Assembly (NCBI GenBank): GCA_027002265.1 | Contig: JAMOTM010000043.1 | Location: forward strand, 14,458-78,457 | Direction: 5' to 3' | Length of the DNA stretch: 64,000 bases | From: Aquificota bacterium | GTDB lineage: Bacteria; Aquificota; Aquificia; Desulfurobacteriales; DQVG01 | In this document: piece after piece, positions 1 through 64,000 of the stretch | How positions within the stretch are numbered: position 1 is the stretch's first letter | How the letters are laid out: the number at the start of each line of letters is the position of its first letter | Made by a program: the position numbers and the translations under genes | The notes under the pieces: model-generated | Database searches by the model: none | Seen by the model: the letters and a program-made list of their open reading frames with translations, nothing else | Told to the model about the DNA's origin: nothing

Positions 1-63
1 TTGTTAAATTTGAAACTAAAAGAGGAAAAAAAGTAGTAAGCGTATATCCAATTTCCAATCAAG

Positions 64-720
64 TTGGAAATGCATAAGAAAGCTTTTATTATCTCTTTTG
101 AAGGTATTGAGGGAAGCGGGAAAAGTACTCTCGCTTCCCAATTATATTCTTTTTTAAAGAAAAATATAAATTCTTTAGATATTCCTTATAAAAACGTTTT
201 TATTTTTAGAGAACCGGGAAGCTCTCCTCTAGGAGAAGTTCTTCGAGAAATAATTCTTTATAAATTAGATCCAAAAAAAAATACAAAAACTTTATCTCTT
301 CTTTTTGAAGCTTCCCGAAGTTATCTTTTTGAAGAATACAAAGATATATTTTTGGAAAAAAATATTATTATTTTTGATAGATTTATAGATTCTACTATAG
401 CTTACCAGGGCTATGGGATGGGTTTAGATATAAATTTTCTAGAATTTTTAAATTTATTTGTCACAGAAAATATAAAACCAGATTTAACTTTTCTTTTGGA
501 TGTGGATGTAAACATAGCTTTTCAAAGAATTCAAAAAAAGAAAAAAGATAATATTGAAAAACTTTCAAAGAAATTTTTTGAAAAAGTAAGACAAGGTTTT
601 TTAGAAATTTCTCAAAGGGATAAAAATAGATTTGTGGTTTTAAATAGTTCTAAAAACAATCTAAAAGATCTTTTTGAGAAGATTAAATCTATTACTTTGG
701 AAAGGTTAAAAAATTTTTAG
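64..720 (+). CDS. tmk: thymidylate (dTMP) kinase
   Basis: P-loop 'FEGIEGSGKST' at the N-terminus, 'DRFIDSTIAYQG' motif and ~210 aa length typical of Tmk. Start may be the ATG at 70. Confidence 0.9.
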   Translation: MEMHKKAFIISFEGIEGSGKSTLASQLYSFLKKNINSLDIPYKNVFIFREPGSSPLGEVLREIILYKLDPKKNTKTLSLLFEASRSYLFEEYKDIFLEKNIIIFDRFIDSTIAYQGYGMGLDINFLEFLNLFVTENIKPDLTFLLDVDVNIAFQRIQKKKKDNIEKLSKKFFEKVRQGFLEISQRDKNRFVVLNSSKNNLKDLFEKIKSITLERLKNF

Positions 721-767
721 AGATGCTATTTTATTTTTTAATAATAAATTTTAAAATAATAAATAAT

Positions 768-797
768 AAATTAGAAAAGGGGGGATAAAATCCCCCC
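768..797 (-). terminator. intrinsic terminator after the 644-aa gene (GGGGGGA-TAAAA-TCCCCCC hairpin at 779-797)
   Basis: 7-bp G/C-rich stem read directly. On the minus strand it is followed by TTTTCTAATTT and lies 5 nt past the stop at 803. Confidence 0.6.
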
Positions 798-802
798 ATC
801 AA

Positions 803-2737
803 TTAAACATCTATTTCTTCCCAAGCTCTTTCTTCAGCTTTCATTAAGTCCGCAGCTTGTAAAAGTAAAAGACCAGATTCAAATAAAGAGTTTTGTCCTA
901 AGAATTTTGCTTGTTTCATAATAGTGAGTTCTTTTTCAAATTCTTCATCTGTAAGTCCAGCCTTCTTCTTAATTTCTTTCCAGTTTTCCGGCTCAATTCT
1001 TACTCTTTGCTCTTTTACATATAAAGAACCAACTTCTTTAATTGCGCGGATTATTCTAATAACGAATGGATTTACTGGGTTTGCAATTCCTTCTGGCGTA
1101 CCTGCGGTAGCTCTTTTGATAAGTTTTCCGGGTTCAGTTAAAGTTACTACTCCACAGGTTTCTAAGTTTACAATACCTTTTGCATCTAATTTTTCCAAAG
1201 CAAGGTAAACATCTTCTCTTTCTTTGTCACTAAAGTATGGTTTAATAATATCTTCCTCGATAAATGCTCCTCTTAAATAAGGAATACATTTTAAAACTCT
1301 AAGTTCAAAAGCGGTTAAGTGAGGAACTCTATTGATATGAGTTGCCATTCTTGCATAAAATCTTCCGGATGCAGTTGGAGCTCCTTGTCCGGTGGTAATA
1401 GCTTCTTCTCCTCTCATAAACCAAGAGTAATCTGGCGCTCTAAATTCAAGACGAGTTACTGTAACAGATTTTACAGCTGGGGCAGGAATCGGTCTTTCTT
1501 TAACTTGTTTTTGATCTTGAAGAACTTTTTTACCCCAGTCTGTGAAGTCATAATAAAGTTTTCCTTTTTCGTTTATATCTGTTTTAATAGCTTCTTGTGC
1601 TTCTAAAGAGTAAAGAGCAGTAGAAATATCATAATGCTTATTAAACCACTCCTCTACTTTCTTTGCTTCTTGCAATTCTTTTAAAATCTGTTGCTTTTTC
1701 TCTGGAAGCTCTTTTAATCTTCTTCCATATTTTTCTAAAAGCTTTTGAGCTTCTCTTAATTTTCTTTCAAATACAGTTTTCCAAATTTCTTCTTTAGTAG
1801 GATAAATTTCTGGATTTTCTTTATGAGTTTCCCAAATTTTTTCAATAGCTTTTAAAATTTCAATTTCAACTTCATCAAAATCTACCGTCCAAGGATCGGT
1901 TTTAACTTGTTTTGTATAAATTTTCCAAGCAAGATATAGATGTTTTCCTCCGGGTAGAAGATTTCCTTCTTCATCAATATAAGCCTGAGCTACAAGTTTT
2001 TCAAACATTTTGCTATCTATAGCATCTTTCCCTTCTTCAACTACTTTAGCTAAGTTTTCTAATATTTCTGCAGATACATTTATAGGTAAAGCTGGAGCGG
2101 ATTTTAATAAGCCTGCTCTCACTTGTTGTCCAAGTCCTGTTAAAGCATAAACATCAGATTTTGGAGCGGAGAAAGCTATAAGTCTTTGAGCTTCAAGTTC
2201 ATAAAGTTCATGTTTTCCAACATCTGCGGTTAATTTTAAAATAGATTTAAGACCTGGTCCTGGAGGCATTTCTTTAATATAATCTGTAAGTCTTTTATCT
2301 ACAGTAATATGAGGTTTTGCTTCTTGATAAGCTTGCCAAATGGTATCTGCAAGCGGAGTAAGTTGTCCGTTTTTAGCAAATCCTCTTTCTTCTAAAGCTT
2401 CAGCTACATCTTGAGGACATCTACCTTGACATTTTCTTGCAACTTCAATCATTGCAATTACTTCGGTTCCCACCCAGCGATATCCTTCTTCCCAATCTTC
2501 TATATTGATAACACCTTGTTTTTCTGCTGCCTCAATTGTTTCTGCTACAAGCATTCCACTATAAGTAAGATGATATTTGTCGTTATCTTCCAGTCTTAAA
2601 AGACCTATTAGATTAAGTTGATTTAAATACTCTAAAATTTCAGGTTCTTTTTCAGCTGCAGAAAAAAATTCATCTCCTCTTAATTTACCTTCATATATTT
2701 CCTTTAAAAGTTTTACATGCTCTTTTGTTAGTATCAT
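803..2737 (-). CDS. conserved hypothetical soluble protein, 644 aa, with repeated winged-helix-like 'LTxxG' modules
   Basis: Long uninterrupted ORF with a GGAGG RBS 5 nt upstream of the ATG. No TM segments. Recurrent motifs HLTYSGMLV, QLTPLADTI, YALTGLGQQV, DFTDWGKKV, VTLTEPGKLI. No family recognised. Confidence 0.8.
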   Translation of the reverse strand: MILTKEHVKLLKEIYEGKLRGDEFFSAAEKEPEILEYLNQLNLIGLLRLEDNDKYHLTYSGMLVAETIEAAEKQGVINIEDWEEGYRWVGTEVIAMIEVARKCQGRCPQDVAEALEERGFAKNGQLTPLADTIWQAYQEAKPHITVDKRLTDYIKEMPPGPGLKSILKLTADVGKHELYELEAQRLIAFSAPKSDVYALTGLGQQVRAGLLKSAPALPINVSAEILENLAKVVEEGKDAIDSKMFEKLVAQAYIDEEGNLLPGGKHLYLAWKIYTKQVKTDPWTVDFDEVEIEILKAIEKIWETHKENPEIYPTKEEIWKTVFERKLREAQKLLEKYGRRLKELPEKKQQILKELQEAKKVEEWFNKHYDISTALYSLEAQEAIKTDINEKGKLYYDFTDWGKKVLQDQKQVKERPIPAPAVKSVTVTRLEFRAPDYSWFMRGEEAITTGQGAPTASGRFYARMATHINRVPHLTAFELRVLKCIPYLRGAFIEEDIIKPYFSDKEREDVYLALEKLDAKGIVNLETCGVVTLTEPGKLIKRATAGTPEGIANPVNPFVIRIIRAIKEVGSLYVKEQRVRIEPENWKEIKKKAGLTDEEFEKELTIMKQAKFLGQNSLFESGLLLLQAADLMKAEERAWEEIDV

Positions 2738-2772
2738 TCATTATCCTCCTAAAAATTATTAATTGATGGGAA

Positions 2773-2781
2773 ATTATAGCA
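2773..2781 (-). promoter_or_regulatory. candidate extended -10 element (TGCTATAAT) for the 644-aa gene
   Basis: The reverse complement of 2773-2781 reads TGCTATAAT, about 35 nt upstream of the ATG at 2737. Confidence 0.3.
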
Positions 2782-2801
2782 AAGAAGGGAAAAATATATA
2801 G

Positions 2802-3047
2802 TTAGGAGGAAAGTTCTTTGATTTTTTCTTCAAGATATTCAAGAGCTTCTTTGCAGCTGATTGGAAGATATACATTAGAGGATCGAATATATACAGTTTT
2901 TTCGTTTTCTTTGCAAAGTTCCTTTAAAAGTTTTATTTCTTCTTCGTATAAACGTTTTAAAAGCTCTTTATTGATTTCTCTTTTTTTCTCATCTTTTAAA
3001 CGAAACATTTCTTTTATCTCATTTATCCACTTTTCAACTATACTCAT
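2802..3047 (-). CDS. small coiled-coil protein, prefoldin beta-like hairpin region, C-terminally short (81 aa)
   Basis: AGGGGG RBS 6 nt upstream of the ATG. 'VYIRSSNVYLPISCKEALEYLEEKIKEL' resembles the beta-hairpin and start of helix 2 of archaeal prefoldin beta as I recall it. The protein ends about 17 residues into helix 2. Confidence 0.45.
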   Translation of the reverse strand: MSIVEKWINEIKEMFRLKDEKKREINKELLKRLYEEEIKLLKELCKENEKTVYIRSSNVYLPISCKEALEYLEEKIKELSS

Positions 3048-3057
3048 TTTCTGCCCC

Positions 3058-3094
3058 CTAAAATAATAATAGGGGGCACCTTTAAAGGTGCCCC
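3058..3094. terminator. palindromic hairpin GGGGCACC-TTTAAA-GGTGCCCC between the prefoldin alpha-like and 81-aa genes
   Basis: Perfect 8-bp stem at 3073-3094. T-rich on both sides. About 25 nt from the RBS of the 81-aa gene, so probably a partial terminator or stabiliser. Confidence 0.5.
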
Positions 3095-3101
3095 TTTTGT
3101 T

Positions 3102-3566
3102 TTATTTATTTTCTTCCTTTTTTTCTTCTTTTTCTAAAGTTTGAGCTTTTTCTAGTAAAGCTTCAAGAGCCATATATGTTTCTGCAATGCTTCTTTCAAT
3201 TAAAAGAGCAGCTGCTTCTAATGCAGAAATTCTTTTGTCAATGTGTTTTAAAGCTTCTTCGTAAGAAAGCTCAACAGAAAGATTTGGTCCAATAGTCATA
3301 ATAATTGTATTTGGATCTTCAATTTTAGCTTTAATAGCAGCATCTATTCCAACAGGTACCAAAATTGTTTTTCCTTCTCCAAGTTCTTTTAATTTAGCTA
3401 AAGTTACTTTGAGAAGTTTTAAATTAGAAATTTGTTGGCGAATAAGCTCAAGTTCTGCTCTTGCAGCTTCAATGCTTGCAACAAGAGCTCTCAATTGAGC
3501 TTGTAACTGAGCTAAAGTAACTACCTCTTCTTTAACTTCTTGGTTTTGTACTTTATTTTCAGCCAT
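3102..3566 (-). CDS. prefoldin alpha-class-like protein (coil / double beta-hairpin / coil), 154 aa
   Basis: GGAGG RBS 8 nt upstream. The central block 'TILVPVGIDAAIKAKIEDPNTIIMTIGPNLSVELSYEEALKHIDKRISALE' aligns closely with the archaeal PfdA hairpin region as recalled. It is flanked by heptad-like helices. Confidence 0.7.
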   Translation of the reverse strand: MAENKVQNQEVKEEVVTLAQLQAQLRALVASIEAARAELELIRQQISNLKLLKVTLAKLKELGEGKTILVPVGIDAAIKAKIEDPNTIIMTIGPNLSVELSYEEALKHIDKRISALEAAALLIERSIAETYMALEALLEKAQTLEKEEKKEENK

Positions 3567-3769
3567 TTTTATAACCTCCTTTTAGTTCTTATTTATCATT
3601 TTCTTTATCTATTAATAAATATAGGCTTTTTTAAATAATTTTCAAGATATTATTAAAAAATATAAAATAAATTTTTAAATTTCTAAAAGATCAGGATAGT
3701 CAGTAAATAAAATAATTTAAATTAGAAAAAAGGGAAAAAGGTAATTAAAAGAAATATAAAAATACCTCA

Positions 3770-4741
3770 TTAAAATAGCTTTTTAATCATTTCCTCAAAT
3801 TTATGAAGTGTAAAGTTTTTTTGGGAAAAAATATTTTCCCAATTTACCTGATAGTATTTTGAAGGGGGCAGGGGATACTTTTTTTCTCCTGGAGTCATGT
3901 TGTATTTTAAAAAAATTTTTTGAACTTTCTCAGATAGTATAAATTTAAGAAACTTTAAAGATAATTTTGGATCATTTGTTGATTTAAAAATAAAAATAGG
4001 ACTTGGTATATATATATTTTCTTTTGGATAAATGAAAGATATATTATAGTTTTTCGCAAAATAATCTATAAGAATTCCAATATCCACTTTATTTTTCTTT
4101 AAAGCTTTAGCTAATTCTAAGTTATTTTTAAAAATGTAAACATGATTATTTTTAAGCATTTTTCTTAATGAGCTTTCACCTATAAAATTTAAAGCATAAT
4201 AAAAAAGTCCTAAAGCAAATCCGGAATAGTGTGGATCTACGATTCCCATTTTTAAATTTTTATATTTTAAAAATTCAGAATACGAAGAAATTTTTGCTTT
4301 TTTGAAATTTTTTGAGTAAGCTATAACTGGGATCAAAATTCTGGCGGAAACAAAATAATTATCTTTATCTACATAATAATATTTTTTAGGATCATCTACT
4401 TTAAACCTTAAAAGTAAATTTAATTTTTTTAATGAGATAACATTTATAGGGTCTGCAAGTAATCCTACGTCAAGCTTTATGTTTCCATTTAAAATATTTT
4501 TTACTATTTGCTTTCTTAAATAGGAAGAAGAGGATCTTTTTATTACAACTTCAAGGTCTGGATTTTCTTTTTCGAATTCTTTACAAATCTCTTTGGCAAC
4601 ATTTAGGGGTAAAGATGTATAAAAATATAAAGTCTTTTTTTCGAAAATTAAAAAGTTATTCTTCAATATAAGATTAAGAGCTATAAAAAAACTTATTAAA
4701 ATTAATAAAAAGATACTTATTATTTTTCTTGAGCTAACCAT
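3770..4741 (-). CDS. periplasmic solute-binding protein (ABC-type, family-1-like), signal-anchored
   Basis: N-terminal hydrophobic anchor, ~320 aa, alternating alpha/beta pattern with 'LYFYTSLP...' typical of SBP N-lobes. Substrate unknown. Confidence 0.5.
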   Translation of the reverse strand: MVSSRKIISIFLLILISFFIALNLILKNNFLIFEKKTLYFYTSLPLNVAKEICKEFEKENPDLEVVIKRSSSSYLRKQIVKNILNGNIKLDVGLLADPINVISLKKLNLLLRFKVDDPKKYYYVDKDNYFVSARILIPVIAYSKNFKKAKISSYSEFLKYKNLKMGIVDPHYSGFALGLFYYALNFIGESSLRKMLKNNHVYIFKNNLELAKALKKNKVDIGILIDYFAKNYNISFIYPKENIYIPSPIFIFKSTNDPKLSLKFLKFILSEKVQKIFLKYNMTPGEKKYPLPPSKYYQVNWENIFSQKNFTLHKFEEMIKKLF

Positions 4742-4743
4742 GT

Positions 4744-5505
4744 TTAAATGCCGAGGACATCAAACATGTTGTATAAACCTTGTTTTTTTTCTTTTAAAAA
4801 TTTTGCAGCATATAAAGCACCTTTTGCAAAAGGTTTTCTAGAATTAGCTTTGTGAGTAAGTTCTATTCTTTCGTCTTCTCCGAAAAAATATACAGTATGC
4901 TCTCCAGCTACATTACCGCCTCTTAAGGCCATAACTCCAACTTCATTTTTCTTTCTTTCACCTATTACTCCATCTCTGCAGGAAACTCGGTTTAAAGAAT
5001 TTCCAAAAACTTTATTTATAATCTCAAAAAGTCTAGTAGCTGTACCTGAAGGTGCATCTTTTTTATATTTATGATGAATTTCCATAATTTCGATATCAAA
5101 ATCTTTATCCTTTAAAAGTTTTGTTGCAATTTCAGTTAGTTTAAAAAGAAGATTAACGCCTAAGGACATATTTGGAGAGTAACAAATAGCCGTATTTTTA
5201 GATAACTTTTCCATTTTTTCAAGGATACTTTTATCCAAAGCAGTGGTTCCTATTACAGCTTTTTTAGAAGTGTTCTTTTCTAAATAGTTTAAAACTTCTT
5301 TTGTTCCTTCGGGTAAAGAAAAGTCTATAATAATATCAAAATCTTCTTTTATATCATATAAAGATTTATATATTGGAATATTTTCTAAAGTTCCTTCTTT
5401 TCTATCTACCCCGGCAACAACTTTTATATCTTCGAAACTTTTAGAAAGTTCGTATATAGTTTTTCCCATTCTTCCTAAAATTCCGAAAATAACAATTTTA
5501 ACCAT
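4744..5505 (-). CDS. dapB: 4-hydroxy-tetrahydrodipicolinate reductase
   Basis: N-terminal Rossmann 'IVIFGILGRMGK' and signature 'EIMEIHHKYKKDAPSGTA'. Confidence 0.9.
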   Translation of the reverse strand: MVKIVIFGILGRMGKTIYELSKSFEDIKVVAGVDRKEGTLENIPIYKSLYDIKEDFDIIIDFSLPEGTKEVLNYLEKNTSKKAVIGTTALDKSILEKMEKLSKNTAICYSPNMSLGVNLLFKLTEIATKLLKDKDFDIEIMEIHHKYKKDAPSGTATRLFEIINKVFGNSLNRVSCRDGVIGERKKNEVGVMALRGGNVAGEHTVYFFGEDERIELTHKANSRKPFAKGALYAAKFLKEKKQGLYNMFDVLGI

Positions 5506-5507
5506 GT

Positions 5508-6497
5508 TTAGTTAACCCCCAAAATATGATGAATATGAATAATACCAACCACCCTTTTATTTTCATCTACAACTGGCAAAACTGTAATTTTATAGTTTTC
5601 CATTTTATCTAAAGCTTCTTTTATGGAATCTAAATAAAAAATAGTTTTTGGATTTTTAGTCATAGCATCTTTAGCAGTAGAGCTATATATATCTTTTTTC
5701 TTTTCTAAAAATCTTCTTAAATCTCCATCTGTAATAATTCCCCTTAAATTTTCACTTTTATCAAAAACTAGAGCGCAACCAAGTTTTTTTTGAGACATCT
5801 CTTTTATTACTTCTATCATAGATGTGTCTAAATATACCTTTGGAATAGCTTTACCTTCTTTCATAAGATCCTTTACTTTTAAAAGCTTTAAACCTAAGGA
5901 TCCCGAAGGATGGAAAATATGAAAATTTTCCTTTTTAAAATTTTTCAATTTAGATATAGTAACTGCCAAAGCATCTCCAAAGGCTAAAGTTACTGTACTT
6001 GAAGTAGTAGGAGCTAAACCCAAATGACAAGCTTCACTCTCTACGAAAGTATATAGATTAATATCTGAAAGTTTTGAAAGAGAATTTCCAGGTTTAGAGG
6101 TTATTGATACTACCTTTTTTGCGATTTTTTTTACTATAGGTAAAATAAAAAGAAGCTCTTTTGTCTCTCCACTATGAGAAATAGATACAAAAATATCTTT
6201 CTTTTGTAAAACTCCCAAGTCCCCGTGAGCGGCTTCGGTAGGATGTAGAAATATGCTTGGTATTCCTAAAGAAGAAAAAGTGGAAGCAAGTTTTCTTCCT
6301 ATAATTCCCGACTTTCCTACTCCGGAAAAAACAAGTTTTCCTTCTAAAGTCAAAGTTTCTTTTATAAATTTTAAAATATTTTCTTCTTGTCTTTCTAAAT
6401 TATCTTTCAAATTTAATATACCTTTTACCTCGTTTTCTAAAACTTCCTTAATATTTTGCAAAGTGTCTTTTAAATTATTTTCCTTCACTTGAAACAT
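5508..6497 (-). CDS. kdsD: arabinose-5-phosphate isomerase (KpsF/GutQ family; SIS + tandem CBS)
   Basis: SIS motif 'GVGKSGIIGRKLASTFSSLG', 'SHSGET', and a C-terminal CBS pair. Confidence 0.85.
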   Translation of the reverse strand: MFQVKENNLKDTLQNIKEVLENEVKGILNLKDNLERQEENILKFIKETLTLEGKLVFSGVGKSGIIGRKLASTFSSLGIPSIFLHPTEAAHGDLGVLQKKDIFVSISHSGETKELLFILPIVKKIAKKVVSITSKPGNSLSKLSDINLYTFVESEACHLGLAPTTSSTVTLAFGDALAVTISKLKNFKKENFHIFHPSGSLGLKLLKVKDLMKEGKAIPKVYLDTSMIEVIKEMSQKKLGCALVFDKSENLRGIITDGDLRRFLEKKKDIYSSTAKDAMTKNPKTIFYLDSIKEALDKMENYKITVLPVVDENKRVVGIIHIHHILGVN

Positions 6498-7554
6498 CCT
6501 CTTTCTTATCTTGAGCTATATTTTCTCTTTTATCATCTTCCACAAATTCCTTAAATTTTCCAAAAACAATTCTACCTGCGGAGGTTTGCAAAATATTTGT
6601 TACTTCTATTTTAACTTTTTTCCCAATTTTATCTCCAGCATTGTCCACTATTACCATAGTTCCATCATTTAGATATCCAATAGCTTGATTTTTATCTTTT
6701 CCTCTTTTCACTAAAGAAATTATTAGATCTTCTCCAACAACAAAATTTGGTTTTAAAGCATTTATTAAATCATTTAAATTTAAAGTTTCTATCCCTTTTA
6801 TCTGAGCAAGTTGAATAAGATTATAGTCCATAGTTAAAAGCTTAGCATCAAATTTTCTTGCAAGTTCTAAAAGTTTTTCATCCGTTTTTCTTAAATAAGG
6901 TATATCTCTTTCATATATATCTACCAAAAGAGCTTTTTTTTCATTTGACAGTTTTAAAAGCTCTTTTACAGCTTCTAAACCTCGTCTTCCTTTGTTTCGA
7001 ATAACTGGATCATGGGTATCTGCTATAAATTGTAGTTCTTCTAAAACAAAACGAGGAATTATAAATTTCCCTTCTAAAAATCCGGTTTTCAAAACATCTA
7101 CAATTCTATAGTCTATTAAAGTTGAAGTATCTATAACCTTTGTAGGAATGCATTCTTCTTTATCCTCTCTAAAAAGAGATGAAAAGCTTCTTTTTTTCAA
7201 ACTTTCGACAAATAAAATACCAAATAAAATGGGAAATATACCAAATGTTAAAGCATTTACAAAAAATAGCTCTTCTTGGATAGGAAAGAATAAAATATTT
7301 ATTATTACATATATTAAATAAGCAAATAAAACTCCTAAGGAAAATCCAAAGATAAAATGAATAAAGTCTTTTATAAATATTTTTTTAGAAAAAATAAAGT
7401 AGTAAAGCAAAAATGCAGCTGTCGTAGAAAAAGTAGATATTAAAAAAGCTTGTAAATAATCAAATCCATAACTTACAAGTCCCAAAAAGGACAACCAAAA
7501 TATTAAAATAAATGCTGGATTTATAATTCTTGGTTTAATAAATCTTATTTTCAT
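6475..7554 (-). CDS. membrane-anchored PIN + TRAM domain protein (YacL-like)
   Basis: Four N-terminal TM helices, then a PIN-like 'VIDTSTLIDYRI...', then a C-terminal TRAM-like beta domain. Confidence 0.75.
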   Translation of the reverse strand: MKIRFIKPRIINPAFILIFWLSFLGLVSYGFDYLQAFLISTFSTTAAFLLYYFIFSKKIFIKDFIHFIFGFSLGVLFAYLIYVIINILFFPIQEELFFVNALTFGIFPILFGILFVESLKKRSFSSLFREDKEECIPTKVIDTSTLIDYRIVDVLKTGFLEGKFIIPRFVLEELQFIADTHDPVIRNKGRRGLEAVKELLKLSNEKKALLVDIYERDIPYLRKTDEKLLELARKFDAKLLTMDYNLIQLAQIKGIETLNLNDLINALKPNFVVGEDLIISLVKRGKDKNQAIGYLNDGTMVIVDNAGDKIGKKVKIEVTNILQTSAGRIVFGKFKEFVEDDKRENIAQDKKEDVSSEGK

Positions 7555-7599
7555 TTTTTTCTCCTAAAAAATAAAATATCACTTTCTAATACATCAAAT

Positions 7600-8196
7600 C
7601 TACTCTGCGGGGTATCCCACAGGCATAATATAAAGAGGATGTTCTTTTATATCTAAAATTATCTTAATAAGCTCATCTATAAAGGCTCCAATAGCTACTG
7701 TTCCAAGCTTTAAATATGTAGCCATTAGATATATATTTTGGGAAATATGTCCTGCTTCCATTAAAACATACCTAATTCCTCGTTTTCCATATTTTGACAT
7801 AGTTATTCCAAAGTTTGCTGTAATTATAAAGTTTAAAGGAGCATCCATAATAAAATCTTGATTTAATGCAGCTTGAACTAGCTCTGGCAAAATATTTTTT
7901 GAAAATAAAAATTTTAAACTATGGTTTTCAGGCATATATAAAAAAAGGGCATTTTCTAAATCTTTATACCTTTTTAAAAATAAATAAATTCTCATAGGAT
8001 ATAAAGCTCCGGCTGAAGGTACAGTTTTGTATCCAAAGGGGTTTCTAAGTCCATAAGCCGCAAAGCAGAGCTTTGAAATTTCGTTTTCACTTAATGGATT
8101 TGAAAGATAGCTTCTAATTGAACGTCTTTTAAATAATAGCTCTTCAAAGGAAAAAGAAAGCTTTTCTATTTCAATTTCCGGAAGTTTAAAAATCAT
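7600..8196 (-). CDS. SagB-type / nitroreductase-family dehydrogenase
   Basis: 'RRSIRSY' nitroreductase N-motif and the 'PSAGALYP' SagB-type hallmark. Confidence 0.7.
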   Translation of the reverse strand: MIFKLPEIEIEKLSFSFEELLFKRRSIRSYLSNPLSENEISKLCFAAYGLRNPFGYKTVPSAGALYPMRIYLFLKRYKDLENALFLYMPENHSLKFLFSKNILPELVQAALNQDFIMDAPLNFIITANFGITMSKYGKRGIRYVLMEAGHISQNIYLMATYLKLGTVAIGAFIDELIKIILDIKEHPLYIMPVGYPAE

Positions 8197-9011
8197 AATT
8201 TATCCTTTATTAGTTTTTTTGAAAATTTTTTCTCATTATATAAATTTAGGTCATCATTACTCGCAAGGGAATCGGTTCCAAGGAAAATTGGAATGTTGTA
8301 TTTTTTAAAAAGATCAAAAGGGGGTTTTCCTACATTTAGATAGTAATTGCTTCTTGGACATAAAATAACTTTTGCTCCTGTCTTTTTAATTAAATAAGCT
8401 TCTTTTTCCGTAATATGAACACAGTGGACTAAATACGTTTTTGGAGATAAAACCCCAAGTTCATATAAATATTCAATAGGCCTTTTTTCTGGAGGAGTAA
8501 AGTTTCCAAGAACTCCTATATTTTTAAAAAGTTCGTACATAGAATTTTTCTTCCCTAAAAGAAAATCAACTTCCTCTTTACTTTCGGCGGCATGAATTTT
8601 GAATATAGGAGTATTTTTGTAAATAAGCTTTATATATTTTGGATTCACGCTATAGGGAGCATGAGCTGAAAGATAAAAATTATATTTTTTTGCTATTTTT
8701 ATATACTTTTCAAATCTTAATTTTGCAATATTTTCATCTAATCCAATAAATTCAAAAAAATTTTTTATATTGGGTCTTTTTAAAATTTTTAAAATTTTCT
8801 CATTCTCGGTAAAGGTTTGTATATTCCAAAAGTAATAATCTTTGTATTCCTTTAAAATTTTTTTTATAGATAAAATTCTTAGCTCATCTTTTACCAAAAA
8901 TTTAAAAGAAATTATTTTTTTCAACCAAGATACAAAGTCTTTTTCACGAGGTCTATTTAAATATTTAAAGTAAGAAAATTCAAGATGGGTATGGTAGTTA
9001 ATAGGTTTCAT
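8193..9011 (-). CDS. metal-dependent amidohydrolase-family protein (short form)
   Basis: 'YHTHLE' HxH metal motif, later His residues and 'GTDSLASN' aspartate motif. 4-nt overlap with the downstream gene. Confidence 0.6.
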   Translation of the reverse strand: MKPINYHTHLEFSYFKYLNRPREKDFVSWLKKIISFKFLVKDELRILSIKKILKEYKDYYFWNIQTFTENEKILKILKRPNIKNFFEFIGLDENIAKLRFEKYIKIAKKYNFYLSAHAPYSVNPKYIKLIYKNTPIFKIHAAESKEEVDFLLGKKNSMYELFKNIGVLGNFTPPEKRPIEYLYELGVLSPKTYLVHCVHITEKEAYLIKKTGAKVILCPRSNYYLNVGKPPFDLFKKYNIPIFLGTDSLASNDDLNLYNEKKFSKKLIKDKL

Positions 9012-9014
9012 CTT

Positions 9015-9380
9015 TTACCTCTTTTCAAATAATTTAAGGATTTTAGCAAGCTTATTAAGATCCTTTTTATCTAAGCTAATAACGATTTTATTATACCTTT
9101 CATTTGTAAGCTCAAAAACCGCTATATCTTTATTTGGATACATGCACCAAAATTCTTTTTTATTATTTTTTACAGAGAAAAAAATTCCTATTATGAGTAA
9201 ATTAAATATACGTACGCCTGATGCTTTAAATAATGGATATTTTAACTTAGATGGATTTAAAATAATGTTTTTGATATTTTTGATGGGAAATTCTATTGGT
9301 TTAAAGTTTAAAGATAGAATCTTTTCAAGTTTACTTAATTTTATTTGAATTTTGTCCTTTTTTATATCTAACTTTGCCAT
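9015..9380 (-). CDS. hypothetical protein, 121 aa
   Basis: ORF at the head of a same-strand gene run. No recognisable motifs. Confidence 0.45.
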   Translation of the reverse strand: MAKLDIKKDKIQIKLSKLEKILSLNFKPIEFPIKNIKNIILNPSKLKYPLFKASGVRIFNLLIIGIFFSVKNNKKEFWCMYPNKDIAVFELTNERYNKIVISLDKKDLNKLAKILKLFEKR

Positions 9381-9450
9381 TTTATATTTTAATCTTTAGA
9401 AACACTTCAATGTTAAAATATTTTACAAAAATTTTTTGGAGGTATTAAAC

Positions 9451-10815
9451 TTGAAAGTGGAAAAAAGTAAAAAACTTTTTGAAGAAGCCAAAAAATATAT
9501 TCCAGGTGGGGTAAATTCTCCAGTTAGAGCTTTTAAAGCTGTTGAGGATATTCCGCGTTTTATTGAAAAAGGGGAAGGTGCATATATTTACGATGTGGAT
9601 GGAAACAAATATATTGATTATGTAATGTCCTGGGGACCTTTAATTTTAGGTCATGCTCCTAAAAAAGTTATTAAAGCTGTTGTTGAGCAGGCAAAAAAGG
9701 GAACTTCTTATGGGGCTCCAACTAAGCTCGAGGTAGAAATTGCAAAATTTATATGTGAGCATGTTCCGGGAGTAGAAAAAGTTAGAATGGTAAACTCCGG
9801 AACAGAAGCTACTATGAGTGCAATTCGTCTGGCAAGAGGGTATACTGGAAGAAAAAAAATTATAAAATTTGAAGGATGTTACCATGGGCATGTAGATTCC
9901 CTACTTGTAAAAGCAGGGTCTGGACTAGCAACTTTTGGAAAACCATCCTCTCCAGGTATCCCCGAAGAGCTTGCAGCTCTTACTATTACTTTACCATTTA
10001 ATGACATAAATACCTTTAAAAAAGCTATTTTGGAACATAAAGGAGAAATTGCCTGTGTTATTTTAGAACCCGTTATGGCAAATGCAGGGCTAATTATGCC
10101 CACAAAAGAATTTTTAAAAGGGCTTAGGGAAATTACTGCTCAAGAAAATATTATTCTTATCTTTGATGAAGTTATTACTGGATTTAGACTTTCTTTAGGT
10201 GGAGCTCAAGAGTATTTTGGAATTACTCCCGACCTTTCTACCTTTGGAAAAGTTATAGGGGGAGGTCTGCCGGTAGGGGCTTTTGGAGGGAAAAAAGAAA
10301 TTATGGATTATTTATCTCCAGAGGGTCCTGTATATCAAGCTGGAACTTTATCCGGAAATCCTCTTGCTATGGCGGCTGGTCTTACAACTTTAAAGCTTTT
10401 AAAAGATGGTAAAGTTCAAAAACTTCAAGATGGAAGTACTATAGTTGACTTTTTTAAGGATGGAGAAGGAGTTTATGATTATTTAAGAAAAATGGGAAAA
10501 GCTTTTGCAGAAGCTATAGATGCTGCTAGAAGAGAAACTGGTATGGATAAATATACAAGGGCTTATAACTTAGAAAGCTTAAATTGTCTTTTCTTTGTAG
10601 ATAAAGATATTAAAAACTTTAAAGATGTTTCCAAAGCTAATACTAAAGCTTATGCTCTCTTTTTCAGAGAAATGTTAAAAGAAGGAATCTATTTAGCACC
10701 CTCTCAATTTGAAGTAGCCTTTGTATCTACAGCTCATACAGAAAAGGAAATAGAAAGAACTTATCAAGCTGCCCTTAAAGCTTTAAGAAGAGTTAAGGAG
10801 GAATTTTATAGTTAA
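9451..10815 (+). CDS. hemL: glutamate-1-semialdehyde 2,1-aminomutase
   Basis: 'IPGGVNSPVRAF' and a class-III aminotransferase core with 'FGKVIGGGLPVGAFGG'. GGAGG at 9438-9442 favours the TTG at 9451 over the track start at 9436. Confidence 0.9.
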   Translation: MKVEKSKKLFEEAKKYIPGGVNSPVRAFKAVEDIPRFIEKGEGAYIYDVDGNKYIDYVMSWGPLILGHAPKKVIKAVVEQAKKGTSYGAPTKLEVEIAKFICEHVPGVEKVRMVNSGTEATMSAIRLARGYTGRKKIIKFEGCYHGHVDSLLVKAGSGLATFGKPSSPGIPEELAALTITLPFNDINTFKKAILEHKGEIACVILEPVMANAGLIMPTKEFLKGLREITAQENIILIFDEVITGFRLSLGGAQEYFGITPDLSTFGKVIGGGLPVGAFGGKKEIMDYLSPEGPVYQAGTLSGNPLAMAAGLTTLKLLKDGKVQKLQDGSTIVDFFKDGEGVYDYLRKMGKAFAEAIDAARRETGMDKYTRAYNLESLNCLFFVDKDIKNFKDVSKANTKAYALFFREMLKEGIYLAPSQFEVAFVSTAHTEKEIERTYQAALKALRRVKEEFYS

Positions 10816-11045
10816 TGCTTAAACTTTTGTTTTCTAAAGATAAAGAAAAAAGAAAAACTTTTTTTAAGGTTCTCGAGGTTACTTCAAGTATTACGAGTTT
10901 TGCTTTTGCAGTTTTAATTGGTTTTGTAATAGGATATTATTTAGATGAATACTTTCATACTTCTCCCCTTCTTACCTTGATTTTTGGAATCTTTGGAATC
11001 GTTGCGGGAGTTAAAAATATCTTAGAAGACCTAAAAAAATTTTGA
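10815..11045 (+). CDS. AtpZ/AtpI-like small membrane protein of the F-ATPase operon
   Basis: 76 aa with two TM helices, directly upstream of atpB. Confidence 0.6.
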   Translation: MLKLLFSKDKEKRKTFFKVLEVTSSITSFAFAVLIGFVIGYYLDEYFHTSPLLTLIFGIFGIVAGVKNILEDLKKF

Positions 11046-11081
11046 TATAATTTACTAGATTTTTTTGACGGGGGAAAAGTA

Positions 11082-11804
11082 ATGCAAGAGCATGGGTTAG
11101 TAATATTTCATATACCTGGAATTCCAGATTTTATAACTAATACTTGGGTAGTTATGGCAATTATTTTATTTGTAGCTTATAAACTTTCTCAAAACTTAGA
11201 TTTATTTCCAAAAAATAAATTTCTTCTAGCTATTGAATCTCTTTATAAATTTTTTAAGGATTTACTAAATCAAACTTTAGGAAAGGAGAAAGCTAAAAAA
11301 TTTTTACCTTACTTCTTTGCTTTATTTATTTTTATTTTATGTATGAATCTTTGGGGACTTATTCCAGGGGCTGTTCAACCCACCTCTAATATTAATACCA
11401 CTTTAGCTTTAGCTATTTTATCTTTTATTCTTTATCATGCTTCTGGTATCAAATTTCAAGGAATTATTAACTATATAAAACACTTTTTAAGTGGACCAAA
11501 ATGGCTTATTCCTCTTATGTTACCAGTAGAAATAATTTCTCACTTTGCAAGAATCATCTCTCTTTCTTTCCGGCTTTTTGGAAACATGTTTGGAGATGAA
11601 ATGATAGTATTAATTCTCTTTACTATATTCCCACTTGTTTTACCTCTTTTAGGTATGCTTATTGTATTTGGTAACTCATTTTTACAAGCATTTATTTTTG
11701 TAATGCTTTCTATAATTTATGTAGCTCTTGCAGTTCACCACCATCATGAAGAAAAAGAAAAAGAAAAAGAAAAGGAAAATGTGCCGGATATAGACTTAGC
11801 TTAA
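11082..11804 (+). CDS. atpB: F0F1 ATP synthase subunit a
   Basis: Conserved 'SLSFRLFGNMFGDE' (essential Arg helix), five TM helices, followed by atpE. Unusual HHHH-(EK)n C-terminal tail. Confidence 0.9.
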   Translation: MQEHGLVIFHIPGIPDFITNTWVVMAIILFVAYKLSQNLDLFPKNKFLLAIESLYKFFKDLLNQTLGKEKAKKFLPYFFALFIFILCMNLWGLIPGAVQPTSNINTTLALAILSFILYHASGIKFQGIINYIKHFLSGPKWLIPLMLPVEIISHFARIISLSFRLFGNMFGDEMIVLILFTIFPLVLPLLGMLIVFGNSFLQAFIFVMLSIIYVALAVHHHHEEKEKEKEKENVPDIDLA

Positions 11805-11825
11805 AAATAAATGGAGGGTTGAAAA

Positions 11826-12059
11826 ATGGACATTGGAACAGGAATTGCTATTTTAGGTCCAGCTTTAGCGGTAGGACTTGCTGGAGCTGGAGCTGGTGTA
11901 GGTATTGGTCTTGCAGGTAAAGGTAGTTTAGAAGCTATGGCTAGAAACCCAAATATGTATTCTAAAATTCAAACAAATATGTTAATTGCTGCAGCTCTTG
12001 CAGAATCTGTTGCTATCTATGGTTTAGTTATTGCTTTTATTTTACTTGGAAAAATCTAA
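11826..12059 (+). CDS. atpE: F0F1 ATP synthase subunit c
   Basis: 77-aa hairpin proteolipid with 'ARNP' loop and carboxylate helix 'AAALAESVAIYGLVIAF'. Confidence 0.9.
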   Translation: MDIGTGIAILGPALAVGLAGAGAGVGIGLAGKGSLEAMARNPNMYSKIQTNMLIAAALAESVAIYGLVIAFILLGKI

Positions 12060-12067
12060 AATATTTT

Positions 12068-12087
12068 GGGGGCAAAGCCTTGCCCCC
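12068..12087. terminator. hairpin GGGGGCAA-AGCC-TTGCCCCC between convergent atpE and miaA
   Basis: Perfect 8-bp stem, followed on the plus strand by ATATTTAAATTTCATTTTT. Confidence 0.55.
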
Positions 12088-12091
12088 ATAT

Positions 12092-13078
12092 TTAAATTTC
12101 ATTTTTAACATCTTTAAATATATCTTCAAAACTTATACTCTCAATATCATACATTTTCCATACTTTGTCTTTATCTAAGTATTTTTTTAACCATCTTATT
12201 TGTCTTCTTGCATAGTTTTTAGTAGATTTTACTATCCAAGCTTTAGCTTCATCTAAGGATAAAACATTATATAAATAAAATATTATTTCTTTATAAGAGT
12301 GGCCTTGCAAAGCTGGGAAATCATCAAAGTACCTTTGAAAATTTTTATAAATTTCTTTGAAGTCTTTCTTTTTATTTTCAAAGAAAAATTTATCTAAAGT
12401 TTCTTGAAAATTATATTTTTTTATGATATTTTTAACCTCTTCTATTAAACCTCTTTCTATTTGTTTATCTACTCTCTTTTCTATATTTTTAAAAATATTT
12501 TCCTTTTTTCTATTTAAAAATATTCCAACAAAACTAAATCTTTTTTCCAGATTATCCCAGAAATTTAAATTTAAGTTTTCACCTTTTAAAGCAAGTTCGC
12601 TATATCTTAAAAGCCTTTTTCTATCATTTTTTGAAATTTTTTTAGAAATTTCTGGAAAATGCTTTTTTATTATCTCGAAAAGCTCTTCATTATTTAAATT
12701 TTCTAAATACTTTATTAAAGTATTATCTTTTTTAGTAAAAATAGGAAGATTATAAATTAAAAAGTGCATATAAAGAGTTGTTCCTCCAACTATAATAGGT
12801 ATTTTTCCTCGAGAAAATATATCTTGAATATGAGTATAAGCTTTTTTTACAAATTCTCCTAAAGCTAACTTCTCTCTTGGGGTAATGATATCTATCATAT
12901 AGTGGGGAAATTTTTTTCTAATGTCTTTAGAGACTTTATCTGTCCCAATATCCATATCTTTATAAATTTGCATACTATCACAGCTTACAATTTCTACATT
13001 TTTCAATTTTTCAGCTAAATATAAAGAGAGATCCGTTTTACCTACGCTCGTAGGTCCTGCAATTACGATAGCTTTCAT
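12092..13078 (-). CDS. miaA: tRNA dimethylallyltransferase
   Basis: 'IAGPTSVGKTDLSL' P-loop, 'DSMQIYKDMDIGTDK' and 'GGTTLY' motifs. Confidence 0.9.
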   Translation of the reverse strand: MKAIVIAGPTSVGKTDLSLYLAEKLKNVEIVSCDSMQIYKDMDIGTDKVSKDIRKKFPHYMIDIITPREKLALGEFVKKAYTHIQDIFSRGKIPIIVGGTTLYMHFLIYNLPIFTKKDNTLIKYLENLNNEELFEIIKKHFPEISKKISKNDRKRLLRYSELALKGENLNLNFWDNLEKRFSFVGIFLNRKKENIFKNIEKRVDKQIERGLIEEVKNIIKKYNFQETLDKFFFENKKKDFKEIYKNFQRYFDDFPALQGHSYKEIIFYLYNVLSLDEAKAWIVKSTKNYARRQIRWLKKYLDKDKVWKMYDIESISFEDIFKDVKNEI

Positions 13079-14123
13079 TTTCTACTTCCAAGACGGTTTC
13101 TAAATTTAAGTTCTCTTTTTTTATCCTTTCTAAATTTTTCATGTAATTTAAAATATCCTCTTTTATTTTATTGGGAATTCTTAAATAAGTTCTAACTATA
13201 AAAATATTTTCCTTTAATTTTAAATCTTTATTTTTTATTAGATCAAAAATTTTTACAAAATCTTTTTCAGTTGTAAGGAAAGCTATTCTTTTATCTTCTT
13301 TTAAGATATTGTTTAGTTTTTCTATGTCTTTTATTTTATATTTGTGGTGATCAGGAAATTTTATATGTTTTTTTACTTTTAATCTTAGCTCTTTTTCAAC
13401 GAAATTTTTAAAACTTAGATTATTTCCAAGACCAGAAATAAGATATATTTCTTTATTTTTTAGAGATTCTAAATTAATTTTTTCCCCGGAAAAATTTGTA
13501 ATATTTTTTAATTTTATAGGAACTAAGAATATATTTTTATTATATTTTTCCAAAATTTTTAAGGTTTTATCTATAATATCCTTTTTGTATAAATTATACT
13601 TAGTTATAAGGATATAATCAGCTAAAGAGGAATTTTCCAAATCTTCCCTTAATATTCCAAAAGGAAAAGGAGTATAATCTCGTTTGGACAAAAAGGGACG
13701 AAAACAAAGAATTTTTTTATCATAATCTATCCTTAGATCTTGAAAACCATCATCTAAAATTATTAAATGTGCGCCCAAATTTAGGGCATAATCAATTCCA
13801 GCTAATCTATTTTTTGAAACAATTGTATCTATCCCATGTCGGAAATATATTAAAGCTTCATCTCCAAAATATTCACTATCTAATTTATCTACTAAAACGG
13901 GACCTATAGCTTTTCCCTTATATCCTCTTAAAACTACAAAAGGTCTTAAACCTTTTTCTAAAAGAAATTTTGCCAAGTCTAAAACAATCGGAGTTTTTCC
14001 TGTTCCTCCTACCTGGAGATTGCCTATACAAATAGTAGGAACCTGAGCTTTATAATAAGGTTTAAATAATTTTCTTCTAAATTTTGTTAAACTTCCGTAT
14101 AATTTTGAAAGTAAAGTTAACAA
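13038..14123 (-). CDS. lpxK: tetraacyldisaccharide 4'-kinase
   Basis: 'VPTICIGNLQVGGTGKTP' P-loop signature of LpxK and 'ILDDGFQ' motif. Confidence 0.85.
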   Translation of the reverse strand: MLTLLSKLYGSLTKFRRKLFKPYYKAQVPTICIGNLQVGGTGKTPIVLDLAKFLLEKGLRPFVVLRGYKGKAIGPVLVDKLDSEYFGDEALIYFRHGIDTIVSKNRLAGIDYALNLGAHLIILDDGFQDLRIDYDKKILCFRPFLSKRDYTPFPFGILREDLENSSLADYILITKYNLYKKDIIDKTLKILEKYNKNIFLVPIKLKNITNFSGEKINLESLKNKEIYLISGLGNNLSFKNFVEKELRLKVKKHIKFPDHHKYKIKDIEKLNNILKEDKRIAFLTTEKDFVKIFDLIKNKDLKLKENIFIVRTYLRIPNKIKEDILNYMKNLERIKKENLNLETVLEVENESYRNCRTYERR

Positions 14124-14135
14124 ATTATACCTTCC

Positions 14136-14843
14136 TTACTTTATTTTTAAGATTTTATGAAGCTGAGGGCGAAAATAAACTTTTAAATTTTTTATATCTT
14201 TTTCTTTTAAAAAGCTCAATAAACATTTTTTAGAAAAGTTAATATAATCCATATTTTTAAATTCTACAGGTTGAAAATATACATTTTTTAATTTAAACTC
14301 TTTTATAATTTTTATATACTTTTTTATATTTTCCCTATTAAAAATTAAAAATTTATAGTAAACTTTTATGTTATGGTCTTCTTCCAACATTTTCCAGAAT
14401 TTAATGACTTTGCATATTTCTTTCTTAGGAGATATCACCAAGGCAATATTTTTTCTTTTTAAAGTTTTTATAAAAGTTTTTTCAGGAAAAATACTACCAT
14501 TTGTTTCTAAAATGATAAATTTATTTATTTTCTCTATAAAGTTTTTTAAAAAAGGGGATTGTAAAAAAGGTTCTCCTCCAGTTATAGTTATATATTTATA
14601 TTTTTTTGAAAGATTTAAAAGCTTGTTTAAAGAAATTTTATAAGCTTTATTTAATTTTTCTTTAGTATCGCAAAAAGAACAATTTAGATTACAAAAAGCG
14701 AATCTAATAAAGAAACAAGGTAAACCTAAAAAAGGTCCTTCTCCTTGAATAGAAAAAAAAACTTCAGAAATATAAGCATATTTTTTGTTCTTAAATTTCC
14801 TCAAAATACTCAACTCCATTTTTCTCAGTTTCCCAAAGAACAA
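14136..14843 (-). CDS. queE: 7-carboxy-7-deazaguanine synthase (radical SAM)
   Basis: 'EVFFSIQGEGPFLG' and 'CNLNCSFCDT' cluster motif. Real start may be an internal Met; the track ORF overlaps queD by 53 nt. Confidence 0.85.
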   Translation of the reverse strand: MFFGKLRKMELSILRKFKNKKYAYISEVFFSIQGEGPFLGLPCFFIRFAFCNLNCSFCDTKEKLNKAYKISLNKLLNLSKKYKYITITGGEPFLQSPFLKNFIEKINKFIILETNGSIFPEKTFIKTLKRKNIALVISPKKEICKVIKFWKMLEEDHNIKVYYKFLIFNRENIKKYIKIIKEFKLKNVYFQPVEFKNMDYINFSKKCLLSFLKEKDIKNLKVYFRPQLHKILKIK

Positions 14844-15141
14844 CTTTTAAAATGTTATAACCTTTTTCCTTTAGCTTCTTATATATATACCTTGATATAT
14901 TTTCCGCAGAGGGAGGAAAATCAAAAATCTGATTTAAGAATTTATGGTCGGGTAAAATTTCTCTTAAATCCTTTTTTATTTGAGAAAAATCTATAGAAAT
15001 GCCAGTTTCTTTATCTATATCTTTTACTTTTATAAAAATTTCCACTTTCCATGTATGACCATGTAAATTTTTACATTTTCCGGGATGATTTGGAATAAAA
15101 TGAGCTGCATCAAATTTTTCTTTTACTCTTAAGATCCACAT
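14791..15141 (-). CDS. queD: 6-carboxy-5,6,7,8-tetrahydropterin synthase
   Basis: 'FDAAHFIPNHPGKCKNLHGHTWKVE' His-triad signature, 116 aa. Confidence 0.9.
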   Translation of the reverse strand: MWILRVKEKFDAAHFIPNHPGKCKNLHGHTWKVEIFIKVKDIDKETGISIDFSQIKKDLREILPDHKFLNQIFDFPPSAENISRYIYKKLKEKGYNILKVVLWETEKNGVEYFEEI

Positions 15142-15154
15142 TTTTTATCCTCTT

Positions 15155-16126
15155 TTAATTTTTTATAAGTTTATCTATATCTTTAAAAGATAAATTATAT
15201 TCTTTTATAAGAAAATCTATAAAACTTTTATCTTTATAATAAAATCTTCTTATTAAATATCTTAAAAATTTATTTGGCATAATTTCCTTTATATATTTTT
15301 CAAAGGAATCATCTCTATCTTTATCTGTAAGCCATCTACTTACTATATAAACAATATGATTTAATCTATCTGGAACGGCATAAGCATAACCTTTATAAGT
15401 TATTTTTCTATGTTTATATTCAGGTAAAATTTCAGATGTTAAACCATCTAAGCTTTGATTTTTATCTATTATTCCTCCCAAAATAAAAATATTTATTTTA
15501 TCTTTTTCTATATCTTTCCAGGATAAGGTTTTTTCTGCATTTGGATCTAAAACTATTATATTAAAGTCTTTTTGATATTCCTTTCCAAGTTTATATATAT
15601 CTTCAAAAGAATTAAAAATATGGAAAGGATAATTTTTGTAAGCTTTTTCAAAGTAAGGTTCTATATTTTCTTTTACATTAAAGACAAAGTAGTGATAGTT
15701 AGATAAGTAATTTTTTAAAATATTTGCAGTTTTTGAAAGTTGAACAATTAGACTATCTTTTTCATGTTTATCTAAAATGTTTGTAAAGGATAAATCTACT
15801 CCGAAAAAGGGAATTTGAGAAAAATCTAAATATATATCCAGGCAAGGTAAGCGTAAATTTTTACTTCTAACAAGATATGCGTCTGGTAAGATCTCCCCTT
15901 TAAAGCCTAAAAGTTTAAAATCTTTTTCCTCCTGTAGTACTCGTCCTGGGAATTTATCAAAAAAATATTTTTCTAAAACAATTTTCCATTTTCCTTTTTT
16001 TATATCGTTAGAAAGAACATTTAAATAATCTAGACCTTCTGGGTAACCTACCAGTTTTAAAATATTTATATTTTCTTTTTTTAAAGTATTTACTAAAATT
16101 TCTTTTGGAGATAAAATACGCTCCAT
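15155..16126 (-). CDS. Trm10-like SPOUT (tRNA m1G/m1A9-type) methyltransferase domain protein with ~100-aa N-terminal extension
   Basis: 'VDLSFTNILDKHEKDSLIVQLSKT', 'IIVLDPNAEKTL...IFILGGIIDKN' and 'DRLNHIVYIVSRWL' parallel the three conserved Trm10 blocks as recalled from yeast and human Trm10. First gene of a queD-queE-lpxK-miaA run. Confidence 0.5.
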   Translation of the reverse strand: MERILSPKEILVNTLKKENINILKLVGYPEGLDYLNVLSNDIKKGKWKIVLEKYFFDKFPGRVLQEEKDFKLLGFKGEILPDAYLVRSKNLRLPCLDIYLDFSQIPFFGVDLSFTNILDKHEKDSLIVQLSKTANILKNYLSNYHYFVFNVKENIEPYFEKAYKNYPFHIFNSFEDIYKLGKEYQKDFNIIVLDPNAEKTLSWKDIEKDKINIFILGGIIDKNQSLDGLTSEILPEYKHRKITYKGYAYAVPDRLNHIVYIVSRWLTDKDRDDSFEKYIKEIMPNKFLRYLIRRFYYKDKSFIDFLIKEYNLSFKDIDKLIKN

Positions 16127-16215
16127 AGTCTCTCCTTTTTTTTATTTTCTAAAAATTCTGCTCTTAGAACAAACATAAAATTAACTGAAAAATTTTAACA
16201 ACAAGGAGAAGAAAA

Positions 16216-17349
16216 ATGAAAGATTTAGAAAAAACAATTCTAAAAGAGGCTGCAGATTTTGCAATAGAAAAAAGAAAAAAAATAATTCCTGAGCTTTCTG
16301 GAAAAGAAGAAAAGACCTCAAAACTTGTTTTTGAAACTTTAAAATCTTTAGGGTATAAACCATATTTTCTTAAAAATACCTATAACGTTTTATGTAAACT
16401 TGATTTAGGAAAAGAAAAAACTTTGGCTATTAGAGCGGATATGGATGCTTTACCCTTTGGAGATAAAATTATTCATGCTTGCGGACACGATTTTCATACG
16501 GCCACTTTGCTTGGACTTGCTTATATCTTTTCAAAGAAAGAATTTCAAGAAAAACTAAAGGTAAATTTACTTTTTATTTTTCAATCTTCAGAAGAGGTAA
16601 AAGAATATTCTGGGGCTGAAGCTATTGTAAAAGCTGGAATTTTACAAAAGGAAAATGTGGATGCTATTATTGGTTTTCATGTTTTTCCAGAGCTTCCTAT
16701 TGGAAAAATAGGTGTTAGAAGTGGTCCTATGATGGCGGGTAGTGATGTTTTTGAATATATTATAAAAGGAAAGGCTTCCCATGCATCTCGACCTCATTTA
16801 TCTAATGAAACAATTTCTGCTTTAGGTCAACTTATAACTAAACTTAATATTATTCCTTCTAGAAAAATTAACCCCTTGGAGCCTGCTTTAATTTCAATTG
16901 GAATAGTTCAAGCTGGAAGTGCAGAAAATGTTATTCCAGATAAAGCATATTTAAGGGGTACTATAAGATACTACTCAAAAGAAGTAAGAGAGGCTATTTT
17001 AGATAATATGGAAAAAGCAAAAAATTCTGTTGATGAGTTTTTTGGAACAGATACATCTTTGTATATAATTCGTGGGAATGAGCCTGTAATAAACGATAAG
17101 TCTTTAGTGGAGTTAATAAAAAAAGTAGTAATTAATTATCTTGGCCCAGAAAGTTTTGAATATTTAGAATATCCTTCTATGGGAAGTGAAGACTTTAGTG
17201 AGTACTTAAAAGTGGTAAAAAAAGGATGCTATTTTAGAGTGGGCGTGGGTGGAAATTATCCTCTTCATAATCCTTTATTTAAAGCTCCGGATGAGGCTAT
17301 TATTTATGCTTTAACAACCTTATATGGAGTTGCAATAAATTATGAGTAA
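16216..17349 (+). CDS. M20D-family amidohydrolase (N-acyl-amino acid / hippurate hydrolase-like)
   Basis: 'IRADMDALP', 'HACGHDFH' and 'FQSSEE' metal-ligand motifs. Confidence 0.8.
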   Translation: MKDLEKTILKEAADFAIEKRKKIIPELSGKEEKTSKLVFETLKSLGYKPYFLKNTYNVLCKLDLGKEKTLAIRADMDALPFGDKIIHACGHDFHTATLLGLAYIFSKKEFQEKLKVNLLFIFQSSEEVKEYSGAEAIVKAGILQKENVDAIIGFHVFPELPIGKIGVRSGPMMAGSDVFEYIIKGKASHASRPHLSNETISALGQLITKLNIIPSRKINPLEPALISIGIVQAGSAENVIPDKAYLRGTIRYYSKEVREAILDNMEKAKNSVDEFFGTDTSLYIIRGNEPVINDKSLVELIKKVVINYLGPESFEYLEYPSMGSEDFSEYLKVVKKGCYFRVGVGGNYPLHNPLFKAPDEAIIYALTTLYGVAINYE

Positions 17350-17872
17350 TATAATAGCTTGCTATCCTGGCACTTTTGATCCAGTAACTTTGGGTCATTT
17401 GGATGTTATAAAAAGAGCTACTAAACTTTTTGATAAGTTAATTATTGCGGTTGCGGAAAGTACAAAGAAAAAAACTTGGTTTAGTGTTAAAGAAAGAATA
17501 GAGCTTATTAAAGAAAGTTTAAAAGAGCTTTCTATAGATCTTTTTAAAGTAGAAATTTTTAGTTTTGACACTTTACTTGTAGATTTTTGTAAAAAGCATA
17601 AAGTTAATGTTATAGTAAGAGGTATTAGAGTTGTTTCTGATATGGAGCACGAGTTTAGAATGGCTTTTATAAATAGAAAACTAGCTCCAAATATAGAAAC
17701 TATATTTTTAATGCCAGATGAAAAATTTGCTTATCTTTCTTCCTCCTCTGTTAGGGAAATTGCTTTCTATGAAGGAAATCTTTCTTGTTTTGTTACAAAA
17801 TGTGTAGAAAAAGCTTTAAGGGTAAAGGTAAAAGAATTAAAAAGAAATATGAAAATTTTAAAGGAAAGTTAG
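17342..17872 (+). CDS. coaD: phosphopantetheine adenylyltransferase
   Basis: 'YPGTFDPVTLGHLDVI' HxGH nucleotidyltransferase motif and 'SSSSVREI'. Confidence 0.9.
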   Translation: MSNIIACYPGTFDPVTLGHLDVIKRATKLFDKLIIAVAESTKKKTWFSVKERIELIKESLKELSIDLFKVEIFSFDTLLVDFCKKHKVNVIVRGIRVVSDMEHEFRMAFINRKLAPNIETIFLMPDEKFAYLSSSSVREIAFYEGNLSCFVTKCVEKALRVKVKELKRNMKILKES

Positions 17873-17882
17873 GAGATAAAAA

Positions 17883-18656
17883 TTGATAAACTATATTCAT
17901 TTTCTTGGTTCAGGTGGAAGTAGATATGTAGTTTTTGATCTTTTAAGAAAAGCTGGAGGAGTTCAGTTTCGTTTTGAAAACATTGTTTTTCATGTAGATC
18001 CAGGTCCCTGTGCTCTTTATATGGCTATAAATTTTGGAATTCGTCCAAAAGATTTAGATTTAATTTTTCTTTCTCATATTCATCTTGATCACTCTGCAGA
18101 AATTAACTCGATTTTAGAAAGTATGACTACTGGAGGTAGAAAGAAAAAAGGAATTTTATTTGCTCCAAAGGAAGCTCTTGAAGGAGAAAGCAGGGTAGTT
18201 TTACCTTATACTCAAAGTCATATGGAAAAAATTTTTACTTTAAAAGAAGGCTTTGAATATGAATATAAAAAAGGGTTAAATACTTTAAAGGTAGTTACTC
18301 CTATAAGACATGATCATGGAGTTGAAACTTATGGTTTTTTATTTTTTTATAAAAATTTAAAAATTGGATGGATAACAGATACTCGTTATTTTGAAGATTT
18401 AAAATATGCTTATAAAGAAGCTAAGGATATTTTAATTTTAAATGTTATTGCAAAAAAGAAATATTATGATGTAGATCATTTATTTGGAAAAGATGCTCTT
18501 GAACTTATCTCCTATATAAAGCCAAAACTTGCTATAATAACTCATCTTGGGAAAAGTTTAATAAAAGAAGGTCCCGAAAAGTTTGCAAGGGAGCTTTCGG
18601 AAAAAACAAAAGTGAAGGTGATATCTGCTTATGACAATTTAAAAATTCCTTTATGA
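17883..18656 (+). CDS. MBL-fold metallo-hydrolase
   Basis: 'LSHIHLDHS' HxHxDH motif. AGGAG RBS before the TTG start. Confidence 0.7.
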   Translation: MINYIHFLGSGGSRYVVFDLLRKAGGVQFRFENIVFHVDPGPCALYMAINFGIRPKDLDLIFLSHIHLDHSAEINSILESMTTGGRKKKGILFAPKEALEGESRVVLPYTQSHMEKIFTLKEGFEYEYKKGLNTLKVVTPIRHDHGVETYGFLFFYKNLKIGWITDTRYFEDLKYAYKEAKDILILNVIAKKKYYDVDHLFGKDALELISYIKPKLAIITHLGKSLIKEGPEKFARELSEKTKVKVISAYDNLKIPL

Positions 18657-18666
18657 AAAAGAAAAA

Positions 18667-20826
18667 ATGAAGACTATAAAAATTAAATATCCAAAACTTA
18701 TAAAGATAAAGATATTTTTTCTTATTTTTTTATTTTTAGTAAGCACCTTAATTTTACTTTATCATTATTTTATCTCAACATATAAAAGTGTTCACAGTTT
18801 AGACTATGAACTAAAAAAGCTTGAGCTTGTCTTAGCCTTAAATAAAATTGTAGATGATTTAATAAAAGAAAGATATTATCTTTTACAAAATCCTAAATAT
18901 TACAATATTCAAGTAAATATAACTAATAGGGATGTAAGTAATTTCTATGCTTTAAAAAGAAAATATAATATTTATAATTTTCCAAATTTTAATTTAAAAG
19001 AAGAAATTAAATTAGCTAGAACTTCAAAGGATATAAATACCTACTCAAAACTTATCGAAAATCTTTCAAAAATTTTTTTATCTTCAATGTTATCTATAAA
19101 TTATCCAGATTTATCTTCTTTATATATGTTTATATACTTATCTTCTTTGTATAAAAACTACCTATACTTAGAGGAAATGTATCTATCTTCTAAGTATAAA
19201 CTTTATAAAGAGCCTCCTTATAAAATAATAAAAAATTTACGTCTTCAAAAATATAATGAAATTAGGCTATTACTTCAAAAGGATAAGGTAGACATTGAAA
19301 AAAATTTAATTTCTTTTGAAAATTTTAGGAAAAACATAAATTTTGAAAGTTTAGTGGATATTTCAAATATTTATGAGAGCTATATTAAACTTTGGAGTAG
19401 ATTTGAAAAAATATATATTTCTAATAAATTAAATAAAATTAAAATAAAAATTTATAGAACAAAAGTTACTTTTTATGAACTTCTTATTTTTACTAGTTTT
19501 ATTTTTATAATAATTTTACTTTCGGCTCGAAGATTTTATAATGAAATAGCTAATTTACTTAATCAAATAAATAAAATTTATAAAAATATCTCCCAAAATT
19601 CCTTTGGTACCCGCCTTACAGTAGAAAGGAAAAATGAACTTGGAGAGATATCAAGCTATATTAATCTTATTTTAGATATTTTAGAGAAATCTTTAAATGA
19701 ATTAAAACTTACGGTAGCTCATGAAGAGGCTTTTGCAAAAATAATATCTCATGAGATTAAAAATTTTTTAAGTGGAATATATTTTGCTTTAGAAAAATTG
19801 AAAAATTCTAATTTATCTAAGGAAGATAGAAAAATTTTAGAAGATACTTTGAAAAGTTTAACTATAATAAAACTTCTTTTAGAAGATCTAACGGATCTAT
19901 CTCAAATAAGAAAAAGAAAAATTATTTTAGAGGAAAAAATTATTAATTTAAAAGAACTTTTCGAAAATGTAGTAAATATAATTCTTTATAGAAAAAAACC
20001 TTCTGTGGAATTTGAAATAGATTTTGAAAATATTGATAATTATTATTTGGTAGATCCAAAAAGACTTTCTCAAATAATTATTAATCTATTATCTAATGCT
20101 TTTAAGTATACTCAAAAAGGAAAAGTTAGGTTGAAAGTTTTTATTGAACCAAAGGATAAAAATATAGATATTTTAAATATCTGCGTAGAAGATACTGGAG
20201 TAGGTATTCCAGATAAAGATAAAGATAATATTTTTCATCTCTTTTCTCGAACAAGTTTGACAAAAAATATAGAAGGTACTGGTATAGGTTTATACATTGT
20301 AAAAAATATTGTTGAAGCCTTAAATGGAAGTATTGAATTTGAAAGTAAGGAAAATAAAGGAACTTGTTTTAAGGTTAAGATCCCTATAAAGAAAGTAGAT
20401 GAAAAGGAGCTAAATAAAAGTTTAAAAAAGGTTAGAAAGGAAACTAAACCTTCTTTAAAAGATATTAATCTTCTTGTTGTAGATGATATTGCCTTAAATC
20501 GAGAACTTATAAAACTTCTTGCGAAGGGTTTAGGTATAAAAAATATTTTTGAAGCTTACAGCAAAGAAAGTTTTTTAGAAGCTTTAAAAAATAATAAAAT
20601 AGATGTAATTTTTTTAGATTATCATCTTCCCCCTTATGAAGCTTCCCAAATTTTAAAAGAAAAGGAAGTTTTAAATTATTTAGAAAAGTACAAACCCAAA
20701 ATATATATTTTAAGTGGAGAAGGACTTACAAATGAAAAACTAAAAGATATTGAAAATTTAATAGATGGCATTTTGGAAAAGCCTATAAGAGCGGAAGATT
20801 TAAAAAGAGTTATGGAAAATATATAA
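18667..20826 (+). CDS. hybrid sensor histidine kinase / response regulator
   Basis: Two TM helices flank a ~250-aa extracytoplasmic region. HAMP-like segment, H-box 'SHEIKNFL', HATPase N/G boxes ('NLLSNAFKYT', 'GTGIGL') and C-terminal REC ('LVVDD...FLDYHLP'). Confidence 0.85.
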   Translation: MKTIKIKYPKLIKIKIFFLIFLFLVSTLILLYHYFISTYKSVHSLDYELKKLELVLALNKIVDDLIKERYYLLQNPKYYNIQVNITNRDVSNFYALKRKYNIYNFPNFNLKEEIKLARTSKDINTYSKLIENLSKIFLSSMLSINYPDLSSLYMFIYLSSLYKNYLYLEEMYLSSKYKLYKEPPYKIIKNLRLQKYNEIRLLLQKDKVDIEKNLISFENFRKNINFESLVDISNIYESYIKLWSRFEKIYISNKLNKIKIKIYRTKVTFYELLIFTSFIFIIILLSARRFYNEIANLLNQINKIYKNISQNSFGTRLTVERKNELGEISSYINLILDILEKSLNELKLTVAHEEAFAKIISHEIKNFLSGIYFALEKLKNSNLSKEDRKILEDTLKSLTIIKLLLEDLTDLSQIRKRKIILEEKIINLKELFENVVNIILYRKKPSVEFEIDFENIDNYYLVDPKRLSQIIINLLSNAFKYTQKGKVRLKVFIEPKDKNIDILNICVEDTGVGIPDKDKDNIFHLFSRTSLTKNIEGTGIGLYIVKNIVEALNGSIEFESKENKGTCFKVKIPIKKVDEKELNKSLKKVRKETKPSLKDINLLVVDDIALNRELIKLLAKGLGIKNIFEAYSKESFLEALKNNKIDVIFLDYHLPPYEASQILKEKEVLNYLEKYKPKIYILSGEGLTNEKLKDIENLIDGILEKPIRAEDLKRVMENI

Positions 20827-20832
20827 AGTAAA

Positions 20833-20859
20833 GCTTCGCCCAAAAAATAAGGGCGAAGC
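20833..20859. terminator. hairpin GCTTCGCCC-N9-GGGCGAAGC between the convergent kinase gene and rpmB
   Basis: Perfect 9-bp stem read directly. Confidence 0.5.
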
Positions 20860-20862
20860 CTA

Positions 20863-21057
20863 TTATCTTACAGCTTTTAATACTTTTCCAGCTTTTAAAC
20901 ACTTAGTACATACCCAAATTCTTTTAACTTTTCCATCTACAACAGCTCTAACTTTTTGTAAATTTGGTTTGAATTTTCTTGAAGATACTCTATGAGAATG
21001 GGATATTTGTCTTCCGATTTTCACACTTTTTCCACATATTTCACATTTTTTAGACAT
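20863..21057 (-). CDS. rpmB: 50S ribosomal protein L28
   Basis: 'CEICGK...GRQISHSHRVSSRKFKPNLQK' is canonical L28. Confidence 0.95.
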   Translation of the reverse strand: MSKKCEICGKSVKIGRQISHSHRVSSRKFKPNLQKVRAVVDGKVKRIWVCTKCLKAGKVLKAVR

Positions 21058-21122
21058 TTTTTACCTCCTTATTATAAAAGGTGGAGGTAATTATATCACA
21101 ATCTATTTTTATTTTTTTATTT

Positions 21123-22202
21123 TTAAGTATTTCTACGTAACCTTCTATACTTTTGAAGTCTTCCAAGAATTTTAGCAACAGCTCGGTAAAGTTCAACTGG
21201 AATAGGTTCATTTATATCTACGGAGTGATAAAGAGTTCTTGCTAAAACAGGTTCTCTAAAAATTGGAATTCTATGTTTTTTTGCTTCTTCAATGATAAGT
21301 TTAGCCATTCTATCTACTCCTTTAGCTACAACAATAGGAGCGGTATCTTGAGGGGGTTTATATCTTAAAGCTACGGCATAGTGAGTAGGATTTGTAATTA
21401 CAACATCAGCTTCTTTGACTCTTTTTATCATTTTTCTACGATTGAAAATTTCTATCATTTTCCTTCTAATTCTCTTTTTAATTTCAGGATTTCCCTCTAC
21501 AGCTTTCATTTCCTCTTTCACTTCTTGTTTTGTCATTTTTAAACTCTCAAGATATCTCCATCTTTGAAAATAATAATCTGCAAGTCCTAGGGGAATAGAT
21601 ATTAAAAATGCAAAAAAGAGCATTTTTATAATAAATATAGCTATAAACTTATCTAAATTCTCTGGAGGAGACACGCTAAAGGAAAGTATTTCATAAAAAT
21701 ATCCTTTAAAAATGTAAAGTAAAATTGCACCTACAACTATAAATTTAAAAATGCTTTTTAAAAGCTCAAAATAAAAAGTAACTTCAAAAAATCTTTTAAA
21801 AAAATTTATAAGTCCTGTTATTGGATTGATTCTTGAAAAATTAAATCCAAGGGGAGCTGTGGTAAATAAAAATCCAACTTGAATAAAGTTTATAGTAAGA
21901 CCAACTACTAAAAAGGTTAAAAGAGGCGGTATTAAAAGAAGCATTATTATTTTAATTAAAGTATTTGCTAAATTAAAGAAATTTTCAAAGTTTAATGAAA
22001 AACCTTGGGAAATTAAGTTAAAAATATAAAAAAATAGCTCTTCTAATTTTCTTTTTGCAAAAGGAAAGTAATATATGAAAAATATAAAAGCTGCTAGAAA
22101 AGTTCCAAGAATTGGTAAATCTTGACTTCTTGCTACATTACCTTGAGCTCTGGCTTTAGCAATCCGCCGCGGCGTGGGTTTTTCAGTTTTATTTTCAGCC
22201 AT
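21123..22202 (-). CDS. flhB: flagellar export apparatus protein FlhB (T3SS EscU/YscU family)
   Basis: N-terminal 'EKPTPRRIAKARAQGNVARSQDL', four TM helices and the 'NPTHYAVAL' autocleavage motif. Confidence 0.85.
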   Translation of the reverse strand: MAENKTEKPTPRRIAKARAQGNVARSQDLPILGTFLAAFIFFIYYFPFAKRKLEELFFYIFNLISQGFSLNFENFFNLANTLIKIIMLLLIPPLLTFLVVGLTINFIQVGFLFTTAPLGFNFSRINPITGLINFFKRFFEVTFYFELLKSIFKFIVVGAILLYIFKGYFYEILSFSVSPPENLDKFIAIFIIKMLFFAFLISIPLGLADYYFQRWRYLESLKMTKQEVKEEMKAVEGNPEIKKRIRRKMIEIFNRRKMIKRVKEADVVITNPTHYAVALRYKPPQDTAPIVVAKGVDRMAKLIIEEAKKHRIPIFREPVLARTLYHSVDINEPIPVELYRAVAKILGRLQKYRRLRRNT

Positions 22203-22216
22203 CTAAAAGCTCACAT

Positions 22217-23639
<1,423 letters not shown>

Positions 23640-23682
23640 AATTTTTCCTCCTAAATTTTTTAAGTAAAATTATAAATCAATA

Positions 23683-24429
23683 TCAAACACTTCCCATAAG
23701 GTTCCCAAAGATTAAAACCCGCTCTCCTATTTCAATTTCATCTGTTTTAGAAAGTTGAAAGGCTTTTAATTGATATTTATCTATTTCAAGATCTAAAATA
23801 ATAATATCTTCTTTTAAGGTTATATTTTTTACTATCCCAACAAATTCGTAGTATGCTTTATTTATATATTTAAAGTAAGTTTGAAAAAGTTTATAAGGTT
23901 TAGTTTTATAAAATCTTAAAACTTTATAAGCTTCTTCTTTTAAAAGCTCTTCAAGTTTTTCAATAGCTCGGTAATTTCCTTGAGATGCTAAATCTATAAG
24001 CTCTTTATTATCTTCTAACAGAAAATCTATTTTTGAGAGAATAGGGAGTTTTACAAGTTTTTTAATTTCTATGCTTAAGTTTATATCCATAATCTCATTT
24101 TTCTTAAGTTTATCTTGAACTTTGCCGAAATTTACGAAATAAAAATAAAGAGTTTTTGCATTTTCTATTTCTAGGGCTTCTACTAATGGAGAAAAATCAT
24201 TTATATTTTTGGCTAAAAAGGTAATATCTTCAAATCCGTATTTATAGCTATCTTTTAAAGATGTATATTTTCCTAGAAATAGGGTTTTGGGTTTAGGGGA
24301 AAAAATGCTTTTAGAATATTTTTTCAGGTAGTAATTACATGAAACAAACAAATTATCTTCTTTACACTCTGAAATTAGCTCTTCCCCAATATCTAATATA
24401 TCATCTAAAATATCTATTTTGTATATCAC
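23683..24429 (-). CDS. hypothetical protein, 248 aa
   Basis: Clean ORF between phoU and the ndk terminator. No recognisable motifs. Confidence 0.5.
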   Translation of the reverse strand: MIYKIDILDDILDIGEELISECKEDNLFVSCNYYLKKYSKSIFSPKPKTLFLGKYTSLKDSYKYGFEDITFLAKNINDFSPLVEALEIENAKTLYFYFVNFGKVQDKLKKNEIMDINLSIEIKKLVKLPILSKIDFLLEDNKELIDLASQGNYRAIEKLEELLKEEAYKVLRFYKTKPYKLFQTYFKYINKAYYEFVGIVKNITLKEDIIILDLEIDKYQLKAFQLSKTDEIEIGERVLIFGNLMGSV

Positions 24430-24439
24430 TTTATTTCCA

Positions 24440-24474
24440 AAATAAAAATCTAAAAATTGGGGGAGTATCCCCCC
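24440..24474 (-). terminator. intrinsic terminator after ndk (GGGGGA-GTA-TCCCCC hairpin)
   Basis: 6-bp G/C stem at 24459-24473. On the minus strand it is followed by AATTTTTAGATTTTTATTTT. Confidence 0.5.
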
Positions 24475-24497
24475 TAAAAATTTTAATATAAGTTATT

Positions 24498-24920
24498 TTA
24501 ACCCACAATTTCAAGTTGAGAGAAGAAAAATGGAATTTCTACTTTTGCAGATTCTGGGGAATCTGAAGCATGAACAGCGTTTTTTCCTACATCTGTTCCA
24601 TAGAGTTTTCTAATAGTTCCTTCCGCAGCTTTAGCTGGATCGGTAGCACCTATAATTTCTCTAACATAAGAAATAGCATTCTCTCCTTCTAAAACCATAG
24701 CTACAACTGGTCCTGAGCTCATAAAGTCTGTAAGTTCATCATAGAAAGGTCTATCTTTATGAACAATATAAAATTTTTTTGCATCTTCCTTGGTAAGCTT
24801 TGTCATTTTTAAGGCTTTGAGCTTTAATCCCTTTTCCTGAAAAATTCTAATAATATCTCCCACTGCGTTTTTACTTACAGCATCTGGCTTAATAATTACT
24901 AGAGTTTGTTCTATTGCCAT
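24498..24920 (-). CDS. ndk: nucleoside diphosphate kinase
   Basis: 'EQTLVIIKPDAV' and 'NAVHASDS' active-site His motif. Confidence 0.95.
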   Translation of the reverse strand: MAIEQTLVIIKPDAVSKNAVGDIIRIFQEKGLKLKALKMTKLTKEDAKKFYIVHKDRPFYDELTDFMSSGPVVAMVLEGENAISYVREIIGATDPAKAAEGTIRKLYGTDVGKNAVHASDSPESAKVEIPFFFSQLEIVG

Positions 24921-24943
24921 CTTAATATCCTCCTAACAATTTT

Positions 24944-26572
24944 TTATTCCCATTCTATTGTTCCCGGGGGTTTTGAAGTTATATCATATACTACTCTATT
25001 TACACCCTTAACTTCATTTACTATTCTATTTGCTATTCTTTCTAAGACTTCATACGGAAGTTTTACCCAATCTGCTGTCATTCCATCTGTACTTTCAACA
25101 GCTCTTACAGCAATTACATATTCATATGTTCTTTCGTCTCCCATAACTCCAACGGTTTTTATAGGTAAAAATACCGCAAAAGCTTGCCAAATATCTTTAT
25201 AGAGATTTGCTTTTTTTATTTCTTCTAAAACAATGGCATCTGCTTCTCTTAATATATCTAAATATTCTTTTTTTACTTCTCCTAAAATTCTAATTGCAAG
25301 TCCAGGTCCTGGAAACGGATGACGATAAATAATTTCATCTGGAAGACCAAGAAGTTTTCCTATTTTTCTCACTTCATCTTTAAAAAGTTCTCTTAAAGGT
25401 TCTATAAGCTTGAACTTAAGTTTTTCTGGAAGTCCGCCTACATTATGATGGGTTTTTATAGTTACAGAAGGCCCTTTTACAGATACACTTTCTATAACAT
25501 CTGGATACAAAGTTCCTTGAGCTAAAAACTCAAAATCTTCTGGAAGTTCATTTTCATCTTTATGTTTTAAATCTTCTTCGGTAATTTTCACTTTTCCACC
25601 TTGCTTTAATATAGATGGAATATGATGAACTACATACTCAAAAACATCTATGAAGGTATGACCTATTATTTTTCTTTTTTTCTCAGGATCTACTATACCT
25701 TTAAGTCTATTTAGGAAAACTTCGGAGGCATCTACTGTAATAAAGTTTTTCATATTTAGTTTTTCTTTAAAGGTTTTTTCTACAGATTCTCTTTCTCCTT
25801 TTCTTAAAAGACCTGTATCTACAAATACGGGATAAAGTTTATCTCCAATAGCTTTATGTAAGAGAGCTGCTACTACAGAAGAGTCAACTCCTCCAGATAA
25901 AGCACAAATAACTTTTTTGTCTTTAACTATATCTCTAATTTTCTTAATTTCATACTCAATAAAATTTTCTGGCGTCCAAAGTTTTTCGGCTTTAGCAATT
26001 TTTGTAGCAAAGTTTTCTAAAATAATATCTCCATAAGTACTATGTTTTACTTCAGGATGAAATTGTAAAGCATATATAGGTAGATTTTTATGTCTTATAG
26101 CTGCAAAAGGAGCATTTTCAGTATAACCCAAAACTATAAAGTCTTTAGGAAGTTCTTCAAGTTTATCTCCATGAGACATCCAAACTTGAAATTCTTTTGG
26201 AAGATTTTCAAAAAGTAAATCTTTTTCTTTCACCTTTAAAATAGCTTTTCCATATTCTCTTTTTTCTGCTTTTCCTACTTTTCCACCAAAATAATCTGCT
26301 ACTATTTGCATTCCATAGCATATTCCTAAAATTGGAACTCCAAGCTCAAAAATTTTATAATCTGGTTTTGGAGCATTTTCCATATAAATGGAATATGGGG
26401 AACCAGATAAAATTATTCCGTTTGGATTAAATTCTTTTATTTTTTCTATAGGCATATTAAAGGGATGAATTTCACAGTAAATATTTTTTTCTCTAAGTCT
26501 TCTAGCTATAAGTTGAGTATATTGGGAACCAAAATCTAATATCAGTATCTTAGAAGAATGTATATCTTTCAT
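24944..26572 (-). CDS. guaA: GMP synthase (glutamine-hydrolysing)
   Basis: GATase 'GICYGMQ', PP-loop 'SGGVDSSV' and C-terminal 'KPPGTIEWE'. Confidence 0.95.
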
Positions 26573-26695
26573 TCGTTTTAACCTCTTTTTTTTGAGGGTA
26601 ATTTTATCAAAAATGAAATAAAAACAATAACTTAAAAATTCTAAAAGAAGCTCAAGTAAGATTTAAAAATTATTGGATGGAAAAATAAAGAAAAA

Positions 26696-26787
<92 letters not shown>

Positions 26788-26793
26788 AAAAAA

Positions 26794-26886
26794 TGGCGGA
26801 GGGACTGGGATTCGAACCCAGGGGCGGGCGACTAACCCGCCAGGTGATTTCAAATCACCCGCCTTCGACCGCTCGGCCATCCCTCC
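26794..26886 (-). tRNA. tRNA-Ser (anticodon UGA), CCA encoded
   Basis: Acceptor GGAGGGA/TCCCTCC, anticodon loop TTTGAAA, long variable arm, T-loop TTCGAAT. Sits 6 nt from the other tRNA-Ser. Confidence 0.9.
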
Positions 26887-26893
26887 GCGAATA

Positions 26894-26921
26894 ATTATAT
26901 TATTTTTTCATTGTAAGTCAA
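26894..26921 (-). promoter_or_regulatory. candidate sigma70-type promoter for the tandem tRNA-Ser genes (TTGACT-16-TATAAT)
   Basis: The minus strand reads TTGACT, then 16 nt, then TATAAT. The -10 ends 7 nt before the mature 5' end of tRNA-Ser(UGA) at 26886. Confidence 0.45.
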
Positions 26922-27066
26922 GAATTAAAATTATTTATTCCCCAAATAGATACGCAGATATTACCCAGTTTAATAATGTAAAGAAAAAAATTATCCTTCT
27001 AAAATATTAAATTGGCACGGAGAAAAAATTAAAGAAGTAGTTCTAAAAAGAAGGATAGTATTAATA

Positions 27067-28371
27067 ATTTCTATACCGTAACGGTTTAAAGTAGAAGAAA
27101 AACAAGATATAGCAAGAAGATTGAAAGATTAGTTTCCATACCGTAACGGTCTTATTTAAAGGAGAAATATATCACAGATTACGAAATTATTAGTAGAGAG
27201 TTTCCATACCGTAACGGTCTTATTTAAAGAGGATTTTCGTTAATCCTGAATTCAACTGTCTTTACAGTTTCCATACCGTAACGGTCTTATTTAAAGGAAT
27301 AATATGCTTTATTATCATTTGTAATAAAAATACGAGTTTCCATACCGTAACGGTCTTATTTAAAGAACATTAGAAAAAAATAAAAGTAAGGGGGTAAGAA
27401 AGTTTCCATACCGTAACGGTCTTATTTAAAGATATAGGAATAGTTGTTTTGGTTGTAGGATTGATTTAGTTTCCATACCGTAACGGTCTTATTTAAAGGA
27501 CAGCAATGCTTATTTGTTCTTCCCTAAAAGAATTTGTTTCCATACCGTAACGGTCTTATTTAAAGGAGAAATATATCACAGATTACGAAATTATTAGTAG
27601 AGAGTTTCCATACCGTAACGGTCTTATTTAAAGCTTGCATATTTCCTTACCAAAGCATCAATTCCCAATTCGTTTCCATACCGTAACGGTCTTATTTAAA
27701 GGAGAAATATATCACAGATTACGAAATTATTAGTAGAGAGTTTCCATACCGTAACGGTCTTATTTAAAGTTATGAAGTTGTTGTTGTGATACAGAAGAGA
27801 TTGTTGTTTCCATACCGTAACGGTCTTATTTAAAGGGAAATCAATTATTTTATAAATAATTCTCCAGATAGAGTTTCCATACCGTAACGGTCTTATTTAA
27901 AGAAGTAATAAAAACTGAAAAGGGGGTGTGAAATGTTTGTTTCCATACCGTAACGGTCTTATTTAAAGGTTGGGGGGCTATGAGGAACTCAGATTACACT
28001 TTTAAAGTTTCCATACCGTAACGGTCTTATTTAAAGTTTGAAAATGAACGAATAAAATTGAAGTGGTTGTTGAAGGTTTCCATACCGTAACGGTCTTATT
28101 TAAAGTTTATTAAATTTCCATTTATACTTATTGCTAAAGTTAAGTTTCCATACCGTAACGGTCTTATTTAAAGAACTTTAATATACGCTTGTGCAAGAAA
28201 ATCATTATTGTTTCCATACCGTAACGGTCTTATTTAAAGAATGAGATAAATTTGCAATAAAATGAGTTTATCAACGTTTCCATACCGTAACGGTCTTATT
28301 TAAAGTGAAGAGAATATTTTAGAAATTGAAATGAAATAAAAGTTTCCATACCGTAACGGTCTTATTTAAAG
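27067..28371 (-). CRISPR. CRISPR array: 19 identical 30-nt repeats, one degenerate terminal repeat (27067-27091) and 19 spacers of 36-40 nt
   Basis: Plus-strand repeat GTTTCCATACCGTAACGGTCTTATTTAAAG was read at 19 positions. On the minus strand it ends ...TATGGAAAC. The degenerate repeat is at the left end and the promoter-bearing AT-rich leader at the right, so minus-strand transcription is inferred. Confidence 0.95.
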
Positions 28372-28451
28372 GAGAGAGCTAAAATCTTGAAGGCCAACGG
28401 TATTCGTAATGTCAAAAATCAAAAAACAGCTTCAAAGGCCACTTAAATTTA

Positions 28452-28479
28452 ATTATATGTAATAATTTTCTTTTGTCAA
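28452..28479 (-). promoter_or_regulatory. candidate CRISPR leader promoter (TTGACA-16-TATAAT)
   Basis: The minus strand reads TTGACA (28479-28474), 16 nt, then TATAAT (28457-28452). It points into the array, about 80 nt upstream of the first repeat. Confidence 0.45.
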
Positions 28480-29180
28480 GTAAATTAATAACTGTTAAGA
28501 AAAAATTTTGTTATTTTTATGTAATATATCTTTTATTTTAGTGTCTATATTCGTATATATTTTTAATTTATTACCTAATATTTGAAAATTAAATTCTTTT
28601 TACAGTTTTGTCAAAGGGGTTCGGGATAATTTTTGTGTTTATTTACTCTAAATAACTCTTATAAATAAAGAAAATGTCTTTTGTTATCCAAAATATATTT
28701 TTTTTAATTATCTGCAAATATAGCAGAATTATGTTATGAACTTGAAGTAATTTACTTTATTCTTTTATTTATGTTCATAGTCTAAACTAAAAAGTATCAG
28801 CTTTTAGAGTATTACTAAAAAAAATTTTTTAAATTTTTTAATCTATCCAAAAAGTAATTATAAATAGAATTTATAGTTTCTATAAGTTATTTAAATTAAT
28901 TTTGTTTATATGTTCACAACAGAAAAAATATAGAAATATATGAGTATTTAAATATAAAACAAAATATTAAATTTTATCAAATAAAATTTTAAATATTTAG
29001 ATACCTTTGGTTGTTTAATTTTTTTAATGATAATCTTTAAAAGTTTGAAAATAAAGTTTTTAAGAATAGGAATTTTTGAGATTTTCCTCGCATTTTGTTT
29101 AGTATTATTAATTAACTTGGAAATTTTTAAGAAAAGAATTAATATTAAAAGTAGAATATAAATCTTGGAGGGATTTTTGT

Positions 29181-30110
29181 ATGAATTCTAAAAAAGCTTA
29201 TTTTTATATTTTTGGAATTATAGCTTTAATCTTACTTTTAATTTTCAAAACATCTTATGTAATTATTGAAAGTGGGGAAGTTGGAGTTTTATCTAATTTA
29301 GGAAAATATAGTAAGGAAGAGCTGGGACCTGGTATTCATTTTTTATTACCTTTTGGTATTCAAAAAGTTATAAAGGTGGATGTAAGAGTTCATAGCATTA
29401 ATTACAAAGGTAATAAGGATTTGCAGGACAAAGAAGGTGTTATATATAAGCCAGCTATTACAGTTCTAGATGAAAGAGGTCTTCCTATAAAAGTAGAGCT
29501 TACAGTTACTTACCGTCTAAATCCAAATATGGCAGCTGAAACTTTAAGTTCGTGGGGTTTTAATTGGGAAGAAAAGCTTGTAAATCCTATCATTAGAGAA
29601 GTTGTTAGAGACGTTATAGGTAGATATCCAGCTGAAAGTATTCCTACTAAGCGTCCTGAAATTGCTGCAAAAATAGAAGAAGGGATTAGAAAGGAAATAA
29701 AAAATCAATCTCAAGGAGCTGTTGAAGTAGTGGGAGTTCAGCTTAGAAACATCTTACTTCCACGAGATATTGAACAGAAAATAAAAGAGGTTCAAATTGC
29801 AAAGCAAGAAGCAGAAAAAATGAAATATATTGAAGAAAAGGCAAGAAAGGAGCAAGAAGTTGCAAAAATTAAGGCAGAAACAGAAAAACTTAAAAAAATT
29901 ATAAAAGCTAAAGCTGAGGCTGAAGCAAGATTACTTAAGGCAAAAGCTGAGGCAGAATCTAATAAAATCTTATCTGAGTCTATCAATGATAAAATATTAA
30001 AGTATGAAGCCCTTCAAGTTCAAAAGCAAATGGCTGAAAGTATAAAAGAAAACAAAAATGTAAAACTGTTTATAAATCCACCTCAAAATCTTCACATGTG
30101 GATAAAGTAA
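29181..30110 (+). CDS. SPFH / band-7 (prohibitin-like) membrane protein with coiled-coil tail
   Basis: N-terminal TM helix, SPFH core ('VVGVQLRNILLP') and A/E/K-rich coiled coil. Confidence 0.85.
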   Translation: MNSKKAYFYIFGIIALILLLIFKTSYVIIESGEVGVLSNLGKYSKEELGPGIHFLLPFGIQKVIKVDVRVHSINYKGNKDLQDKEGVIYKPAITVLDERGLPIKVELTVTYRLNPNMAAETLSSWGFNWEEKLVNPIIREVVRDVIGRYPAESIPTKRPEIAAKIEEGIRKEIKNQSQGAVEVVGVQLRNILLPRDIEQKIKEVQIAKQEAEKMKYIEEKARKEQEVAKIKAETEKLKKIIKAKAEAEARLLKAKAEAESNKILSESINDKILKYEALQVQKQMAESIKENKNVKLFINPPQNLHMWIK

Positions 30111-30111
30111 C

Positions 30112-30150
30112 GGGTAGGCAAAAGAATTGCCTACCCTACTCTTTTTTATT
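30112..30150 (+). terminator. intrinsic terminator GGGTAGGCAA-AAGAA-TTGCCTACCC plus T-run
   Basis: Perfect 10-bp stem followed by TACTCTTTTTTATTT. It overlaps the stop of the convergent 91-aa gene. Confidence 0.6.
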
Positions 30151-30411
30151 TACTTCATCAATTAAATTCATATATTCAGCTACTTCTTTCCAGTATTTTT
30201 GATTCTTTTTTATTCTTTCGTCTATTTCCTTAGGTTTAGTTTTTTTCTTTGCTTCTTCCTCTCTTCTTTTTCTTTCTCTTTCTTCACGGTCTTTTTTAGG
30301 TTTTAAATATAAGAAATAAATTAAAATTCCTAAAAAAAGTAAAAGTAATCCTATAGCTATAAGGAAACTAAAAATCTCATCTACAGTTAAACTTTCTAAA
30401 TCTATATTCAT
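30136..30411 (-). CDS. small single-pass membrane protein with highly charged tail
   Basis: One TM helix followed by an R/E/K-rich segment. Directly downstream of atpC on the same strand. Confidence 0.45.
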   Translation of the reverse strand: MNIDLESLTVDEIFSFLIAIGLLLLFLGILIYFLYLKPKKDREERERKRREEEAKKKTKPKEIDERIKKNQKYWKEVAEYMNLIDEVNKKE

Positions 30412-30437
30412 CTTTTTATCCTAATTTTTATCCTAAC

Positions 30438-30854
30438 TTATACATTTTCCAAATAAGTATTTAGCTTAACCAAAGCTAAATAAAGTTTTTGAGTAGTTAA
30501 AATTTCTTCTTCTAATCTTCTTTTTTCCTTTTCATCTTCTGTTTCTAAAAGCTTTTGATTGAGCTCTTCAACTTTTTCTAAAAGTTTTTGAGGATCTAAT
30601 TTTTTAGGATCTAAACGTTCCCTTAAAGCTACTTTTAGTCTTTCTCCGTCATATTCTAAATATCCGCCTTTAAATAAGATAAATTCCTTATTTCCTTTTT
30701 CATCTACAATAATTAAATAACCGGCCCTTCCACCTATAAGGGCCGGTACATGTCCTTCCTCTATTGTATCATAATCATCATCTATATCATAAAACACATA
30801 TTTTATTTGTTTTTCTGTATAAAATCCTTGGCTACCAAGCTCAAGTAAAATCAT
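30438..30854 (-). CDS. atpC: F1 ATP synthase subunit epsilon (divergent)
   Basis: Lies immediately after atpD. 'EEGHVPALIGGRAGYLII' and 'FKGGYLEYDGERLKVAL' parallel the epsilon beta-sandwich motifs, with a C-terminal helical hairpin. Confidence 0.7.
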   Translation of the reverse strand: MILLELGSQGFYTEKQIKYVFYDIDDDYDTIEEGHVPALIGGRAGYLIIVDEKGNKEFILFKGGYLEYDGERLKVALRERLDPKKLDPQKLLEKVEELNQKLLETEDEKEKRRLEEEILTTQKLYLALVKLNTYLENV

Positions 30855-30872
30855 GGCTTTACCTCATTTTAA

Positions 30873-32339
<1,467 letters not shown>

Positions 32340-32343
32340 TCAA

Positions 32344-33213
32344 TTATTTCATAGCTTCTATAGCGTTAGTAATTTCAATAAGCTCTTTTGTAATAGCAGC
32401 TTGACGAGCTTTGTTATAAGATATTGTAAGTTTTTTAATAAGATCTTGAATATTTTTAGTTGCGTTATCCATTGCTGTCATACGAGCAGCATGCTCGGAA
32501 GTTGCACTTTCCCAAAGAACATTTAATACCCAACCGTAAGTATAATCTTGAACAAGTTGATCTAAGATATCTACATCTGGAATAACATCTAAAACTTTAT
32601 TTTCATCCTTTTCATTTTTTACAGGTTTTATAGGTAAAAACTCATCATATATAACGTCTTGTCTTAGCGGATTTATAAATTTATTAAAAACAATATGAAC
32701 TTCATCAAAACCTTCTAAAAGATAAGCATCTATGATTGCATTATAAATTTCTTTTGCTAAATCTTCTCCAAGTCGTCTAAAAACATCTACCCATTTGTAT
32801 CTAACAGGTATGTCTGTATATTTTTCAAAAAATGTAGTTACTTTATTTCCAACTGTAAGAAGCTCCACTTCAATTCCCTTTTCTCTATATTCAGCTACTT
32901 TTTTTCTTGTTGTTTTTATTAAGTTTGCATTAAAAGCTCCACAAAGTCCTTTGTCTGAACCAAATACGCATATAAGTATTTTTTTAGGATTATGATTTTC
33001 CTTTCTCAAAAATACAGAGTTTGCATTTGGTACATCAGCTAAATCTAATGTAATTTCTCTTAAAATTCTTGCAAAATTTCTAATTTTTTTAAGTTCAGCT
33101 TCAGCTCTTTTAAGTTTAGCAGCGGACACCGCCTTCATAGCAGCGGTAATCCGCTGAGTACCTTTTAAAGATTTTATTTTTCTTTTTATATCTCTCATAC
33201 TCATTCCAGCCAT
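32344..33213 (-). CDS. atpG: F1 ATP synthase subunit gamma
   Basis: 'IKRKIKSLKGTQRITAAMKAVSAAKL' N-helix and 'NKARQAAITKELIEI' C-helix. Confidence 0.9.
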   Translation of the reverse strand: MAGMSMRDIKRKIKSLKGTQRITAAMKAVSAAKLKRAEAELKKIRNFARILREITLDLADVPNANSVFLRKENHNPKKILICVFGSDKGLCGAFNANLIKTTRKKVAEYREKGIEVELLTVGNKVTTFFEKYTDIPVRYKWVDVFRRLGEDLAKEIYNAIIDAYLLEGFDEVHIVFNKFINPLRQDVIYDEFLPIKPVKNEKDENKVLDVIPDVDILDQLVQDYTYGWVLNVLWESATSEHAARMTAMDNATKNIQDLIKKLTISYNKARQAAITKELIEITNAIEAMK

Positions 33214-33230
33214 GGTTTAAACCCCTTTCC

Positions 33231-35274
<2,044 letters not shown>

Positions 35275-35289
35275 TTTAAACTATCCTCC

Positions 35290-35751
35290 TTAAATTTTAC
35301 TTAAAGAGCGTTTTATAAATTTCTCATCTTCCTCAGGGGTTAGTCTCTCTTTTAATACTTTTTCAGCCTCTTTTAAAGCTTCGTTTACAGCTATATTTTT
35401 TAACTTATACTTTAATAGATAAATCTCGTTTTCCACTTCTCTTTCTAAAGCTTCTTTATATCTTTCTATAATTTTTTCAGCTTCTTTTAGAATTTGCTCT
35501 TTTTTCTTTTCTGCTTGCTTTTCCGCAACTTTTATAATTCTTTCTGCTTCTTTTTGAGCATTTTCTATTTTCATATCAAGTTCTCTTACAGCTTGTTCTA
35601 AACGACTTTTCTCAAGTTCTAGTTCTTCTTTAGTTTTGAATATTTTTTCTTTTTCTTTTTCAAGATAATTTTTTAAAGGATTTTTTAATAATTTATATAA
35701 AATAAGTACTAAAAGAACAAAATTAACAACTTTAAACAAAAACAAAGTCAT
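35290..35751 (-). CDS. atpF: F0 ATP synthase subunit b
   Basis: N-terminal TM helix plus a long A/E/K coiled coil, in operon position. Confidence 0.75.
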   Translation of the reverse strand: MTLFLFKVVNFVLLVLILYKLLKNPLKNYLEKEKEKIFKTKEELELEKSRLEQAVRELDMKIENAQKEAERIIKVAEKQAEKKKEQILKEAEKIIERYKEALEREVENEIYLLKYKLKNIAVNEALKEAEKVLKERLTPEEDEKFIKRSLSKI

Positions 35752-35762
35752 TTTTAATCCCC

Positions 35763-36209
35763 CTAAGCAGCTTTTTTACCTAAAATTTTTTCAACAATTA
35801 ATTTTGCAAGCTCAGGAATAGTTTTTTGAAGTTCTTTTTTAGCTTCCTCAAATTCTTGCTTTAGGGTAGCTAAAATTTGTTCAAATTTCTTCTCTTCCTT
35901 TTCTTTAGCTTCTTCAATCATTCTTTTAGCTTCTTTTTCAGCTTCCATAACTGCTTTCTTTAAAATTTCATCTGCCTTTTCGTTTGCTTCTTTTAAAATA
36001 CGCTGAAATTTAGCTTCTTTTTCTTCAAGAAGTTTTCTTAAAGAAGTTATTTCTTTTTCTAAATTTTTAAAATATTCTTCTCTTTTTTCAATTTTTTCAC
36101 TGAATTTATCTAAAAAGATAGTCTTAAAAACAAAGAAAAATACTAGAAAGTTTAAAGCTTGAATAACAAGATATAAAGGATTTATGTTTACTATGCTTCC
36201 TTCTGCCAT
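35763..36209 (-). CDS. F0 ATP synthase subunit b'
   Basis: Second b-type subunit (TM helix plus coiled coil). GGAGG lies 8 nt upstream of the internal ATG (MAEGS...), so start 36209 is preferred over the track start 36239. Confidence 0.7.
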   Translation of the reverse strand: MAEGSIVNINPLYLVIQALNFLVFFFVFKTIFLDKFSEKIEKREEYFKNLEKEITSLRKLLEEKEAKFQRILKEANEKADEILKKAVMEAEKEAKRMIEEAKEKEEKKFEQILATLKQEFEEAKKELQKTIPELAKLIVEKILGKKAA

Positions 36210-36273
36210 TATAAAGCCTCCTAAGATAAAAAATTCCAATATATTTTATCAAATCTTTCAAAAGTTTGGGAGA

Positions 36274-37296
36274 TTATTCTTTTGAGATTTCTCCGGCAGC
36301 TATAACTTTATCTTTTTTATAAACTACTCCTACTTGGCCTGGAGTAATAGCAAAAACTTTCTCTTTAAGTTTTATTTTAAGTTTATTTTGCGTTTCCTTT
36401 ATATATTCAATGGGAACTTTTTTAGCTTTGTATCTTACTTTTATATATAAATTTTCAAAATTTGTTTTCTCTAAAAATTCGTGATCAAAAAAATTAAGTT
36501 TTTCTAAAGTTAAACTATCACTATAAACTTCATCTTTTGGAGCAACAACTATTTGTTTTTTAAATATATCTATTTCTTTTACATACAGAGGTTCTTTATA
36601 CCTGATATGAAGACCCCTTCTTTGACCAACAGTAAACTGTAAAATATTTTTTGTTTCTCTTAAAACTTTTTTTTCTTTACTTAAAATAATTTTTCCTCTT
36701 ATTTTTAATTTATTTTCTTCTAAAAATTCCCCTATAGAGTAGCCTTTTAAAAAACATATATCTTGACTTTCTTTTTGTTCTACTGGAAGCTCAAGTTGAG
36801 AAGCAAGTTTTTTTATTTGCTCTTTCTCATATTCTCCTAAAGGAAAGATGCAGTAGGGAATTATATTTTTTCTTAAAAAACTTAAAAAATAAGATTGATC
36901 TTTCTTTTTATCTTTCGCTTCATAAAGAAAGTTTCCTTTTCTTATAACATAATGTCCTGTGGAAATATAATCTACTATACCTTCCTTTATATATCTAAAA
37001 AGAAAAGGAAACTTAAGATATGCATTACACCAAACACAAGGATTGGGAGTTTTTCCTTGAAAATAGTAATCTAAAAAACCATTTATAATAAGTTCTCTGA
37101 AAGCTTCTTTTAGATCTACTACATGAAGAGGAATTTTTAAAAACTTAGCTAAATTTTCCACTCTTTCTATATTTTCTTCATGAAGCTTTGTAAATATAAA
37201 ATAATATCCAATTACCTTATATCCTTGCTTTTTTAAAAGGTAGGCTGCTACGCCTGAGTCTACTCCGCCAGAAAGTCCTATCCCTACTTTTTTCAT
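36274..37296 (-). CDS. mnmA: tRNA-specific 2-thiouridylase
   Basis: PP-loop 'GLSGGVDSGV' and 'TPNPCVWCN', 'DQSYFL' motifs. Confidence 0.9.
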   Translation of the reverse strand: MKKVGIGLSGGVDSGVAAYLLKKQGYKVIGYYFIFTKLHEENIERVENLAKFLKIPLHVVDLKEAFRELIINGFLDYYFQGKTPNPCVWCNAYLKFPFLFRYIKEGIVDYISTGHYVIRKGNFLYEAKDKKKDQSYFLSFLRKNIIPYCIFPLGEYEKEQIKKLASQLELPVEQKESQDICFLKGYSIGEFLEENKLKIRGKIILSKEKKVLRETKNILQFTVGQRRGLHIRYKEPLYVKEIDIFKKQIVVAPKDEVYSDSLTLEKLNFFDHEFLEKTNFENLYIKVRYKAKKVPIEYIKETQNKLKIKLKEKVFAITPGQVGVVYKKDKVIAAGEISKE

Positions 37297-37328
37297 TTTT
37301 TTTCCAAAAAGAAATTTTCAAAATTTTA

Positions 37329-37952
37329 TCAAAAATCTTTTTTTTCTAAAAGAATAAAATTTCTTTCAAAATCCTCTTTGGGTTTATATTTAAAAATTTT
37401 GGGTTTTGAAATTTTAAGGTGGGAAATATCATCTAATTTTTTTCCTCTTACTATTAAAACAGGAACATTTTCTTTTATAAAGGAAGAAAGTAAATCTTCT
37501 ATTTTATTTAAAGGTGCAAAGGCCCTACAGATAATTAAATCTGGATATTTCTTTATATTTTTTATATCTTCATTTAAAACTTTTACATTTTTTAAATTTA
37601 AAAATCTTTTTATATGTTCTAAAAATAAGGCTCTTTTTTTTCTTATTTCTATTAAGTCAAAAAGCTTGTTTTCATATAAAATAGAGAGAGGAATCCCAGG
37701 AAATCCAGCTCCACTTCCAACATCAAAAATTTCTTTTGGATCTAAGTTAAAATATTCAAAAGCATACTTAAAATATAAACTATCCAAAAGATGCCTTTTT
37801 ATAAGTTCTTCATCCGTTTTAAAAGATACTAAATTTACTTTTTTATTCCATTTTTTAAGTTCTTTTAAAAATAAAGAAAGCTTTTCTATTTTTTCTTTTG
37901 AAAGAGTAAATCCTTCTTTTTTTAAAAATTTCTCAATGATTTCTTCCATCAT
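37329..37952 (-). CDS. rsmG: 16S rRNA (guanine527-N7)-methyltransferase
   Basis: 'DVGSGAGFPGIPL' SAM motif. Immediately downstream of mnmG (the classical gidA-gidB pair). Confidence 0.85.
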   Translation of the reverse strand: MMEEIIEKFLKKEGFTLSKEKIEKLSLFLKELKKWNKKVNLVSFKTDEELIKRHLLDSLYFKYAFEYFNLDPKEIFDVGSGAGFPGIPLSILYENKLFDLIEIRKKRALFLEHIKRFLNLKNVKVLNEDIKNIKKYPDLIICRAFAPLNKIEDLLSSFIKENVPVLIVRGKKLDDISHLKISKPKIFKYKPKEDFERNFILLEKKDF

Positions 37953-37959
37953 AATCCTT

Positions 37960-39966
37960 CTATTTATTTTCTTTTTGTTTTTGTCTTTTATGCTTATTTA
38001 TATAATATAAAACTATGGGAATACTTGCCGCTCTTACTCCTTCCATTTTAGAAAGATCACCTAAGGTTTTGGGTTTGTATTCTTTTATTTTTTGTTTTTC
38101 TTCAAAAGAAATAGGGATTTCATCCCAATTTAAATCTTCTGGAATTTCAATACTTTCTAGTTTTCTAAATTTTTCAGCAAGTTTTATTGTTTTTTCTATA
38201 TATCCTTCATATTTTATTTCTATTTCTAATGTGTAAAGAATTTCCTCTATTAAAGAGCTTTTCTTTGGAATATCTTCTTTTAATATATTTTCCTCTATAG
38301 ATTTTATAATTTCTCTTAAAGTAGTTTTGTAAGACTTATCTTCCTCTTTTACCAAAATAGGAAGATCTAAAATATCTTTTAAGGAAACATCCGGGCGTTT
38401 TAAAAATTTATCTAAAGGCATATTTTCTTTTATAGGAATCTTGGATTCTTCCTTTACAACGCGATAATTTTCTTTAAAAGCCTTAATAAGAAAACTTAGA
38501 ATCTCTTTTTTTCTTTTTACTCTCTTATATTCTCTTTCAGTTAAAAGCCCAAGTTTATAAGCTTTTTCAGAGAGCCTTAAATCTGCATTATCGTATCTAA
38601 GTAAAAGACGATATTCTGCTCGGGATGTAAAAAGACGGTAAGGTTCTTTTGTCCCTTTTGTAACAAGATCATCTATTAAAACCCCAATATAAGCTTCATC
38701 CCTTTTTAAAACAAATCTTTCTTCCTTTCCTAGTGCATATAAAGCTGCATTTATCCCAGCTACGATTCCCATAGCTGCAGCTTCTTCATAGCCTGTAGTT
38801 CCACATATTTGACCTGCATGAAAAAGTCCTTTAATTTTTTTAGTTTCAAGAGTATGATAAAGCTCGCGAGGATCTATATAATCATACTCTATACCATAGG
38901 CTGGCCTAATGAGCTTTGCCTTTTCCAAGCCTGGAATAGAATGAATAATTTTTTCTTGTACTTCATAAGGCATAGAATTTGAAGTTCCAGCTGGATAAAC
39001 TTCTATTGTATCTAAACCTTCAGGCTCTATAAATACATGATGCTTATATTTATCTGGAAACTTTACAATTTTATCTTCAATAGAAGGACAATACCTTACT
39101 CCAGTTCCCTCAATAAGACCTCCATAAAGAGCTGAGCGTTTTAAATTTTTTTCTATTATTTCTTTAGTTTCTTTTGTAGTATAAGTTAAAAAACAGGGAA
39201 TTTGTTTTCTTTTGTCAGTTTTTAAAAAATCTTTTAAGTAAGGAGGAACTGGTAAGAGTTTTTCTTCTCTTTCTACAAAAAATGAAAAAGATGGAGGCGG
39301 CTCATCCCCATCTTGAATTTCCATTTCAGAAAAGTTTATAGTTCTACCATCTAATCTTGGAGGAGTTCCAGTTTTAAAGCGACCAAGCTTAAAATTACAT
39401 CTTTTATAAAATTCTGTAAGTTTATTTGCAGGTGGTTCCCACATTCTTCCAGCTTCAAAAACTTCATGACCTATAAATATTTTTCCTCTTAAAAAAGTTC
39501 CAGTTGCTACAACTATAGCTTTTGCGCCGTACTTTGCCTTTAGATTTGTAAGAACTCCTTTAACTTTTCCATGTTCATCTATTAAAATATCATCTACAAT
39601 TTGTTGAATTAATGTTATATTTTCTGTATTTTCTATAACCTTTGTCATTCTTTCTCGGTAAAGCTTTTTATCGCATTGAGCTCTTGGAGAGCGAACTGCA
39701 GGTCCTTTTTTGATATTAAGCATTCTAAATTGAAAACCTGTAAGATCTGTATTTTTCCCTATTTCTCCCCCAAGAGCATCTATTTCTCTAACTACAATTC
39801 CCTTTGCAACTCCTCCAATTGAAGGGTTACAAGCCATTTCTGCAATCTTATCTTTATTAACTGTAAAAAGGCCTACTTTCGCCCCCATTTTAGCGGCAGC
39901 TAAAGCGGCTTCACATCCGGCATGTCCAGCCCCAATTACAATAACATCAAATACATCATCCCACAT
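37960..39966 (-). CDS. mnmG: tRNA uridine 5-carboxymethylaminomethyl modification enzyme
   Basis: '[19 protein letters not shown]' FAD motif, '[11 protein letters not shown]'-like '[11 protein letters not shown]' and '[17 protein letters not shown]'. Confidence 0.95.
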
Positions 39967-40128
39967 TTTATTTCTCCAAAGATAGGATTTTTAAAGATAT
40001 TTTATTTAGAAAGAAGCTTTGTTTAGATATTATAGGAAAATATTATAGAAAATCTAAATTTTTGATATATACTAAAACTTTAAAATTAGGGTAATATTTA
40101 ATTTAAAAAATAAATAAAAACACTTTAA

Positions 40129-40311
40129 CTAAAATATTCCATAGATCTTATGAAGAATATGTATAAGCTCTAGAGTATGTAAATTTATTAAAATAAATTC
40201 AAAAATCAAGAATATAGCATATAAAAAAATTAAAATAAAAAGCCATTTTCCTATAAAACCTTTTGCTTTTTTCTCAAGTTCTTCAAAAGAAAGTTTACAA
40301 ATTAAAGACAT
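40129..40311 (-). CDS. small membrane protein (60 aa), last gene of the cytochrome operon
   Basis: GGGGGA RBS just upstream of the ATG. One central TM helix. Same strand, 24 nt after the preceding small ORF. Confidence 0.35.
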   Translation of the reverse strand: MSLICKLSFEELEKKAKGFIGKWLFILIFLYAIFLIFEFILINLHTLELIHILHKIYGIF

Positions 40312-40335
40312 TTTATCCCCCCTAATTTTTTAAAT

Positions 40336-40509
40336 TTAGAACCATTGCAGCTTGGAATGAGCAATAAAAATAACAAGTTTAACAAACCATACTAAAAATA
40401 GTGGTCCTACTAAAAGTAAAGTAGTTAAGGCTAATATAATCCAACCTTCAAATTCTATTTCGTACCAAAAAACTTCTTTAGGCTTTGGTTTAAATTCCTT
40501 TTTTGTCAA
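40336..40509 (-). CDS. small membrane protein (57 aa, TTG start), not in the supplied ORF track
   Basis: Hand translation gives (M)TKKEFKPKPKEVFWYEIEFEGWIILALTTLLLVGPLFLVWFVKLVIFIAHSKLQWF*. GGGAGG lies 6 nt upstream of the TTG, 22 nt after the 13-heme cytochrome stop. Confidence 0.3.
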   Translation of the reverse strand: MTKKEFKPKPKEVFWYEIEFEGWIILALTTLLLVGPLFLVWFVKLVIFIAHSKLQWF

Positions 40510-40531
40510 TTTTTGCCTCCCTATATAAAAC

Positions 40532-41626
40532 TTATAATTTATTTTTATATTTTGGATAGGTTAAATCTTTATAAGGGGAATTATGAATAATATGACATTT
40601 TAAGCAATTTTTTTTGTCTTTTAAGTTTTTATGACTGCCCCACAAAATCGGTTTATGACAATAAATACAAATTTCAGGAGCTTTTGCATATAGCATATTT
40701 TTTTTGTTTAAGTGGGGATTATGACAAATAGTACAATCCATAGGGTGAGTATATTTATTTTTAGCAAATACTCCCACATCTTTTGCCTTTCTTCCATTAT
40801 GACAAACAAGACAAGTTTTTGCATGCTTAGAATAATGTAGATTTTTCTTTGGAATATAAATATTAGGACTGTATTTAATTAAAAATTCACTTTTTGCAAA
40901 GTGGGGTGTATGACAATTTTCACAGGATTTGTGAGGAGTTTTTAAAACTTCTTTTTCTTCTTTATGACATTTAGAGCAAAATAAACCATAAGTTTTTGTT
41001 GGAATTAAAGACTTACTTAAAGCTCTATGCATTTTGTGACAATTTAAACATCCAATATCTGGATGAGAATTTTTATCTTTTTTTATATCTATATGACATT
41101 TATAACAATGTTTAGATTTATTTCTTTTAAAAGAAAGACAATTTTTATCTTTTGGTCTGTGCATATCATGACAGTTTAAACAATTAATCTTCATTTTTTT
41201 CTTTCTTAAATTCAATTTTCCAACAGGATGGTTAAAAAGTATAAGATTTTTTGAAAAATATTTTCTTTTATATTTTTCTTTATGACAAGAAGCACATGTA
41301 TTTTCTTTTACTTTAAAAGCAAATTTCTTTTTAGAACCTTCTTTGGTATGAGGATTATGGCAATTTCCACAGTTTACTTTATTATTTATGGGATGTCCTA
41401 TCTTATGATATATATTATAAAAAATATCCCTATCATCTAAAATTAGACCATTGTGACAAGAGTAGCACATTTCTAAACTAGATGCAGATACATTTTCTCC
41501 TACTAAAATATAAGGCAACTTACTTTTCTCTTTAGATATAAAATTTTTTACATGACATTTATAGCAATCTTGCGCTAAGGAAAAAGATAATAATATAAAT
41601 GTTAAAAATATAAATTTTCCCAACAT
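40532..41626 (-). CDS. periplasmic multiheme c-type cytochrome, 13 CxxCH motifs in 364 aa
   Basis: Signal peptide. Counted CYKCH, CYSCH, CGNCH, CASCH, CLNCH, CYKCH, CLNCH, CSKCH, CENCH, CLVCH, CTICH, CIYCH, CLKCH, many as CxxCHxxH. The ATG shares its A with the upstream TAA stop. Confidence 0.85.
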   Translation of the reverse strand: MLGKFIFLTFILLSFSLAQDCYKCHVKNFISKEKSKLPYILVGENVSASSLEMCYSCHNGLILDDRDIFYNIYHKIGHPINNKVNCGNCHNPHTKEGSKKKFAFKVKENTCASCHKEKYKRKYFSKNLILFNHPVGKLNLRKKKMKINCLNCHDMHRPKDKNCLSFKRNKSKHCYKCHIDIKKDKNSHPDIGCLNCHKMHRALSKSLIPTKTYGLFCSKCHKEEKEVLKTPHKSCENCHTPHFAKSEFLIKYSPNIYIPKKNLHYSKHAKTCLVCHNGRKAKDVGVFAKNKYTHPMDCTICHNPHLNKKNMLYAKAPEICIYCHKPILWGSHKNLKDKKNCLKCHIIHNSPYKDLTYPKYKNKL

Positions 41627-42390
41627 TATCTTTCTACCTCATTCTTTTTTCTTATTACAAGGGTAGGTTTTAAAGAATCTAAAACATAAATATTATTCTT
41701 ATCTACTTTTAAGCCCAAGGGATTTTTTATATTTGAAAAATAACCCACATAAGAACCTGCTTTTGTAAAAACAACAACTTTTTTAAAAATGGGATCTGCA
41801 ACATATATGTAATTTTTATCAACATCTATGCCTGTAGGTCTAAAAAGTTTACCTTTTGTAATTCCAAAATCTCCAAAAAAGTAAGTTAATTTTCCATTAA
41901 AATCGATTAAATAGATTTTTGCATTATTTACATCTACAAGATATATATAACTATTATCTTTTGTTAAAAAACCTAATTTGGAATTAAAATTAATAGATTT
42001 TCTCTCTTTTCCATCTAGAGAGTATGCTTTTAAGTATCCATTTTTTAAGCTTGTCCAAATAAGATTTTTCACCTTAACAAGGTCTATAGGAGAAGCTTTT
42101 AGATTTATGACTCTTTCTATTTTTCCCTTTAGATTTAATATATATATTTTTTTATCTTTTGGAGAAGTAAGGTAAATCTTGTTGTCTTCTACATATATTC
42201 CATAAGGTTTAAATTTTAATTTAATTTTATTTTTAGGTTTTAAAGTATTTTTATTTAAAACTAAAATTTCCTGCTTTAATCCATCTACTATATATATACT
42301 ATTTTTATATATAGAAAGATCTGAAGGCGTTTTTAAATTAAGATTTACAGTTTCTCCCAAGGCAAATAAACCTAGTAAAAATATAAGCAT
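41626..42390 (-). CDS. NHL-repeat beta-propeller protein (secreted)
   Basis: Short signal peptide. About six repeats of the 'P.GI.VD.NYIYV.D...KI.V(F/L)' type, e.g. 'FRPTGIDVDKNYIYVADPIFKKVVVF'. Confidence 0.75.
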   Translation of the reverse strand: MLIFLLGLFALGETVNLNLKTPSDLSIYKNSIYIVDGLKQEILVLNKNTLKPKNKIKLKFKPYGIYVEDNKIYLTSPKDKKIYILNLKGKIERVINLKASPIDLVKVKNLIWTSLKNGYLKAYSLDGKERKSINFNSKLGFLTKDNSYIYLVDVNNAKIYLIDFNGKLTYFFGDFGITKGKLFRPTGIDVDKNYIYVADPIFKKVVVFTKAGSYVGYFSNIKNPLGLKVDKNNIYVLDSLKPTLVIRKKNEVER

Positions 42391-42400
42391 TTATGCCCCC

Positions 42401-43144
42401 TTATTTTATAAACTCTGGAAAGTAAATTTTTTTTCCTTTTATAAGAGCTTTTATAATTACGTCTTTTCCTTTGATTTCCTCTATACGCTCTTTACTAAAT
42501 CCAAGAGCTTTTAGATCTAAAGGTGGTTTTGGAGATAAATGACAATCTTTACAAGAGTAAATACCTTCTTTTACAACATATCCATGAAGCTTAGATGTAA
42601 AAAGAGGATCTTTTTTATCTATTTTATCTTTTACAAGCTTATAAGGAATATCTAAAGGTTTCCCGTTAACTAAAGGTCCTATCCTTGCATCATCAAACTC
42701 GCCAGATAGAACAATTTCATTTCCGTATTTAATATAAGTAGTTCCATATCTATCTGGTCCTCCAGAAACGGGATAAATTTTTTTTCCCTTTATTTTTATC
42801 CAAGAGTATGAGGAGGCTCCAATTTTTACATGACAGACTGTACATGTTAAAAAACCAGCATGCATATTTAAAAAAGCAGCATATTTTCCTTTTTTATGAG
42901 GATAAGCAGTATGGCATTTTGTGCAGACATCTCCATAAAAAACTTTGTTATAGGTATTTTCTATATGAAAAGGTAGAGGATATTTATTTTTATTTATTTT
43001 TGGAGTTTTAAACTTTTTTAATTTTTCCTTCCAAGTTTTAATGTTTCCTTGAAAATCGCTATTTTTTATATACTCTAAAAGAACTTGGGAAAAGGCTAAA
43101 TTAGAAACTATATAAAAAGCAAAAATATATTTTAATTTTGACAT
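42401..43144 (-). CDS. triheme c-type cytochrome (3 CxxCH), signal-anchored
   Basis: CTKCH, CTVCH and CKDCH counted. N-terminal hydrophobic segment. 13-nt overlap with the upstream gene. Confidence 0.75.
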   Translation of the reverse strand: MSKLKYIFAFYIVSNLAFSQVLLEYIKNSDFQGNIKTWKEKLKKFKTPKINKNKYPLPFHIENTYNKVFYGDVCTKCHTAYPHKKGKYAAFLNMHAGFLTCTVCHVKIGASSYSWIKIKGKKIYPVSGGPDRYGTTYIKYGNEIVLSGEFDDARIGPLVNGKPLDIPYKLVKDKIDKKDPLFTSKLHGYVVKEGIYSCKDCHLSPKPPLDLKALGFSKERIEEIKGKDVIIKALIKGKKIYFPEFIK

Positions 43145-44097
43145 TCTACTTCCCTCCTTCTTTCATAAAGCTCTTTGTTTATTTGTCTTTCTATTTCGTG
43201 GGCTTTATGAATGATTTTTAAAATTTGCTCTTCCACGGGTAGTTTCTCTATAGATTTAATAAATTCATATCTTTCTTTTAAAAAGGGATATTTTTCTAAA
43301 AATTCTGGGCATTCTTCTCCTAATTTTTTTATAATTTTTCTATAAAGTCTTGGTTTTTCTTCCATAAGCTCTACTTCATTGAAAGTTCCAGTAAGCCATA
43401 CCCAGTCCATAGGAAATTTTGAAGGTCCAAAATGAGCAAAATATAAATGAACTAATCCCAACCAACCTAAAGCTACAAAAGCTTCATCTGTGTGAGCAAG
43501 ATAAGCTACAGAAATCGCCCAATTGGGAAAATGAAGGTAATGAGTAAAAAATTCCGGAAACCATAAAATGAAACCGGTAACTCCAATAGCAAACATACCC
43601 CAACCAACTGCAAAAAAATCAAATTTATCTATCCATATAAATTCATCAAAATCAGGTGGTGCTTTTCTAATCCCAAGGTAGTAAGTTACCTGGTGGTAAA
43701 TATCTATAGCATCCTTTAATCTTGGAAGCATAGGAAGTGCATCAAATACCCCAATTTTTTTTATTCTATCTGTATTAAGAATGATTAAAAGGGTGCAGTA
43801 AAATACTGTAACTAGAAAAGTAAGAAACATAATAAGCCCGTATACTCTGTGAATAGTCATTGCTCCAAAAGTTCCACCCATAAGATAGTAAAGAGGTTTA
43901 GCCCAGGAAGCATCCGAATACTTTAAAGGAAAACCCGTTAAAATTTGATAAGCTACAGTAACAAATATAAATACATGCAATATTCTATGGAAGATGTTAA
44001 ATTTTCTATAAGCCAAATACTTCCCATCTACAATTAAAGTTTTTTCAACTTCATCTTTAAGCCTTAAATTTTCTTTTAATTTAGATAAAATTCCCAT
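43132..44097 (-). CDS. integral membrane di-heme cytochrome b-like subunit (FdnI / Ni-Fe-hydrogenase cytochrome b type) with ~90-aa cytoplasmic helical tail
   Basis: Four TM helices carry conserved His residues ('FHRILHV', 'IHRVYG', 'AHTDEA', 'HLYFAH'), as in PF01292-type quinone-interacting b subunits. Confidence 0.7.
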   Translation of the reverse strand: MGILSKLKENLRLKDEVEKTLIVDGKYLAYRKFNIFHRILHVFIFVTVAYQILTGFPLKYSDASWAKPLYYLMGGTFGAMTIHRVYGLIMFLTFLVTVFYCTLLIILNTDRIKKIGVFDALPMLPRLKDAIDIYHQVTYYLGIRKAPPDFDEFIWIDKFDFFAVGWGMFAIGVTGFILWFPEFFTHYLHFPNWAISVAYLAHTDEAFVALGWLGLVHLYFAHFGPSKFPMDWVWLTGTFNEVELMEEKPRLYRKIIKKLGEECPEFLEKYPFLKERYEFIKSIEKLPVEEQILKIIHKAHEIERQINKELYERRREVECQN

Positions 44098-44109
44098 TTA
44101 TAAAACCTC

Positions 44110-45219
44110 CTAATCCTCCTTATCCTTCTTTCTATTTCTTATTTCCCTAAATAAAGATAAAAATACAATTCCAGCTCCCATTAGAAGAACAGATGCTGCC
44201 ATGTAAAACATTCCATGTTCTACTCCAAAAACTATAGCTTGAACTACAGGATTTTCATATTTAAATACAGCTGGATCCATATGAACCCATTTAGTTGTTG
44301 CAAAATTTTTATCATTCCATTTAGCTACGAGGGGATGACATTCATCGCTTCTTCCACAAGTTTTAGGCAAAACATTTGGATTAGTAGAAGAACGTTCATC
44401 TATAGTTTCAAAAATATCGTGAAAGTTACCATTTGCATGGGTATGACAGTCTAAACAATCTGCAGCTCTTTTATCTTTAGGATAGAGTTTAAGCATTTTT
44501 CCATGCATAGTATTAAGATAAGCTTTTACAGCTTCAAGAATTTTTTCTTTTCTTTCTTCATCTTTTATTTGCATAACATTTATTGCTTTTTCCATTTTCC
44601 TTTTATCTGCGTGACAAGAAGCACAAAGTTTTACGATTTCCCATCCATTTCTTTGTATACCAGCTTTATAACCAAAGGCAAAACCATTTTTTTCAATAGG
44701 AATTTCACTTCTAGAAAGAACATGGGCATATGCAATTTTTAGATCGTAATTATTGGTGTGGCATATAGAACATTTAGCTAAAGATTTTTTTGCACTATTT
44801 AATTTTTCTAAATCTATAAGCTCTTTGTTTATATGGCAGTAAGAACAAGAAGGAAAAATGTCTGGAGCTTTATCGTAGTATTTTCCGTGGACCGACTCTT
44901 TCCAAGTTTTTACAATATTTTCATGCGAAAAAAACTTTTTAGATATAGGATCTATAACATGGCATTTTGAAGAGCAAGTTGCTTTTACGTTTTTAGGGTC
45001 GTGAGGATAAGCTTTTATTTTTGTATGACATTCTGAGCAATCCGCGTCCCTATGAACGGAATGTAAAAATTTTATGGAAGATATATCACAGAGAATAATA
45101 GTGTTGTTTTGAATGTAACCTAAATTTCTATACTTATGGCACATTAAACATCCATCTTTTGCTAAACTGAAAGATATAGCTAGTTCAAAAACAAAAAGGC
45201 TTTTTATAAAACTCTTCAC
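44110..45219 (-). CDS. multiheme c-type cytochrome with C-terminal TM anchor (6 CxxCH plus CSSKCH and CGRSDECH variants)
   Basis: Signal peptide. CLMCH, CSECH, CSYCH, CSICH, CASCH, CLDCH counted. C-terminal 'MFYMAASVLLMGAGIVFLSLF' helix. Confidence 0.8.
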   Translation of the reverse strand: MKSFIKSLFVFELAISFSLAKDGCLMCHKYRNLGYIQNNTIILCDISSIKFLHSVHRDADCSECHTKIKAYPHDPKNVKATCSSKCHVIDPISKKFFSHENIVKTWKESVHGKYYDKAPDIFPSCSYCHINKELIDLEKLNSAKKSLAKCSICHTNNYDLKIAYAHVLSRSEIPIEKNGFAFGYKAGIQRNGWEIVKLCASCHADKRKMEKAINVMQIKDEERKEKILEAVKAYLNTMHGKMLKLYPKDKRAADCLDCHTHANGNFHDIFETIDERSSTNPNVLPKTCGRSDECHPLVAKWNDKNFATTKWVHMDPAVFKYENPVVQAIVFGVEHGMFYMAASVLLMGAGIVFLSLFREIRNRKKDKED

Positions 45220-45223
45220 GCTA

Positions 45224-45574
45224 TTAACCTCCTAGGTTTACAAGTTTTAAAATAAGTCCTACAAGCGTATATCCAAATGCAAAACCCATGCATAATGTAA
45301 AAGTCATTCCAAAAGATCTTAAAGCCCAACCTAGAGATTTATATTCATAGTAATATCTAGAGTAATAGGTGATAAGCAATGCTACTATTATTCCACTTAT
45401 AAACTTTATCCAAAAATAGGAGCTATCTACGGCTTTTGATTGAGTTAAACCAGCTAAAAACACAAAACCCGCAACTGATAAAGCTCCTAAACCTACTATA
45501 AACATTAAAGGAGCTGCCCAAGCGTCGTCCCTTAACACTCGATTTGGAGGTATTGGATGTTTTAACTTTTTCAT
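45224..45574 (-). CDS. small integral membrane protein (3 TM), first gene of the cytochrome operon
   Basis: Three hydrophobic helices. 4-nt gap to the next gene. No family recognised. Confidence 0.55.
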   Translation of the reverse strand: MKKLKHPIPPNRVLRDDAWAAPLMFIVGLGALSVAGFVFLAGLTQSKAVDSSYFWIKFISGIIVALLITYYSRYYYEYKSLGWALRSFGMTFTLCMGFAFGYTLVGLILKLVNLGG

Positions 45575-45857
45575 GATAATACCCTCTCATTTAACAAAAG
45601 TTTTAAAACTACTAAATTTTTTAAAAAAGTATATTTTTATCAAGATAAATTTTATTTTACAATTTATTTTGGAATTTTCAATTTTTAATTATATTATTTA
45701 TCATCGTTTTGAATTATTTGAATATATAAATTATATTAACTTCTCCTAGGTAGGGAATATAAGATAAAATTCTGGATTTTTAAGTAAGATGTATAGATAT
45801 TGAAAATAAAAGGTTTATAATAATTGATGCAAAATATTTTAAATGAGAAAGGAGAGG

Positions 45858-47381
45858 ATGAAAATATTAAAACAAGCTATTTTTGTTCTTATATTTTTTA
45901 AGGTAGCTTTTGCCATTAATTTAAATGATACAAGCTTTATTTATAAACTTTTAAGTGATTTTAAACTTCAATATGAACTTTTTAAAAATTCTCACTTAGA
46001 AGATGGAAAATATGTTTATACCGATAAATACGGAAATAAACTTATATTTACTGTAGATCCCTTTCTACAAAAAAAAGTAAAAAAATATCTTTTAAAACAC
46101 CGGGTAAAGTATGGGTGTTTCGTTGCTATTGAGCCTCAAAGTGGAAGGGTTTTAGCTAGTGTTTATGGAAAAAAAGATATTTGTTTAAGAAATGATTTTC
46201 CTACAGCTTCTACCTTTAAAGTTATATCTGCAGCTTTAGCTTTAGAAAAAGATATTATGGAGCCTCAAAGTCATCTTTATTATAGAGGTCGTCCTACTTC
46301 CATTTCGTTTAGAACTTGGATAAGAGGAAGATATAGATACAAAACTACTTTAGAGCAAGCTTTGGCAAAATCTATTAATCCGTTTTTTGGAGTGTTAGCA
46401 TACAAATATTTTAGAAATTATAACTTAGAAGAATATGCTAAAAAATGGGGATTTAATCTTTCTTTTTACAATTTTCCTTGGGGTAGGATAAAAAATTTAA
46501 ATTCTATTGTTCAAGTTGCAAAAACAGCTGCTGGTCTTGGCCCAACTACATTTAGTCCTTTTCATGGAGCTCTTATAGCTGCTACTATTGCTAATGACGG
46601 GATTATGCCAGTTCCAAGTTTTGTGGAAGCAATTTATGATAGAGACGGAAACTTAGTATATTCTTTTACTTCAAAGTATTTTTGGCGAGTTATAGATGTT
46701 GATGTTGCAAATAAACTTTCTAATATGCTTGAGAAAACTTATGCTTATGGAACAGCATCTCATGATATAGAGTTTAGAAAATTTAAAAGGACTTTTAAAA
46801 ATATAAAAATAGCTGGTAAAACGGGAACTCTATCAAATAGAAGTTATCCAAAAGGTATTTGTCAATGGTTTATAGGTTTTGCCGATTATAGAAACCCATC
46901 TATTGCTGTTGCATCTTTAGGTATAAATAGGGGTTATATGACTACAAGTGGATATGGAATTTCTGCTTATGGTCTAAGGGAGTATTTTTATGAAAAATTT
47001 GGAATTATAAAGAAAAGAAGAAAATATAAATATAGATCTTATAAAACTAAATACAAAAAAATTTATTACATTGTTAGAAAAGGCGATAACTTATATTACA
47101 TTGCAAAAAAATTTAATGTAAGAATTTCAGATATTAAAAGATGGAATCATTTAAAACATAATTATCTCTATCCAGGCCAACGGTTAGTTATATATAAATC
47201 CTATTCTTACTTTAAAAAAAGAAAATACTTAAAAATAAAATATAAAGTAAAAACTGGAGATACTCTTTGGAAAATAGCCAGAAAATTTGGAGTTTCAATT
47301 AAAGCTTTAAAGAAATGGAATCATTTAAAAACTACGAATATAAAGGCTGGAGATTATCTTATTATTTATAAATCTTTGTAA
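45858..47381 (+). CDS. penicillin-binding transpeptidase-domain protein fused to two C-terminal LysM domains
   Basis: SxxK 'STFK' and KTG 'KTGT' motifs. Two LysM repeats ('YIVRKGDNLYYIAKKFNV...', 'YKVKTGDTLWKIARKFGV...'). AAGGAGAGG RBS favours the ATG at 45858 over the track start 45843. Confidence 0.8.
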   Translation: MKILKQAIFVLIFFKVAFAINLNDTSFIYKLLSDFKLQYELFKNSHLEDGKYVYTDKYGNKLIFTVDPFLQKKVKKYLLKHRVKYGCFVAIEPQSGRVLASVYGKKDICLRNDFPTASTFKVISAALALEKDIMEPQSHLYYRGRPTSISFRTWIRGRYRYKTTLEQALAKSINPFFGVLAYKYFRNYNLEEYAKKWGFNLSFYNFPWGRIKNLNSIVQVAKTAAGLGPTTFSPFHGALIAATIANDGIMPVPSFVEAIYDRDGNLVYSFTSKYFWRVIDVDVANKLSNMLEKTYAYGTASHDIEFRKFKRTFKNIKIAGKTGTLSNRSYPKGICQWFIGFADYRNPSIAVASLGINRGYMTTSGYGISAYGLREYFYEKFGIIKKRRKYKYRSYKTKYKKIYYIVRKGDNLYYIAKKFNVRISDIKRWNHLKHNYLYPGQRLVIYKSYSYFKKRKYLKIKYKVKTGDTLWKIARKFGVSIKALKKWNHLKTTNIKAGDYLIIYKSL

Positions 47382-47396
47382 TTTCGTGGAGCTATT

Positions 47397-48284
47397 TTGA
47401 AAGATTTTTTGAATGCTTTAAATATTTACTATAGCTATACAAATAATTTGCCAAAAAGTTTAAAAATTTTAGCTCAAAGTGAAGAATTTAAGAAAATTTC
47501 TCAAGATATTTTAGAAAAGCTTAACAAAGGTCTTTCCTTTTCTAAAATTCTTTATGAAAAGGGTCTTATAAATTCATTTGAAAGAAAAATATTAAAATTT
47601 GGAGAAGATAATAATCTTTTAGAAAAAGCATTGTCCTTTATTTTAGATTATCGTTTTCTTAAAAAAAAAATAAAAAGAAACCTATTTAATAAAGTTAAGT
47701 ATCCTTTTATAGTTTTTTTATTTAGCTTTTCATTTTTAATATTTTTTAAGCTAAAATTTCTTCCAGAAATTGAAAAAATATATCTAGAAATGAATTTAGA
47801 GTTGCATCCTTTAATAAAATTTTGGAAAATTATTTTTGAAGTGCCTTTTTATTTTTATATTTTATTTTCTTTCTTAATTTTCATCTTATTTTACAAAATT
47901 TATCTTATCTTTAAAAAACATATATTTAAAAGATACAACTTTATTTTAAATATTAAACTTTTTTTATTTCTTTATGAAACTCAAGGCTATATAAACACAG
48001 CTGCTTTTAAAAGTATAGCGGGGGAATCTATTTTAAAAACTTCGGATTATTTAAAACCTTTTATACAAAAGGAAGATTATTATTTTTTTAAAATTAATGA
48101 AGAGAATAATAATATAGAAGAAGGTTTGAAATATTTGGAAAGAATTTATGAAAGGAAATTTCTTAATTATTTGGAAAATTTATTAAATTTTATTTCTGTT
48201 GTAGTATACACATTTAGTGTACTTTTAGTTACTCTTTTAATTTTATCTTATCAACTTCCTTTACTTTTTGGAAAAATTGAATAA
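47397..48284 (+). CDS. type II secretion / type IV pilus platform protein F-like (GspF/PilC family, short 295-aa form)
   Basis: 'LNKGLSFSKILYEKGLINSFERKILKFGEDNNLLEKALSFILDY' matches the T2SS-F domain pattern. TM helices follow. Confidence 0.55.
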   Translation: MKDFLNALNIYYSYTNNLPKSLKILAQSEEFKKISQDILEKLNKGLSFSKILYEKGLINSFERKILKFGEDNNLLEKALSFILDYRFLKKKIKRNLFNKVKYPFIVFLFSFSFLIFFKLKFLPEIEKIYLEMNLELHPLIKFWKIIFEVPFYFYILFSFLIFILFYKIYLIFKKHIFKRYNFILNIKLFLFLYETQGYINTAAFKSIAGESILKTSDYLKPFIQKEDYYFFKINEENNNIEEGLKYLERIYERKFLNYLENLLNFISVVVYTFSVLLVTLLILSYQLPLLFGKIE

Positions 48285-48311
48285 ATTAGCCCCACAAAGG
48301 GGGCTACAAAT

Positions 48312-48836
48312 CTATTTATTTGCATTATATCTTTCTATAGATTCCTCAATAAGCTTACAGGCTTCTTCTTTTGAACCCCAACCAATAACTTTAACCCACT
48401 TTCCAGGTTCTAAATCTTTGTATCTTTCAAAAAAGTGTTTTATTTTCTCTCTAGTTATTTTTGGAAGATCATCAATGGATTTAATATCTTCGTAACTTGG
48501 ATCAAGCTTTGAAACAGGAACTGCAATAATTTTTTCATCTTGGCCAGCTTCATCTTCCATTATTAAAACTCCAATGGGTCTACATCTTAAAACAGAGCCT
48601 GGAACTACAGGCTCTCTTGAAATAACAAGAACATCTACTGGATCACCGTCTTTTGCCAAAGTGTTGGGAATAAATCCATAATTAAATGGATAGTACATAG
48701 GAGTAAATAAAAATCTATCTACAAAAATAAGACCGCTATCTTTATCAAGCTCATACTTTACGGCGCTTTTTTCAGGAATTTCTACAATTACGTAAATATC
48801 TTCAGGTGGATTTTTTCCAGCTGGTATTTTTATCAT
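48312..48836 (-). CDS. ppa: inorganic pyrophosphatase (family I)
   Basis: '[23 protein letters not shown]' signature. Confidence 0.95.
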
Positions 48837-48944
48837 TATTTGATACCTCCTTAAAAAATATTATTGTATTTCAAACTTTATTATATAACTTTTATATTTC
48901 AAATTTAAAAAATTTAAAAATTATAAATTTAATTGGATAAATTG

Positions 48945-49385
48945 CTATTTATGCCCCGTAGAACCAAAACCGCCCTCTTTTCTTTCGGTTTCTGAAAGCT
49001 TATCTACAACTTCAATATCAAACAAATTCAATTTTCTTAAAATCATTTGAACTCCACGAAAAGGAAGCTTTAGATCTGGAGCATTTTCATCTATTTTTCT
49101 TAAGGCTACTTTTATAGTTCCTCTATATTGAGGATCAATAATCCCTATAGAATTTGCCATAACAAAACCAGTTTTAGATAAAGAGCTTCTTGGAACAATT
49201 TCAATATAATAGCCTGGAGGAGGTTCTACCCTTATTTTTGTATCATAAAAATAAAAATTACCTTTTTTCTCTATAAGTTCCACTAAATAAAGATCATAAC
49301 CTACATCATCTTTATATTTTTTAAAAGGGGGGATACCCCCCTTTTCTATTTTAATTTTTACTTTCATTTTCTTTTTTGCCTCCAT
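48945..49385 (-). CDS. dut: dUTP diphosphatase
   Basis: 'DVGYDLY', 'PRSSLSK', 'GIIDPQYRG' and C-terminal 'RKEGGFGSTG' motifs. The 5' end overlaps the pnp 3' end. Confidence 0.85.
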   Translation of the reverse strand: MEAKKKMKVKIKIEKGGIPPFKKYKDDVGYDLYLVELIEKKGNFYFYDTKIRVEPPPGYYIEIVPRSSLSKTGFVMANSIGIIDPQYRGTIKVALRKIDENAPDLKLPFRGVQMILRKLNLFDIEVVDKLSETERKEGGFGSTGHK

Positions 49386-51660
49386 TATCTTTTTCCTCTT
49401 GATTTTTTGCTTGATCTTCCTTTACCTTTCTAAGCTCCTCTTCTGTTAAGGTAGACTTACCTTCAAAAATATTTTGGTCTCCTTTCTTTGTTTTGAAAAA
49501 TCCTCCGTAAGATTTTAGAGCTGTAATTTCCTCTGGAGATAAAGAAGTGAAAGATAGTTTTGGTCTTCCAAGAGGATCAAGCTCTAAAACTTTCACTGGA
49601 ATTAAGTCTCCTACTTTCACCATTTCTCTAGCATCTGTTACCCCAGGTCCCATTTTAGATACATGAACAAGTCCTATCTTTCCAGGAATAATTTCTACAA
49701 ATGCTCCATAATTTTCTACTCTTACAACTCGACCTAAAAATGTTTTACCTACAACATCTTCAGTAACATCTTTAATCATATCTATAGCTTTTTCCGCAGA
49801 TTCTTTATTTGGAGCAGATACAAATACAGTTCCATCTTCTTGATCTATATCTATTTTTACTCCAGTAAGATCAATAATAGTTTTTATAGTTCTTCCAGAA
49901 GGTCCAATTAGGTCTCTAATTTTCTCTACGTCAACTTTAGTAGAAAGAATTCTTGGCGCATATTTAGAAATATCACTTCTTGGCTTATCTATAATAGCTT
50001 CCATTTTATCTAAAATATAGAATCTACCTTCTCTTGCCTGTCTTAATGCATTTAAGAAAATATCTTTTGTTATCCCTTTAATTTTTAAATCCATTTGAAT
50101 AGCTGTAACCCCTTTTCTTGTTCCAGCTACTTTAAAATCCATATCTCCTAAATGATCTTCATCTCCCAAAATATCGCTTAAAACTACAAAATTATCGCCT
50201 TCTTTTATAAGACCCATTGCAATTCCAGCAACCGGAGCTTTGATAGGAACGCCTGCATCCATTAAAGATAAACTTCCTCCACAAACTGTAGCCATAGAAG
50301 AAGAACCATTTGACTCTAAGATATCGGAAACTACTCTAATTGTATAAGGGAATTCTTCTTCTGAAGGAATTACAGGAAGTAAAGCTCTTTCTGCTAAGGC
50401 TCCATGTCCAATTTCTCTTCTTCCCGGAGCTTTTAAAGGTGCAATTTCTCCCACGCAGAAAGGTGGAAAGTTATAGTGGAGCATAAATCTTTTAGTTTCC
50501 TCCTCAGGTAAAAGAGAATCAACTATTTGAGATTCTCCTGGAGTTCCGAGTGTGGTTGTAACTAAAGCTTGAGTTTGACCTCTTTGGAAAAGAGCAGAGC
50601 CGTGGGCTCTTGGTAAAAGACCAACTTCTATATAGATAGGTCTAATATCTTTTAATCCTCTACCATCAATTCTTTTTTTCTTTATAAGGGCATATTTTCT
50701 TACAAATTCTTTTTCTACTTCTCCAAAATAATTTTCTGCAAGCTTTTGAAGTTCTTCCGGAATTTCAAGATTTTCTATCATTTTTGCTTTAAGTTCAGCT
50801 AAAGCAGCTCTTCTTTGCTTTTTATCTTGAATAAATACTGCTTTTGCTAAACGAGATTTTGCAAATACTTCATCTGTATACTCGCCGGTAAATTCAAAAT
50901 CCTCTCCAGATAGAAGATATTTTTTAATTTTTTCTTTAAGTTCTTCTGGAAGTTCATCTGCTTTAAATTCTATTTTCTCTTTTCCTGCAAGTTTTCTTAA
51001 GTCCTCTTGAGCTTCGCATATTTTTTTTATCTCCTCATGAGCAAATAAAATTGCATCTAAGACTTCTTCTTCGGTAGCTTCCTTTGCTCCACCTTCTACC
51101 ATAACAATTGCATCTTTTGTTCCAGAAACAATAAGATTTATATCAGCTTCTTCTAATTTTTCATAAGGAGGATTTATAACAAGCTCTCCATTTATTCTTG
51201 CTACTCTTACAGCTCCAACAGGTCCTTCCCAAGGAATTTGAGAAAGATGTAAAGCTGCAGAAGCTCCATTTATTGCAAGAACCGCTGGATCATTTTCTGG
51301 ATCTGCAGATATTACAAAAGCTACAACTTGAACATCATTTTTAAAACCTTTTGGAAACAAAGGTCTTATACTTCTATCAGTTACTCTTGCTTTTAATATT
51401 TCTTCATCGGTAGGTTTACCTTCTCTTTTTATAAAACCTCCTGGTATCTTCCCTGCGGCATAAGCTCTTTCTCTATACTCAACAATTAGAGGACAAAAAT
51501 CTATATCTTCTCTTGGAGTATCGCTCATCACTGCAGTAACAAGAACCATAGTATCTCCTTGTTTTACTAAAACCGATCCATCTGCTTGTTTTGCAAGTTT
51601 CCCAGTTTGAAAAATCATAGGTTTGTTTCCTACCTCAGTTGAAACTTCATATACACTCAT
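49351..51660 (-). CDS. pnp: polyribonucleotide nucleotidyltransferase (PNPase), with ~70-aa C-terminal extension
   Basis: Two RNase PH domains ('GRREIGHGALAERAL'), then KH and S1 domains. Confidence 0.95.
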   Translation of the reverse strand: MSVYEVSTEVGNKPMIFQTGKLAKQADGSVLVKQGDTMVLVTAVMSDTPREDIDFCPLIVEYRERAYAAGKIPGGFIKREGKPTDEEILKARVTDRSIRPLFPKGFKNDVQVVAFVISADPENDPAVLAINGASAALHLSQIPWEGPVGAVRVARINGELVINPPYEKLEEADINLIVSGTKDAIVMVEGGAKEATEEEVLDAILFAHEEIKKICEAQEDLRKLAGKEKIEFKADELPEELKEKIKKYLLSGEDFEFTGEYTDEVFAKSRLAKAVFIQDKKQRRAALAELKAKMIENLEIPEELQKLAENYFGEVEKEFVRKYALIKKKRIDGRGLKDIRPIYIEVGLLPRAHGSALFQRGQTQALVTTTLGTPGESQIVDSLLPEEETKRFMLHYNFPPFCVGEIAPLKAPGRREIGHGALAERALLPVIPSEEEFPYTIRVVSDILESNGSSSMATVCGGSLSLMDAGVPIKAPVAGIAMGLIKEGDNFVVLSDILGDEDHLGDMDFKVAGTRKGVTAIQMDLKIKGITKDIFLNALRQAREGRFYILDKMEAIIDKPRSDISKYAPRILSTKVDVEKIRDLIGPSGRTIKTIIDLTGVKIDIDQEDGTVFVSAPNKESAEKAIDMIKDVTEDVVGKTFLGRVVRVENYGAFVEIIPGKIGLVHVSKMGPGVTDAREMVKVGDLIPVKVLELDPLGRPKLSFTSLSPEEITALKSYGGFFKTKKGDQNIFEGKSTLTEEELRKVKEDQAKNQEEKDNGGKKENESKN

Positions 51661-51721
51661 TTTTCCTACCTCTTTTTAATGTTTTTTTAAATTTAATTAT
51701 AATTTGGTTTTTTTCTTTTTG

Positions 51722-52438
51722 TTAAATTAGGGCAAGAACTTCTTTAAAATCATTAAAGATATAATCTATATAAGATTTTATACCTTTTAGATCACTTAAG
51801 GATAAATTAGAAAAGTTTTTTATAAAAGCAACCTTGCAACCAGCTTTCTTTGCTCCTATTATTCCACTTTTGGAATCCTCAAATACTAAAGTTTCTTGAG
51901 GTTTGCTTTTTAAAATTTTTAAAGCTAAGAAAAATCCTTTTGGAGAAGGTTTGCTTTCTTTATAATCTTCTGCTGCAAATATTAAATATTTTTTTCTCCA
52001 AAATAAGTATTTTTTATTAAAGAAAAAGAAATGCATGTTTTTACTTTTTAACATAAATAGAGCTTCTTTATAACAAGATCCTGTTACGATAGCTTTTTTT
52101 CTTTTCTTCTTTTCCAAGAGTTTTAAAAAAGTTTTTATGCCTGGATTATGAATAAGAGGATTTTCTACTATATCTTGAAATTTAAGTTTTAAAATTCCTT
52201 CATTTACTTCGTTAATACCTTTATCTAATTTATATTTATTTATTATATGTTTATATATATGTTGCCAAGAATGACCAAAAACAATGTTTTTATCTTCTTC
52301 ATCAAGAGTTATATTTAAACTTTTAAAGTATTTAAATATATAGCCTATATTTCTTTCTTCAGATAAAAATATAGTATCATCTAAATCAAATAAGAATGTT
52401 TTAAACGTCTTTAAATTTTTCACAGGATATCCCCCCAA
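51722..52438 (-). CDS. HAD-superfamily hydrolase (subfamily IA-like)
   Basis: Motif I 'FLFDLDDTIF', 'KPSPKGF' and motif IV 'FEDSKSGIIGAKKAG'. Confidence 0.75.
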   Translation of the reverse strand: MGGYPVKNLKTFKTFLFDLDDTIFLSEERNIGYIFKYFKSLNITLDEEDKNIVFGHSWQHIYKHIINKYKLDKGINEVNEGILKLKFQDIVENPLIHNPGIKTFLKLLEKKKRKKAIVTGSCYKEALFMLKSKNMHFFFFNKKYLFWRKKYLIFAAEDYKESKPSPKGFFLALKILKSKPQETLVFEDSKSGIIGAKKAGCKVAFIKNFSNLSLSDLKGIKSYIDYIFNDFKEVLALI

Positions 52439-52460
52439 AATTTGTGTATAATTTTGTATT

Positions 52461-52775
52461 ATGGAAAGAGAAAAAAGGGATTTTAAAATTAATAAATCAT
52501 TTTTATCGAATTTTTTTAACGAAATTATAACTTATCTTCCTCAGCTTGTAGAATATATTCTTTTTTCTAAAGATAAAGATAAGAATTTAAAGGAAATTAC
52601 TTTTAAAATTCATAACTTAGAAAAGAGATTAGATCTTCTTGAAAAAGAAATAAAAAGTTTAAAAATGTATAATGAAGAGATATCTAAACGTATAAAGCTT
52701 ATTTTTAACCTATTTATTATTATCTTGCTTTTAATAATTTTTATTTTATGTTTAGTTGCCTTAAAAATTCTTTAA
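52461..52775 (+). CDS. hypothetical tail-anchored coiled-coil protein (104 aa)
   Basis: ORF with a C-terminal TM helix. No motifs recognised. Confidence 0.4.
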   Translation: MEREKRDFKINKSFLSNFFNEIITYLPQLVEYILFSKDKDKNLKEITFKIHNLEKRLDLLEKEIKSLKMYNEEISKRIKLIFNLFIIILLLIIFILCLVALKIL

Positions 52776-52986
52776 AGTAAACTTTCCTCTTTAAGTTAAG
52801 ATTTTGTATTTTCTCTATTTGCATTTAAAATCTTGCTTGCAACTTGTAAATTGAAAACTTTTTGTACGTGCTTACAGTTACTTTTGTTTTTTTATTGTAA
52901 TTCTTTTTTAAACATCTTTTTTATATGCTAGGCAAAAAAAAGAGTTTTCAAAAGTCAGTTTTTTGAAAATAATATAAAACTTTGCA

Positions 52987-54075
52987 CTATAATATCTTTA
53001 AAGTCTCTTTTAAAATAATTTCTTTTGAGTTTTTCAGGATATACGTTTCTAAATCTTTTATATCTTCATCTTTTTTTGTATTTGACCAATTTGTAAATTC
53101 TTTAAAGGTTTTTAAAAATTTTTCTTTATCCTCTTTTTTTAAAGTTTGAATAAATACTTTTGCTAAATCTTTTTTCAAAATAGGTTTAATATTTTCATAT
53201 TGATGATTTTTATAAGCATATGGATAAGGAACAAATAATGTTTTCTTTTTAAAGTAACAAACTTCTGTTACGGTTAAAGCCCCAGCCCGAGAAATAACTA
53301 AATCCGCTACTTTTAAATAAGGTCCCAAATTTTCTTTAAATTCAAAAAGAAGAAAATCATAGTTTCTTTTTTCATATATATTTTTTAATCTAAAAAAACC
53401 TTTGTTTTTACCGGTAATATGAATAATAAAAAATTCTTTAAGTATATTAGGGGACTTAGATGCAATATATTCAAAAACTTCATTTAAAAATAAAGCTCCT
53501 TGGGAACCTCCGTAAATTAGAAGAACCTTTTTTGATGGGGGTATTTTTAATTTCTCTTTTAAGCTGTTTTTATCTTCTTTATCATATATTTCAACTTCTT
53601 TCCTGAGAGGATTAGAAGTCCAAACAAATTTTTTATTATCTATATCTTCTATATTTTTCCCTTCAAAGTAAGGAAATCCTAAAAAAATCTTTTTTGCAAA
53701 TCTAGAAAATAGTTTATTTGCTTTTCCAAAAAGGACATTTTGCTCATGAATAACAATAGGAATTTTTAAAAGATAGGCCGCAAGGTAAAGAGGAAAAGAT
53801 ACATAACCTCCAAAACCTAAGACTAATTTTACATTTTTTTCTTTTAAAAGTTGTTTTATTTTTTTTGATATTTTTATATAGCTATAAAGTCTTTTTGGTA
53901 AAAATACATTTTTTTTTATATCAAATAAGAAAAAATCTTTTTCAAAAAACTGAGCCTCTATAGAATTTTTTGATCCTATAAAAATGGTTGGAATATTTTT
54001 TTCTTTAAAATATTTAAAAACAGAGTATGCTGGAAAAAAATGTCCTCCTGTTCCTCCACCCGAAATAGCTATCAT
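52987..54075 (-). CDS. murG: undecaprenyl-PP-MurNAc-pentapeptide GlcNAc transferase
   Basis: 'GGGTGGHFFPA', 'HEQN', 'GGSQGA' and 'SRAGALTVTE' motifs. Confidence 0.85.
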   Translation of the reverse strand: MIAISGGGTGGHFFPAYSVFKYFKEKNIPTIFIGSKNSIEAQFFEKDFFLFDIKKNVFLPKRLYSYIKISKKIKQLLKEKNVKLVLGFGGYVSFPLYLAAYLLKIPIVIHEQNVLFGKANKLFSRFAKKIFLGFPYFEGKNIEDIDNKKFVWTSNPLRKEVEIYDKEDKNSLKEKLKIPPSKKVLLIYGGSQGALFLNEVFEYIASKSPNILKEFFIIHITGKNKGFFRLKNIYEKRNYDFLLFEFKENLGPYLKVADLVISRAGALTVTEVCYFKKKTLFVPYPYAYKNHQYENIKPILKKDLAKVFIQTLKKEDKEKFLKTFKEFTNWSNTKKDEDIKDLETYILKNSKEIILKETLKIL

Positions 54076-54764
54076 TCCCTAATTTCCTGAGCTATTTCTT
54101 GCTGCCGAACAAATACATATTTTGCAATTTCATCCTGATCCTTTAGATTTATATTAATAAATGAAATTCCCAGTCTCTCTTCATCTTTATTTAAAGGAGA
54201 TTTTCTAACAACTTTTCCTAAAACTTTAAAGGTATGTCCATTTGGTAAAGTTATTTCAAGCTCTAATATATCTCCTTCCTTTATTTTACCTTTTGGAAAA
54301 GGAATAGCTATCCCCATTTCTGAAATATCTATGGCTTTTGTAAGAACTTCTTCTACAATCTCTCCTTTTTCATTTTTAAGAATAGCTTTTACCCTTACTG
54401 GCTTTTTTCTTGAGGGTTTTACTCTTAAAAAACGTCTTGAAAATTTATCTACAGGTTGGAAAACAGGTAAGGTAGTTTCTATACCACTTTCACTTGCATA
54501 AAGAACATTAGCTTTATAGTGATATTGCCTTTCCGGAGTTTGAACTCTTATAAAAAGTTCTTTAGATTCATTACAAGCTTTTACAAGTTTAGGATCTCCT
54601 TCAAAAAGAACATTTTTTGTAGTAGGATCTATTTCTAAAACTTTTACTTTTGCCCAAACGGGAATTTCCTCAAAAAAGGACATAGCTATAATAGGTTTTC
54701 CTTTTTCCATATGCTCTTTTAAATATTCTTCTATATTTACCATTTGATTAACCTCAATGTTCAT
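54072..54764 (-). CDS. PilZ-domain protein (putative c-di-GMP receptor)
   Basis: 'RRFLRVKP' (RxxxR) and 'DISEMGIA' (DxSxxG) motifs in the C-terminal half. ATGA overlap with murG. Confidence 0.7.
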   Translation of the reverse strand: MNIEVNQMVNIEEYLKEHMEKGKPIIAMSFFEEIPVWAKVKVLEIDPTTKNVLFEGDPKLVKACNESKELFIRVQTPERQYHYKANVLYASESGIETTLPVFQPVDKFSRRFLRVKPSRKKPVRVKAILKNEKGEIVEEVLTKAIDISEMGIAIPFPKGKIKEGDILELEITLPNGHTFKVLGKVVRKSPLNKDEERLGISFININLKDQDEIAKYVFVRQQEIAQEIRE

Positions 54765-54812
54765 ATGTTAGGTTTTAATTAAAGCTATTATATCAAAGGA
54801 TATAGGCAATTT

Positions 54813-55898
54813 TTAGCTTTTTTTAAAAATAAAATATCCTAAGGTTTTATTATCTCTTTTTATTAATATTTTTGTAGCTTTACTTATCTTAAAAATTTCA
54901 TGATTTAGATTATGTTTCTCCAAAACTGGATAATATCCATCTTCTTCCCCATATATATTTTCTATTGATAATTTTTTAGCATAAATTATTTTTCGATTTA
55001 ATTTAGAAAGCTTATATTTTCTTGTAAATTTCTCATCTACTTTTAAAATAATTTCGGGATCTTCCTTAAATTTTATATTTTCATATAAGAGATGTTTTAA
55101 ATTTTTAAAACTTTCTTTAAATTCAATTCCAAAAAATTTGCAAAAAGCATAGAACATATAAAAATGGTATAAAGCTTTTTGATAGGAACTTTTTAAATTT
55201 TTTGATACCTCAAAACACCATGCAGGTCTATTTGCAAAAACCAAAGAGTAATATGTTAAGGTTTTTCGCATATCTTTATATGGGGTATTTCTCCAAAAAG
55301 TGTGAGTATTTTTAATTCCAAATTTATGATATTTTGGAACAAATTTATTTACAAATTTTTCAACAAATTTTGCAACCTTATAAAGCTCAAAATGTTTATA
55401 TTTAACTTCATCTATAACTATACACTCTCCCCAATATCTTTTATTGCGTTTGTAAAAGCCATATCCATCATGCAAAGATAAAACAAGATCTATATCTTTT
55501 CTATGAAGATACTTTTTTAAATATTTTAAAAATCTATAATCCGGATCAGAAGGGGAAACATAGGGAAATTTTCGATTCATATCTCCATTATATCCTCTAA
55601 CGTAAGCTAAAATAGAGACAAAGTTTTGTCGAGGAATAACTGTAATTTTTCCTCTTTTTAAAGAAATATGTTTTAAAAATCTGGCAAAATAGTAGCTTCC
55701 CTCTTCATTCCCATGAATACCTGCAACAACTAAAATATGTTTCCCTTTTTTTTTTCCTTCTATTTCGTAGGAGTAATACTTCTTTTTCGGAAGCTTAATG
55801 ATGCCTTGGGAAGAAGAATTTTTTGCGTAAGCAACTTCAAGAAAAAATGGCAAAGTTATTATTTTTCTAATAAAATCTCTTCGGCTAATATTTTCCAT
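54813..55898 (-). CDS. Tat-exported M14-like zinc carboxypeptidase (succinylglutamate desuccinylase / Csd4-Pgp1-like)
   Basis: Twin-arginine leader 'SRRDFIRKI' and 'VVAGIHGNEEGS' HxxE zinc motif. Confidence 0.6.
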   Translation of the reverse strand: MENISRRDFIRKIITLPFFLEVAYAKNSSSQGIIKLPKKKYYSYEIEGKKKGKHILVVAGIHGNEEGSYYFARFLKHISLKRGKITVIPRQNFVSILAYVRGYNGDMNRKFPYVSPSDPDYRFLKYLKKYLHRKDIDLVLSLHDGYGFYKRNKRYWGECIVIDEVKYKHFELYKVAKFVEKFVNKFVPKYHKFGIKNTHTFWRNTPYKDMRKTLTYYSLVFANRPAWCFEVSKNLKSSYQKALYHFYMFYAFCKFFGIEFKESFKNLKHLLYENIKFKEDPEIILKVDEKFTRKYKLSKLNRKIIYAKKLSIENIYGEEDGYYPVLEKHNLNHEIFKISKATKILIKRDNKTLGYFIFKKS

Positions 55899-56926
55899 TT
55901 ATTTCCCTCTTTTACTACATATAAGACTTTTCTATCAGTGGAATTGTAGTTGTTTGACATATAATGCTGCCAAAAAGATATAGCGTATATATTTTTATAT
56001 CCAAAAAGATTAAATCGGCCATCTTTTAAGATTTGTATATCACTTAAATTTACTTTTATCCATTTTTTTTGTTTTGTAACTCTAAGTTTATGTTTTTTCC
56101 AAGCTTTATAATTCCCATAGGGAGTTATTAAGTGTTTAGAATAAAAAGAAAAATAAGTTTCTATATCTTTAGGAGAGTTCTCCCATGCGTTTTTCCAAGC
56201 AAGTAGAAATTCCAGTAGTTCTTTTCTTTCTTTTAAAAGGTTTTTTGCCGGCCCTTTTTTTATTCCTTCTACTATTATAACCGGAGTTTCATAAAGTTTT
56301 ATATATTTTTTTAATTTTTTTAAATATTTATTTTTAAGTACTACGCATCCATTTGAAGAGTGAGGAGGACGGTTAGGATTATTTGTTCCGTGAATCCAAA
56401 TTCCATGTCCACCTTTTCCTAAGTACTTATCTAGATAATTTGGGTAATTTAGAACATAAGCTCCAATTCCATAAATAGGAGAAAGTCTATAACCTGGAAT
56501 ATATTTTATAGGATAATAAACACCTTCGGGAGTTTTTTGATCTCCTTCTCTAAATTTATCTCCGGGACGTTTTCCTGTAATACAAGGATATATTCTCACA
56601 ATTATGGGAAGTCCGTTTCTTTGAGTTATAACATACAAATATTCGTTTTTTTTATCAACTACAAGAGCATAGTTATTTTTAGAAAGATATATTACGTGTT
56701 CAATATAGGTTTTTACAATTGGATATTTTTCTTCTATTTTCTCTAGAAGCTTTTTTGCTTCTTTGTATTTTTTTTGAAGAACTAATTTTTTTAGTTTTTC
56801 TGCATAATCATAAAGAGATAAAGAATCCCCCCAAGCAAAAATGGGGGGAATGATGAATTTAAAAATAATGAGGATACTTAATAACCTAAAAAATTTATTT
56901 AAATAATTCATCTTTATCTGGAACAT
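55859..56926 (-). CDS. L,D-transpeptidase (YkuD domain)
   Basis: Catalytic '[24 protein letters not shown]' (His ... SxGC). Confidence 0.8.
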
Positions 56927-57602
56927 TTTCCCAATCTTTTAAAAACCTTTCAAGTCCGATATCTGTTAAAGGATGTTTAGAAAGCTTTTCTAAAACCCCA
57001 AAAGGTATAGTTGCTATATGAGCTCCAATTAACGCCGCTTCTAAAACATGTTTTGGATGTCTAACTGAAGATACGATAACTTCGCTTTCAAAACCATAAT
57101 TTTCAATAATATTTACTATTTCTTCTACAAGTCTCATTCCATCGTGTCCAATATCATCTAATCTTCCTACAAAAGGAGAGATAAAAGTTGCCCCAGCTTT
57201 CATAGCAAGCAAAGCTTGATTTGGAGAAAATACTAAAGTTACATTAGTTTTTATTCCTTTTTCACTTAAAATTTTTACAGCTTTTAGTCCTTCTAAGGAC
57301 ATTGGTATTTTTACAACTAAGTTATTGACATTCAAATCATTTTTTTTAAGAAAATCTACAAAAAACAAAGCTTCCTTTACCATTGTTTCACTATCAAGCT
57401 TTCCATTTTTCATACCGATAACTTCTAAAGAAATTGGAAAATCCTTTTCCTCTCCAAGAGAAAAAATATCTTTTACAACATCTAAGAAAGGTCTTTTTGT
57501 TTTAGAGATTAAGGTAGGATTTGTGGTTACTCCATCGATAAGGCCCCAGGAGAGAGCGGTTTTTATTTCTTCTACATTAGCTGTATCTATGAAAAATTTC
57601 AT
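56895..57602 (-). CDS. tal: transaldolase / fructose-6-phosphate aldolase family (short type)
   Basis: '[13 protein letters not shown]', 'GVTTNPTL' and the Schiff-base Lys context 'VVKIP'. Confidence 0.9.
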
Positions 57603-57677
57603 CCCTTCCCCCTAATTTTAGATTTTCGGCAAATTATAACAAATGGGAGAGGGATTTTTTCAATTTATCAAAAGGAA

Positions 57678-57708
57678 GGAATAAAAAATGGGGGAAAAGC
57701 CTTCCCCC
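57678..57708 (-). terminator. intrinsic terminator after hsp20 (GGGGGAA-N5-TTCCCCC)
   Basis: 7-bp stem at 57690-57708, followed on the minus strand by ATTTTTTATT. Confidence 0.55.
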
Positions 57709-57713
57709 AAATA

Positions 57714-58250
57714 TTATTTATCTTCTTTTTTCTTTTTATCTTTATCTTCAGGTGATTTAACAATAATTTTTACTTTCTTTTCAAGAGATTTTGGTTTTTT
57801 AATTCTAAGTTCTAAAACACCTTTTTCGTAAATTGCTTCAATATCTTCCTCGTTTGCTTCAAATGGAAGGGGGATAATTCGTTGAAATTCTCCATAAAAG
57901 GTTTCTGAGAAAAGTAAGTTTTCTTTTTTTTCTTCTTCAGAAGCCTTTTTCACACCTCTAATAATCAAGTAGTGTCCTTTAACTTTTATATCTATATCAT
58001 CTGGATCTAAACCAGGAACTTCAAGTCTAATTACAAGTTCATCTGGAGTTTCATACATTTCCATTTTAGGTTCTGCAAACATATCCTTAAGTCCACTAAA
58101 CATAGGAGAAAATTGGCTCATAATTTCTTGCATTAGTTTATCCATATCTCTAAACATAAATTTATCTATATCTTTAAACATATCTCCAAAAAAATCATCA
58201 AAAGGATCTCTTCCACGTCCACCTCGTCCAAAGAATCTACCAAAAAACAT
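57714..58250 (-). CDS. Hsp20 / alpha-crystallin small heat-shock protein
   Basis: Alpha-crystallin domain ('DMYETPDELVIRLEVPGLDPDDIDIKV...', 'GEFQRIIPLP', 'GVLELRIKK'). Confidence 0.85.
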   Translation of the reverse strand: MFFGRFFGRGGRGRDPFDDFFGDMFKDIDKFMFRDMDKLMQEIMSQFSPMFSGLKDMFAEPKMEMYETPDELVIRLEVPGLDPDDIDIKVKGHYLIIRGVKKASEEEKKENLLFSETFYGEFQRIIPLPFEANEEDIEAIYEKGVLELRIKKPKSLEKKVKIIVKSPEDKDKKKKEDK

Positions 58251-58447
58251 AGCTTAACCTCCAATTTTTTATTTTAATATTTATTTTCATTTATTAAATT
58301 TCTTCTTTCTTTTCTTTTTGTCAAGTTGCAAGCTTGAAAAGTCTATGAAAAATCATATATTTTTCTAAAAAAATGTTTTAAATATGTTAAAGTAAATAAA
58401 TAACTTTTTCTAAAAAATATTTATAACCTTTAAAGGAGGAATAAGTC

Positions 58448-59695
58448 ATGAAAAAGTTTTTGAGCTTAGCTTTACTACTTTCCTTTTTATCTTCTAACAC
58501 CCTAGCTTTCGCATCTTCTATTTCTCAAAACAATCAAGTTATAAAAAAATCCACTTTAGAAGCTAAATTAAAAGAAGCTGAAGAGTTATACGAAAAGCTT
58601 GAGTTTGACAAAGCTTTAAAAATTTTAAAAGAATTAGAAAAACAGTATCCTAATAATCCAAAAGTTTTATTTTTACTAGGAAAAGTTCTTTATGATTTAG
58701 GAAACTATGGAGAAGCAACTAAATATTTTGAAAAGCTTATAAAAATTAATCCTAATAATAGTGAATATTATTTCTGGGCTGCAAAAGCATACTTAAAGTT
58801 AGGTAATTTGGATAAAGCATTATTGTATGTCAAACATGCTTTGAAATTAAAGGAAGATGCAAGATATTATAATCTTTTAGGTTTAATTTATGTTGCAAAA
58901 GGAGATTTAAAAAAAGCTGAAGAAGCTTATAAAAAAGCTATAAAATTAAATCCTGAATTTGCGGATGCATACTATAACTTAGGTGTTTTATACCTTTTAC
59001 AAGGAAAGCAAAATTTAGCTGAAAAATATTTTAAAAAAGCTATAGCTTTAGCTCCTAAAAAGGCTCTTTATCACTTAAAACTTGCTGAGCTTTATAAAAA
59101 ACAAGGTCGTTTAAAGGAAGCTATAGAGCAACTCCTTGAGGCTTTAAAATATCAAGAAGCTACAGCTTTGGCTTATTTAAATATAGCTTTAACCTATTAT
59201 CAAAACAAAGAGTATGACAAAGCTTTAGAGTATGCCCAAAAAGCTCTTTTATTAAATCCAGAGTACTATGAAGCTTATATTCTTATAGGAAATATTTATG
59301 AAAAAAAACATATGTACGACTTAGCGGAAATGGCTTATAAAACTGCTCTTCAAATTGCCACTTCTCAAGGAGATAAACTTAAGATTTTTGATGCAGGCGT
59401 TTTACTCGGATCTCTCTATTATAAAATGGGACTTTGGGACGCTTCTGTAGTAACTTTTAAATCTTTAATTCCAATAAATCCAAAAGCTCCTATAATTTAC
59501 TATTATCTTTCTTTAAATTATGAAAAGTTAGGATTTGAAAAAGCTGCCGAAGCTGAAAAGGAAACTTTAGAGGCTTTACTAAGGGAGCTTCGTCAAGAAA
59601 AGCTTCATGCAAAAACTCAAGAAGAAAAAAATGAAAAGCAAAACTTAATAGATAAAATAGAAAACTTTTTAGAAAAGCTAAAAGAAAAATTTTAG
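58448..59695 (+). CDS. secreted TPR-repeat protein
   Basis: Signal peptide followed by about eight or more TPR units ('AYYNLGVLYLLQGK...A...F.KAI.L.P'). Confidence 0.8.
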   Translation: MKKFLSLALLLSFLSSNTLAFASSISQNNQVIKKSTLEAKLKEAEELYEKLEFDKALKILKELEKQYPNNPKVLFLLGKVLYDLGNYGEATKYFEKLIKINPNNSEYYFWAAKAYLKLGNLDKALLYVKHALKLKEDARYYNLLGLIYVAKGDLKKAEEAYKKAIKLNPEFADAYYNLGVLYLLQGKQNLAEKYFKKAIALAPKKALYHLKLAELYKKQGRLKEAIEQLLEALKYQEATALAYLNIALTYYQNKEYDKALEYAQKALLLNPEYYEAYILIGNIYEKKHMYDLAEMAYKTALQIATSQGDKLKIFDAGVLLGSLYYKMGLWDASVVTFKSLIPINPKAPIIYYYLSLNYEKLGFEKAAEAEKETLEALLRELRQEKLHAKTQEEKNEKQNLIDKIENFLEKLKEKF

Positions 59696-59699
59696 ATTA

Positions 59700-59727
59700 G
59701 GGGGGATAATTTCCCCCCCATTTTTTA
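59700..59727 (+). terminator. intrinsic terminator GGGGGGA-TAATT-TCCCCCC plus T-run
   Basis: 7-bp stem followed by CATTTTTTAAT. It sits between the convergent TPR gene and leuB. Confidence 0.6.
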
Positions 59728-60837
59728 ATCTAATTCCAAAATTTTATTTGCAATTAAATCTCCCATCTGGGAGCAACTTACAAGTTTAGTTCCAGGTGTG
59801 TGAATATCTTTTGTTCTATACTCTTTTAAAACATCTCTAACGGCTCTATCTATTAAGTTTTCAATATCTGGACGGTTAAAACTGTAGTTAAACATCATTC
59901 CAACGGAGTTTATTGTTGCAATTGGATTTGCAATATCTTTTCCGGCAATATCTGGAGCAGAGCCATGGATAGGTTCATAGAGGCCTTTTTCTCCACCAAT
60001 AGAAGCAGATGGTAACATTCCTAAAGAACCTGTTAAGGCAGCAGCTTCGTCGGAAATAATATCCCCAAACATATTTGTAGTAACTATAACATCAAATTGT
60101 TTTGGCCATCTTAAAAGTTGCATAGCAGCGTTATCTACATACATGTGATTAAGTTCTACGTCCGGATAATCTTTGGCTACTTCTTCTACAATTTGTCTCC
60201 AAAAAGAGGTAGCTTCAAGTACATTTGCTTTATCTATAGAAGTTACTTTTTTATTTCTTTTTCTTGCAGCTTCAAAGGCTATTTTTGCTATTCTTCTTAC
60301 TTCTTCATCTGTATATTTTAAAGTATTTATTCCTACTTTTTCTCCTTTAAGTTCTTCTTCTTGATAGTAGTCTTTTAATGGAAATTCTTTTATAGAAAAT
60401 ACTCCTCTTGGCTTTCCAAAGTAAATTCCGGAGGTAAGTTCTCTTACAACCAAAATATCAACTCCTTTTACAATTTCCTCTTTTAAAGTTGAAGCAGATA
60501 CAAGTTCATCATATACCTTTGCAGGTCTTAAATTTGCAAAAGTTTTAAGAACTTTTCTTAAAGCTAAAAGACCTCTTTCAGGTCTTTTATCGAAAGGTAA
60601 ATTATCCCACTTAGGTCCACCCACTGCTCCAAGTAAAGTAGCATCTGCTTTTAGAACAAGTTTTTCTGTTTTTTCTGGAAAAGGTGTACCGTATTTATCT
60701 ATAGCTTCTCCTCCAATTTCTCCGTACTCAAGTTCAATTTTCAAACCATATTTTTTTTCAATAGCTTTAATAACTTTTACAGCTTGAGGAACTATTTCTT
60801 TTCCGATACCATCTCCTGGTAAAACAGCTACTTTCAT
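59725..60837 (-). CDS. leuB: 3-isopropylmalate dehydrogenase
   Basis: '[12 protein letters not shown]', 'NLRP', '[25 protein letters not shown]' and '[14 protein letters not shown]'. Confidence 0.88.
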
Positions 60838-60936
60838 TTTTGACCTCCTTGGGTGTATGAAAAATTTTGGTTTAAAATATTAATTATTTAAAGAACCATC
60901 TTTAAAGACAAATTATATATTATAGGATTAGTAAAA

Positions 60937-61650
60937 ATGCCAAAACTTCGAGAATTAAAAGATATTGTAAATTCTTTTAATGAGGATGAAATATCTTATT
61001 TAGAGGAAAAAGATAAACAATTTTTAGCTTTAAAAAATTTATATGAAAATTTAAAAGATGATGTATTATTTTTTAAGCTAGTAATAATAAATGCTCTTAT
61101 GTCCTATCAACTCCAAATGAAAGGAGAAGATTATTGGGAAATTTTTAGTAAATTTTTTTCAAAAAATAAAGATATAAGTTTTTTTGAAAGTTTTATAAAA
61201 ACATATAATAAAAGATTTTTAAATGCAAAATTAAAAAGACTTAAAAAAGTTATAAATTGCGTAGAAAAGTTATTTTTTTCTTATTCTCCAAAAAACTTGG
61301 GAGAAAACTTAGAAAAGCTTATAAATTTCCTATCTTTGTGTCTTAATCAGGATAAGAAGGCAAAAACAATTGTTTTTGCGGCAAAAATGTTTATGTACGC
61401 TTATAAGATTGTATACAAAAAATATCCTGAAAATATTAAAAATATATTTATTCCTTTAGATTCAAGATTAAAAAAAATTGATTCCAATAAAGAAAATTGG
61501 GAAAATTTCTTAAAAGAAGTTTCTCATCCGCCTTTAAGATTAGATGTAATTTTGTGGTTACCTCAAAATCTTTCTTTAAAGGAAATTTCAAATTTTCCAC
61601 CTTCGCTTAGAGAAAAATTAATAAAAATTAAAAGAGTTTTGAATTCTTGA
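60937..61650 (+). CDS. archaeal-type 8-oxoguanine DNA glycosylase / N-glycosylase-DNA lyase (AGOG family)
   Basis: 'INALMSYQLQMKGEDYWEIFSKFFS', 'KTIVFAAKMFMYAY', 'IPLDSRL' and 'PPLRLDVILWL' parallel Pyrobaculum AGOG blocks as I recall them. Confidence 0.7.
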   Translation: MPKLRELKDIVNSFNEDEISYLEEKDKQFLALKNLYENLKDDVLFFKLVIINALMSYQLQMKGEDYWEIFSKFFSKNKDISFFESFIKTYNKRFLNAKLKRLKKVINCVEKLFFSYSPKNLGENLEKLINFLSLCLNQDKKAKTIVFAAKMFMYAYKIVYKKYPENIKNIFIPLDSRLKKIDSNKENWENFLKEVSHPPLRLDVILWLPQNLSLKEISNFPPSLREKLIKIKRVLNS

Positions 61651-61688
61651 CACAAAAAATTTTTTTTCTATAATTATTAATGCAAGGT

Positions 61689-61765
61689 GCCGGCGTAGCT
61701 CAGCTGGCTAGAGCGGGTGACTTGTAATCACCAGGTCGGGGGTTCGAGTCCCTCCGCCGGCACCA
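61689..61765 (+). tRNA. tRNA-Thr (anticodon UGU), CCA encoded
   Basis: Hand-folded: acceptor GCCGGCG/CGCCGGC, D-arm GCTC..GAGC, anticodon loop CTTGTAA, T-loop TTCGAGT. Confidence 0.9.
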
Positions 61766-61773
61766 TTTGAAGC

Positions 61774-61802
61774 TTGACAATAGGGGCAGATTGATATATA
61801 AT
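61774..61802 (+). promoter_or_regulatory. candidate sigma70-type promoter (TTGACA-17-TATAAT) between tRNA-Thr and tRNA-Tyr
   Basis: Both hexamers are perfect consensus with a 17-nt spacer, about 50 nt upstream of tRNA-Tyr. Confidence 0.45.
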
Positions 61803-61854
61803 ATAAGTAGCGCAAGGGAGTGAAAGCTCCCTTAGAATTGCGTGGAGCTTAGAA

Positions 61855-61941
61855 GGAGGGGTAGCCAAGCGGCCAAAGGCAGGGGACTGTAAATCCCCGG
61901 GCTCCACGCCTTCGCAGGTTCGAATCCTGCCCCCTCCACCA
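61855..61941 (+). tRNA. tRNA-Tyr (anticodon GUA), CCA encoded
   Basis: Acceptor GGAGGGG/CCCCTCC, anticodon loop CTGTAAA, long variable arm, T-loop TTCGAAT. Confidence 0.9.
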
Positions 61942-61945
61942 GTGA

Positions 61946-62021
61946 GCGGGCGTAGCTCAGTTGGTAGAGCAGCGGCCTTCCAAGCCGCTGGTCGCGGGTT
62001 CGAGTCCCGTCGCCCGCTCCA
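61946..62021 (+). tRNA. tRNA-Gly (anticodon UCC), CCA encoded
   Basis: Acceptor GCGGGCG/CGCCCGC, anticodon loop CTTCCAA, T-loop TTCGAGT. Confidence 0.9.
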
Positions 62022-62116
62022 TTTAAATTTGGATTTTAAATTCTTAGAATTCTTTTCATAGTGTAAAAATTAATTTTTTACACTTAAGATTTCTTTTACA
62101 TCTTTAAATTGTAAAT

Positions 62117-62908
62117 CTATTCTAAAATTAACCCCAAAATAACATTTTTTACCTCCTCACTCTTGCATGAAGGATAAGGACAACCTTGAGTAAGATTTTT
62201 AGCTATACAAATTCCGGAATTACATTTACAATTATCTGTAGATTTTGGGGAGCACGAAGAAGAATATTTATATCCAAGTAAAACCAATTTTCCATCTTCA
62301 CCATTCATAATACCATCTACCATAGTATCATAGCTTATAGCTTCTTGTAAATCTGGGTTAAATATAATAATAGCATTTGTGGGATTAGAAGAATACTGAT
62401 CTTTTCCTAAGTAAAGGTGAACTTCTTTTCCTAAGGCAGAAAAATAAATATAACCTTCATCTCCCTTCCCAATTTTAAATACTTTATCTATATCTTTATC
62501 AACTATTTTTAAGTAGTCAGTTACATGATTAGTTTCAGGTTTATATGGCTTTTGTGTTCCATCATAGGAAGTTAAAACATGGACATTTGATGGTAAAGAA
62601 CTACCAAGTAAATCAGATATTGTAGAGTTAAATGTTGTGCCTTCATCTGTATCTACAAAGCCGTCTGTAGTATCTTCAAAGCCCCCATTTTCCTTTCCAT
62701 CACCTATAATAGCGGCATATCCTTTAGAAGATAAAGCCCAATCTTCGTATTTATAAATGTCATCTTTAAGTCGCAAAATATAATTTGCAAAATCTTTTTT
62801 TATTTTTGCATCTTTTACAATAGAGGAGGCTTTCATAACGAGGGTCATTAAAATACCTATAATTATTAATACTATAACAAGTTCAATTAAAGAAAATGCC
62901 TTTTTCAT
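62117..62908 (-). CDS. type IV pilin / pseudopilin-like protein with Cys-rich C-terminus
   Basis: Prepilin N-terminus 'MKKA|FSLIELVIVLIIIGIL' with Glu at +5. C-terminal 'CSPKSTDNCKCNSGICIAKNLTQGCPYPSC' has six Cys. Confidence 0.7.
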   Translation of the reverse strand: MKKAFSLIELVIVLIIIGILMTLVMKASSIVKDAKIKKDFANYILRLKDDIYKYEDWALSSKGYAAIIGDGKENGGFEDTTDGFVDTDEGTTFNSTISDLLGSSLPSNVHVLTSYDGTQKPYKPETNHVTDYLKIVDKDIDKVFKIGKGDEGYIYFSALGKEVHLYLGKDQYSSNPTNAIIIFNPDLQEAISYDTMVDGIMNGEDGKLVLLGYKYSSSCSPKSTDNCKCNSGICIAKNLTQGCPYPSCKSEEVKNVILGLILE

Positions 62909-62926
62909 TTTTTTCTCCTTTTACAC

Positions 62927-62954
62927 TTGAAAAATTTTTTATAATATATATAAT
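62927..62954 (+). promoter_or_regulatory. candidate promoter (TTGAAA-16-TATAAT) upstream of the rpoB leader
   Basis: Hexamers read directly. AT-rich context makes chance matches plausible. Confidence 0.3.
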
Positions 62955-62967
62955 ATACTTTCGCAAA

Positions 62968-63006
62968 GGGAGGGGGACAGATTCTAGGTCCCTCTCCCTT
63001 TTTTTA
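62968..63006 (+). terminator. strong stem-loop GGGAGGGGGAC-N9-GTCCCTCTCCC plus T7 run, in the rpoB 5' region
   Basis: 11-bp stem with one G-U pair, followed by TTTTTTTATTTT on the plus strand. It lies about 200 nt upstream of the rpoB ATG. Confidence 0.5.
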
Positions 63007-63209
63007 TTTTCCTACCACAAATAAGGGTCGGGAGAAGATGATGACAAAAGTAGTAACTTCCGCATATTATTATAACCTTTCTTTAAAAAAATACCTAATC
63101 CATAATCACTTTCCATGTATACGATGAAATCTTTTATCCAATCTGATTATTTAATCTAACTCTTTTAGGTCTTTTATTTCTAAAAAAACTAAAAACGAGG
63201 TGAAAAACA

Positions 63210-64000
63210 ATGGCATTAAACAGTGAAAATAAAGTTATTGAAGTAAAAATTTCTCCTAAAGAAAGAAATGAAAAAAAATTTAAAGAGGCCTTAAAAAAAG
63301 CTAAAGAATTTAAAAAATTACCAAGGAAATCCTTTGCAAAAAAAGAAGAAATTTTACCTCCACCAGATCTTTTAGAATTTGTTTTTGATAGTTATGAAAG
63401 ATTTTTACAACTTAATAAAAATCCTTATGAAAGAGAAAATGTAGGTTTAGAAGCTGTATTTAGAAGTACTTTTCCAATTTCAGATATAAATGGTGATATA
63501 GAAATTAGATATAAAGGATATGAGATTGGAGATTGGTATTGTAAATGTGGAAAATATCATGGTCTTGGTGGAAAAGGTGTTGTTTGTGAAAAATGTGGTC
63601 ATGAAGTAGTTTTTCGTCCAAAAAAAGATGTAAATGAATGTAAAGAGAAAGATTTAACTTATGGAGCACCTTTAAGAGTTCTTTTAGAATGTGTAGCTTG
63701 GCAAAAAGATCCAAATACAGGTGAAAAAATTGCTCCTGTAATTAAAGAAGAAAAAATATATTTTGGAGAAATTCCTCTTGTTACACCAAGAGGATCTTTC
63801 ATTATAGATGGAACTGAAAAAGCTATCGTAAATCAGCTTCATCGTTCTCCGGGAGTATACTTTAAATCCGATATTTCCAAGTCTTCTGGAGTAGCAAGAC
63901 AAGTAGATGTAGCTTCTATTATCCCGGCAGATGGATCTTGGATAGAATTTGAGCTTCCACAAACAGATATTTTATATGCCAAGATAGATAGAAAAAGAAG
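63210..64000 (+). CDS. rpoB: DNA-directed RNA polymerase subunit beta, 5' part (runs off the window)
   Basis: GAGGTGA RBS. Hand translation gives '...GLEAVFRSTFPI...TYGAPLRV...FGEIPLVTPRGSFIIDGTEKAIVNQLHRSPGVYF...IPADGSWIEFE', collinear with the E. coli beta N-terminus. Open to the window end, so absent from the ORF track. Confidence 0.9.
   Translation, partial: MALNSENKVIEVKISPKERNEKKFKEALKKAKEFKKLPRKSFAKKEEILPPPDLLEFVFDSYERFLQLNKNPYERENVGLEAVFRSTFPISDINGDIEIRYKGYEIGDWYCKCGKYHGLGGKGVVCEKCGHEVVFRPKKDVNECKEKDLTYGAPLRVLLECVAWQKDPNTGEKIAPVIKEEKIYFGEIPLVTPRGSFIIDGTEKAIVNQLHRSPGVYFKSDISKSSGVARQVDVASIIPADGSWIEFELPQTDILYAKIDRKR

Follow-up and report, generated by a model that had tools for sequence, protein, structure and literature searches.

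The locus considered here raises a two-part question: what is the 644-residue protein encoded next to a pair of prefoldin-like genes in the genome of an Aquificota bacterium, and does its function have anything to do with that pair? All coordinates below refer to the window, i.e., the whole 64,000-nucleotide stretch of DNA that was analysed. The gene and its flanking signals were located as follows:

803..2737, minus strand: DUF505 coding sequence, 644 aa, stop codon included, with an ATG start (ORF listing)
2745..2750, minus strand: ribosome-binding site AGGAGG, 7 nt 5' of the ATG (read from the sequence)
2773..2781, minus strand: candidate extended -10 promoter element TGCTATAAT, 35 nt 5' of the ATG (consensus match only)
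779..797, minus strand: intrinsic-terminator-like hairpin GGGGGGATTTTATCCCCCC followed by TTTTCT, just past the stop codon (terminator scan)

The 644-aa protein matched Pfam DUF505 (PF04458) with an E value of 1.4e-198 and a score of 661.6 bits, the cut-off being 28.7; residues 1–628 corresponded to profile positions 1–621 of 622, i.e., the full length of the model. The protein is a genuine, cytoplasmic member of this uncharacterised family, and the original prediction, which had left it without a family, was wrong on this point. The profile search that had been proposed as a check did return a known family, albeit one without an assigned function: the NCBI annotation of its members is "DUF505 domain-containing protein", and a search of one literature library for DUF505, PF04458 or COG1542 yielded nothing relevant, while queries there on prefoldin in Aquifex and on tandem winged helices were likewise uninformative. 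No enzyme family was matched in Pfam or NCBIfam. The ATG start is correct, since the N-terminus MILTKEH matches up with the family N-terminus in the alignment. Homologues range from 587 to 661 aa, cover 97–100% of the query and possess PF04458 as their sole domain; in length and single-domain architecture the window protein does not stand out from them.

Comparison with a 91%-identical orthologue (L001) gave a dN/dS of 0.053, indicating strong purifying selection on the DUF505 gene. In a family alignment (A1) of 29 sequences, reaching down to 36% identity, 30 columns were invariant, including T58, G61, R118, G119, E182, R185, S190, T399, G402, T534 and G537, and the window protein has all of the family-invariant residues. 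The highest sliding-window conservation was localized to one stretch:

2105..2215, minus strand: most conserved family stretch, residues 175–211

This stretch covers helix H3 and the wing of module 3 (the modules are described below), plus the junction into module 4. Its consensus is LEAQRLIAFSxPxSDVYxLTGLGQQIR, with E182, R185, S190, P192 and G203 invariant. A metal site at CQGRC (residues 105–109) was also considered and rejected, as the motif is not conserved and most members are devoid of any cysteine.

Both the gene's own candidate extended -10 element (TGCTATAAT) and the G6/C6 terminator that had been claimed for it are present. The hairpin GGGGGGATTTTATCCCCCC comprises 8 pairs, 6 of which are G-C, and TGCTATAAT is accompanied by no good -35 element. 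A CIRCE heat-shock operator was sought throughout the window and none was found. The claim that the protein is rich in A/E/G/L/V next to K/I/N-rich neighbours was likewise borne out, as evidenced by an A+E+G+L+V fraction of 0.43 and a K+I+N fraction of 0.20 versus 0.23–0.34 in the neighbours. The GC content of the gene is 33.7% versus 28.5% for the window; since its GC3 is native (15.7%), the raised value stems from amino-acid composition, and recent horizontal transfer was ruled out as its source.

DUF505 is a rare family of thermophilic bacteria and archaea, mostly from hydrothermal vents. Only 136 clusters were found among 1.84 billion representatives, and all of the named sources are thermophiles or hydrothermal samples. 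The 51 genome matches consist of thermophilic isolates and MAGs, the latter being of hydrothermal-vent origin judging by their names; Methanopyrus, Korarchaeota and Hydrogenimonas are among the carriers. The IVYWREL fraction of the window proteome implies an optimal growth temperature of ~67 °C. As for a viral origin, no relative was found on 2.9 million viral contigs, and the best PHROG match (E 0.0023) was to a family of unknown function. A role in anti-phage defence, or as a phage protein, was ruled out by the lack of viral-contig relatives and a best PADLOC E value of 0.0087.

The AlphaFold model of the protein (pLDDT 91.9, pTM 0.90) displayed about nine consecutive winged-helix-like modules built on a repeating H1-S1-H2-H3-hairpin pattern. 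DSSP assignments on the model gave an H1-S1-H2-H3-S2-wing-S3 topology in modules 2–7 and an abbreviated form in modules 1, 8 and 9, and the pattern recurred in an independent model of residues 1–262. The whole chain is predicted with high confidence to form a single rigid body, in which about nine PadR/MarR-like winged-helix modules, all highly diverged, are arranged head to tail; the same high confidence attaches to the modelled path of each module's last wing strand, which leads straight into the first helix of its successor. Foldseek searches with the whole chain and with fragments found no whole-chain structural match in the PDB or BFVD. The local matches were to winged-helix proteins only (RPC62/RPC82, UFL1-DDRGK1, DtxR/IdeR/MntR, MosR, STK19, ScpB and PadR, for example), every one with an E value of 0.015 or worse; the best single-domain matches were a viral 66-aa wHTH (TM 0.84, rmsd 2.1 Å) and APE_0880a (TM 0.55). 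Since all Foldseek E values exceeded 0.01, the individual modules are assigned to the wHTH fold on the strength of their predicted topology together with these weak local matches. When the family profile was compared with the PDB, module 5, and no other module, matched the PadR-family regulator 5dym_A at an E value of 4.9e-4, and module 7 weakly matched MexR; a PDB search with the single sequence gave no match. Sub-threshold Pfam matches to PadR, HTH_45 and wHTH were obtained in 9–14 of the 29 members. Overall, the repeated winged-helix-like modules of the original prediction are supported by the AlphaFold pattern, the local Foldseek matches and the PadR profile. No internal repeat homology was detected by hhalign among 36 module pairs (best probability 13.6%); at the level of sequence, the modules are too diverged to reveal a common origin.

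All five of the LTxxG-type motifs that had been noticed along the protein are present, and they are real conserved structural landmarks, at which the end of a wing runs into the first helix of the following module. The pattern [LF]TxxG occurs 4 times versus 0.25 expected from 5000 shuffles. In the 29-sequence alignment, four of the five sites keep both T and G without exception, and at the fifth site, QLTPLA, the last position is A or G across the family. Three more junctions of this kind were identified (LPGG at 261, PTASG at 454 and FESG at 618); written as [T/P]xxG, the conserved motif is found at 8 module junctions, and the junction residues are invariant in 29/29 sequences at most sites.

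Further features of the coding sequence were located in modules 5 and 8:

1640..1774, minus strand: Lys/Glu-rich helical hairpin, residues 322–366, inside module 5 (alignment and model)
1517..1690, minus strand: PadR-matching region, residues 350–407 (Pfam PadR, E 0.0046, sub-threshold)
992..1135, minus strand: module 8, residues 535–582 (charge and conservation analysis of A1)

The first of these features is the Lys/Glu-rich central region that had been read from the sequence. It is indeed present, with predicted helices at 315–343 and 346–357 and a net charge of +4, and it constitutes an optional basic helical insertion of 45 residues that varies among lineages and is missing in about half of the 29 aligned members. 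In the PadR-matching region, residues 367–407 supply the recognition helix and wing of module 5, both PadR-like, and the FTDWG junction into module 6; the match is found in 14/29 family members. We also observed that residues 350–366 of this region overlap the variable insertion. DUF505 proteins are acidic overall, with pI values of 4.9–7.0, and their putative recognition helices (H3) are net negative family-wide in 8/9 modules; for the PadR-like module 5, the family mean charge of H3 is -1.0. Module 8 is the sole basic module, with a family mean net charge of +4.7 (+0.9 for H3 and +2.2 for the wing) and conserved basic residues at K541, K567, K575, R578 and R580.

The second part of the question concerns the neighbouring genes, of which the window contains the following:

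3102..3566, minus strand: prefoldin alpha subunit gene, 154 aa (PF02996, E 2.4e-20; TIGR00293, E 1.7e-21)
2802..3047, minus strand: 81-aa ORF, truncated prefoldin-beta-like, immediately upstream of the DUF505 gene (Pfam Prefoldin, E 0.064)
3073..3094, both strands: bidirectional terminator-like hairpin GGGGCACCTTTAAAGGTGCCCC of 9–11 pairs, between prefoldin alpha and the 81-aa ORF

The DUF505 gene thus follows a prefoldin-like pair on the same strand, as had been stated. The TIGR00293 match of the 154-aa protein exceeds the model cut-off. The 81-aa ORF is lineage-restricted, with only 3 clusters in 5.8 billion proteins; it is kept in L001 (65% identity), is an annotated gene in public assemblies and aligns in the same register with an Aquificota counterpart of 98 aa (BLASTP E 0.054). 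One correction to the original prediction is that prefoldin alpha and the 81-aa ORF are parted by the strong terminator GGGGCACCTTTAAAGGTGCCCC; this hairpin after prefoldin alpha, and the extended -10 TGCTATAAT before DUF505, were recognized as signals in the sequence only.

Clustering of 522 neighbouring ORFs and a Pfam scan of 142 neighbours identified no family-wide conserved operon partner, only lineage-specific ones. The 142 neighbouring ORFs matched 142 different Pfam families, and at most loci DUF505 stands alone amid unrelated housekeeping genes. The sole recurrent Pfam family among these neighbours was a ClpP-like SDH protease, found in 7 of about 63 DUF505 places; the linkage is largely limited to one phylum, WOR-3, where the protease start codon overlaps with, or directly adjoins, the stop codon of DUF505. 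A KaiC-like ATPase lies near DUF505 in 5 places, with examples in WOR-3, Aquificota and Methanopyrus, and in one of the ~63 places (L066) dnaK ends 21 nt upstream of DUF505, an adjacency that sister clusters do not share.

The idea raised at the outset, that the bacterial prefoldin encoded upstream has this protein as its dedicated client or obligate partner, draws on the order of prefoldin alpha, a small beta-like ORF and DUF505, which is common to the window, L001 and two Aquifex-like genomes (L018 and L022); DUF505 in the latter two is only ~40% identical to that of the window, yet the order is the same, with a 4-nt overlap there between the beta-like gene and the start of DUF505. The arrangement is nevertheless limited to these 4 of the ~63 places. 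It is absent in 73%-identical Thermodesulfatator relatives, in Desulfurobacterium atlanticum, in other Aquificota, where the order is c4-c5-DUF505, and in all of the archaeal loci examined, though archaea generally encode prefoldin. Moreover, the family of the 81-aa ORF is limited to the lineage of the window, the genes there have a terminator and a distinct promoter-like element between them, and archaeal-type genes transferred together horizontally could account for the adjacency. The prefoldin adjacency holds in few lineages and is not a family-wide partnership. The proposed link is therefore weakly supported, in that the synteny is shared shallowly but not across related genomes, and we regard a dedicated partnership as very improbable. 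Nearly as improbable is a sequence-specific PadR/MarR-type transcription factor enlarged through domain duplication. Individual DUF505 modules do share the H1-S1-H2-H3-wing topology of PadR/MarR regulators, and in sequence-profile terms module 5 bears the PadR signature ALYxLE...YxLTxxG; such a factor would be in keeping with this match, with the weak MexR match in module 7 and with the LTxxG motif itself, which we take to be a PadR-like junction between wing and following helix. However, PadR/MarR regulators are dimers of 100–180 aa that carry a single wHTH, its recognition helix being basic, whereas DUF505 has nine fused modules in 644 aa and mostly acidic recognition helices, with neither an operator-like palindrome upstream of the gene nor a regulated partner gene conserved nearby. 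Membership of the PadR/MarR families was ruled out, given the length of the protein, its ~9 modules and Pfam PadR and MarR scores that all fall under the gathering thresholds.

Possible, if rather unlikely, is a nucleic-acid-binding factor for genome or RNA maintenance in thermophiles, which would contact DNA or structured RNA via module 8, and perhaps via others, and would then recruit or organise repair, replication or chromosome proteins in the manner of STK19, RPC62 or ScpB/MukE. As a fold, the winged helix serves chiefly to bind nucleic acids; DUF505 has PadR- and MarR-like sequence signals, and the helix and wing of module 8 are conserved as basic. Certain adjacencies point in the same direction: in Methanopyrus, DUF505 lies 35 nt after Nre with a KaiC/RadA-like ATPase nearby; in another archaeon it lies 64 nt after Hef; and in L032 a ScpA-like gene is found 147 nt upstream. 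STK19, ScpB, Stn1 and MukE/F are among the local fold matches, as are the DNA-recognition domains of BpuJ1 and N.BspD6I. Against this factor, the DNA-related adjacencies are single cases that are not kept in the sister clusters examined (for Hef and Nre), all of the fold matches are non-significant, and the protein is acidic, net negative recognition helices included. Membership of the SMC "kite" proteins (ScpB/MukE) was ruled out separately, on the grounds of these non-significant matches and of a ScpA-like neighbour in 1 of the ~63 places.

The reading that we prefer, with a probability of roughly 40%, is that DUF505 is a multi-winged-helix scaffold without enzymatic activity, perhaps with a part in heat-related protein quality control. 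It would serve for binding rather than as a classical DNA-binding regulator, since 8/9 of the putative recognition helices are acidic family-wide. Module 8 (535–582), with the sole conserved basic helix-and-wing, could accommodate a single anionic partner, a nucleic acid or another. In the most speculative step, the acidic modules would dock protein partners and DUF505 would serve heat-related protein quality control as an adaptor, a role suggested by the few recurrent neighbours, namely the translationally coupled membrane ClpP-like SDH protease, prefoldin alpha with its beta-like ORF, DnaK and the KaiC-like ATPase; the prefoldin adjacency in the window would then be one lineage-specific case of a proteostasis-neighbour theme. 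Speaking against such a role are the lack of any neighbour shared by the whole family, the near-restriction of the protease linkage to WOR-3, the single occurrence of DnaK and, in the window, the terminator and promoter-like element that part the prefoldin genes from DUF505 and the missing CIRCE operator. Several tandem winged-helix domains are also found in RPC82/RPC62 (a Pol III subunit), UFL1-DDRGK1, STK19 and the ScpB/MukE "kite" proteins, which act mainly as protein–protein or protein–nucleic-acid scaffolds. They were the best Foldseek matches, at non-significant values (TM ~0.1–0.2, E at least 0.015), and they differ from DUF505 in having 2–6 winged-helix domains instead of ~9, in being eukaryotic or universal and not thermophile-restricted, and in showing no detectable sequence relationship to it.

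A more specific form of the scaffold reading, which we consider unlikely, is that DUF505 is a thermophile-specific, hitherto unrecognised class of rigid nine-winged-helix adaptor that couples chaperones or proteases (prefoldin, DnaK, the membrane ClpP-like SDH protease and the KaiC-like ATPase) to a nucleic acid or some other anionic partner on the sole basic module. If true, it would be a dedicated high-temperature component of macromolecular quality control, horizontally shared among vent bacteria and archaea.

Few families are known that span both prokaryotic domains yet occur only in thermophiles; the classic example is reverse gyrase. DUF505 shows a thermophile-only spread in the data seen here; the protein is also large and strongly conserved, and its confident model has no global relative in the PDB. 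As it stands, the window adds one ordinary member and an architectural description to this family. A defined role for DUF505, be it as an adaptor in proteostasis or as a scaffold in genome maintenance, would extend knowledge of life at high temperature and would also explain the presence of archaeal-type prefoldin in some thermophilic bacteria.

A Pfam search identified an end-to-end match of the 644-aa protein to DUF505 (PF04458; E 1.4e-198), and its homologues carry the annotation 'DUF505 domain-containing protein'. The original prediction had found the protein unassignable to a family; judged from its sequence, it is an ordinary member of one already catalogued. Searches of NCBIfam, PADLOC and PHROGs with the protein returned nothing meaningful, and DUF505 as a whole word is mentioned nowhere in the literature searched, the family being without an attached function. 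The gene and its surroundings showed the following features (the three short signals being read from the sequence, the ORF taken from the ORF listing):

803..2737 (-): DUF505 ORF, 644 aa, ATG start
7 nt 5' of the DUF505 ATG (-): AGGAGG
2781..2773 (-): TGCTATAAT, promoter-like element of DUF505
797..779 (-): hairpin GGGGGGATTTTATCCCCCC followed by TTTTCT, immediately 3' of the DUF505 stop
2802..3047 (-): 81-aa ORF, prefoldin-beta-like, truncated in appearance
3073..3094 (both strands): strong bidirectional terminator hairpin, directly after the prefoldin alpha gene
3102..3566 (-): prefoldin alpha gene (TIGR00293, E 1.7e-21)

The N-terminus of the protein aligned with those of all homologues, and comparison with the 91%-identical orthologue (locus L001) gave a dS of 1.14, a dN of 0.061 and a dN/dS of 0.053; 803..2737 is a genuine gene under strong purifying selection. 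The distinctive composition noticed earlier was borne out, with a K+I+N fraction of 0.20 versus 0.23–0.34 in the neighbours. The gene has a GC content of 33.7% versus 28.5% for the window. Since its GC3 (15.7%) equals that of the neighbours, this difference reflects amino-acid constraint, and recent transfer was ruled out as its cause.

The AlphaFold2 model of the protein, built from a 29-sequence alignment, had a mean pLDDT of 91.9 and a pTM of 0.90. It displayed a helix/short strand/helix/helix/β-hairpin order, which is winged-helix topology, repeated about nine times, with the helix after each hairpin doubling as helix 1 of the following module. Approximately nine winged-helix-like modules forming a single rigid body are thus predicted with high confidence. 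Eight 'LTxxG'-type motifs were located exactly at the module junctions:

Residue 57: LTYSG
Residue 126: LTPLA
Residue 199: LTGLG
Residue 261: LPGG
Residue 398: FTDWG
Residue 454: PTASG
Residue 533: LTEPG
Residue 618: FESG

At five of these junctions the Thr is kept in 26–29 and the Gly in all 29 of the aligned sequences, which reach down to 36% identity, and [LF]TxxG occurs four times in the window protein against 0.25 expected; the motifs of the original prediction therefore proved to be conserved marks of the predicted junctions. The central Lys/Glu-rich stretch at residues 322–366, modelled as a helical hairpin, is an insertion within module 5 that roughly half of the aligned sequences lack. 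Module-against-module comparison by hhalign detected no similarity (probability ≤14%); hence the repeat nature rests on the predicted structure.

Foldseek searches with the 644-aa model found no global match in PDB (best E 0.015, TM ~0.1) or BFVD. Among local matches of appreciable TM-score or probability, essentially all were to winged-helix proteins, including RPC62/RPC82, UFL1-DDRGK1, DtxR/IdeR/MntR, MosR and MukE/F, and small viral wHTH proteins reached a TM of 0.84 at 2.1 Å. A separate model of residues 1–262 (pLDDT 88.7) agreed with the full-length picture and matched IdeR, BpuJ1, N.BspD6I, STK19, ScpB, Stn1, PadR and RovA, none significantly. The family profile matched the PadR structure 5dym_A across module 5 (E 4.9e-4) and, weakly, MexR at module 7; sub-threshold matches to PadR, HTH_45, wHTH-PRTase_assc, HVO_A0261_N and DUF4364 were seen in 9–14 of 29 members. 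DUF505 belongs to neither PadR nor MarR. Its nearest counterparts in mode of working may be scaffolds with several winged helices (RPC62/RPC82, UFL1, STK19 and the kite proteins); it is a member of none.

Family members have pI values of 4.9–7.0. The family-mean charge is negative or neutral in every module but module 8 (residues 535–582, +4.7), the only one in which the putative recognition helix (+0.9) and the wing (+2.2) are both positive; it contains the conserved basic residues K567, K575, R578 and R580. The putative recognition helices of the other eight modules are net negative. This, with the single positive module, speaks against a chain of heads that each read DNA and points rather to a scaffold carrying no more than one candidate site for nucleic acid or another anionic ligand; a classical transcription factor is unlikely.

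Comparison of about 63 distinct DUF505 places, by clustering neighbouring ORFs, revealed no family-wide partner; DUF505 is rare and has no conserved operon. The 142 ORFs at most two genes away match 142 different Pfam families, and only the ClpP-like SDH protease PF01972 (seven loci), radical SAM (five) and a KaiC-like ATPase (three) recur. Neighbours linked to proteostasis (SDH protease, prefoldin, DnaK) are present at 12 of the ~63 places, and a KaiC-like ATPase lies near DUF505 at five, overlapping with these. In Aquificota locus L031, the SDH protease and KaiC-like ATPase flank DUF505, one per side. The order in WOR-3 is KaiC-like ATPase, HTH/DUF2795 protein, DUF505, SDH protease and ThiI-like; the start of the protease either overlaps the stop of DUF505 or directly adjoins it, by 1 nt in five loci. 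In the WOR-3 MAG loci L037–L039 this conserved cluster (~4500–9500 in L038 and L039) has a 207-aa HTH/DUF2795 protein, a membrane ClpP-like SDH protease (PF01972) and a ThiI-like/NFACT-R_2 protein. On a high-GC bacterial contig (L066, 3–2204), DUF505 begins 21 nt past the end of dnaK (PDB DnaK 6w6e_I, E 2.1e-5), an adjacency absent from sister clusters; the ORF that follows overlaps the DUF505 stop codon by 4 nt.

Prefoldin, generally considered an archaeal and eukaryotic chaperone, is represented in the window by a clear alpha subunit encoded in a bacterial genome. With a single long helix followed by a VY...VY..IS..EA hairpin and a short helix at the C-terminus, the 81-aa ORF looks like a shortened prefoldin beta. 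Its family holds only three protein clusters, all of the window's lineage, and it weakly resembles a 98-aa Aquificota protein in the same register (E 0.054). Two Aquifex-like MAGs contain a tightly packed co-directional run:

L018 2840–9788 and L022 2826–7962: pfdA, c4, c5, UPF0128 (PF03673), c47, 98-aa beta-like ORF, DUF505, pgi, truA

This run is operon-like, with overlaps of 4–8 nt, and c4 and c5 are two small membrane proteins. The 240-aa protein between UPF0128 and the 98-aa ORF has no Pfam match; by eye only, its N-terminus (PFLPGSVLKEAFKDAL) resembles a RAMP motif. The linkage to prefoldin proposed originally holds for the window, L001 and these two genomes, the only ones of the ~63 places with prefoldin alpha and a small beta-like ORF 5' of DUF505. 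However, it fails in sister Aquificota, which have c4-c5-DUF505 without prefoldin, and prefoldin is absent beside DUF505 in 73%-identical Thermodesulfatator relatives, T. hydrogeniphilum and Desulfurobacterium atlanticum. Within the window, prefoldin alpha has a strong terminator hairpin 3' of it, and a separate promoter-like element precedes DUF505. DUF505 is unlikely to be an obligate prefoldin client.

We propose that DUF505 would act as a non-enzymatic scaffold whose acidic modules may bind proteins, while the one basic module (8) could bind nucleic acid. Most tentatively, its SDH protease, prefoldin, DnaK and KaiC-like neighbours hint at a possible role in heat-related protein quality control. 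The principal alternative is that it binds nucleic acid as a genome- or RNA-maintenance factor; the winged-helix fold, module 8 and adjacencies to Nre, Hef and ScpA support this reading, and the acidic recognition helices weaken it. DUF505 lies directly 3' of Nre in Methanopyrus (L055, 6817–9821; 35-nt gap) and of the Hef helicase-nuclease in another archaeon (L060, 5534–9722; 64-nt gap), on the same strand in both. Neither adjacency was kept in any sister cluster examined, and the remaining archaeal loci have unrelated neighbours.

Only 136 DUF505 clusters (78 at E ≤1e-30) were retrieved when 1.84 billion representative proteins were searched by profile, and no relative was found in the viral contigs searched. 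Scanning one genome per species by pattern gave 51 loci, in Aquificota, Thermodesulfobacteriota (Thermodesulfobacterium hydrogeniphilum among them), Thermotogaceae, WOR-3, Deferribacteres and vent Bacteroidota, Chlorobiota and Campylobacterota, among others. The named isolates are thermophiles and the MAGs, by their sample names, of hydrothermal-vent origin; more remote clusters occur in Methanopyrus, Korarchaeota and Hydrogenimonas. Public MAGs with proteins at least 90% identical to those of the window are labelled Desulfurobacteriaceae or Aquificota, and the IVYWREL fraction of the window proteome (0.429) corresponds to an optimal growth temperature of ~67 °C. Elsewhere in the window (40532..45219, -), several adjacent ORFs have signal-like N-termini and CxxCH-type motifs (such as DCYKCH and GCLMCH), suggesting a multihaem cytochrome cluster.

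The window thus contributes a description of DUF505, not a function. The interest of this unstudied family, confidently modelled and without a structural relative, lies also in its apparent restriction to thermophiles and its presence in both prokaryotic domains.

Follow-up and report, generated by a model that had tools for sequence, protein, structure and literature searches.

The 154-aa and 81-aa genes described here lie in the genome of a hot-vent bacterium, and we lean towards reading them as a prefoldin module of two genes that is archaeal (Methanococcales) in type, was acquired horizontally and contains a mini-subunit that would cap or otherwise limit the assembly of its alpha/gamma partner. 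Reviews describe prefoldin as absent from bacteria (PMC8801880), and prokaryotic prefoldin homologues are said to be found only in archaea (PMC3907059). A prefoldin module in Aquificota that is under selection and has a candidate promoter is a clean exception to this absence, and our literature search for bacterial prefoldin returned nothing relevant. Prefoldin normally works for group II chaperonins, which bacteria are expected to lack, and this raises the question of the role of prefoldin in a cell expected to rely on GroEL and not on the thermosome.

The window, that is the whole stretch of 64,000 nucleotides that was analysed, carries three minus-strand ORFs of 154, 81 and 644 aa exactly where a previous sequence-only reading had placed them in the ORF list (Table 1), and both peptide strings quoted in that reading occur in the translations. 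The DNA is bacterial: the window encodes L21p/L27, Hsp33, the alpha and beta subunits of F1-ATPase, MnmG, PNPase and a LysM-domain PBP, and among named genomes a Desulfurobacteriaceae MAG is the closest. The locus was compared among five bacterial lineages, the window and four others designated L005, L017, L019 and L020, and the linkage of the 154-aa and 81-aa genes is conserved in all of them.

Table 1. Features of the prefoldin locus, by position in the window.
Feature	Positions	Strand	Basis
Intrinsic-terminator-like hairpin GGGGGGATTTTATCCCCCC followed by TTTT, end of the gene string	779..797	-	terminator scan
DUF505 protein, 644 aa	803..2737	-	PF04458, 661 bits
Mini prefoldin-like subunit, putative beta-class topology, 81 aa	2802..3047	-	AlphaFold, archaeal homologue
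Predicted alternative helix, hairpin 3' arm (3070-3078) with Shine-Dalgarno region (3052-3060)	3052..3078	-	RNAfold
G/C-rich terminator-like hairpin, 8-bp stem, 6-nt loop, weak U-rich tail	3073..3094	-	terminator scan
Alpha-class prefoldin of gamma-prefoldin (PfdA2) type, 154 aa	3102..3566	-	PF02996, TIGR00293, 6VY1 match
Sigma-70-like promoter candidate, TTGAAA-16 nt-TATATT	3618..3645	-	upstream of the prefoldin gene

The proposed alpha-class identity of the 154-aa protein is genuine, as its matches to PF02996 (73.1 bits, cut-off 23.2, profile positions 4-118 of 120) and to TIGR00293 (76.6 bits, cut-off 53.9, positions 1-128 of 129) establish. The best match among PDB sequences is the filamentous PFD 6VY1 (94.9 bits, E 5e-26, 43% identity over 133 residues), which is the gamma-prefoldin (PfdA2, MJ0648) of Methanocaldococcus jannaschii, an ATP-independent chaperone. 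The canonical alpha subunits 1FXK_C and 2ZDI_C, the two to which this comparison was confined, reach 51.9 and 44.6 bits, respectively. The motifs LGEGKT[IV]LVPVG and YEEALK[HY]I are common to the 154-aa protein and gamma-prefoldin and are missing in the aligned 1FXK_C and 2ZDI_C. Judged by sequence, the 154-aa protein is thus closest to the filament-forming gamma-prefoldin and not to a canonical alpha subunit. The AlphaFold model (helix 18-62, strands 80-84, 87-92 and 96-101, helix 102-153) agrees with the layout of a helix, two beta-hairpins and a second helix that had been recognized from the letters, and the M. thermautotrophicus alpha sequence quoted in that reading agrees with the 1FXK_C alignment. 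The first strand region of the monomer model is of low confidence; the top Foldseek matches of the model are 1FXK_C, 6VY1_A and 2ZDI_C (E 1e-5 to 6e-5). Since only 43% of residues are identical to gamma-prefoldin, the bacterial protein need not form filaments.

The 81-aa protein had been described as a truncated beta-like subunit, a claim that gains support from an archaeal homologue and from the predicted fold, and that failed in direct HMM comparison. PF01920, the beta-prefoldin model, gave no match down to E = 10 and TIGR02338 none at E <= 1, while PF02996 reached only E 0.064 over residues 57-80; the other bacterial members of the family likewise stay below the prefoldin HMM thresholds. 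The family profile matched PDB sequences at chance level only, and when 1.84 billion representatives were searched exhaustively by HMMER with the 81-aa profile, its own cluster alone was recovered. The AlphaFold model, built on a 3-sequence alignment (pLDDT 86.9), has helices at 3-46 and 65-80 and strands at 51-56 and 59-64, which amounts to an N-helix of 44 residues, one beta-hairpin and a C-helix of 16 residues; this agrees with the earlier estimate that the second helix breaks off after some 17 residues. The ten best Foldseek matches of this model in the PDB are all prefoldin chains, the best at an E of only 0.044. A tentacle is formed by a pair of similar long helices, and with C- and N-helices of such unequal length the 81-aa protein has no such pair; since most of the C-terminal helix is lacking, a two-helix tentacle is impossible.

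The archaeal counterpart was found directly after the gamma-prefoldin gene in the archaeal loci L013-L015 and in the complete genome of Methanocaldococcus sp. FS406-22 (L023), as an ORF of 54-58 aa that overlaps the gamma-prefoldin 3' end by 20 nt and is labelled by NCBI as 'hypothetical protein' only. This mini beta-like ORF directly 3' of gamma-prefoldin is newly noted here and stands outside any published definition; a literature search on a gamma-prefoldin partner or MJ0648, which did not extend to the original gamma-prefoldin paper, returned nothing relevant. The 58-aa ORF matches PF01920 above threshold (32.7 bits, cut-off 27.6, E 7.7e-8, positions 26-79 of 106), and the archaeal small ORF matches TIGR02338 at E 8e-5. 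BLASTP connects the bacterial and archaeal small proteins at E 3e-5, and hhalign aligns the two families at E 1e-7 (probability 94%, score 39.8). In a column-shuffle null for this alignment the scores were 11.0 +/- 2.7 with a maximum of 29.1, and none of 300 shuffles reached 39.8, which rules out a compositional cause of the archaeal match. By these comparisons the bacterial 81-aa family and the archaeal ORF are homologous, and the top PDB matches of a combined bacterial and archaeal profile are prefoldin beta chains (E 0.02-0.04). The assignment of the 81-aa protein to the beta class follows from this transitive link through the archaeal homologue together with a fold predicted from three aligned sequences. 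The pair of gamma-type prefoldin and mini-beta is common to two domains of life and, as the archaeal loci indicate, is not a bacterial invention.

Conservation between the small proteins of bacteria and archaea is highest in the hairpin and at the start of the C-helix, the oligomerisation element of prefoldins. In the archaeal mini-subunit each helix has only about 17-20 residues left, so that no tentacles would be contributed, which points to a structural role over substrate binding. For a pure cap the full-length N-helix of the bacterial protein would be superfluous, and the 81-aa protein may therefore have a further partner or a role in substrate binding. The hydrophobic N-terminus of the bacterial family, with the motif VEKWIxEIKEIF, is highly conserved, and the N-terminal segment of residues 3-17 together with the conserved C45 and C65 is restricted to the bacterial family and missing in the archaeal ORF. 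An origin of the 81-aa protein from gamma-prefoldin by loss of the two central strands was also considered and is not taken as proven, since the hhalign alignments of the small-protein families with the gamma family are suggestive but weak (E 2e-4 to 2e-3, probability 15-47%).

Gamma-prefoldin polymerises into filaments by way of two beta-sheet interfaces (X1 and X2). In its variant TERM one of these is disabled, and this variant caps filaments and determines how long they become (PMC4895442). The mechanism that we favour for the module would follow the same principle by analogy. The product of the first gene, orthologue-like to gamma-prefoldin and of the alpha class with two beta-hairpins, would assemble with itself through hairpin contacts into a holdase, either an oligomer or a filament, and the product of the second, presumably a divergent and truncated beta-class subunit with one hairpin, would dock on a free hairpin interface. 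Because no second interface is offered, the mini-subunit would end or limit the assembly, either as an end cap or as a beta-barrel closer. Less of it than of the main subunit would be produced, in bacteria through read-through of the terminator-like hairpin and in archaea through a start codon that lies inside the upstream gene, in a 20-nt overlap at its end.

The 8-bp G/C hairpin in the 54-nt spacer between the two genes is present as it was earlier described, with the sequence GGGGCACC-TTTAAA-GGTGCCCC just past the stop codon of the 154-aa gene and at a distance of 25 nt from the ATG at 3047. It scored as terminator-like on both strands, and it must be noted that the region 600-4000 holds six terminator-like sites where 1.7 +/- 1.6 are expected. 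A hairpin follows the prefoldin stop codon in four of the five bacterial lineages (the window, L005, L017 and L019), with a different sequence each time. The U-tract behind the stem is pronounced in L005 and L017, of intermediate strength in L019 and weak in the window (CUAUUAUUAUUUUA). In L020 the two genes are 38 nt apart, with no hairpin between them. The terminator-like hairpin is thus recurrent, and this recurrence is compatible with the attenuated read-through that had been suggested.

The Shine-Dalgarno sequence of the 81-aa gene, GGGGG at 3054-3058, lies in the region that may pair alternatively with the 3' arm of the hairpin. By RNAfold and energy evaluation the terminator helix and the alternative helix have predicted energies of -17.5 and -17.2 kcal/mol at 37 C, and for the same two helices in the 3052-3094 region the values are -8.2 and -8.8 kcal/mol at 70 C; this predicted pairing could simply follow from the composition of a G-run and a C-run. 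Upstream of the prefoldin gene, the promoter candidate is the best-scoring promoter-like site in the region with 10 of 12 matches, and TTGAAA...TATATT is the only strongly conserved block in the aligned upstream regions of the five bacterial lineages. No CIRCE-like heat-shock operator was found upstream of the prefoldin gene.

The sequence-only reading had envisaged a prefoldin of the jellyfish type. Its alpha-class identity holds, and with filament-forming gamma-prefoldin as the nearest relative a jellyfish alpha2-beta4 assembly is not to be assumed. An alpha2-beta4-like hexamer, with shortened or single-helix tentacles at the four beta positions and a holdase function with transfer of substrates to the bacterial chaperonin, would accord with a combination of alpha-class and beta-class topology, which fits the archaeal prefoldin subunit types. 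The 1FXK hexamer has its beta subunits on either side of an alpha dimer, in places that a one-hairpin protein could take. We nevertheless regard this assembly as unlikely. Archaeal mini-subunits with both helices so short cannot supply tentacles, and a 2:4 ratio would require more of the downstream product than of the upstream one, which agrees poorly with a putative terminator between the two genes. Moreover, the closest characterised relative makes homo-filaments and reportedly does not bind canonical alpha or beta subunits (PMC11117396).

The DUF505 gene follows the prefoldin pair in all five bacterial lineages, and the 64-nt spacer between the 81-aa gene and DUF505 contains TGCTATAAT, which as read from the sequence may be a promoter of its own. 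This constant neighbourhood, together with the bacterial-specific conservation of residues 3-17, C45 and C65, could suggest that the small protein is a prefoldin-derived fragment acting as a coiled-coil adaptor or regulator, possibly with DUF505 and without binding to the alpha/gamma subunit, its adjacency then reflecting a partial duplication only. We find this improbable, since the pair is adjacent in two domains of life, the part best conserved between them is the prefoldin oligomerisation element, and DUF505 is unlinked to prefoldin elsewhere. None of four DUF505 homologues, at 73%, 44%, 40% and 37% identity, has a prefoldin neighbour; their other neighbours led us to reject DUF505 as a functional partner. 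DUF505 was not found at the archaeal gamma-prefoldin loci either, and the three-gene unit that had been proposed to include the 644-aa gene therefore lacks support.

Both genes of the module are under purifying selection. Among the five bacterial lineages dN/dS is 0.09-0.17 for the 154-aa gene and 0.07-0.09 for the 81-aa gene, whose synonymous sites are saturated, and the product of the latter keeps its reading frame and a length of 81-82 aa; its shortness is hence no artefact of frameshift or assembly. A view of the 81-aa ORF as a remnant without function or as the product of chance, with a purely compositional resemblance to prefoldin of the kind that a Glu/Lys-rich coiled coil would give, would agree with its want of a significant direct family match and with the exhaustive profile search that returned its own cluster only, and is largely refuted by this selection and constancy, by the column shuffles and by the confident AlphaFold model.

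The distribution of the bacterial alpha/gamma protein was sampled by word-index and pattern-based searches only. Word-index searches yielded close relatives only (seven of the alpha/gamma protein, three of the small one), while a scan of genome contigs with narrow patterns yielded one locus and a metagenome scan at least four. Most likely the module entered a narrow Desulfurobacteriaceae (Aquificota) clade by horizontal transfer, and given this sampling both the narrowness of the clade and the presumed direction of the transfer are provisional. Searches by tblastn for copies of the prefoldin gene on plasmids and phages found none, so that no transfer vector was identified.

Descriptions of gamma-prefoldin to date present a chaperone that polymerises by itself, without a partner, and is 'unique' to M. 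jannaschii. It is widely used as a nanomaterial scaffold, with engineered caps to set the length of the filaments. A more far-reaching possibility, which we put forward tentatively, is that gamma-prefoldin is half of a conserved two-component system, that mini beta-prefoldin is its natural end cap or length regulator, and that the module crossed from archaea to bacteria. If this is true, a natural one-hairpin partner in Methanocaldococcus would explain why filaments that exceed 2 um in vitro do not grow beyond about 500 nm in cells (PMC11117396). The case also illustrates how a putative beta-class subunit can be pared to little beyond the oligomerisation hairpin.

Among known systems MJ0648 is the nearest to the module described here. 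Like MJ0648, the 154-aa protein has an alpha-class topology with two hairpins between two long helices, and its gene is directly followed by a homologous mini-subunit gene. The differences are the bacterial host and the divergence in sequence. Filaments and heat-shock induction, a 26-fold rise of the transcript, are properties seen for MJ0648 (PMC11117396). The gene arrangement also differs, with a 54-nt hairpin spacer here and a 20-nt overlap in archaea, and so does the partner, which is 81 aa long with a full-length N-helix here and 54-58 aa with two short helices there.

With canonical prefoldin/GimC (1FXK, 2ZDI) the module shares a large subunit of the PF02996 family, a PF01920 match for the archaeal homologue of the small subunit, and the architecture of helix, hairpin(s) and helix. 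It departs from GimC in that the large subunit scores far lower against canonical alphas than against gamma-prefoldin, and in that the 81-aa subunit lacks most of the C-terminal helix and falls below every prefoldin HMM threshold. A further related system is TERM, the engineered capping variant of gamma-prefoldin, reportedly of Whitehead et al. 2008, and described by Glover et al. 2016 (PMC4895442). As in TERM, the modelled mini-subunit keeps one beta-sheet interface and is without the second, and by analogy could join an assembly but not extend it. Unlike TERM, which is man-made and consists of full-length gamma-prefoldin with a mutated X2 sheet, it is a natural, separately encoded and truncated paralogue, apparently of the beta class, that would act as a cap.

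The window is bacterial, as a sequence-only reading of this DNA had held: its genes include those for L21p/L27, Hsp33, thymidylate kinase, DapB, F1-ATPase alpha/beta, MnmG and PNPase as well as a PBP transpeptidase with LysM domains, and a Desulfurobacteriaceae MAG is its nearest named relative. The ORFs, the peptide strings quoted from them and the intergenic hairpin were all found by ORF listing and terminator scan. A mild shift in G+C sets the three genes (0.30-0.36; window 801-3600) against flanking genes and spacers (0.21-0.29), which could reflect foreign origin or mere coding constraints. Elsewhere in the window, a CRISPR-like array with a 30-nt repeat, GTTTCCATACCGTAACGGTCTTATTTAAAG, and a period of 66-68 nt lies in a 2.3-kb stretch with no ORF of at least 120 aa, just downstream of two tRNA-Ser genes.

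Positions of the features discussed (window coordinates, except for the archaeal loci)
Feature	Position	Strand	Remark
Large gene, 154 aa	3102-3566	minus	ORF listing
Small gene, 81 aa	2802-3047	minus	ORF listing
DUF505 gene, 644 aa	803-2737	minus	ORF listing; PF04458 661 bits
Intergenic hairpin GGGGCACC-TTTAAA-GGTGCCCC	3073-3094		flagged terminator-like by scan
Second terminator-like hairpin	779-797		end of gene string
Shine-Dalgarno GGGGG of small gene	3054-3058
Alternative helix	3052-3078	minus	9 bp
CRISPR-like array	27124-28371		two blocks, 27124-27902 and 28141-28371
Archaeal mini-ORF	L023 4001-4165; L013 from 487; L014, L015 5389-5565		20-nt overlap with gamma-prefoldin 3' end

The assignment of the 154-aa product to prefoldin alpha held, since it passed both curated HMMs, PF02996 with 73.1 bits (cut-off 23.2) and TIGR00293 with 76.6 bits (cut-off 53.9), and the predicted fold agrees. 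The AlphaFold model consists of two long helices (18-62 and 102-153) with a strand region between them, and its best three structural matches in the PDB are 1FXK_C, 6VY1_A and 2ZDI_C, all alpha-class chains. By sequence the best PDB match, by a wide margin, is 6VY1 (94.9 bits, E 5e-26; 43% identity across 133 residues), so that the filamentous gamma-prefoldin (PfdA2) of Methanocaldococcus jannaschii is the closest solved relative, ahead of the canonical alpha subunits of M. thermautotrophicus (51.9 bits) and P. horikoshii (44.6 bits). The motifs LGEGKT[IV]LVPVG and YEEALK[HY]I are common to the 154-aa protein and gamma-prefoldin and are not found in those two canonical subunits. In these MAGs the large gene already bears the database label 'prefoldin subunit alpha', and its bare presence is therefore not new. 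According to reviews, bacteria lack prefoldin (PMC8801880, PMC3907059), gamma-prefoldin has been described as unique to M. jannaschii (PMC11117396), and our literature search found no paper discussing a bacterial prefoldin.

The 81-aa product of the adjoining gene gave no significant match in Pfam/NCBIfam, PF01920 being absent and PF02996 reaching only E 0.064 (residues 57-80). Its family profile retrieved nothing meaningful from PDB sequences, and HMMER, run exhaustively over 1.84 billion representative proteins, found nothing beyond the family's own cluster. AlphaFold predicts a helix (3-46), a hairpin (51-56/59-64) and a helix (65-80) with pLDDT 86.9 from a 3-sequence alignment, and the ten best Foldseek matches of this model in the PDB are prefoldin chains, 1FXK_B first, none with E below 0.04. 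The hairpin is flanked by C45, where helix 1 ends, and C65, where helix 2 begins; all bacterial family members have both cysteines and the archaeal homologues have neither, and the two might be joined in a disulfide staple or serve a redox or metal-binding function. The N-terminal motif VEKWIxEIKEIF, too far away for the short C-helix to reach, is nearly invariant as well.

When metagenomes were scanned with an alignment of gamma type, Methanocaldococcus-like contigs were among the matches listed, and in every listed contig reaching past the gamma-prefoldin gene a 54-58-aa ORF begins 20 nt ahead of its stop. The complete Methanocaldococcus sp. FS406-22 genome (L023; CP001901.1) has the same layout, with this ORF annotated only as 'hypothetical protein' (WP_012980648.1). 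The archaeal ORF matches PF01920 with 32.7 bits (gathering threshold 27.6, E 7.7e-8), over central profile positions 26-79 of 106 only, and TIGR02338 gimC_beta with E 8e-5; judged by these profiles it appears to be an unrecognised mini-prefoldin beside the much-studied gamma-prefoldin. A single BLASTP comparison of the bacterial 81-aa protein with it gave E 3e-5, and hhalign joined the two small families with E 1e-7, probability 94% and score 39.8, as against 11.0 +/- 2.7 (maximum 29.1) in a column-shuffle control (n=300). The aligned region spans the N-helix end, the hairpin and the C-helix start (VYIRSSNVYLPISCKEALEYLEEKI vs IYIEMSGIWVEVNKEEAINYLKKKI), and a combined profile placed the beta chains 3AEI_A, 1FXK_A/B and 2ZDI_A on top in the PDB at a borderline E of 0.02-0.17. 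On these alignments the 81-aa family is homologous to the archaeal mini-ORF. The 81-aa protein itself fails the direct HMM test, and we accept it, through transitive homology and predicted fold, as a divergent, truncated relative of beta-class prefoldins. Neither the mini-beta partner (in bacteria or archaea) nor its conservation beside gamma-prefoldin nor the sharing of the pair across domains appears to have been reported in the literature searched, a set without the 2007 paper that introduced gamma-prefoldin.

The comparison covered five bacterial lineages, namely the window, L005 (MAG SZUA-1507), L017, L019 and L020. The alpha/gamma proteins of the other four are 76-84% identical to that of the window, and in all five the prefoldin gene, the small gene and DUF505 stand together at an equivalent place in the chromosome, between dapB and the genes tmk, rpmA and rplU. 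This looks like a single acquisition in a genus-level clade, as judged from these lineages and the few loci from pattern and word-index searches. The prefoldin gene was not found on any plasmid or phage searched. Prefoldin is near-universal among archaea (PMC12874294), and the direction of transfer is inferred from this and from bacterial rarity, not from a tree. The consecutively numbered JGI records Ga0256836, Ga0256837, Ga0256838 and Ga0256840 (L003, L014, L015, L016) hold a bacterial contig with exactly the window's locus together with Methanocaldococcus-like gamma-prefoldin contigs; by their names these records apparently belong to one sampling series, and on that basis the lineages presumed to be donor and recipient may live in one habitat.

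A survey for joint occurrence of the three genes at 803-3566 had been proposed; DUF505 is not part of a general module. Its homologues examined (73%, 44%, 40% and 37% identity) have unrelated neighbours, and it is absent from the archaeal gamma-prefoldin loci examined. The closest homologue outside the clade has 73% identity and the Desulfurobacterium atlanticum copy only 37%, a possible sign of paralogy or of transfer inside the family. Weak PadR/winged-helix-like signals occur at about residues 350-410 of the protein, and the 64-nt spacer ahead of its gene contains an extended -10-like TGCTATAAT. We know of no function for the DUF505 family.

Upstream of the large gene, a promoter-like TTGAAA-16 nt-TATATT block is the sole strongly conserved stretch in the five bacterial upstream regions, and no CIRCE element was found there. 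Downstream of its stop, four of the five lineages have a G/C-rich hairpin, no two alike in sequence, whose T-tract is strong in L005 and L017 and weak in the window; in L020 the spacer is 38 nt and has no such hairpin. Only about 25 nt are left between hairpin and small-gene start in L005, L017 and the window (25 nt to the ATG at 3047), and the small gene would therefore need read-through from upstream, an argument already made for the window. In the window, the hairpin 3' arm (UGCCCCCUA) is also perfectly complementary to the small-gene Shine-Dalgarno region (UAGGGGGCA), and this alternative helix and the terminator helix have nearly equal computed energy at 37-80 C. Such a helix might act as a switch or RNA-thermometer-like element, or the pairing may simply follow from the runs of G and C. 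In the archaea, overlap of the small ORF with the upstream gene implies translational coupling. Both layouts would fit a partner produced at a lower level than the main subunit.

On balance we favour a physical partnership of large subunit and mini-subunit, a picture which stands on the gamma-type alpha-class prefoldin, the adjoining one-hairpin homologue in bacteria and archaea, the recurrent intergenic hairpin and purifying selection on both genes (dN/dS 0.09-0.17 for the large and 0.07-0.09 for the small gene). The large subunit would use its two hairpins to self-assemble, giving an oligomer or filament that acts as an ATP-independent holdase, and the mini-subunit, with one hairpin, would fill a free interface without being able to extend the assembly; a role specifically in capping or limiting assembly is put forward tentatively. 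The main rival, a discrete alpha2-beta4-like hexamer with stubby beta positions, is unlikely, as very little helix is left in the archaeal mini-subunit and a terminator would hardly be expected ahead of the subunit presumed to be more abundant. A role of the mini-subunit independent of the alpha/gamma subunit is suggested by the hydrophobic N-terminal motif and the two hairpin-flanking cysteines, both specific to the bacterial family, and seems less probable still. That the small gene is a non-functional remnant is essentially excluded: given its low dN/dS and a product of constant length (81-82 aa in all five lineages), the truncation is a selected state.

The favoured partnership can be set beside known prefoldins. 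Gamma-prefoldin is induced 26-fold on lethal heat shock, does not bind either canonical subunit, alpha or beta, and forms filaments via two beta-sheet interfaces, with lengths above 2 um in vitro and of about 500 nm inside cells (PMC11117396, PMC4895442). Unlike beta-class prefoldins, the 81-aa protein fails the direct HMM and is without the paired long helices that define a tentacle. The proposed cap would follow the same principle as TERM, an engineered gamma-prefoldin with one sheet disabled, which caps filaments and sets their length in a ratio-dependent manner (PMC4895442).

Follow-up and report, generated by a model that had tools for sequence, protein, structure and literature searches.

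Eight genes on the minus strand of the analysed stretch of DNA (the window, 64,000 nucleotides) form a real operon, which probably encodes a conduit of the extracellular-electron-transfer type, linking the membrane quinone pool with a chain of multiheme cytochromes in the periplasm. The open reading frames (Table 1) were recovered at the positions, 45574-40129, at which a preliminary description of this DNA had placed them. A Shine-Dalgarno sequence of the GGAGG/GGGGG type lies ahead of all eight start codons. From g1 to g8 the distances between consecutive genes are +4, +12, -13, +10, -1, +22 and +24 nt, and the -1 junction, between g5 and g6, is the shared TAATG noticed earlier. The preliminary description gave a spacing of +12 to -13 nt, which is correct for g1 to g6 but is exceeded at g7 and g8. 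Across the intergenic region from g1 lies a divergently oriented PBP/LysM gene. The top sigma-70-like match in this region (positions 45681-45654, minus strand) scores 10/12, in a scan that does not discriminate, with 41 sites found and 34.5 expected by chance.

Table 1. Genes of the operon and the region upstream of it, with positions in the window.
Feature	Positions	Strand	Description
g1	45224-45574	-	116 aa, three hydrophobic segments; membrane protein
g2	44110-45219	-	369 aa; periplasmic octaheme cytochrome c with signal peptide and C-terminal TM anchor
g3	43132-44097	-	321 aa; FdnI/HydC-type diheme cytochrome b, 4 TM
g4	42401-43144	-	247 aa, 3 CxxCH; secreted triheme cytochrome c
g5	41626-42390	-	254 aa; secreted six-bladed NHL beta-propeller
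g6	40532-41626	-	364 aa, 13 CxxCH; secreted 13-heme cytochrome c
g7	40336-40509	-	57 aa; single-TM protein
g8	40129-40311	-	60 aa; single-TM protein
Intergenic region 5' of g1	45575-45842	-	268 nt, AT-rich; presumed promoter region

A congeneric contig (L085, GCA_054017155.1) carries all eight genes in unchanged order and in an identical mnmG/ATP-synthase context. The protein identities between the window and this contig are 80, 81, 86, 74, 48, 65, 69 and 67% for g1 to g8. All eight genes are under purifying selection. In every one of them pN is far below pS; the dN/dS ratio is 0.08-0.39 across g1-g7, while g8 has a pN of 0.20 and a pS of 0.81, with dS saturated. The ratio rises from 0.08-0.11 in the membrane parts to 0.29 in g6 and 0.39 in g5. 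The open reading frames, the Shine-Dalgarno sequences and this selection in a related genome bear out the eight-gene operon, with its heme motifs, as it was first described. The operon's nearest relatives are Desulfurobacteriaceae MAGs, and four or five Desulfurobacteriaceae/Thermovibrio MAG contigs retain the order g2-g3-g4-g5-g6-g7, with identities of about 30-53%. There is no cultured member of the Desulfurobacteriaceae among the best 80 genome matches.

By their sequences, g2 and g3 together are a homologue, split in two, of the CbcL/MtrH/MtoC quinol-cytochrome family. The g3 protein passes the Pfam model PF01292 with 44.3 bits (cut-off 30.1), and scores 27 bits, below the cut-off of 116, with the TIGR01583 equivalog. 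Its residues His41, His83, His202 and His217 are invariant in the alignment. Each of them falls on one of the conserved His of E. coli FdnI (1KQF_C, E 2.2e-7), four residues that serve as the heme-b ligands. The Pfam match and these four aligned His residues identify g3, at the level of sequence, as a diheme cytochrome b. The similarity extends to the CbcL of Geomonas propionica, with 37% identity over 250 aa (E 3e-45). This 616-aa reading frame with 9 CxxCH was named CbcL from the species and from sequence fragments matching the published CbcL alignment, of which the OCR is poor. Family relatives were counted in at least 597 species genomes; of the 149 best representatives, 86 are fusions with a domain that has three or more CxxCH. 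In place of the last TM helix of CbcL, g3 has a soluble C-terminal tail of about 80 aa, presumably cytoplasmic by analogy with the topology of FdnI. Among 1,544 relatives the tail is common to only one other 50%-identity cluster.

The g2 protein is colinear in the alignment with the heme domain and TM1 of CbcL. It has six CxxCH sites together with CSSKCH (residue 82) and CGRSDECH (residue 288), followed by a single TM helix at about residues 338-356, in which the His is not conserved. The CX3CH site is aligned to heme 3 of CbcL and the CX5CH site to heme 9. The likeness to Geobacter CbcL that had been pointed out earlier thus proved to be true homology. The statement that the operon matches no named respiratory module could not be upheld, given that g2 and g3 belong to a family reported in 15 phyla, spanning Fe(III) reducers and Fe(II) oxidisers (PMC6295460), and that sets of multiheme cytochrome, NHL propeller and multiheme cytochrome have already been described, uncharacterised, in Desulfovibrio ferrophilus (PMC5815863) and Tenderia. 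As a whole, the cluster was matched to no characterised complex by orthology; only the g2-g3 half has a characterised relative.

One of the nearest known systems is CbcL (GSU0274) of Geobacter sulfurreducens, which works outward and is required for acceptors below -0.1 V. The two share the FdnI-type diheme b core. In the present operon, however, the protein is divided into two polypeptides between TM1 and TM2, and has eight heme sites instead of nine, hemes 4 and 5 of CbcL being missing and one being added. Two of these sites are spaced as CX3CH and CX5CH, the soluble tail stands in for the sixth TM helix, and the pair shares its operon with a triheme/NHL/multiheme set. The host lineage, whose nearest relatives are Aquificota, lies outside the 15 phyla of the family survey (PMC6295460). 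CbcBA (Cbc5) of G. sulfurreducens follows the same two-gene plan, a multiheme c with a C-terminal TM helix and then a four-TM diheme b. It is likened here by description, whereas the sequence relationship found for g2 and g3 is to CbcL; the CbcBA authors state that CbcL and CbcB are without sequence homology. The c subunit of CbcBA was proposed to donate a heme-b His, whereas here all four His are in g3. FdnI, the gamma subunit of E. coli formate dehydrogenase-N (1KQF chain C), has four TM helices, as does g3, but lacks the extended C-terminal tail and has a Mo/FeS dehydrogenase as its partner instead of a multiheme cytochrome c. The Desulfovibrio Hmc, Tmc, Nhc and Ohc complexes share the logic of a periplasmic multiheme cytochrome with a membrane quinone-interacting subunit. 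Unlike them, the operon has no HmcA-type subunit, the HmcA model giving 25 bits against a cut-off of 400, and, as had been remarked before, no FeS or NrfD-type subunit.

The triheme cytochrome g4 passes no Pfam model and fails the c7 triheme models. In a 14-sequence alignment of its small family the three CxxCH and residues His60, His83, His95 and His187 are invariant. The g5 protein, which is devoid of Cys and His, is just above the Pfam cut-off for NHL repeats (20.8 bits against 20). Its AlphaFold2 model has a pLDDT of 88.7 and 24 strands, and the top Foldseek matches are the NHL domains of Thin, TRIM2, TRIM3 and TRIM71 (TMq 0.81-0.85). This confident model confirms the NHL propeller that had been recognized between the cytochromes. 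The large cytochrome g6 passes the Paired_CXXCH model with 107.5 bits, six of its 13 CxxCH sites being of the form CxxCHxxH, and it has a signal peptide and no lipobox. Membership of g6 in the DmsE family (TIGR03508) was considered and rejected at 86.9 bits against a cut-off of 192. In the 24-heme homologues of the Desulfurobacteriaceae, g6 is the counterpart of the N-terminal 13 hemes.

Comparison of the relatives' loci indicates that, by sequence, g2-g4-g5-g6 is a conserved unit, which is new here. In contigs of gammaproteobacterial type the unit is preceded not by a cytochrome b but by a NapH-like iron-sulfur membrane protein (Fer4_5). In these Type II loci the Fer4_5 protein is followed by a g2-like protein, a g4-like protein and a protein of about 890 aa, an order that is invariable in the loci of g4 homologues (three annotated contigs and nine distinct informative metagenome contigs). 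Homologues of g4 invariably have a g2-like gene on one side and an NHL/multiheme gene on the other. The Type II homologues of g2 match the g2 profile with E values of 1e-45 to 1e-55. The CX3CH and CX5CH sites of g2 are retained in all Type I homologues and correspond to CX3CH and CX4CH in Type II. The protein of about 890 aa combines an NHL propeller and a 14-heme cytochrome in one chain, and this fusion of the g5 and g6 counterparts is evidence of the Rosetta-stone kind for a joint function of g5 and g6. Distant relatives of g5 are likewise flanked by multiheme cytochromes; in Thermodesulfobacteriota MAGs the order is a 4-heme cytochrome, the NHL propeller and an 11-heme cytochrome.

Upstream in the Desulfurobacteriaceae loci are a 421-aa secreted protein, a 7-heme lipoprotein and another 7-heme cytochrome, all three of which match parts of the Type II clusters. 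The 421-aa protein may be a porin; it has no Pfam match, and its sole local match is 30% over 84 aa. No homologues of these three components were found within the 64-kb window, and the operon has no porin, lipoprotein cytochrome or outer-membrane cytochrome, so that the encoded chain ends in the periplasm.

Multiheme cytochromes with NHL propellers are encoded in two clusters of D. ferrophilus IS5 (DFE_0448-0451 and DFE_0461-0465), likened here by description, in which the propellers were proposed to stabilise the cytochrome complex (PMC5815863). Those clusters, unlike the present operon, have no quinone-pool subunit, and their proteins were found in outer-membrane fractions. Mutants of D. ferrophilus have been made as a test of the cytochrome/NHL clusters in this organism. 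The Uet cluster of Candidatus Tenderia electrophaga (UetG-UetH/I-UetJ), also compared by description, shares the local order of a triheme cytochrome, one or more NHL propellers and a large undecaheme cytochrome, and UetI is predicted to be six-bladed, as is g5. Uet has a beta-barrel porin (UetC), a PPIase and a cupredoxin, but no inner-membrane quinone module.

The small membrane proteins are conserved to different extents. Protein g1 (dN/dS 0.11) is lineage-specific and outside known families; the Desulfurobacteriaceae loci contain no homologue and have heme proteins in its position. In those loci g7 (dN/dS 0.25) is kept 3' of the large cytochrome (phmmer E 7e-8 to 2e-6). Protein g8 was found in the window's own lineage only.

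The homology to CbcL upholds the logic earlier ascribed to the operon, in which an enzyme of the quinone pool feeds a chain of periplasmic hemes. The contacts between the subunits, the order and direction of electron flow, the acceptor and the roles of g1, g7 and g8 are what we infer. Two b hemes stacked across the membrane in g3 would exchange electrons with (mena)quinol. The helix of g2, equivalent to TM1 of CbcL, would dock against g3, and g2 would pass electrons into the periplasm, where g4 and g6 would form a relay. Because it is without redox residues, g5 would most likely be a docking scaffold for g6.

The same hardware might run in reverse, as a rather unlikely reading of the operon has it, taking up electrons from Fe(II), reduced minerals or conductive vent chimney material. 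The electrons would then pass through the low-potential hemes of g6, g4 and g2 to the two b hemes of g3 and to menaquinone at the cytoplasmic face, building proton-motive force as in the FdnI redox loop. FdnI, with which g3 is aligned at all four heme ligands, works inward in Fdn-N, as uptake requires, and the Desulfurobacteriaceae, to which the nearest relatives belong, are vent chemolithoautotrophs. MtoC of Fe(II) oxidisers belongs to the CbcL/MtrH/MtoC family, which is considered bidirectional (PMC6295460), and multiheme/NHL clusters were first highlighted in the electron-uptake organisms D. ferrophilus (PMC5815863) and Tenderia. However, the sequence itself is neutral on direction, the window has no outer-membrane conduit, and CbcL, the best-characterised homologue, works outward.

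It is quite improbable that the chain ends in the periplasm at a terminal reductase, with no outer-membrane step. The hemes of g6, or the CX3CH and CX5CH hemes of g2, would in that case reduce soluble or colloidal substrates entering the periplasm, such as polysulfide/S0, chelated Fe(III), other metals or oxyanions. Multiheme cytochromes of the c3/c7 type reduce S0/polysulfide and metals in vitro. Consistent with such an ending, the operon also lacks an MtrC-like protein, all its products are predicted to reside in the inner membrane or to be soluble in the periplasm, and g6 is short, with 13 hemes against 24 in the porin-linked relatives. Nevertheless, no catalytic-type heme motif was seen, all sites in g6 being CxxCH, in keeping with the earlier remark that no catalytic terminal reductase is evident. 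Moreover, the non-canonical sites of g2 are aligned to ordinary CxxCH hemes of CbcL, and relatives of the module are linked to the putative porin and lipoprotein cytochromes. The propeller g5 is very doubtful as a catalytic subunit fed by the cytochromes. Six-bladed propellers include enzymes, the fold is common to SGL, arylesterase and lyase enzymes, and g5 has weak Pfam matches to SGL (E 4e-4) and Arylesterase (E 1e-3), both below the cut-offs. However, g5 offers neither Cys nor His, evolves faster than any other gene of the operon, and is matched best in structure by NHL domains that bind protein or RNA. In addition, the columns that are invariant in a 5-sequence alignment contain one Pro, one Ile and one Lys and otherwise Gly, Asp and the hydrophobic or aromatic residues from which the repeat scaffold is built.

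The analogy with CbcL, together with the putative porin and the lipoprotein cytochromes found beside the module in relatives, makes the respiratory export of electrons from quinol the most likely role of the conduit; its hardware could also run in the opposite direction. The acceptor would be of low potential and extracellular or poorly soluble, for example Fe(III) or S0/polysulfide. Judged by homology, one half of the operon is a split relative of CbcL, and the other half, the cytochrome/NHL-propeller set, recurs in other phyla beside another membrane partner.

The eight genes, here called g1 to g8 in the order of their transcription, lie consecutively on the minus strand and were recovered by ORF analysis as the preliminary description had drawn them. 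The genes from g1 to g6 are closely packed, with junctions of +4, +12, -13, +10 and -1 nt, the last being a TAATG overlap. The range of +12 to -13 nt claimed earlier for the whole operon thus holds for these genes, but not for the last two gaps, which are +22 and +24 nt. A GGAGG-like ribosome-binding site precedes each of the eight start codons.

Genes of the operon, in window coordinates
Gene	Position	Strand	Length (aa)	Features
g1	45224-45574	-	116	three hydrophobic segments
g2	44110-45219	-	369	6 CxxCH, CSSKCH at 82, CGRSDECH at 288; one C-terminal transmembrane helix (TM)
g3	43132-44097	-	321	cytochrome b
g4	42401-43144	-	247	3 CxxCH
g5	41626-42390	-	254	no Cys, no His
g6	40532-41626	-	364	13 CxxCH, 6 of them CxxCHxxH
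g7	40336-40509	-	57	single TM
g8	40129-40311	-	60	single TM

In a contig from a congeneric genome (GCA_054017155.1) the complete set of eight genes recurs with order and context unchanged, at protein identities of 48-86%. Between the two contigs pN is far smaller than pS in all eight genes, including the three small ones, which together with the conservation shows that these are real genes and not chance ORFs. The dN/dS ratio increases from 0.08 in g3 and 0.09 in g2 to 0.17 in g4, 0.29 in g6 and 0.39 in g5, a gradient consistent with some parts facing a variable partner or environment. The gene g5 (4797-5558 in the congeneric contig) is by far the fastest-evolving of the operon, its product being 48% identical compared with 86% for MnmG and the cytochrome b. 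This divergence could be caused by relaxed constraint or by diversifying pressure where the protein surface touches a partner that itself varies.

The operon is flanked downstream by the housekeeping genes mnmG, rsmG, mnmA and ATP synthase, and upstream by a divergent PBP/LysM gene. No terminator was found by scanning the region 3' of g8. A promoter scan was non-discriminating in this AT-rich DNA (41 sites versus 34.5 expected). The G+C content is about 28% and the amino-acid composition is thermophile-like. Elsewhere in the window, a gene-free gap adjoining two tRNA genes contains a CRISPR-like array (27049-28373) in which a direct repeat of about 30 nt (GTTTCCATACCGTAACGGTCTTATTTAAAG) is present 20 times at a spacing of 65-69 nt, the first copy being degenerate. 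One of the spacers (ending in CGAAATTATTAGTAGAGA) is found at three places, 27182, 27586 and 27722. There are five tRNA genes, two beside the array (26699-26886, minus strand) and three clustered at 61689-62018 (plus strand); no rRNA or other Rfam family was found in the window. A TPR protein at 58448-59695 (plus strand) matches the CcmH/CycH TPR model with 58.7 bits (cut-off 42), which hints at a connection with cytochrome c biogenesis. The window also encodes a Csd4-like Peptidase_M99, a helical cell-shape carboxypeptidase (54813-55898, minus strand), and a DUF505 protein of 644 aa (803-2737, minus strand).

The assignment of g3 as a cytochrome b passed its check, the PF01292 score being 44.3 bits versus a cut-off of 30.1. 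The family is very large: with a threshold of E ≤ 1e-3 it comprises 1,544 cluster representatives, and relatives are present in at least 597 species genomes from many phyla. Four histidines (His41, His83, His202 and His217) are invariant in the family alignment. When the family profile was compared with the PDB, the gamma subunit of Escherichia coli formate dehydrogenase-N, FdnI (1KQF chain C), was found with an E value of 2.2e-7, and the four invariant histidines of g3 align with the four conserved histidines of FdnI. These are His18, 57, 155 and 169, which we take to be the heme-b ligands. Single-sequence PDB searches with g3 and g2 gave no match; FdnI was reached by the g3 family profile alone. 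From its sequence, g3 is predicted to have the arrangement of the FdnI/Ni_hydr_CYTB proteins, namely four TM with a single histidine on each of TM1 and TM2 and a pair on TM4. Its C-terminus forms a soluble tail of about 80 aa, shared with just one other 50%-identity cluster of the family. By analogy with the FdnI topology the tail should be cytoplasmic.

The closest well-described relative of g2 and g3 is the cytochrome CbcL of Geobacter sulfurreducens (GSU0274). The earlier comparison with CbcL proved to be one of homology: g3 and the orthologue in Geomonas propionica share 37% identity across 250 aa (E 3e-45). Among the 149 best representatives of the g3 family, 86 are fused to a domain with at least three CxxCH motifs, and the g2 profile matches such c-b fusions in 63 loci. 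The Geobacter and Geomonas members are 616-624 aa long and consist of nine CxxCH motifs followed by a cytochrome b and an additional last TM, in the place of which g3 has its soluble tail. This architecture agrees with the published description of CbcL, and these proteins are taken to be CbcL. Furthermore, the published CbcL alignment includes a Geomonas propionica homologue, the legible fragments of which are present in the ORF used here. CbcBA (Cbc5), initially chosen because it pairs a c subunit having a C-terminal TM with a four-TM b subunit, was rejected as the closest homologue, since the Geobacter and Geomonas matches are the nine-heme c-b fusions.

In the alignment with the Geomonas protein, g2 is colinear with the heme domain and first TM of CbcL. 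Seven of its eight heme sites match CbcL hemes 1, 2, 3, 6, 7, 8 and 9; hemes 4 and 5 of CbcL are missing, and the additional heme of g2 is at Cys150. The CX3CH and CX5CH motifs of g2 occupy the positions of the canonical CbcL hemes 3 and 9. Both unusual motifs are retained in every close homologue, while distant homologues have CX3CH and CX4CH. The two motifs very probably bind heme, which would make g2 an octaheme cytochrome. The boundary between g2 and g3 falls exactly between TM1 and TM2 of CbcL. Whereas CbcL is one polypeptide with six TM, the window has two genes, 12 nt apart, coding for one TM (g2) and four TM (g3).

The CbcL/MtrH/MtoC quinol-cytochrome family has been described from 15 phyla, Aquificae not being on the list, as proteins with 3-23 hemes that are always fusions (PMC6295460). 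The multiheme c domain of g2 lies within the 3-23 CxxCH range of this family. Judged by homology, g2 and g3 belong to the family, but they depart from its single-polypeptide, six-TM form. The literature searched contained no paper on this family in Aquificota. The split is not unique to the window lineage, as separate c and b genes are also present in two other fetched loci (L030 and L106). In the second of these, a tandem at 2900-9456 begins with a CbcL-like fusion of c and b domains (714 aa), followed by a split pair, in which the multiheme cytochrome has 657 aa and the cytochrome b 279 aa, and by a 514-aa NapC/NirT-type cytochrome, so that three different quinone-pool cytochrome modules are adjacent.

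The operon had been thought to match no named respiratory module. This has to be abandoned for g2 and g3 in view of their homology to CbcL, but it stands with respect to Hmc/Tmc/Nhc/Ohc, the DmsE/MtrA family and the porin-cytochrome conduits. Scores against the HmcA model NF045713 are 25 and 13 bits, compared with a cut-off of 400. None of the eight proteins has a Fer4 or NrfD match, in agreement with the earlier remark that an iron-sulfur or NrfD-type subunit is lacking. The g6 protein resembles the DmsE/MtrA decahemes without being a member (86.9 bits versus the TIGR03508 cut-off of 192). The operon contains neither a porin-sized secreted protein nor a lipobox cytochrome, which sets it apart from the Pcc/Mtr/Ext conduits; predictions place every product of the operon either in the inner membrane or, as a soluble protein, in the periplasm. 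As far as gene order and domain types go, the g4-g5-g6 set is similar to DFE_0448-0451 and DFE_0461-0465 of Desulfovibrio ferrophilus (PMC5815863; PMC9769857) and to UetG (triheme), UetH/I (NHL) and UetJ (undecaheme) of Candidatus Tenderia electrophaga. For the NHL proteins of these clusters, a stabilising role in cytochrome complexes is no more than a proposal.

The g5 protein exceeds the Pfam NHL cut-off of 20 by a small margin (20.8 bits), bearing out its earlier designation. Its AlphaFold2 model (pLDDT 88.7, pTM 0.87) has 24 strands and most closely matches the NHL domains of Thin, TRIM2, TRIM3 and TRIM71 in the PDB (TMq 0.81-0.85). On the strength of this model g5 is a six-bladed NHL beta-propeller. 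The model of g4, calculated from 14 aligned sequences, was too poor for a fold search (pLDDT 49), and sequence searches with g4 returned a small family at 25-30% identity. The count of 13 heme motifs in the 364 residues of g6, many as CxxCHxxH, was confirmed. A single-sequence PDB search with g6 gave only weak heme-motif matches to NrfA and NrfB.

Relatives of the operon, whose genes were called with a simple ORF finder, are of two kinds. Type I loci have a cytochrome b partner. In Desulfurobacteriaceae/Thermovibrio MAG contigs (L004-L008) the order g2-g3-g4-g5-g6-g7 is retained at about 30-53% identity. Their g6 has 24 hemes, and the 13-heme g6 of the window matches its N-terminal part. Type II loci have a NapH-like partner. 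Their fixed order, seen in three annotated contigs (one labelled Methylococcales) and nine distinct informative metagenome contigs, begins with a NapH-like iron-sulfur membrane protein of five TM (Fer4_5), continues with an octaheme that is similar to g2 (E 1e-45 to 1e-55) and has a TM at its C-terminus, followed by a g4-like triheme, and closes with a protein of about 890 aa. In this last protein an N-terminal NHL propeller (Pfam 37.3 bits versus a cut-off of 20) is fused to a g6-like 14-heme cytochrome. Type II contigs (L090, at 5578-11497, L091, L092, L093, L096, L103 and L104) are of gammaproteobacterial type with 36-44% G+C. Upstream of the cluster they encode cytochromes with 7, 8 and 6 hemes, a secreted protein of 427 aa and a protein of about 900 aa that faintly resembles MtrC. 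Beyond both types, the nearest relatives of g5 are likewise flanked by multiheme cytochromes, a 4-heme one before the NHL gene and an 11-heme one after it.

In view of the fusion, direct binding between g5 and g6 is very likely, and the gene orders of both types, together with the fusion, argue that g2, g4, g5 and g6 form one functional unit. The presence of cytochrome b in one type and the NapH-like protein in the other indicates that the quinone partner is exchangeable. No description of the four-part g2-g4-g5-g6 cassette, of the NapH-like/octaheme/triheme/NHL-multiheme cluster, of the NHL fusion or of the quinone-module exchange was found in the literature searched.

The nearest relatives of the operon are in Desulfurobacteriaceae MAGs; the best 80 genome hits include no cultured member of that family. 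Two of these loci have three genes directly upstream of the g2 homologue (L005, 6157-8896; L007, 6163-8896), coding for a 421-aa secreted protein with no Pfam match, a 201-aa seven-heme lipobox protein and a 309-aa seven-heme cytochrome. Both seven-heme proteins have homologues among the Type II cytochromes (E 1e-23 and 1e-15). The 421-aa protein has a colinear local match to the 427-aa Type II protein (30% over 84 aa, E 5e-5), and its size and position suggest that it is a putative porin. Together with the 24-heme g6, the trio appears to make up a full candidate conduit across the outer membrane in Aquificota, a phylum for which the literature searched held no report of extracellular electron transfer. 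The 64-kb window has no homologue of the trio or of the 900-aa MtrC-like protein; its operon has g1 in place of the upstream components and, in addition, g8.

We infer the following path for electrons. Electrons would be exchanged between the quinone pool and g3 by way of its two transmembrane b hemes. The g2 protein would dock onto g3 by the helix corresponding to TM1 of CbcL and conduct electrons along its eight c hemes, while g4 and g6 would lengthen the chain in the periplasm and g5 would keep g6 in place. CbcL works outward, to acceptors below -0.1 V; FdnI works inward, conserving energy. A requirement for CbcL in the reduction of extracellular acceptors below about -0.1 V is known as a phenotype from G. 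sulfurreducens alone, and members of the CbcL/MtrH/MtoC family are present in Fe(III) reducers as well as in Fe(II) oxidisers (PMC6295460). Outward, respiratory flow appears somewhat more probable than inward flow.

Our tentative joint reading is that g2-g4-g5-g6 might be a cross-phylum electron-transfer cassette. Its parts would be an octaheme anchor in which the CX3CH and CX4/5CH hemes are conserved, a triheme, an NHL propeller and a large multiheme cytochrome. The quinone-pool subunit to which the cassette connects would be interchangeable: Aquificota-like thermophiles would use an FdnI-type cytochrome b, and gammaproteobacteria a NapH-like iron-sulfur protein. The large cytochrome would always require the propeller as its structural partner. 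The window lineage would have shed the porin and lipoprotein cytochromes, and its operon may be a periplasm-terminating reductase or an electron-uptake loop in a vent thermophile.

Clusters of multiheme and NHL genes have often been noted in electroactive organisms, the role of the propeller having so far been no more than proposed. The fusion and the strict gene order give rise to a testable hypothesis, that the propeller docks the large cytochrome. The CbcL family is now seen in split form in a deep-branching thermophile lineage. The conserved non-canonical CX3CH and CX4/5CH motifs would escape heme-counting pipelines. The exchange of cytochrome b for a NapH-like protein implies that the quinone module is a building block that can be detached from the periplasmic heme cassette, which would help in annotating the respiratory chains of uncultured bacteria.
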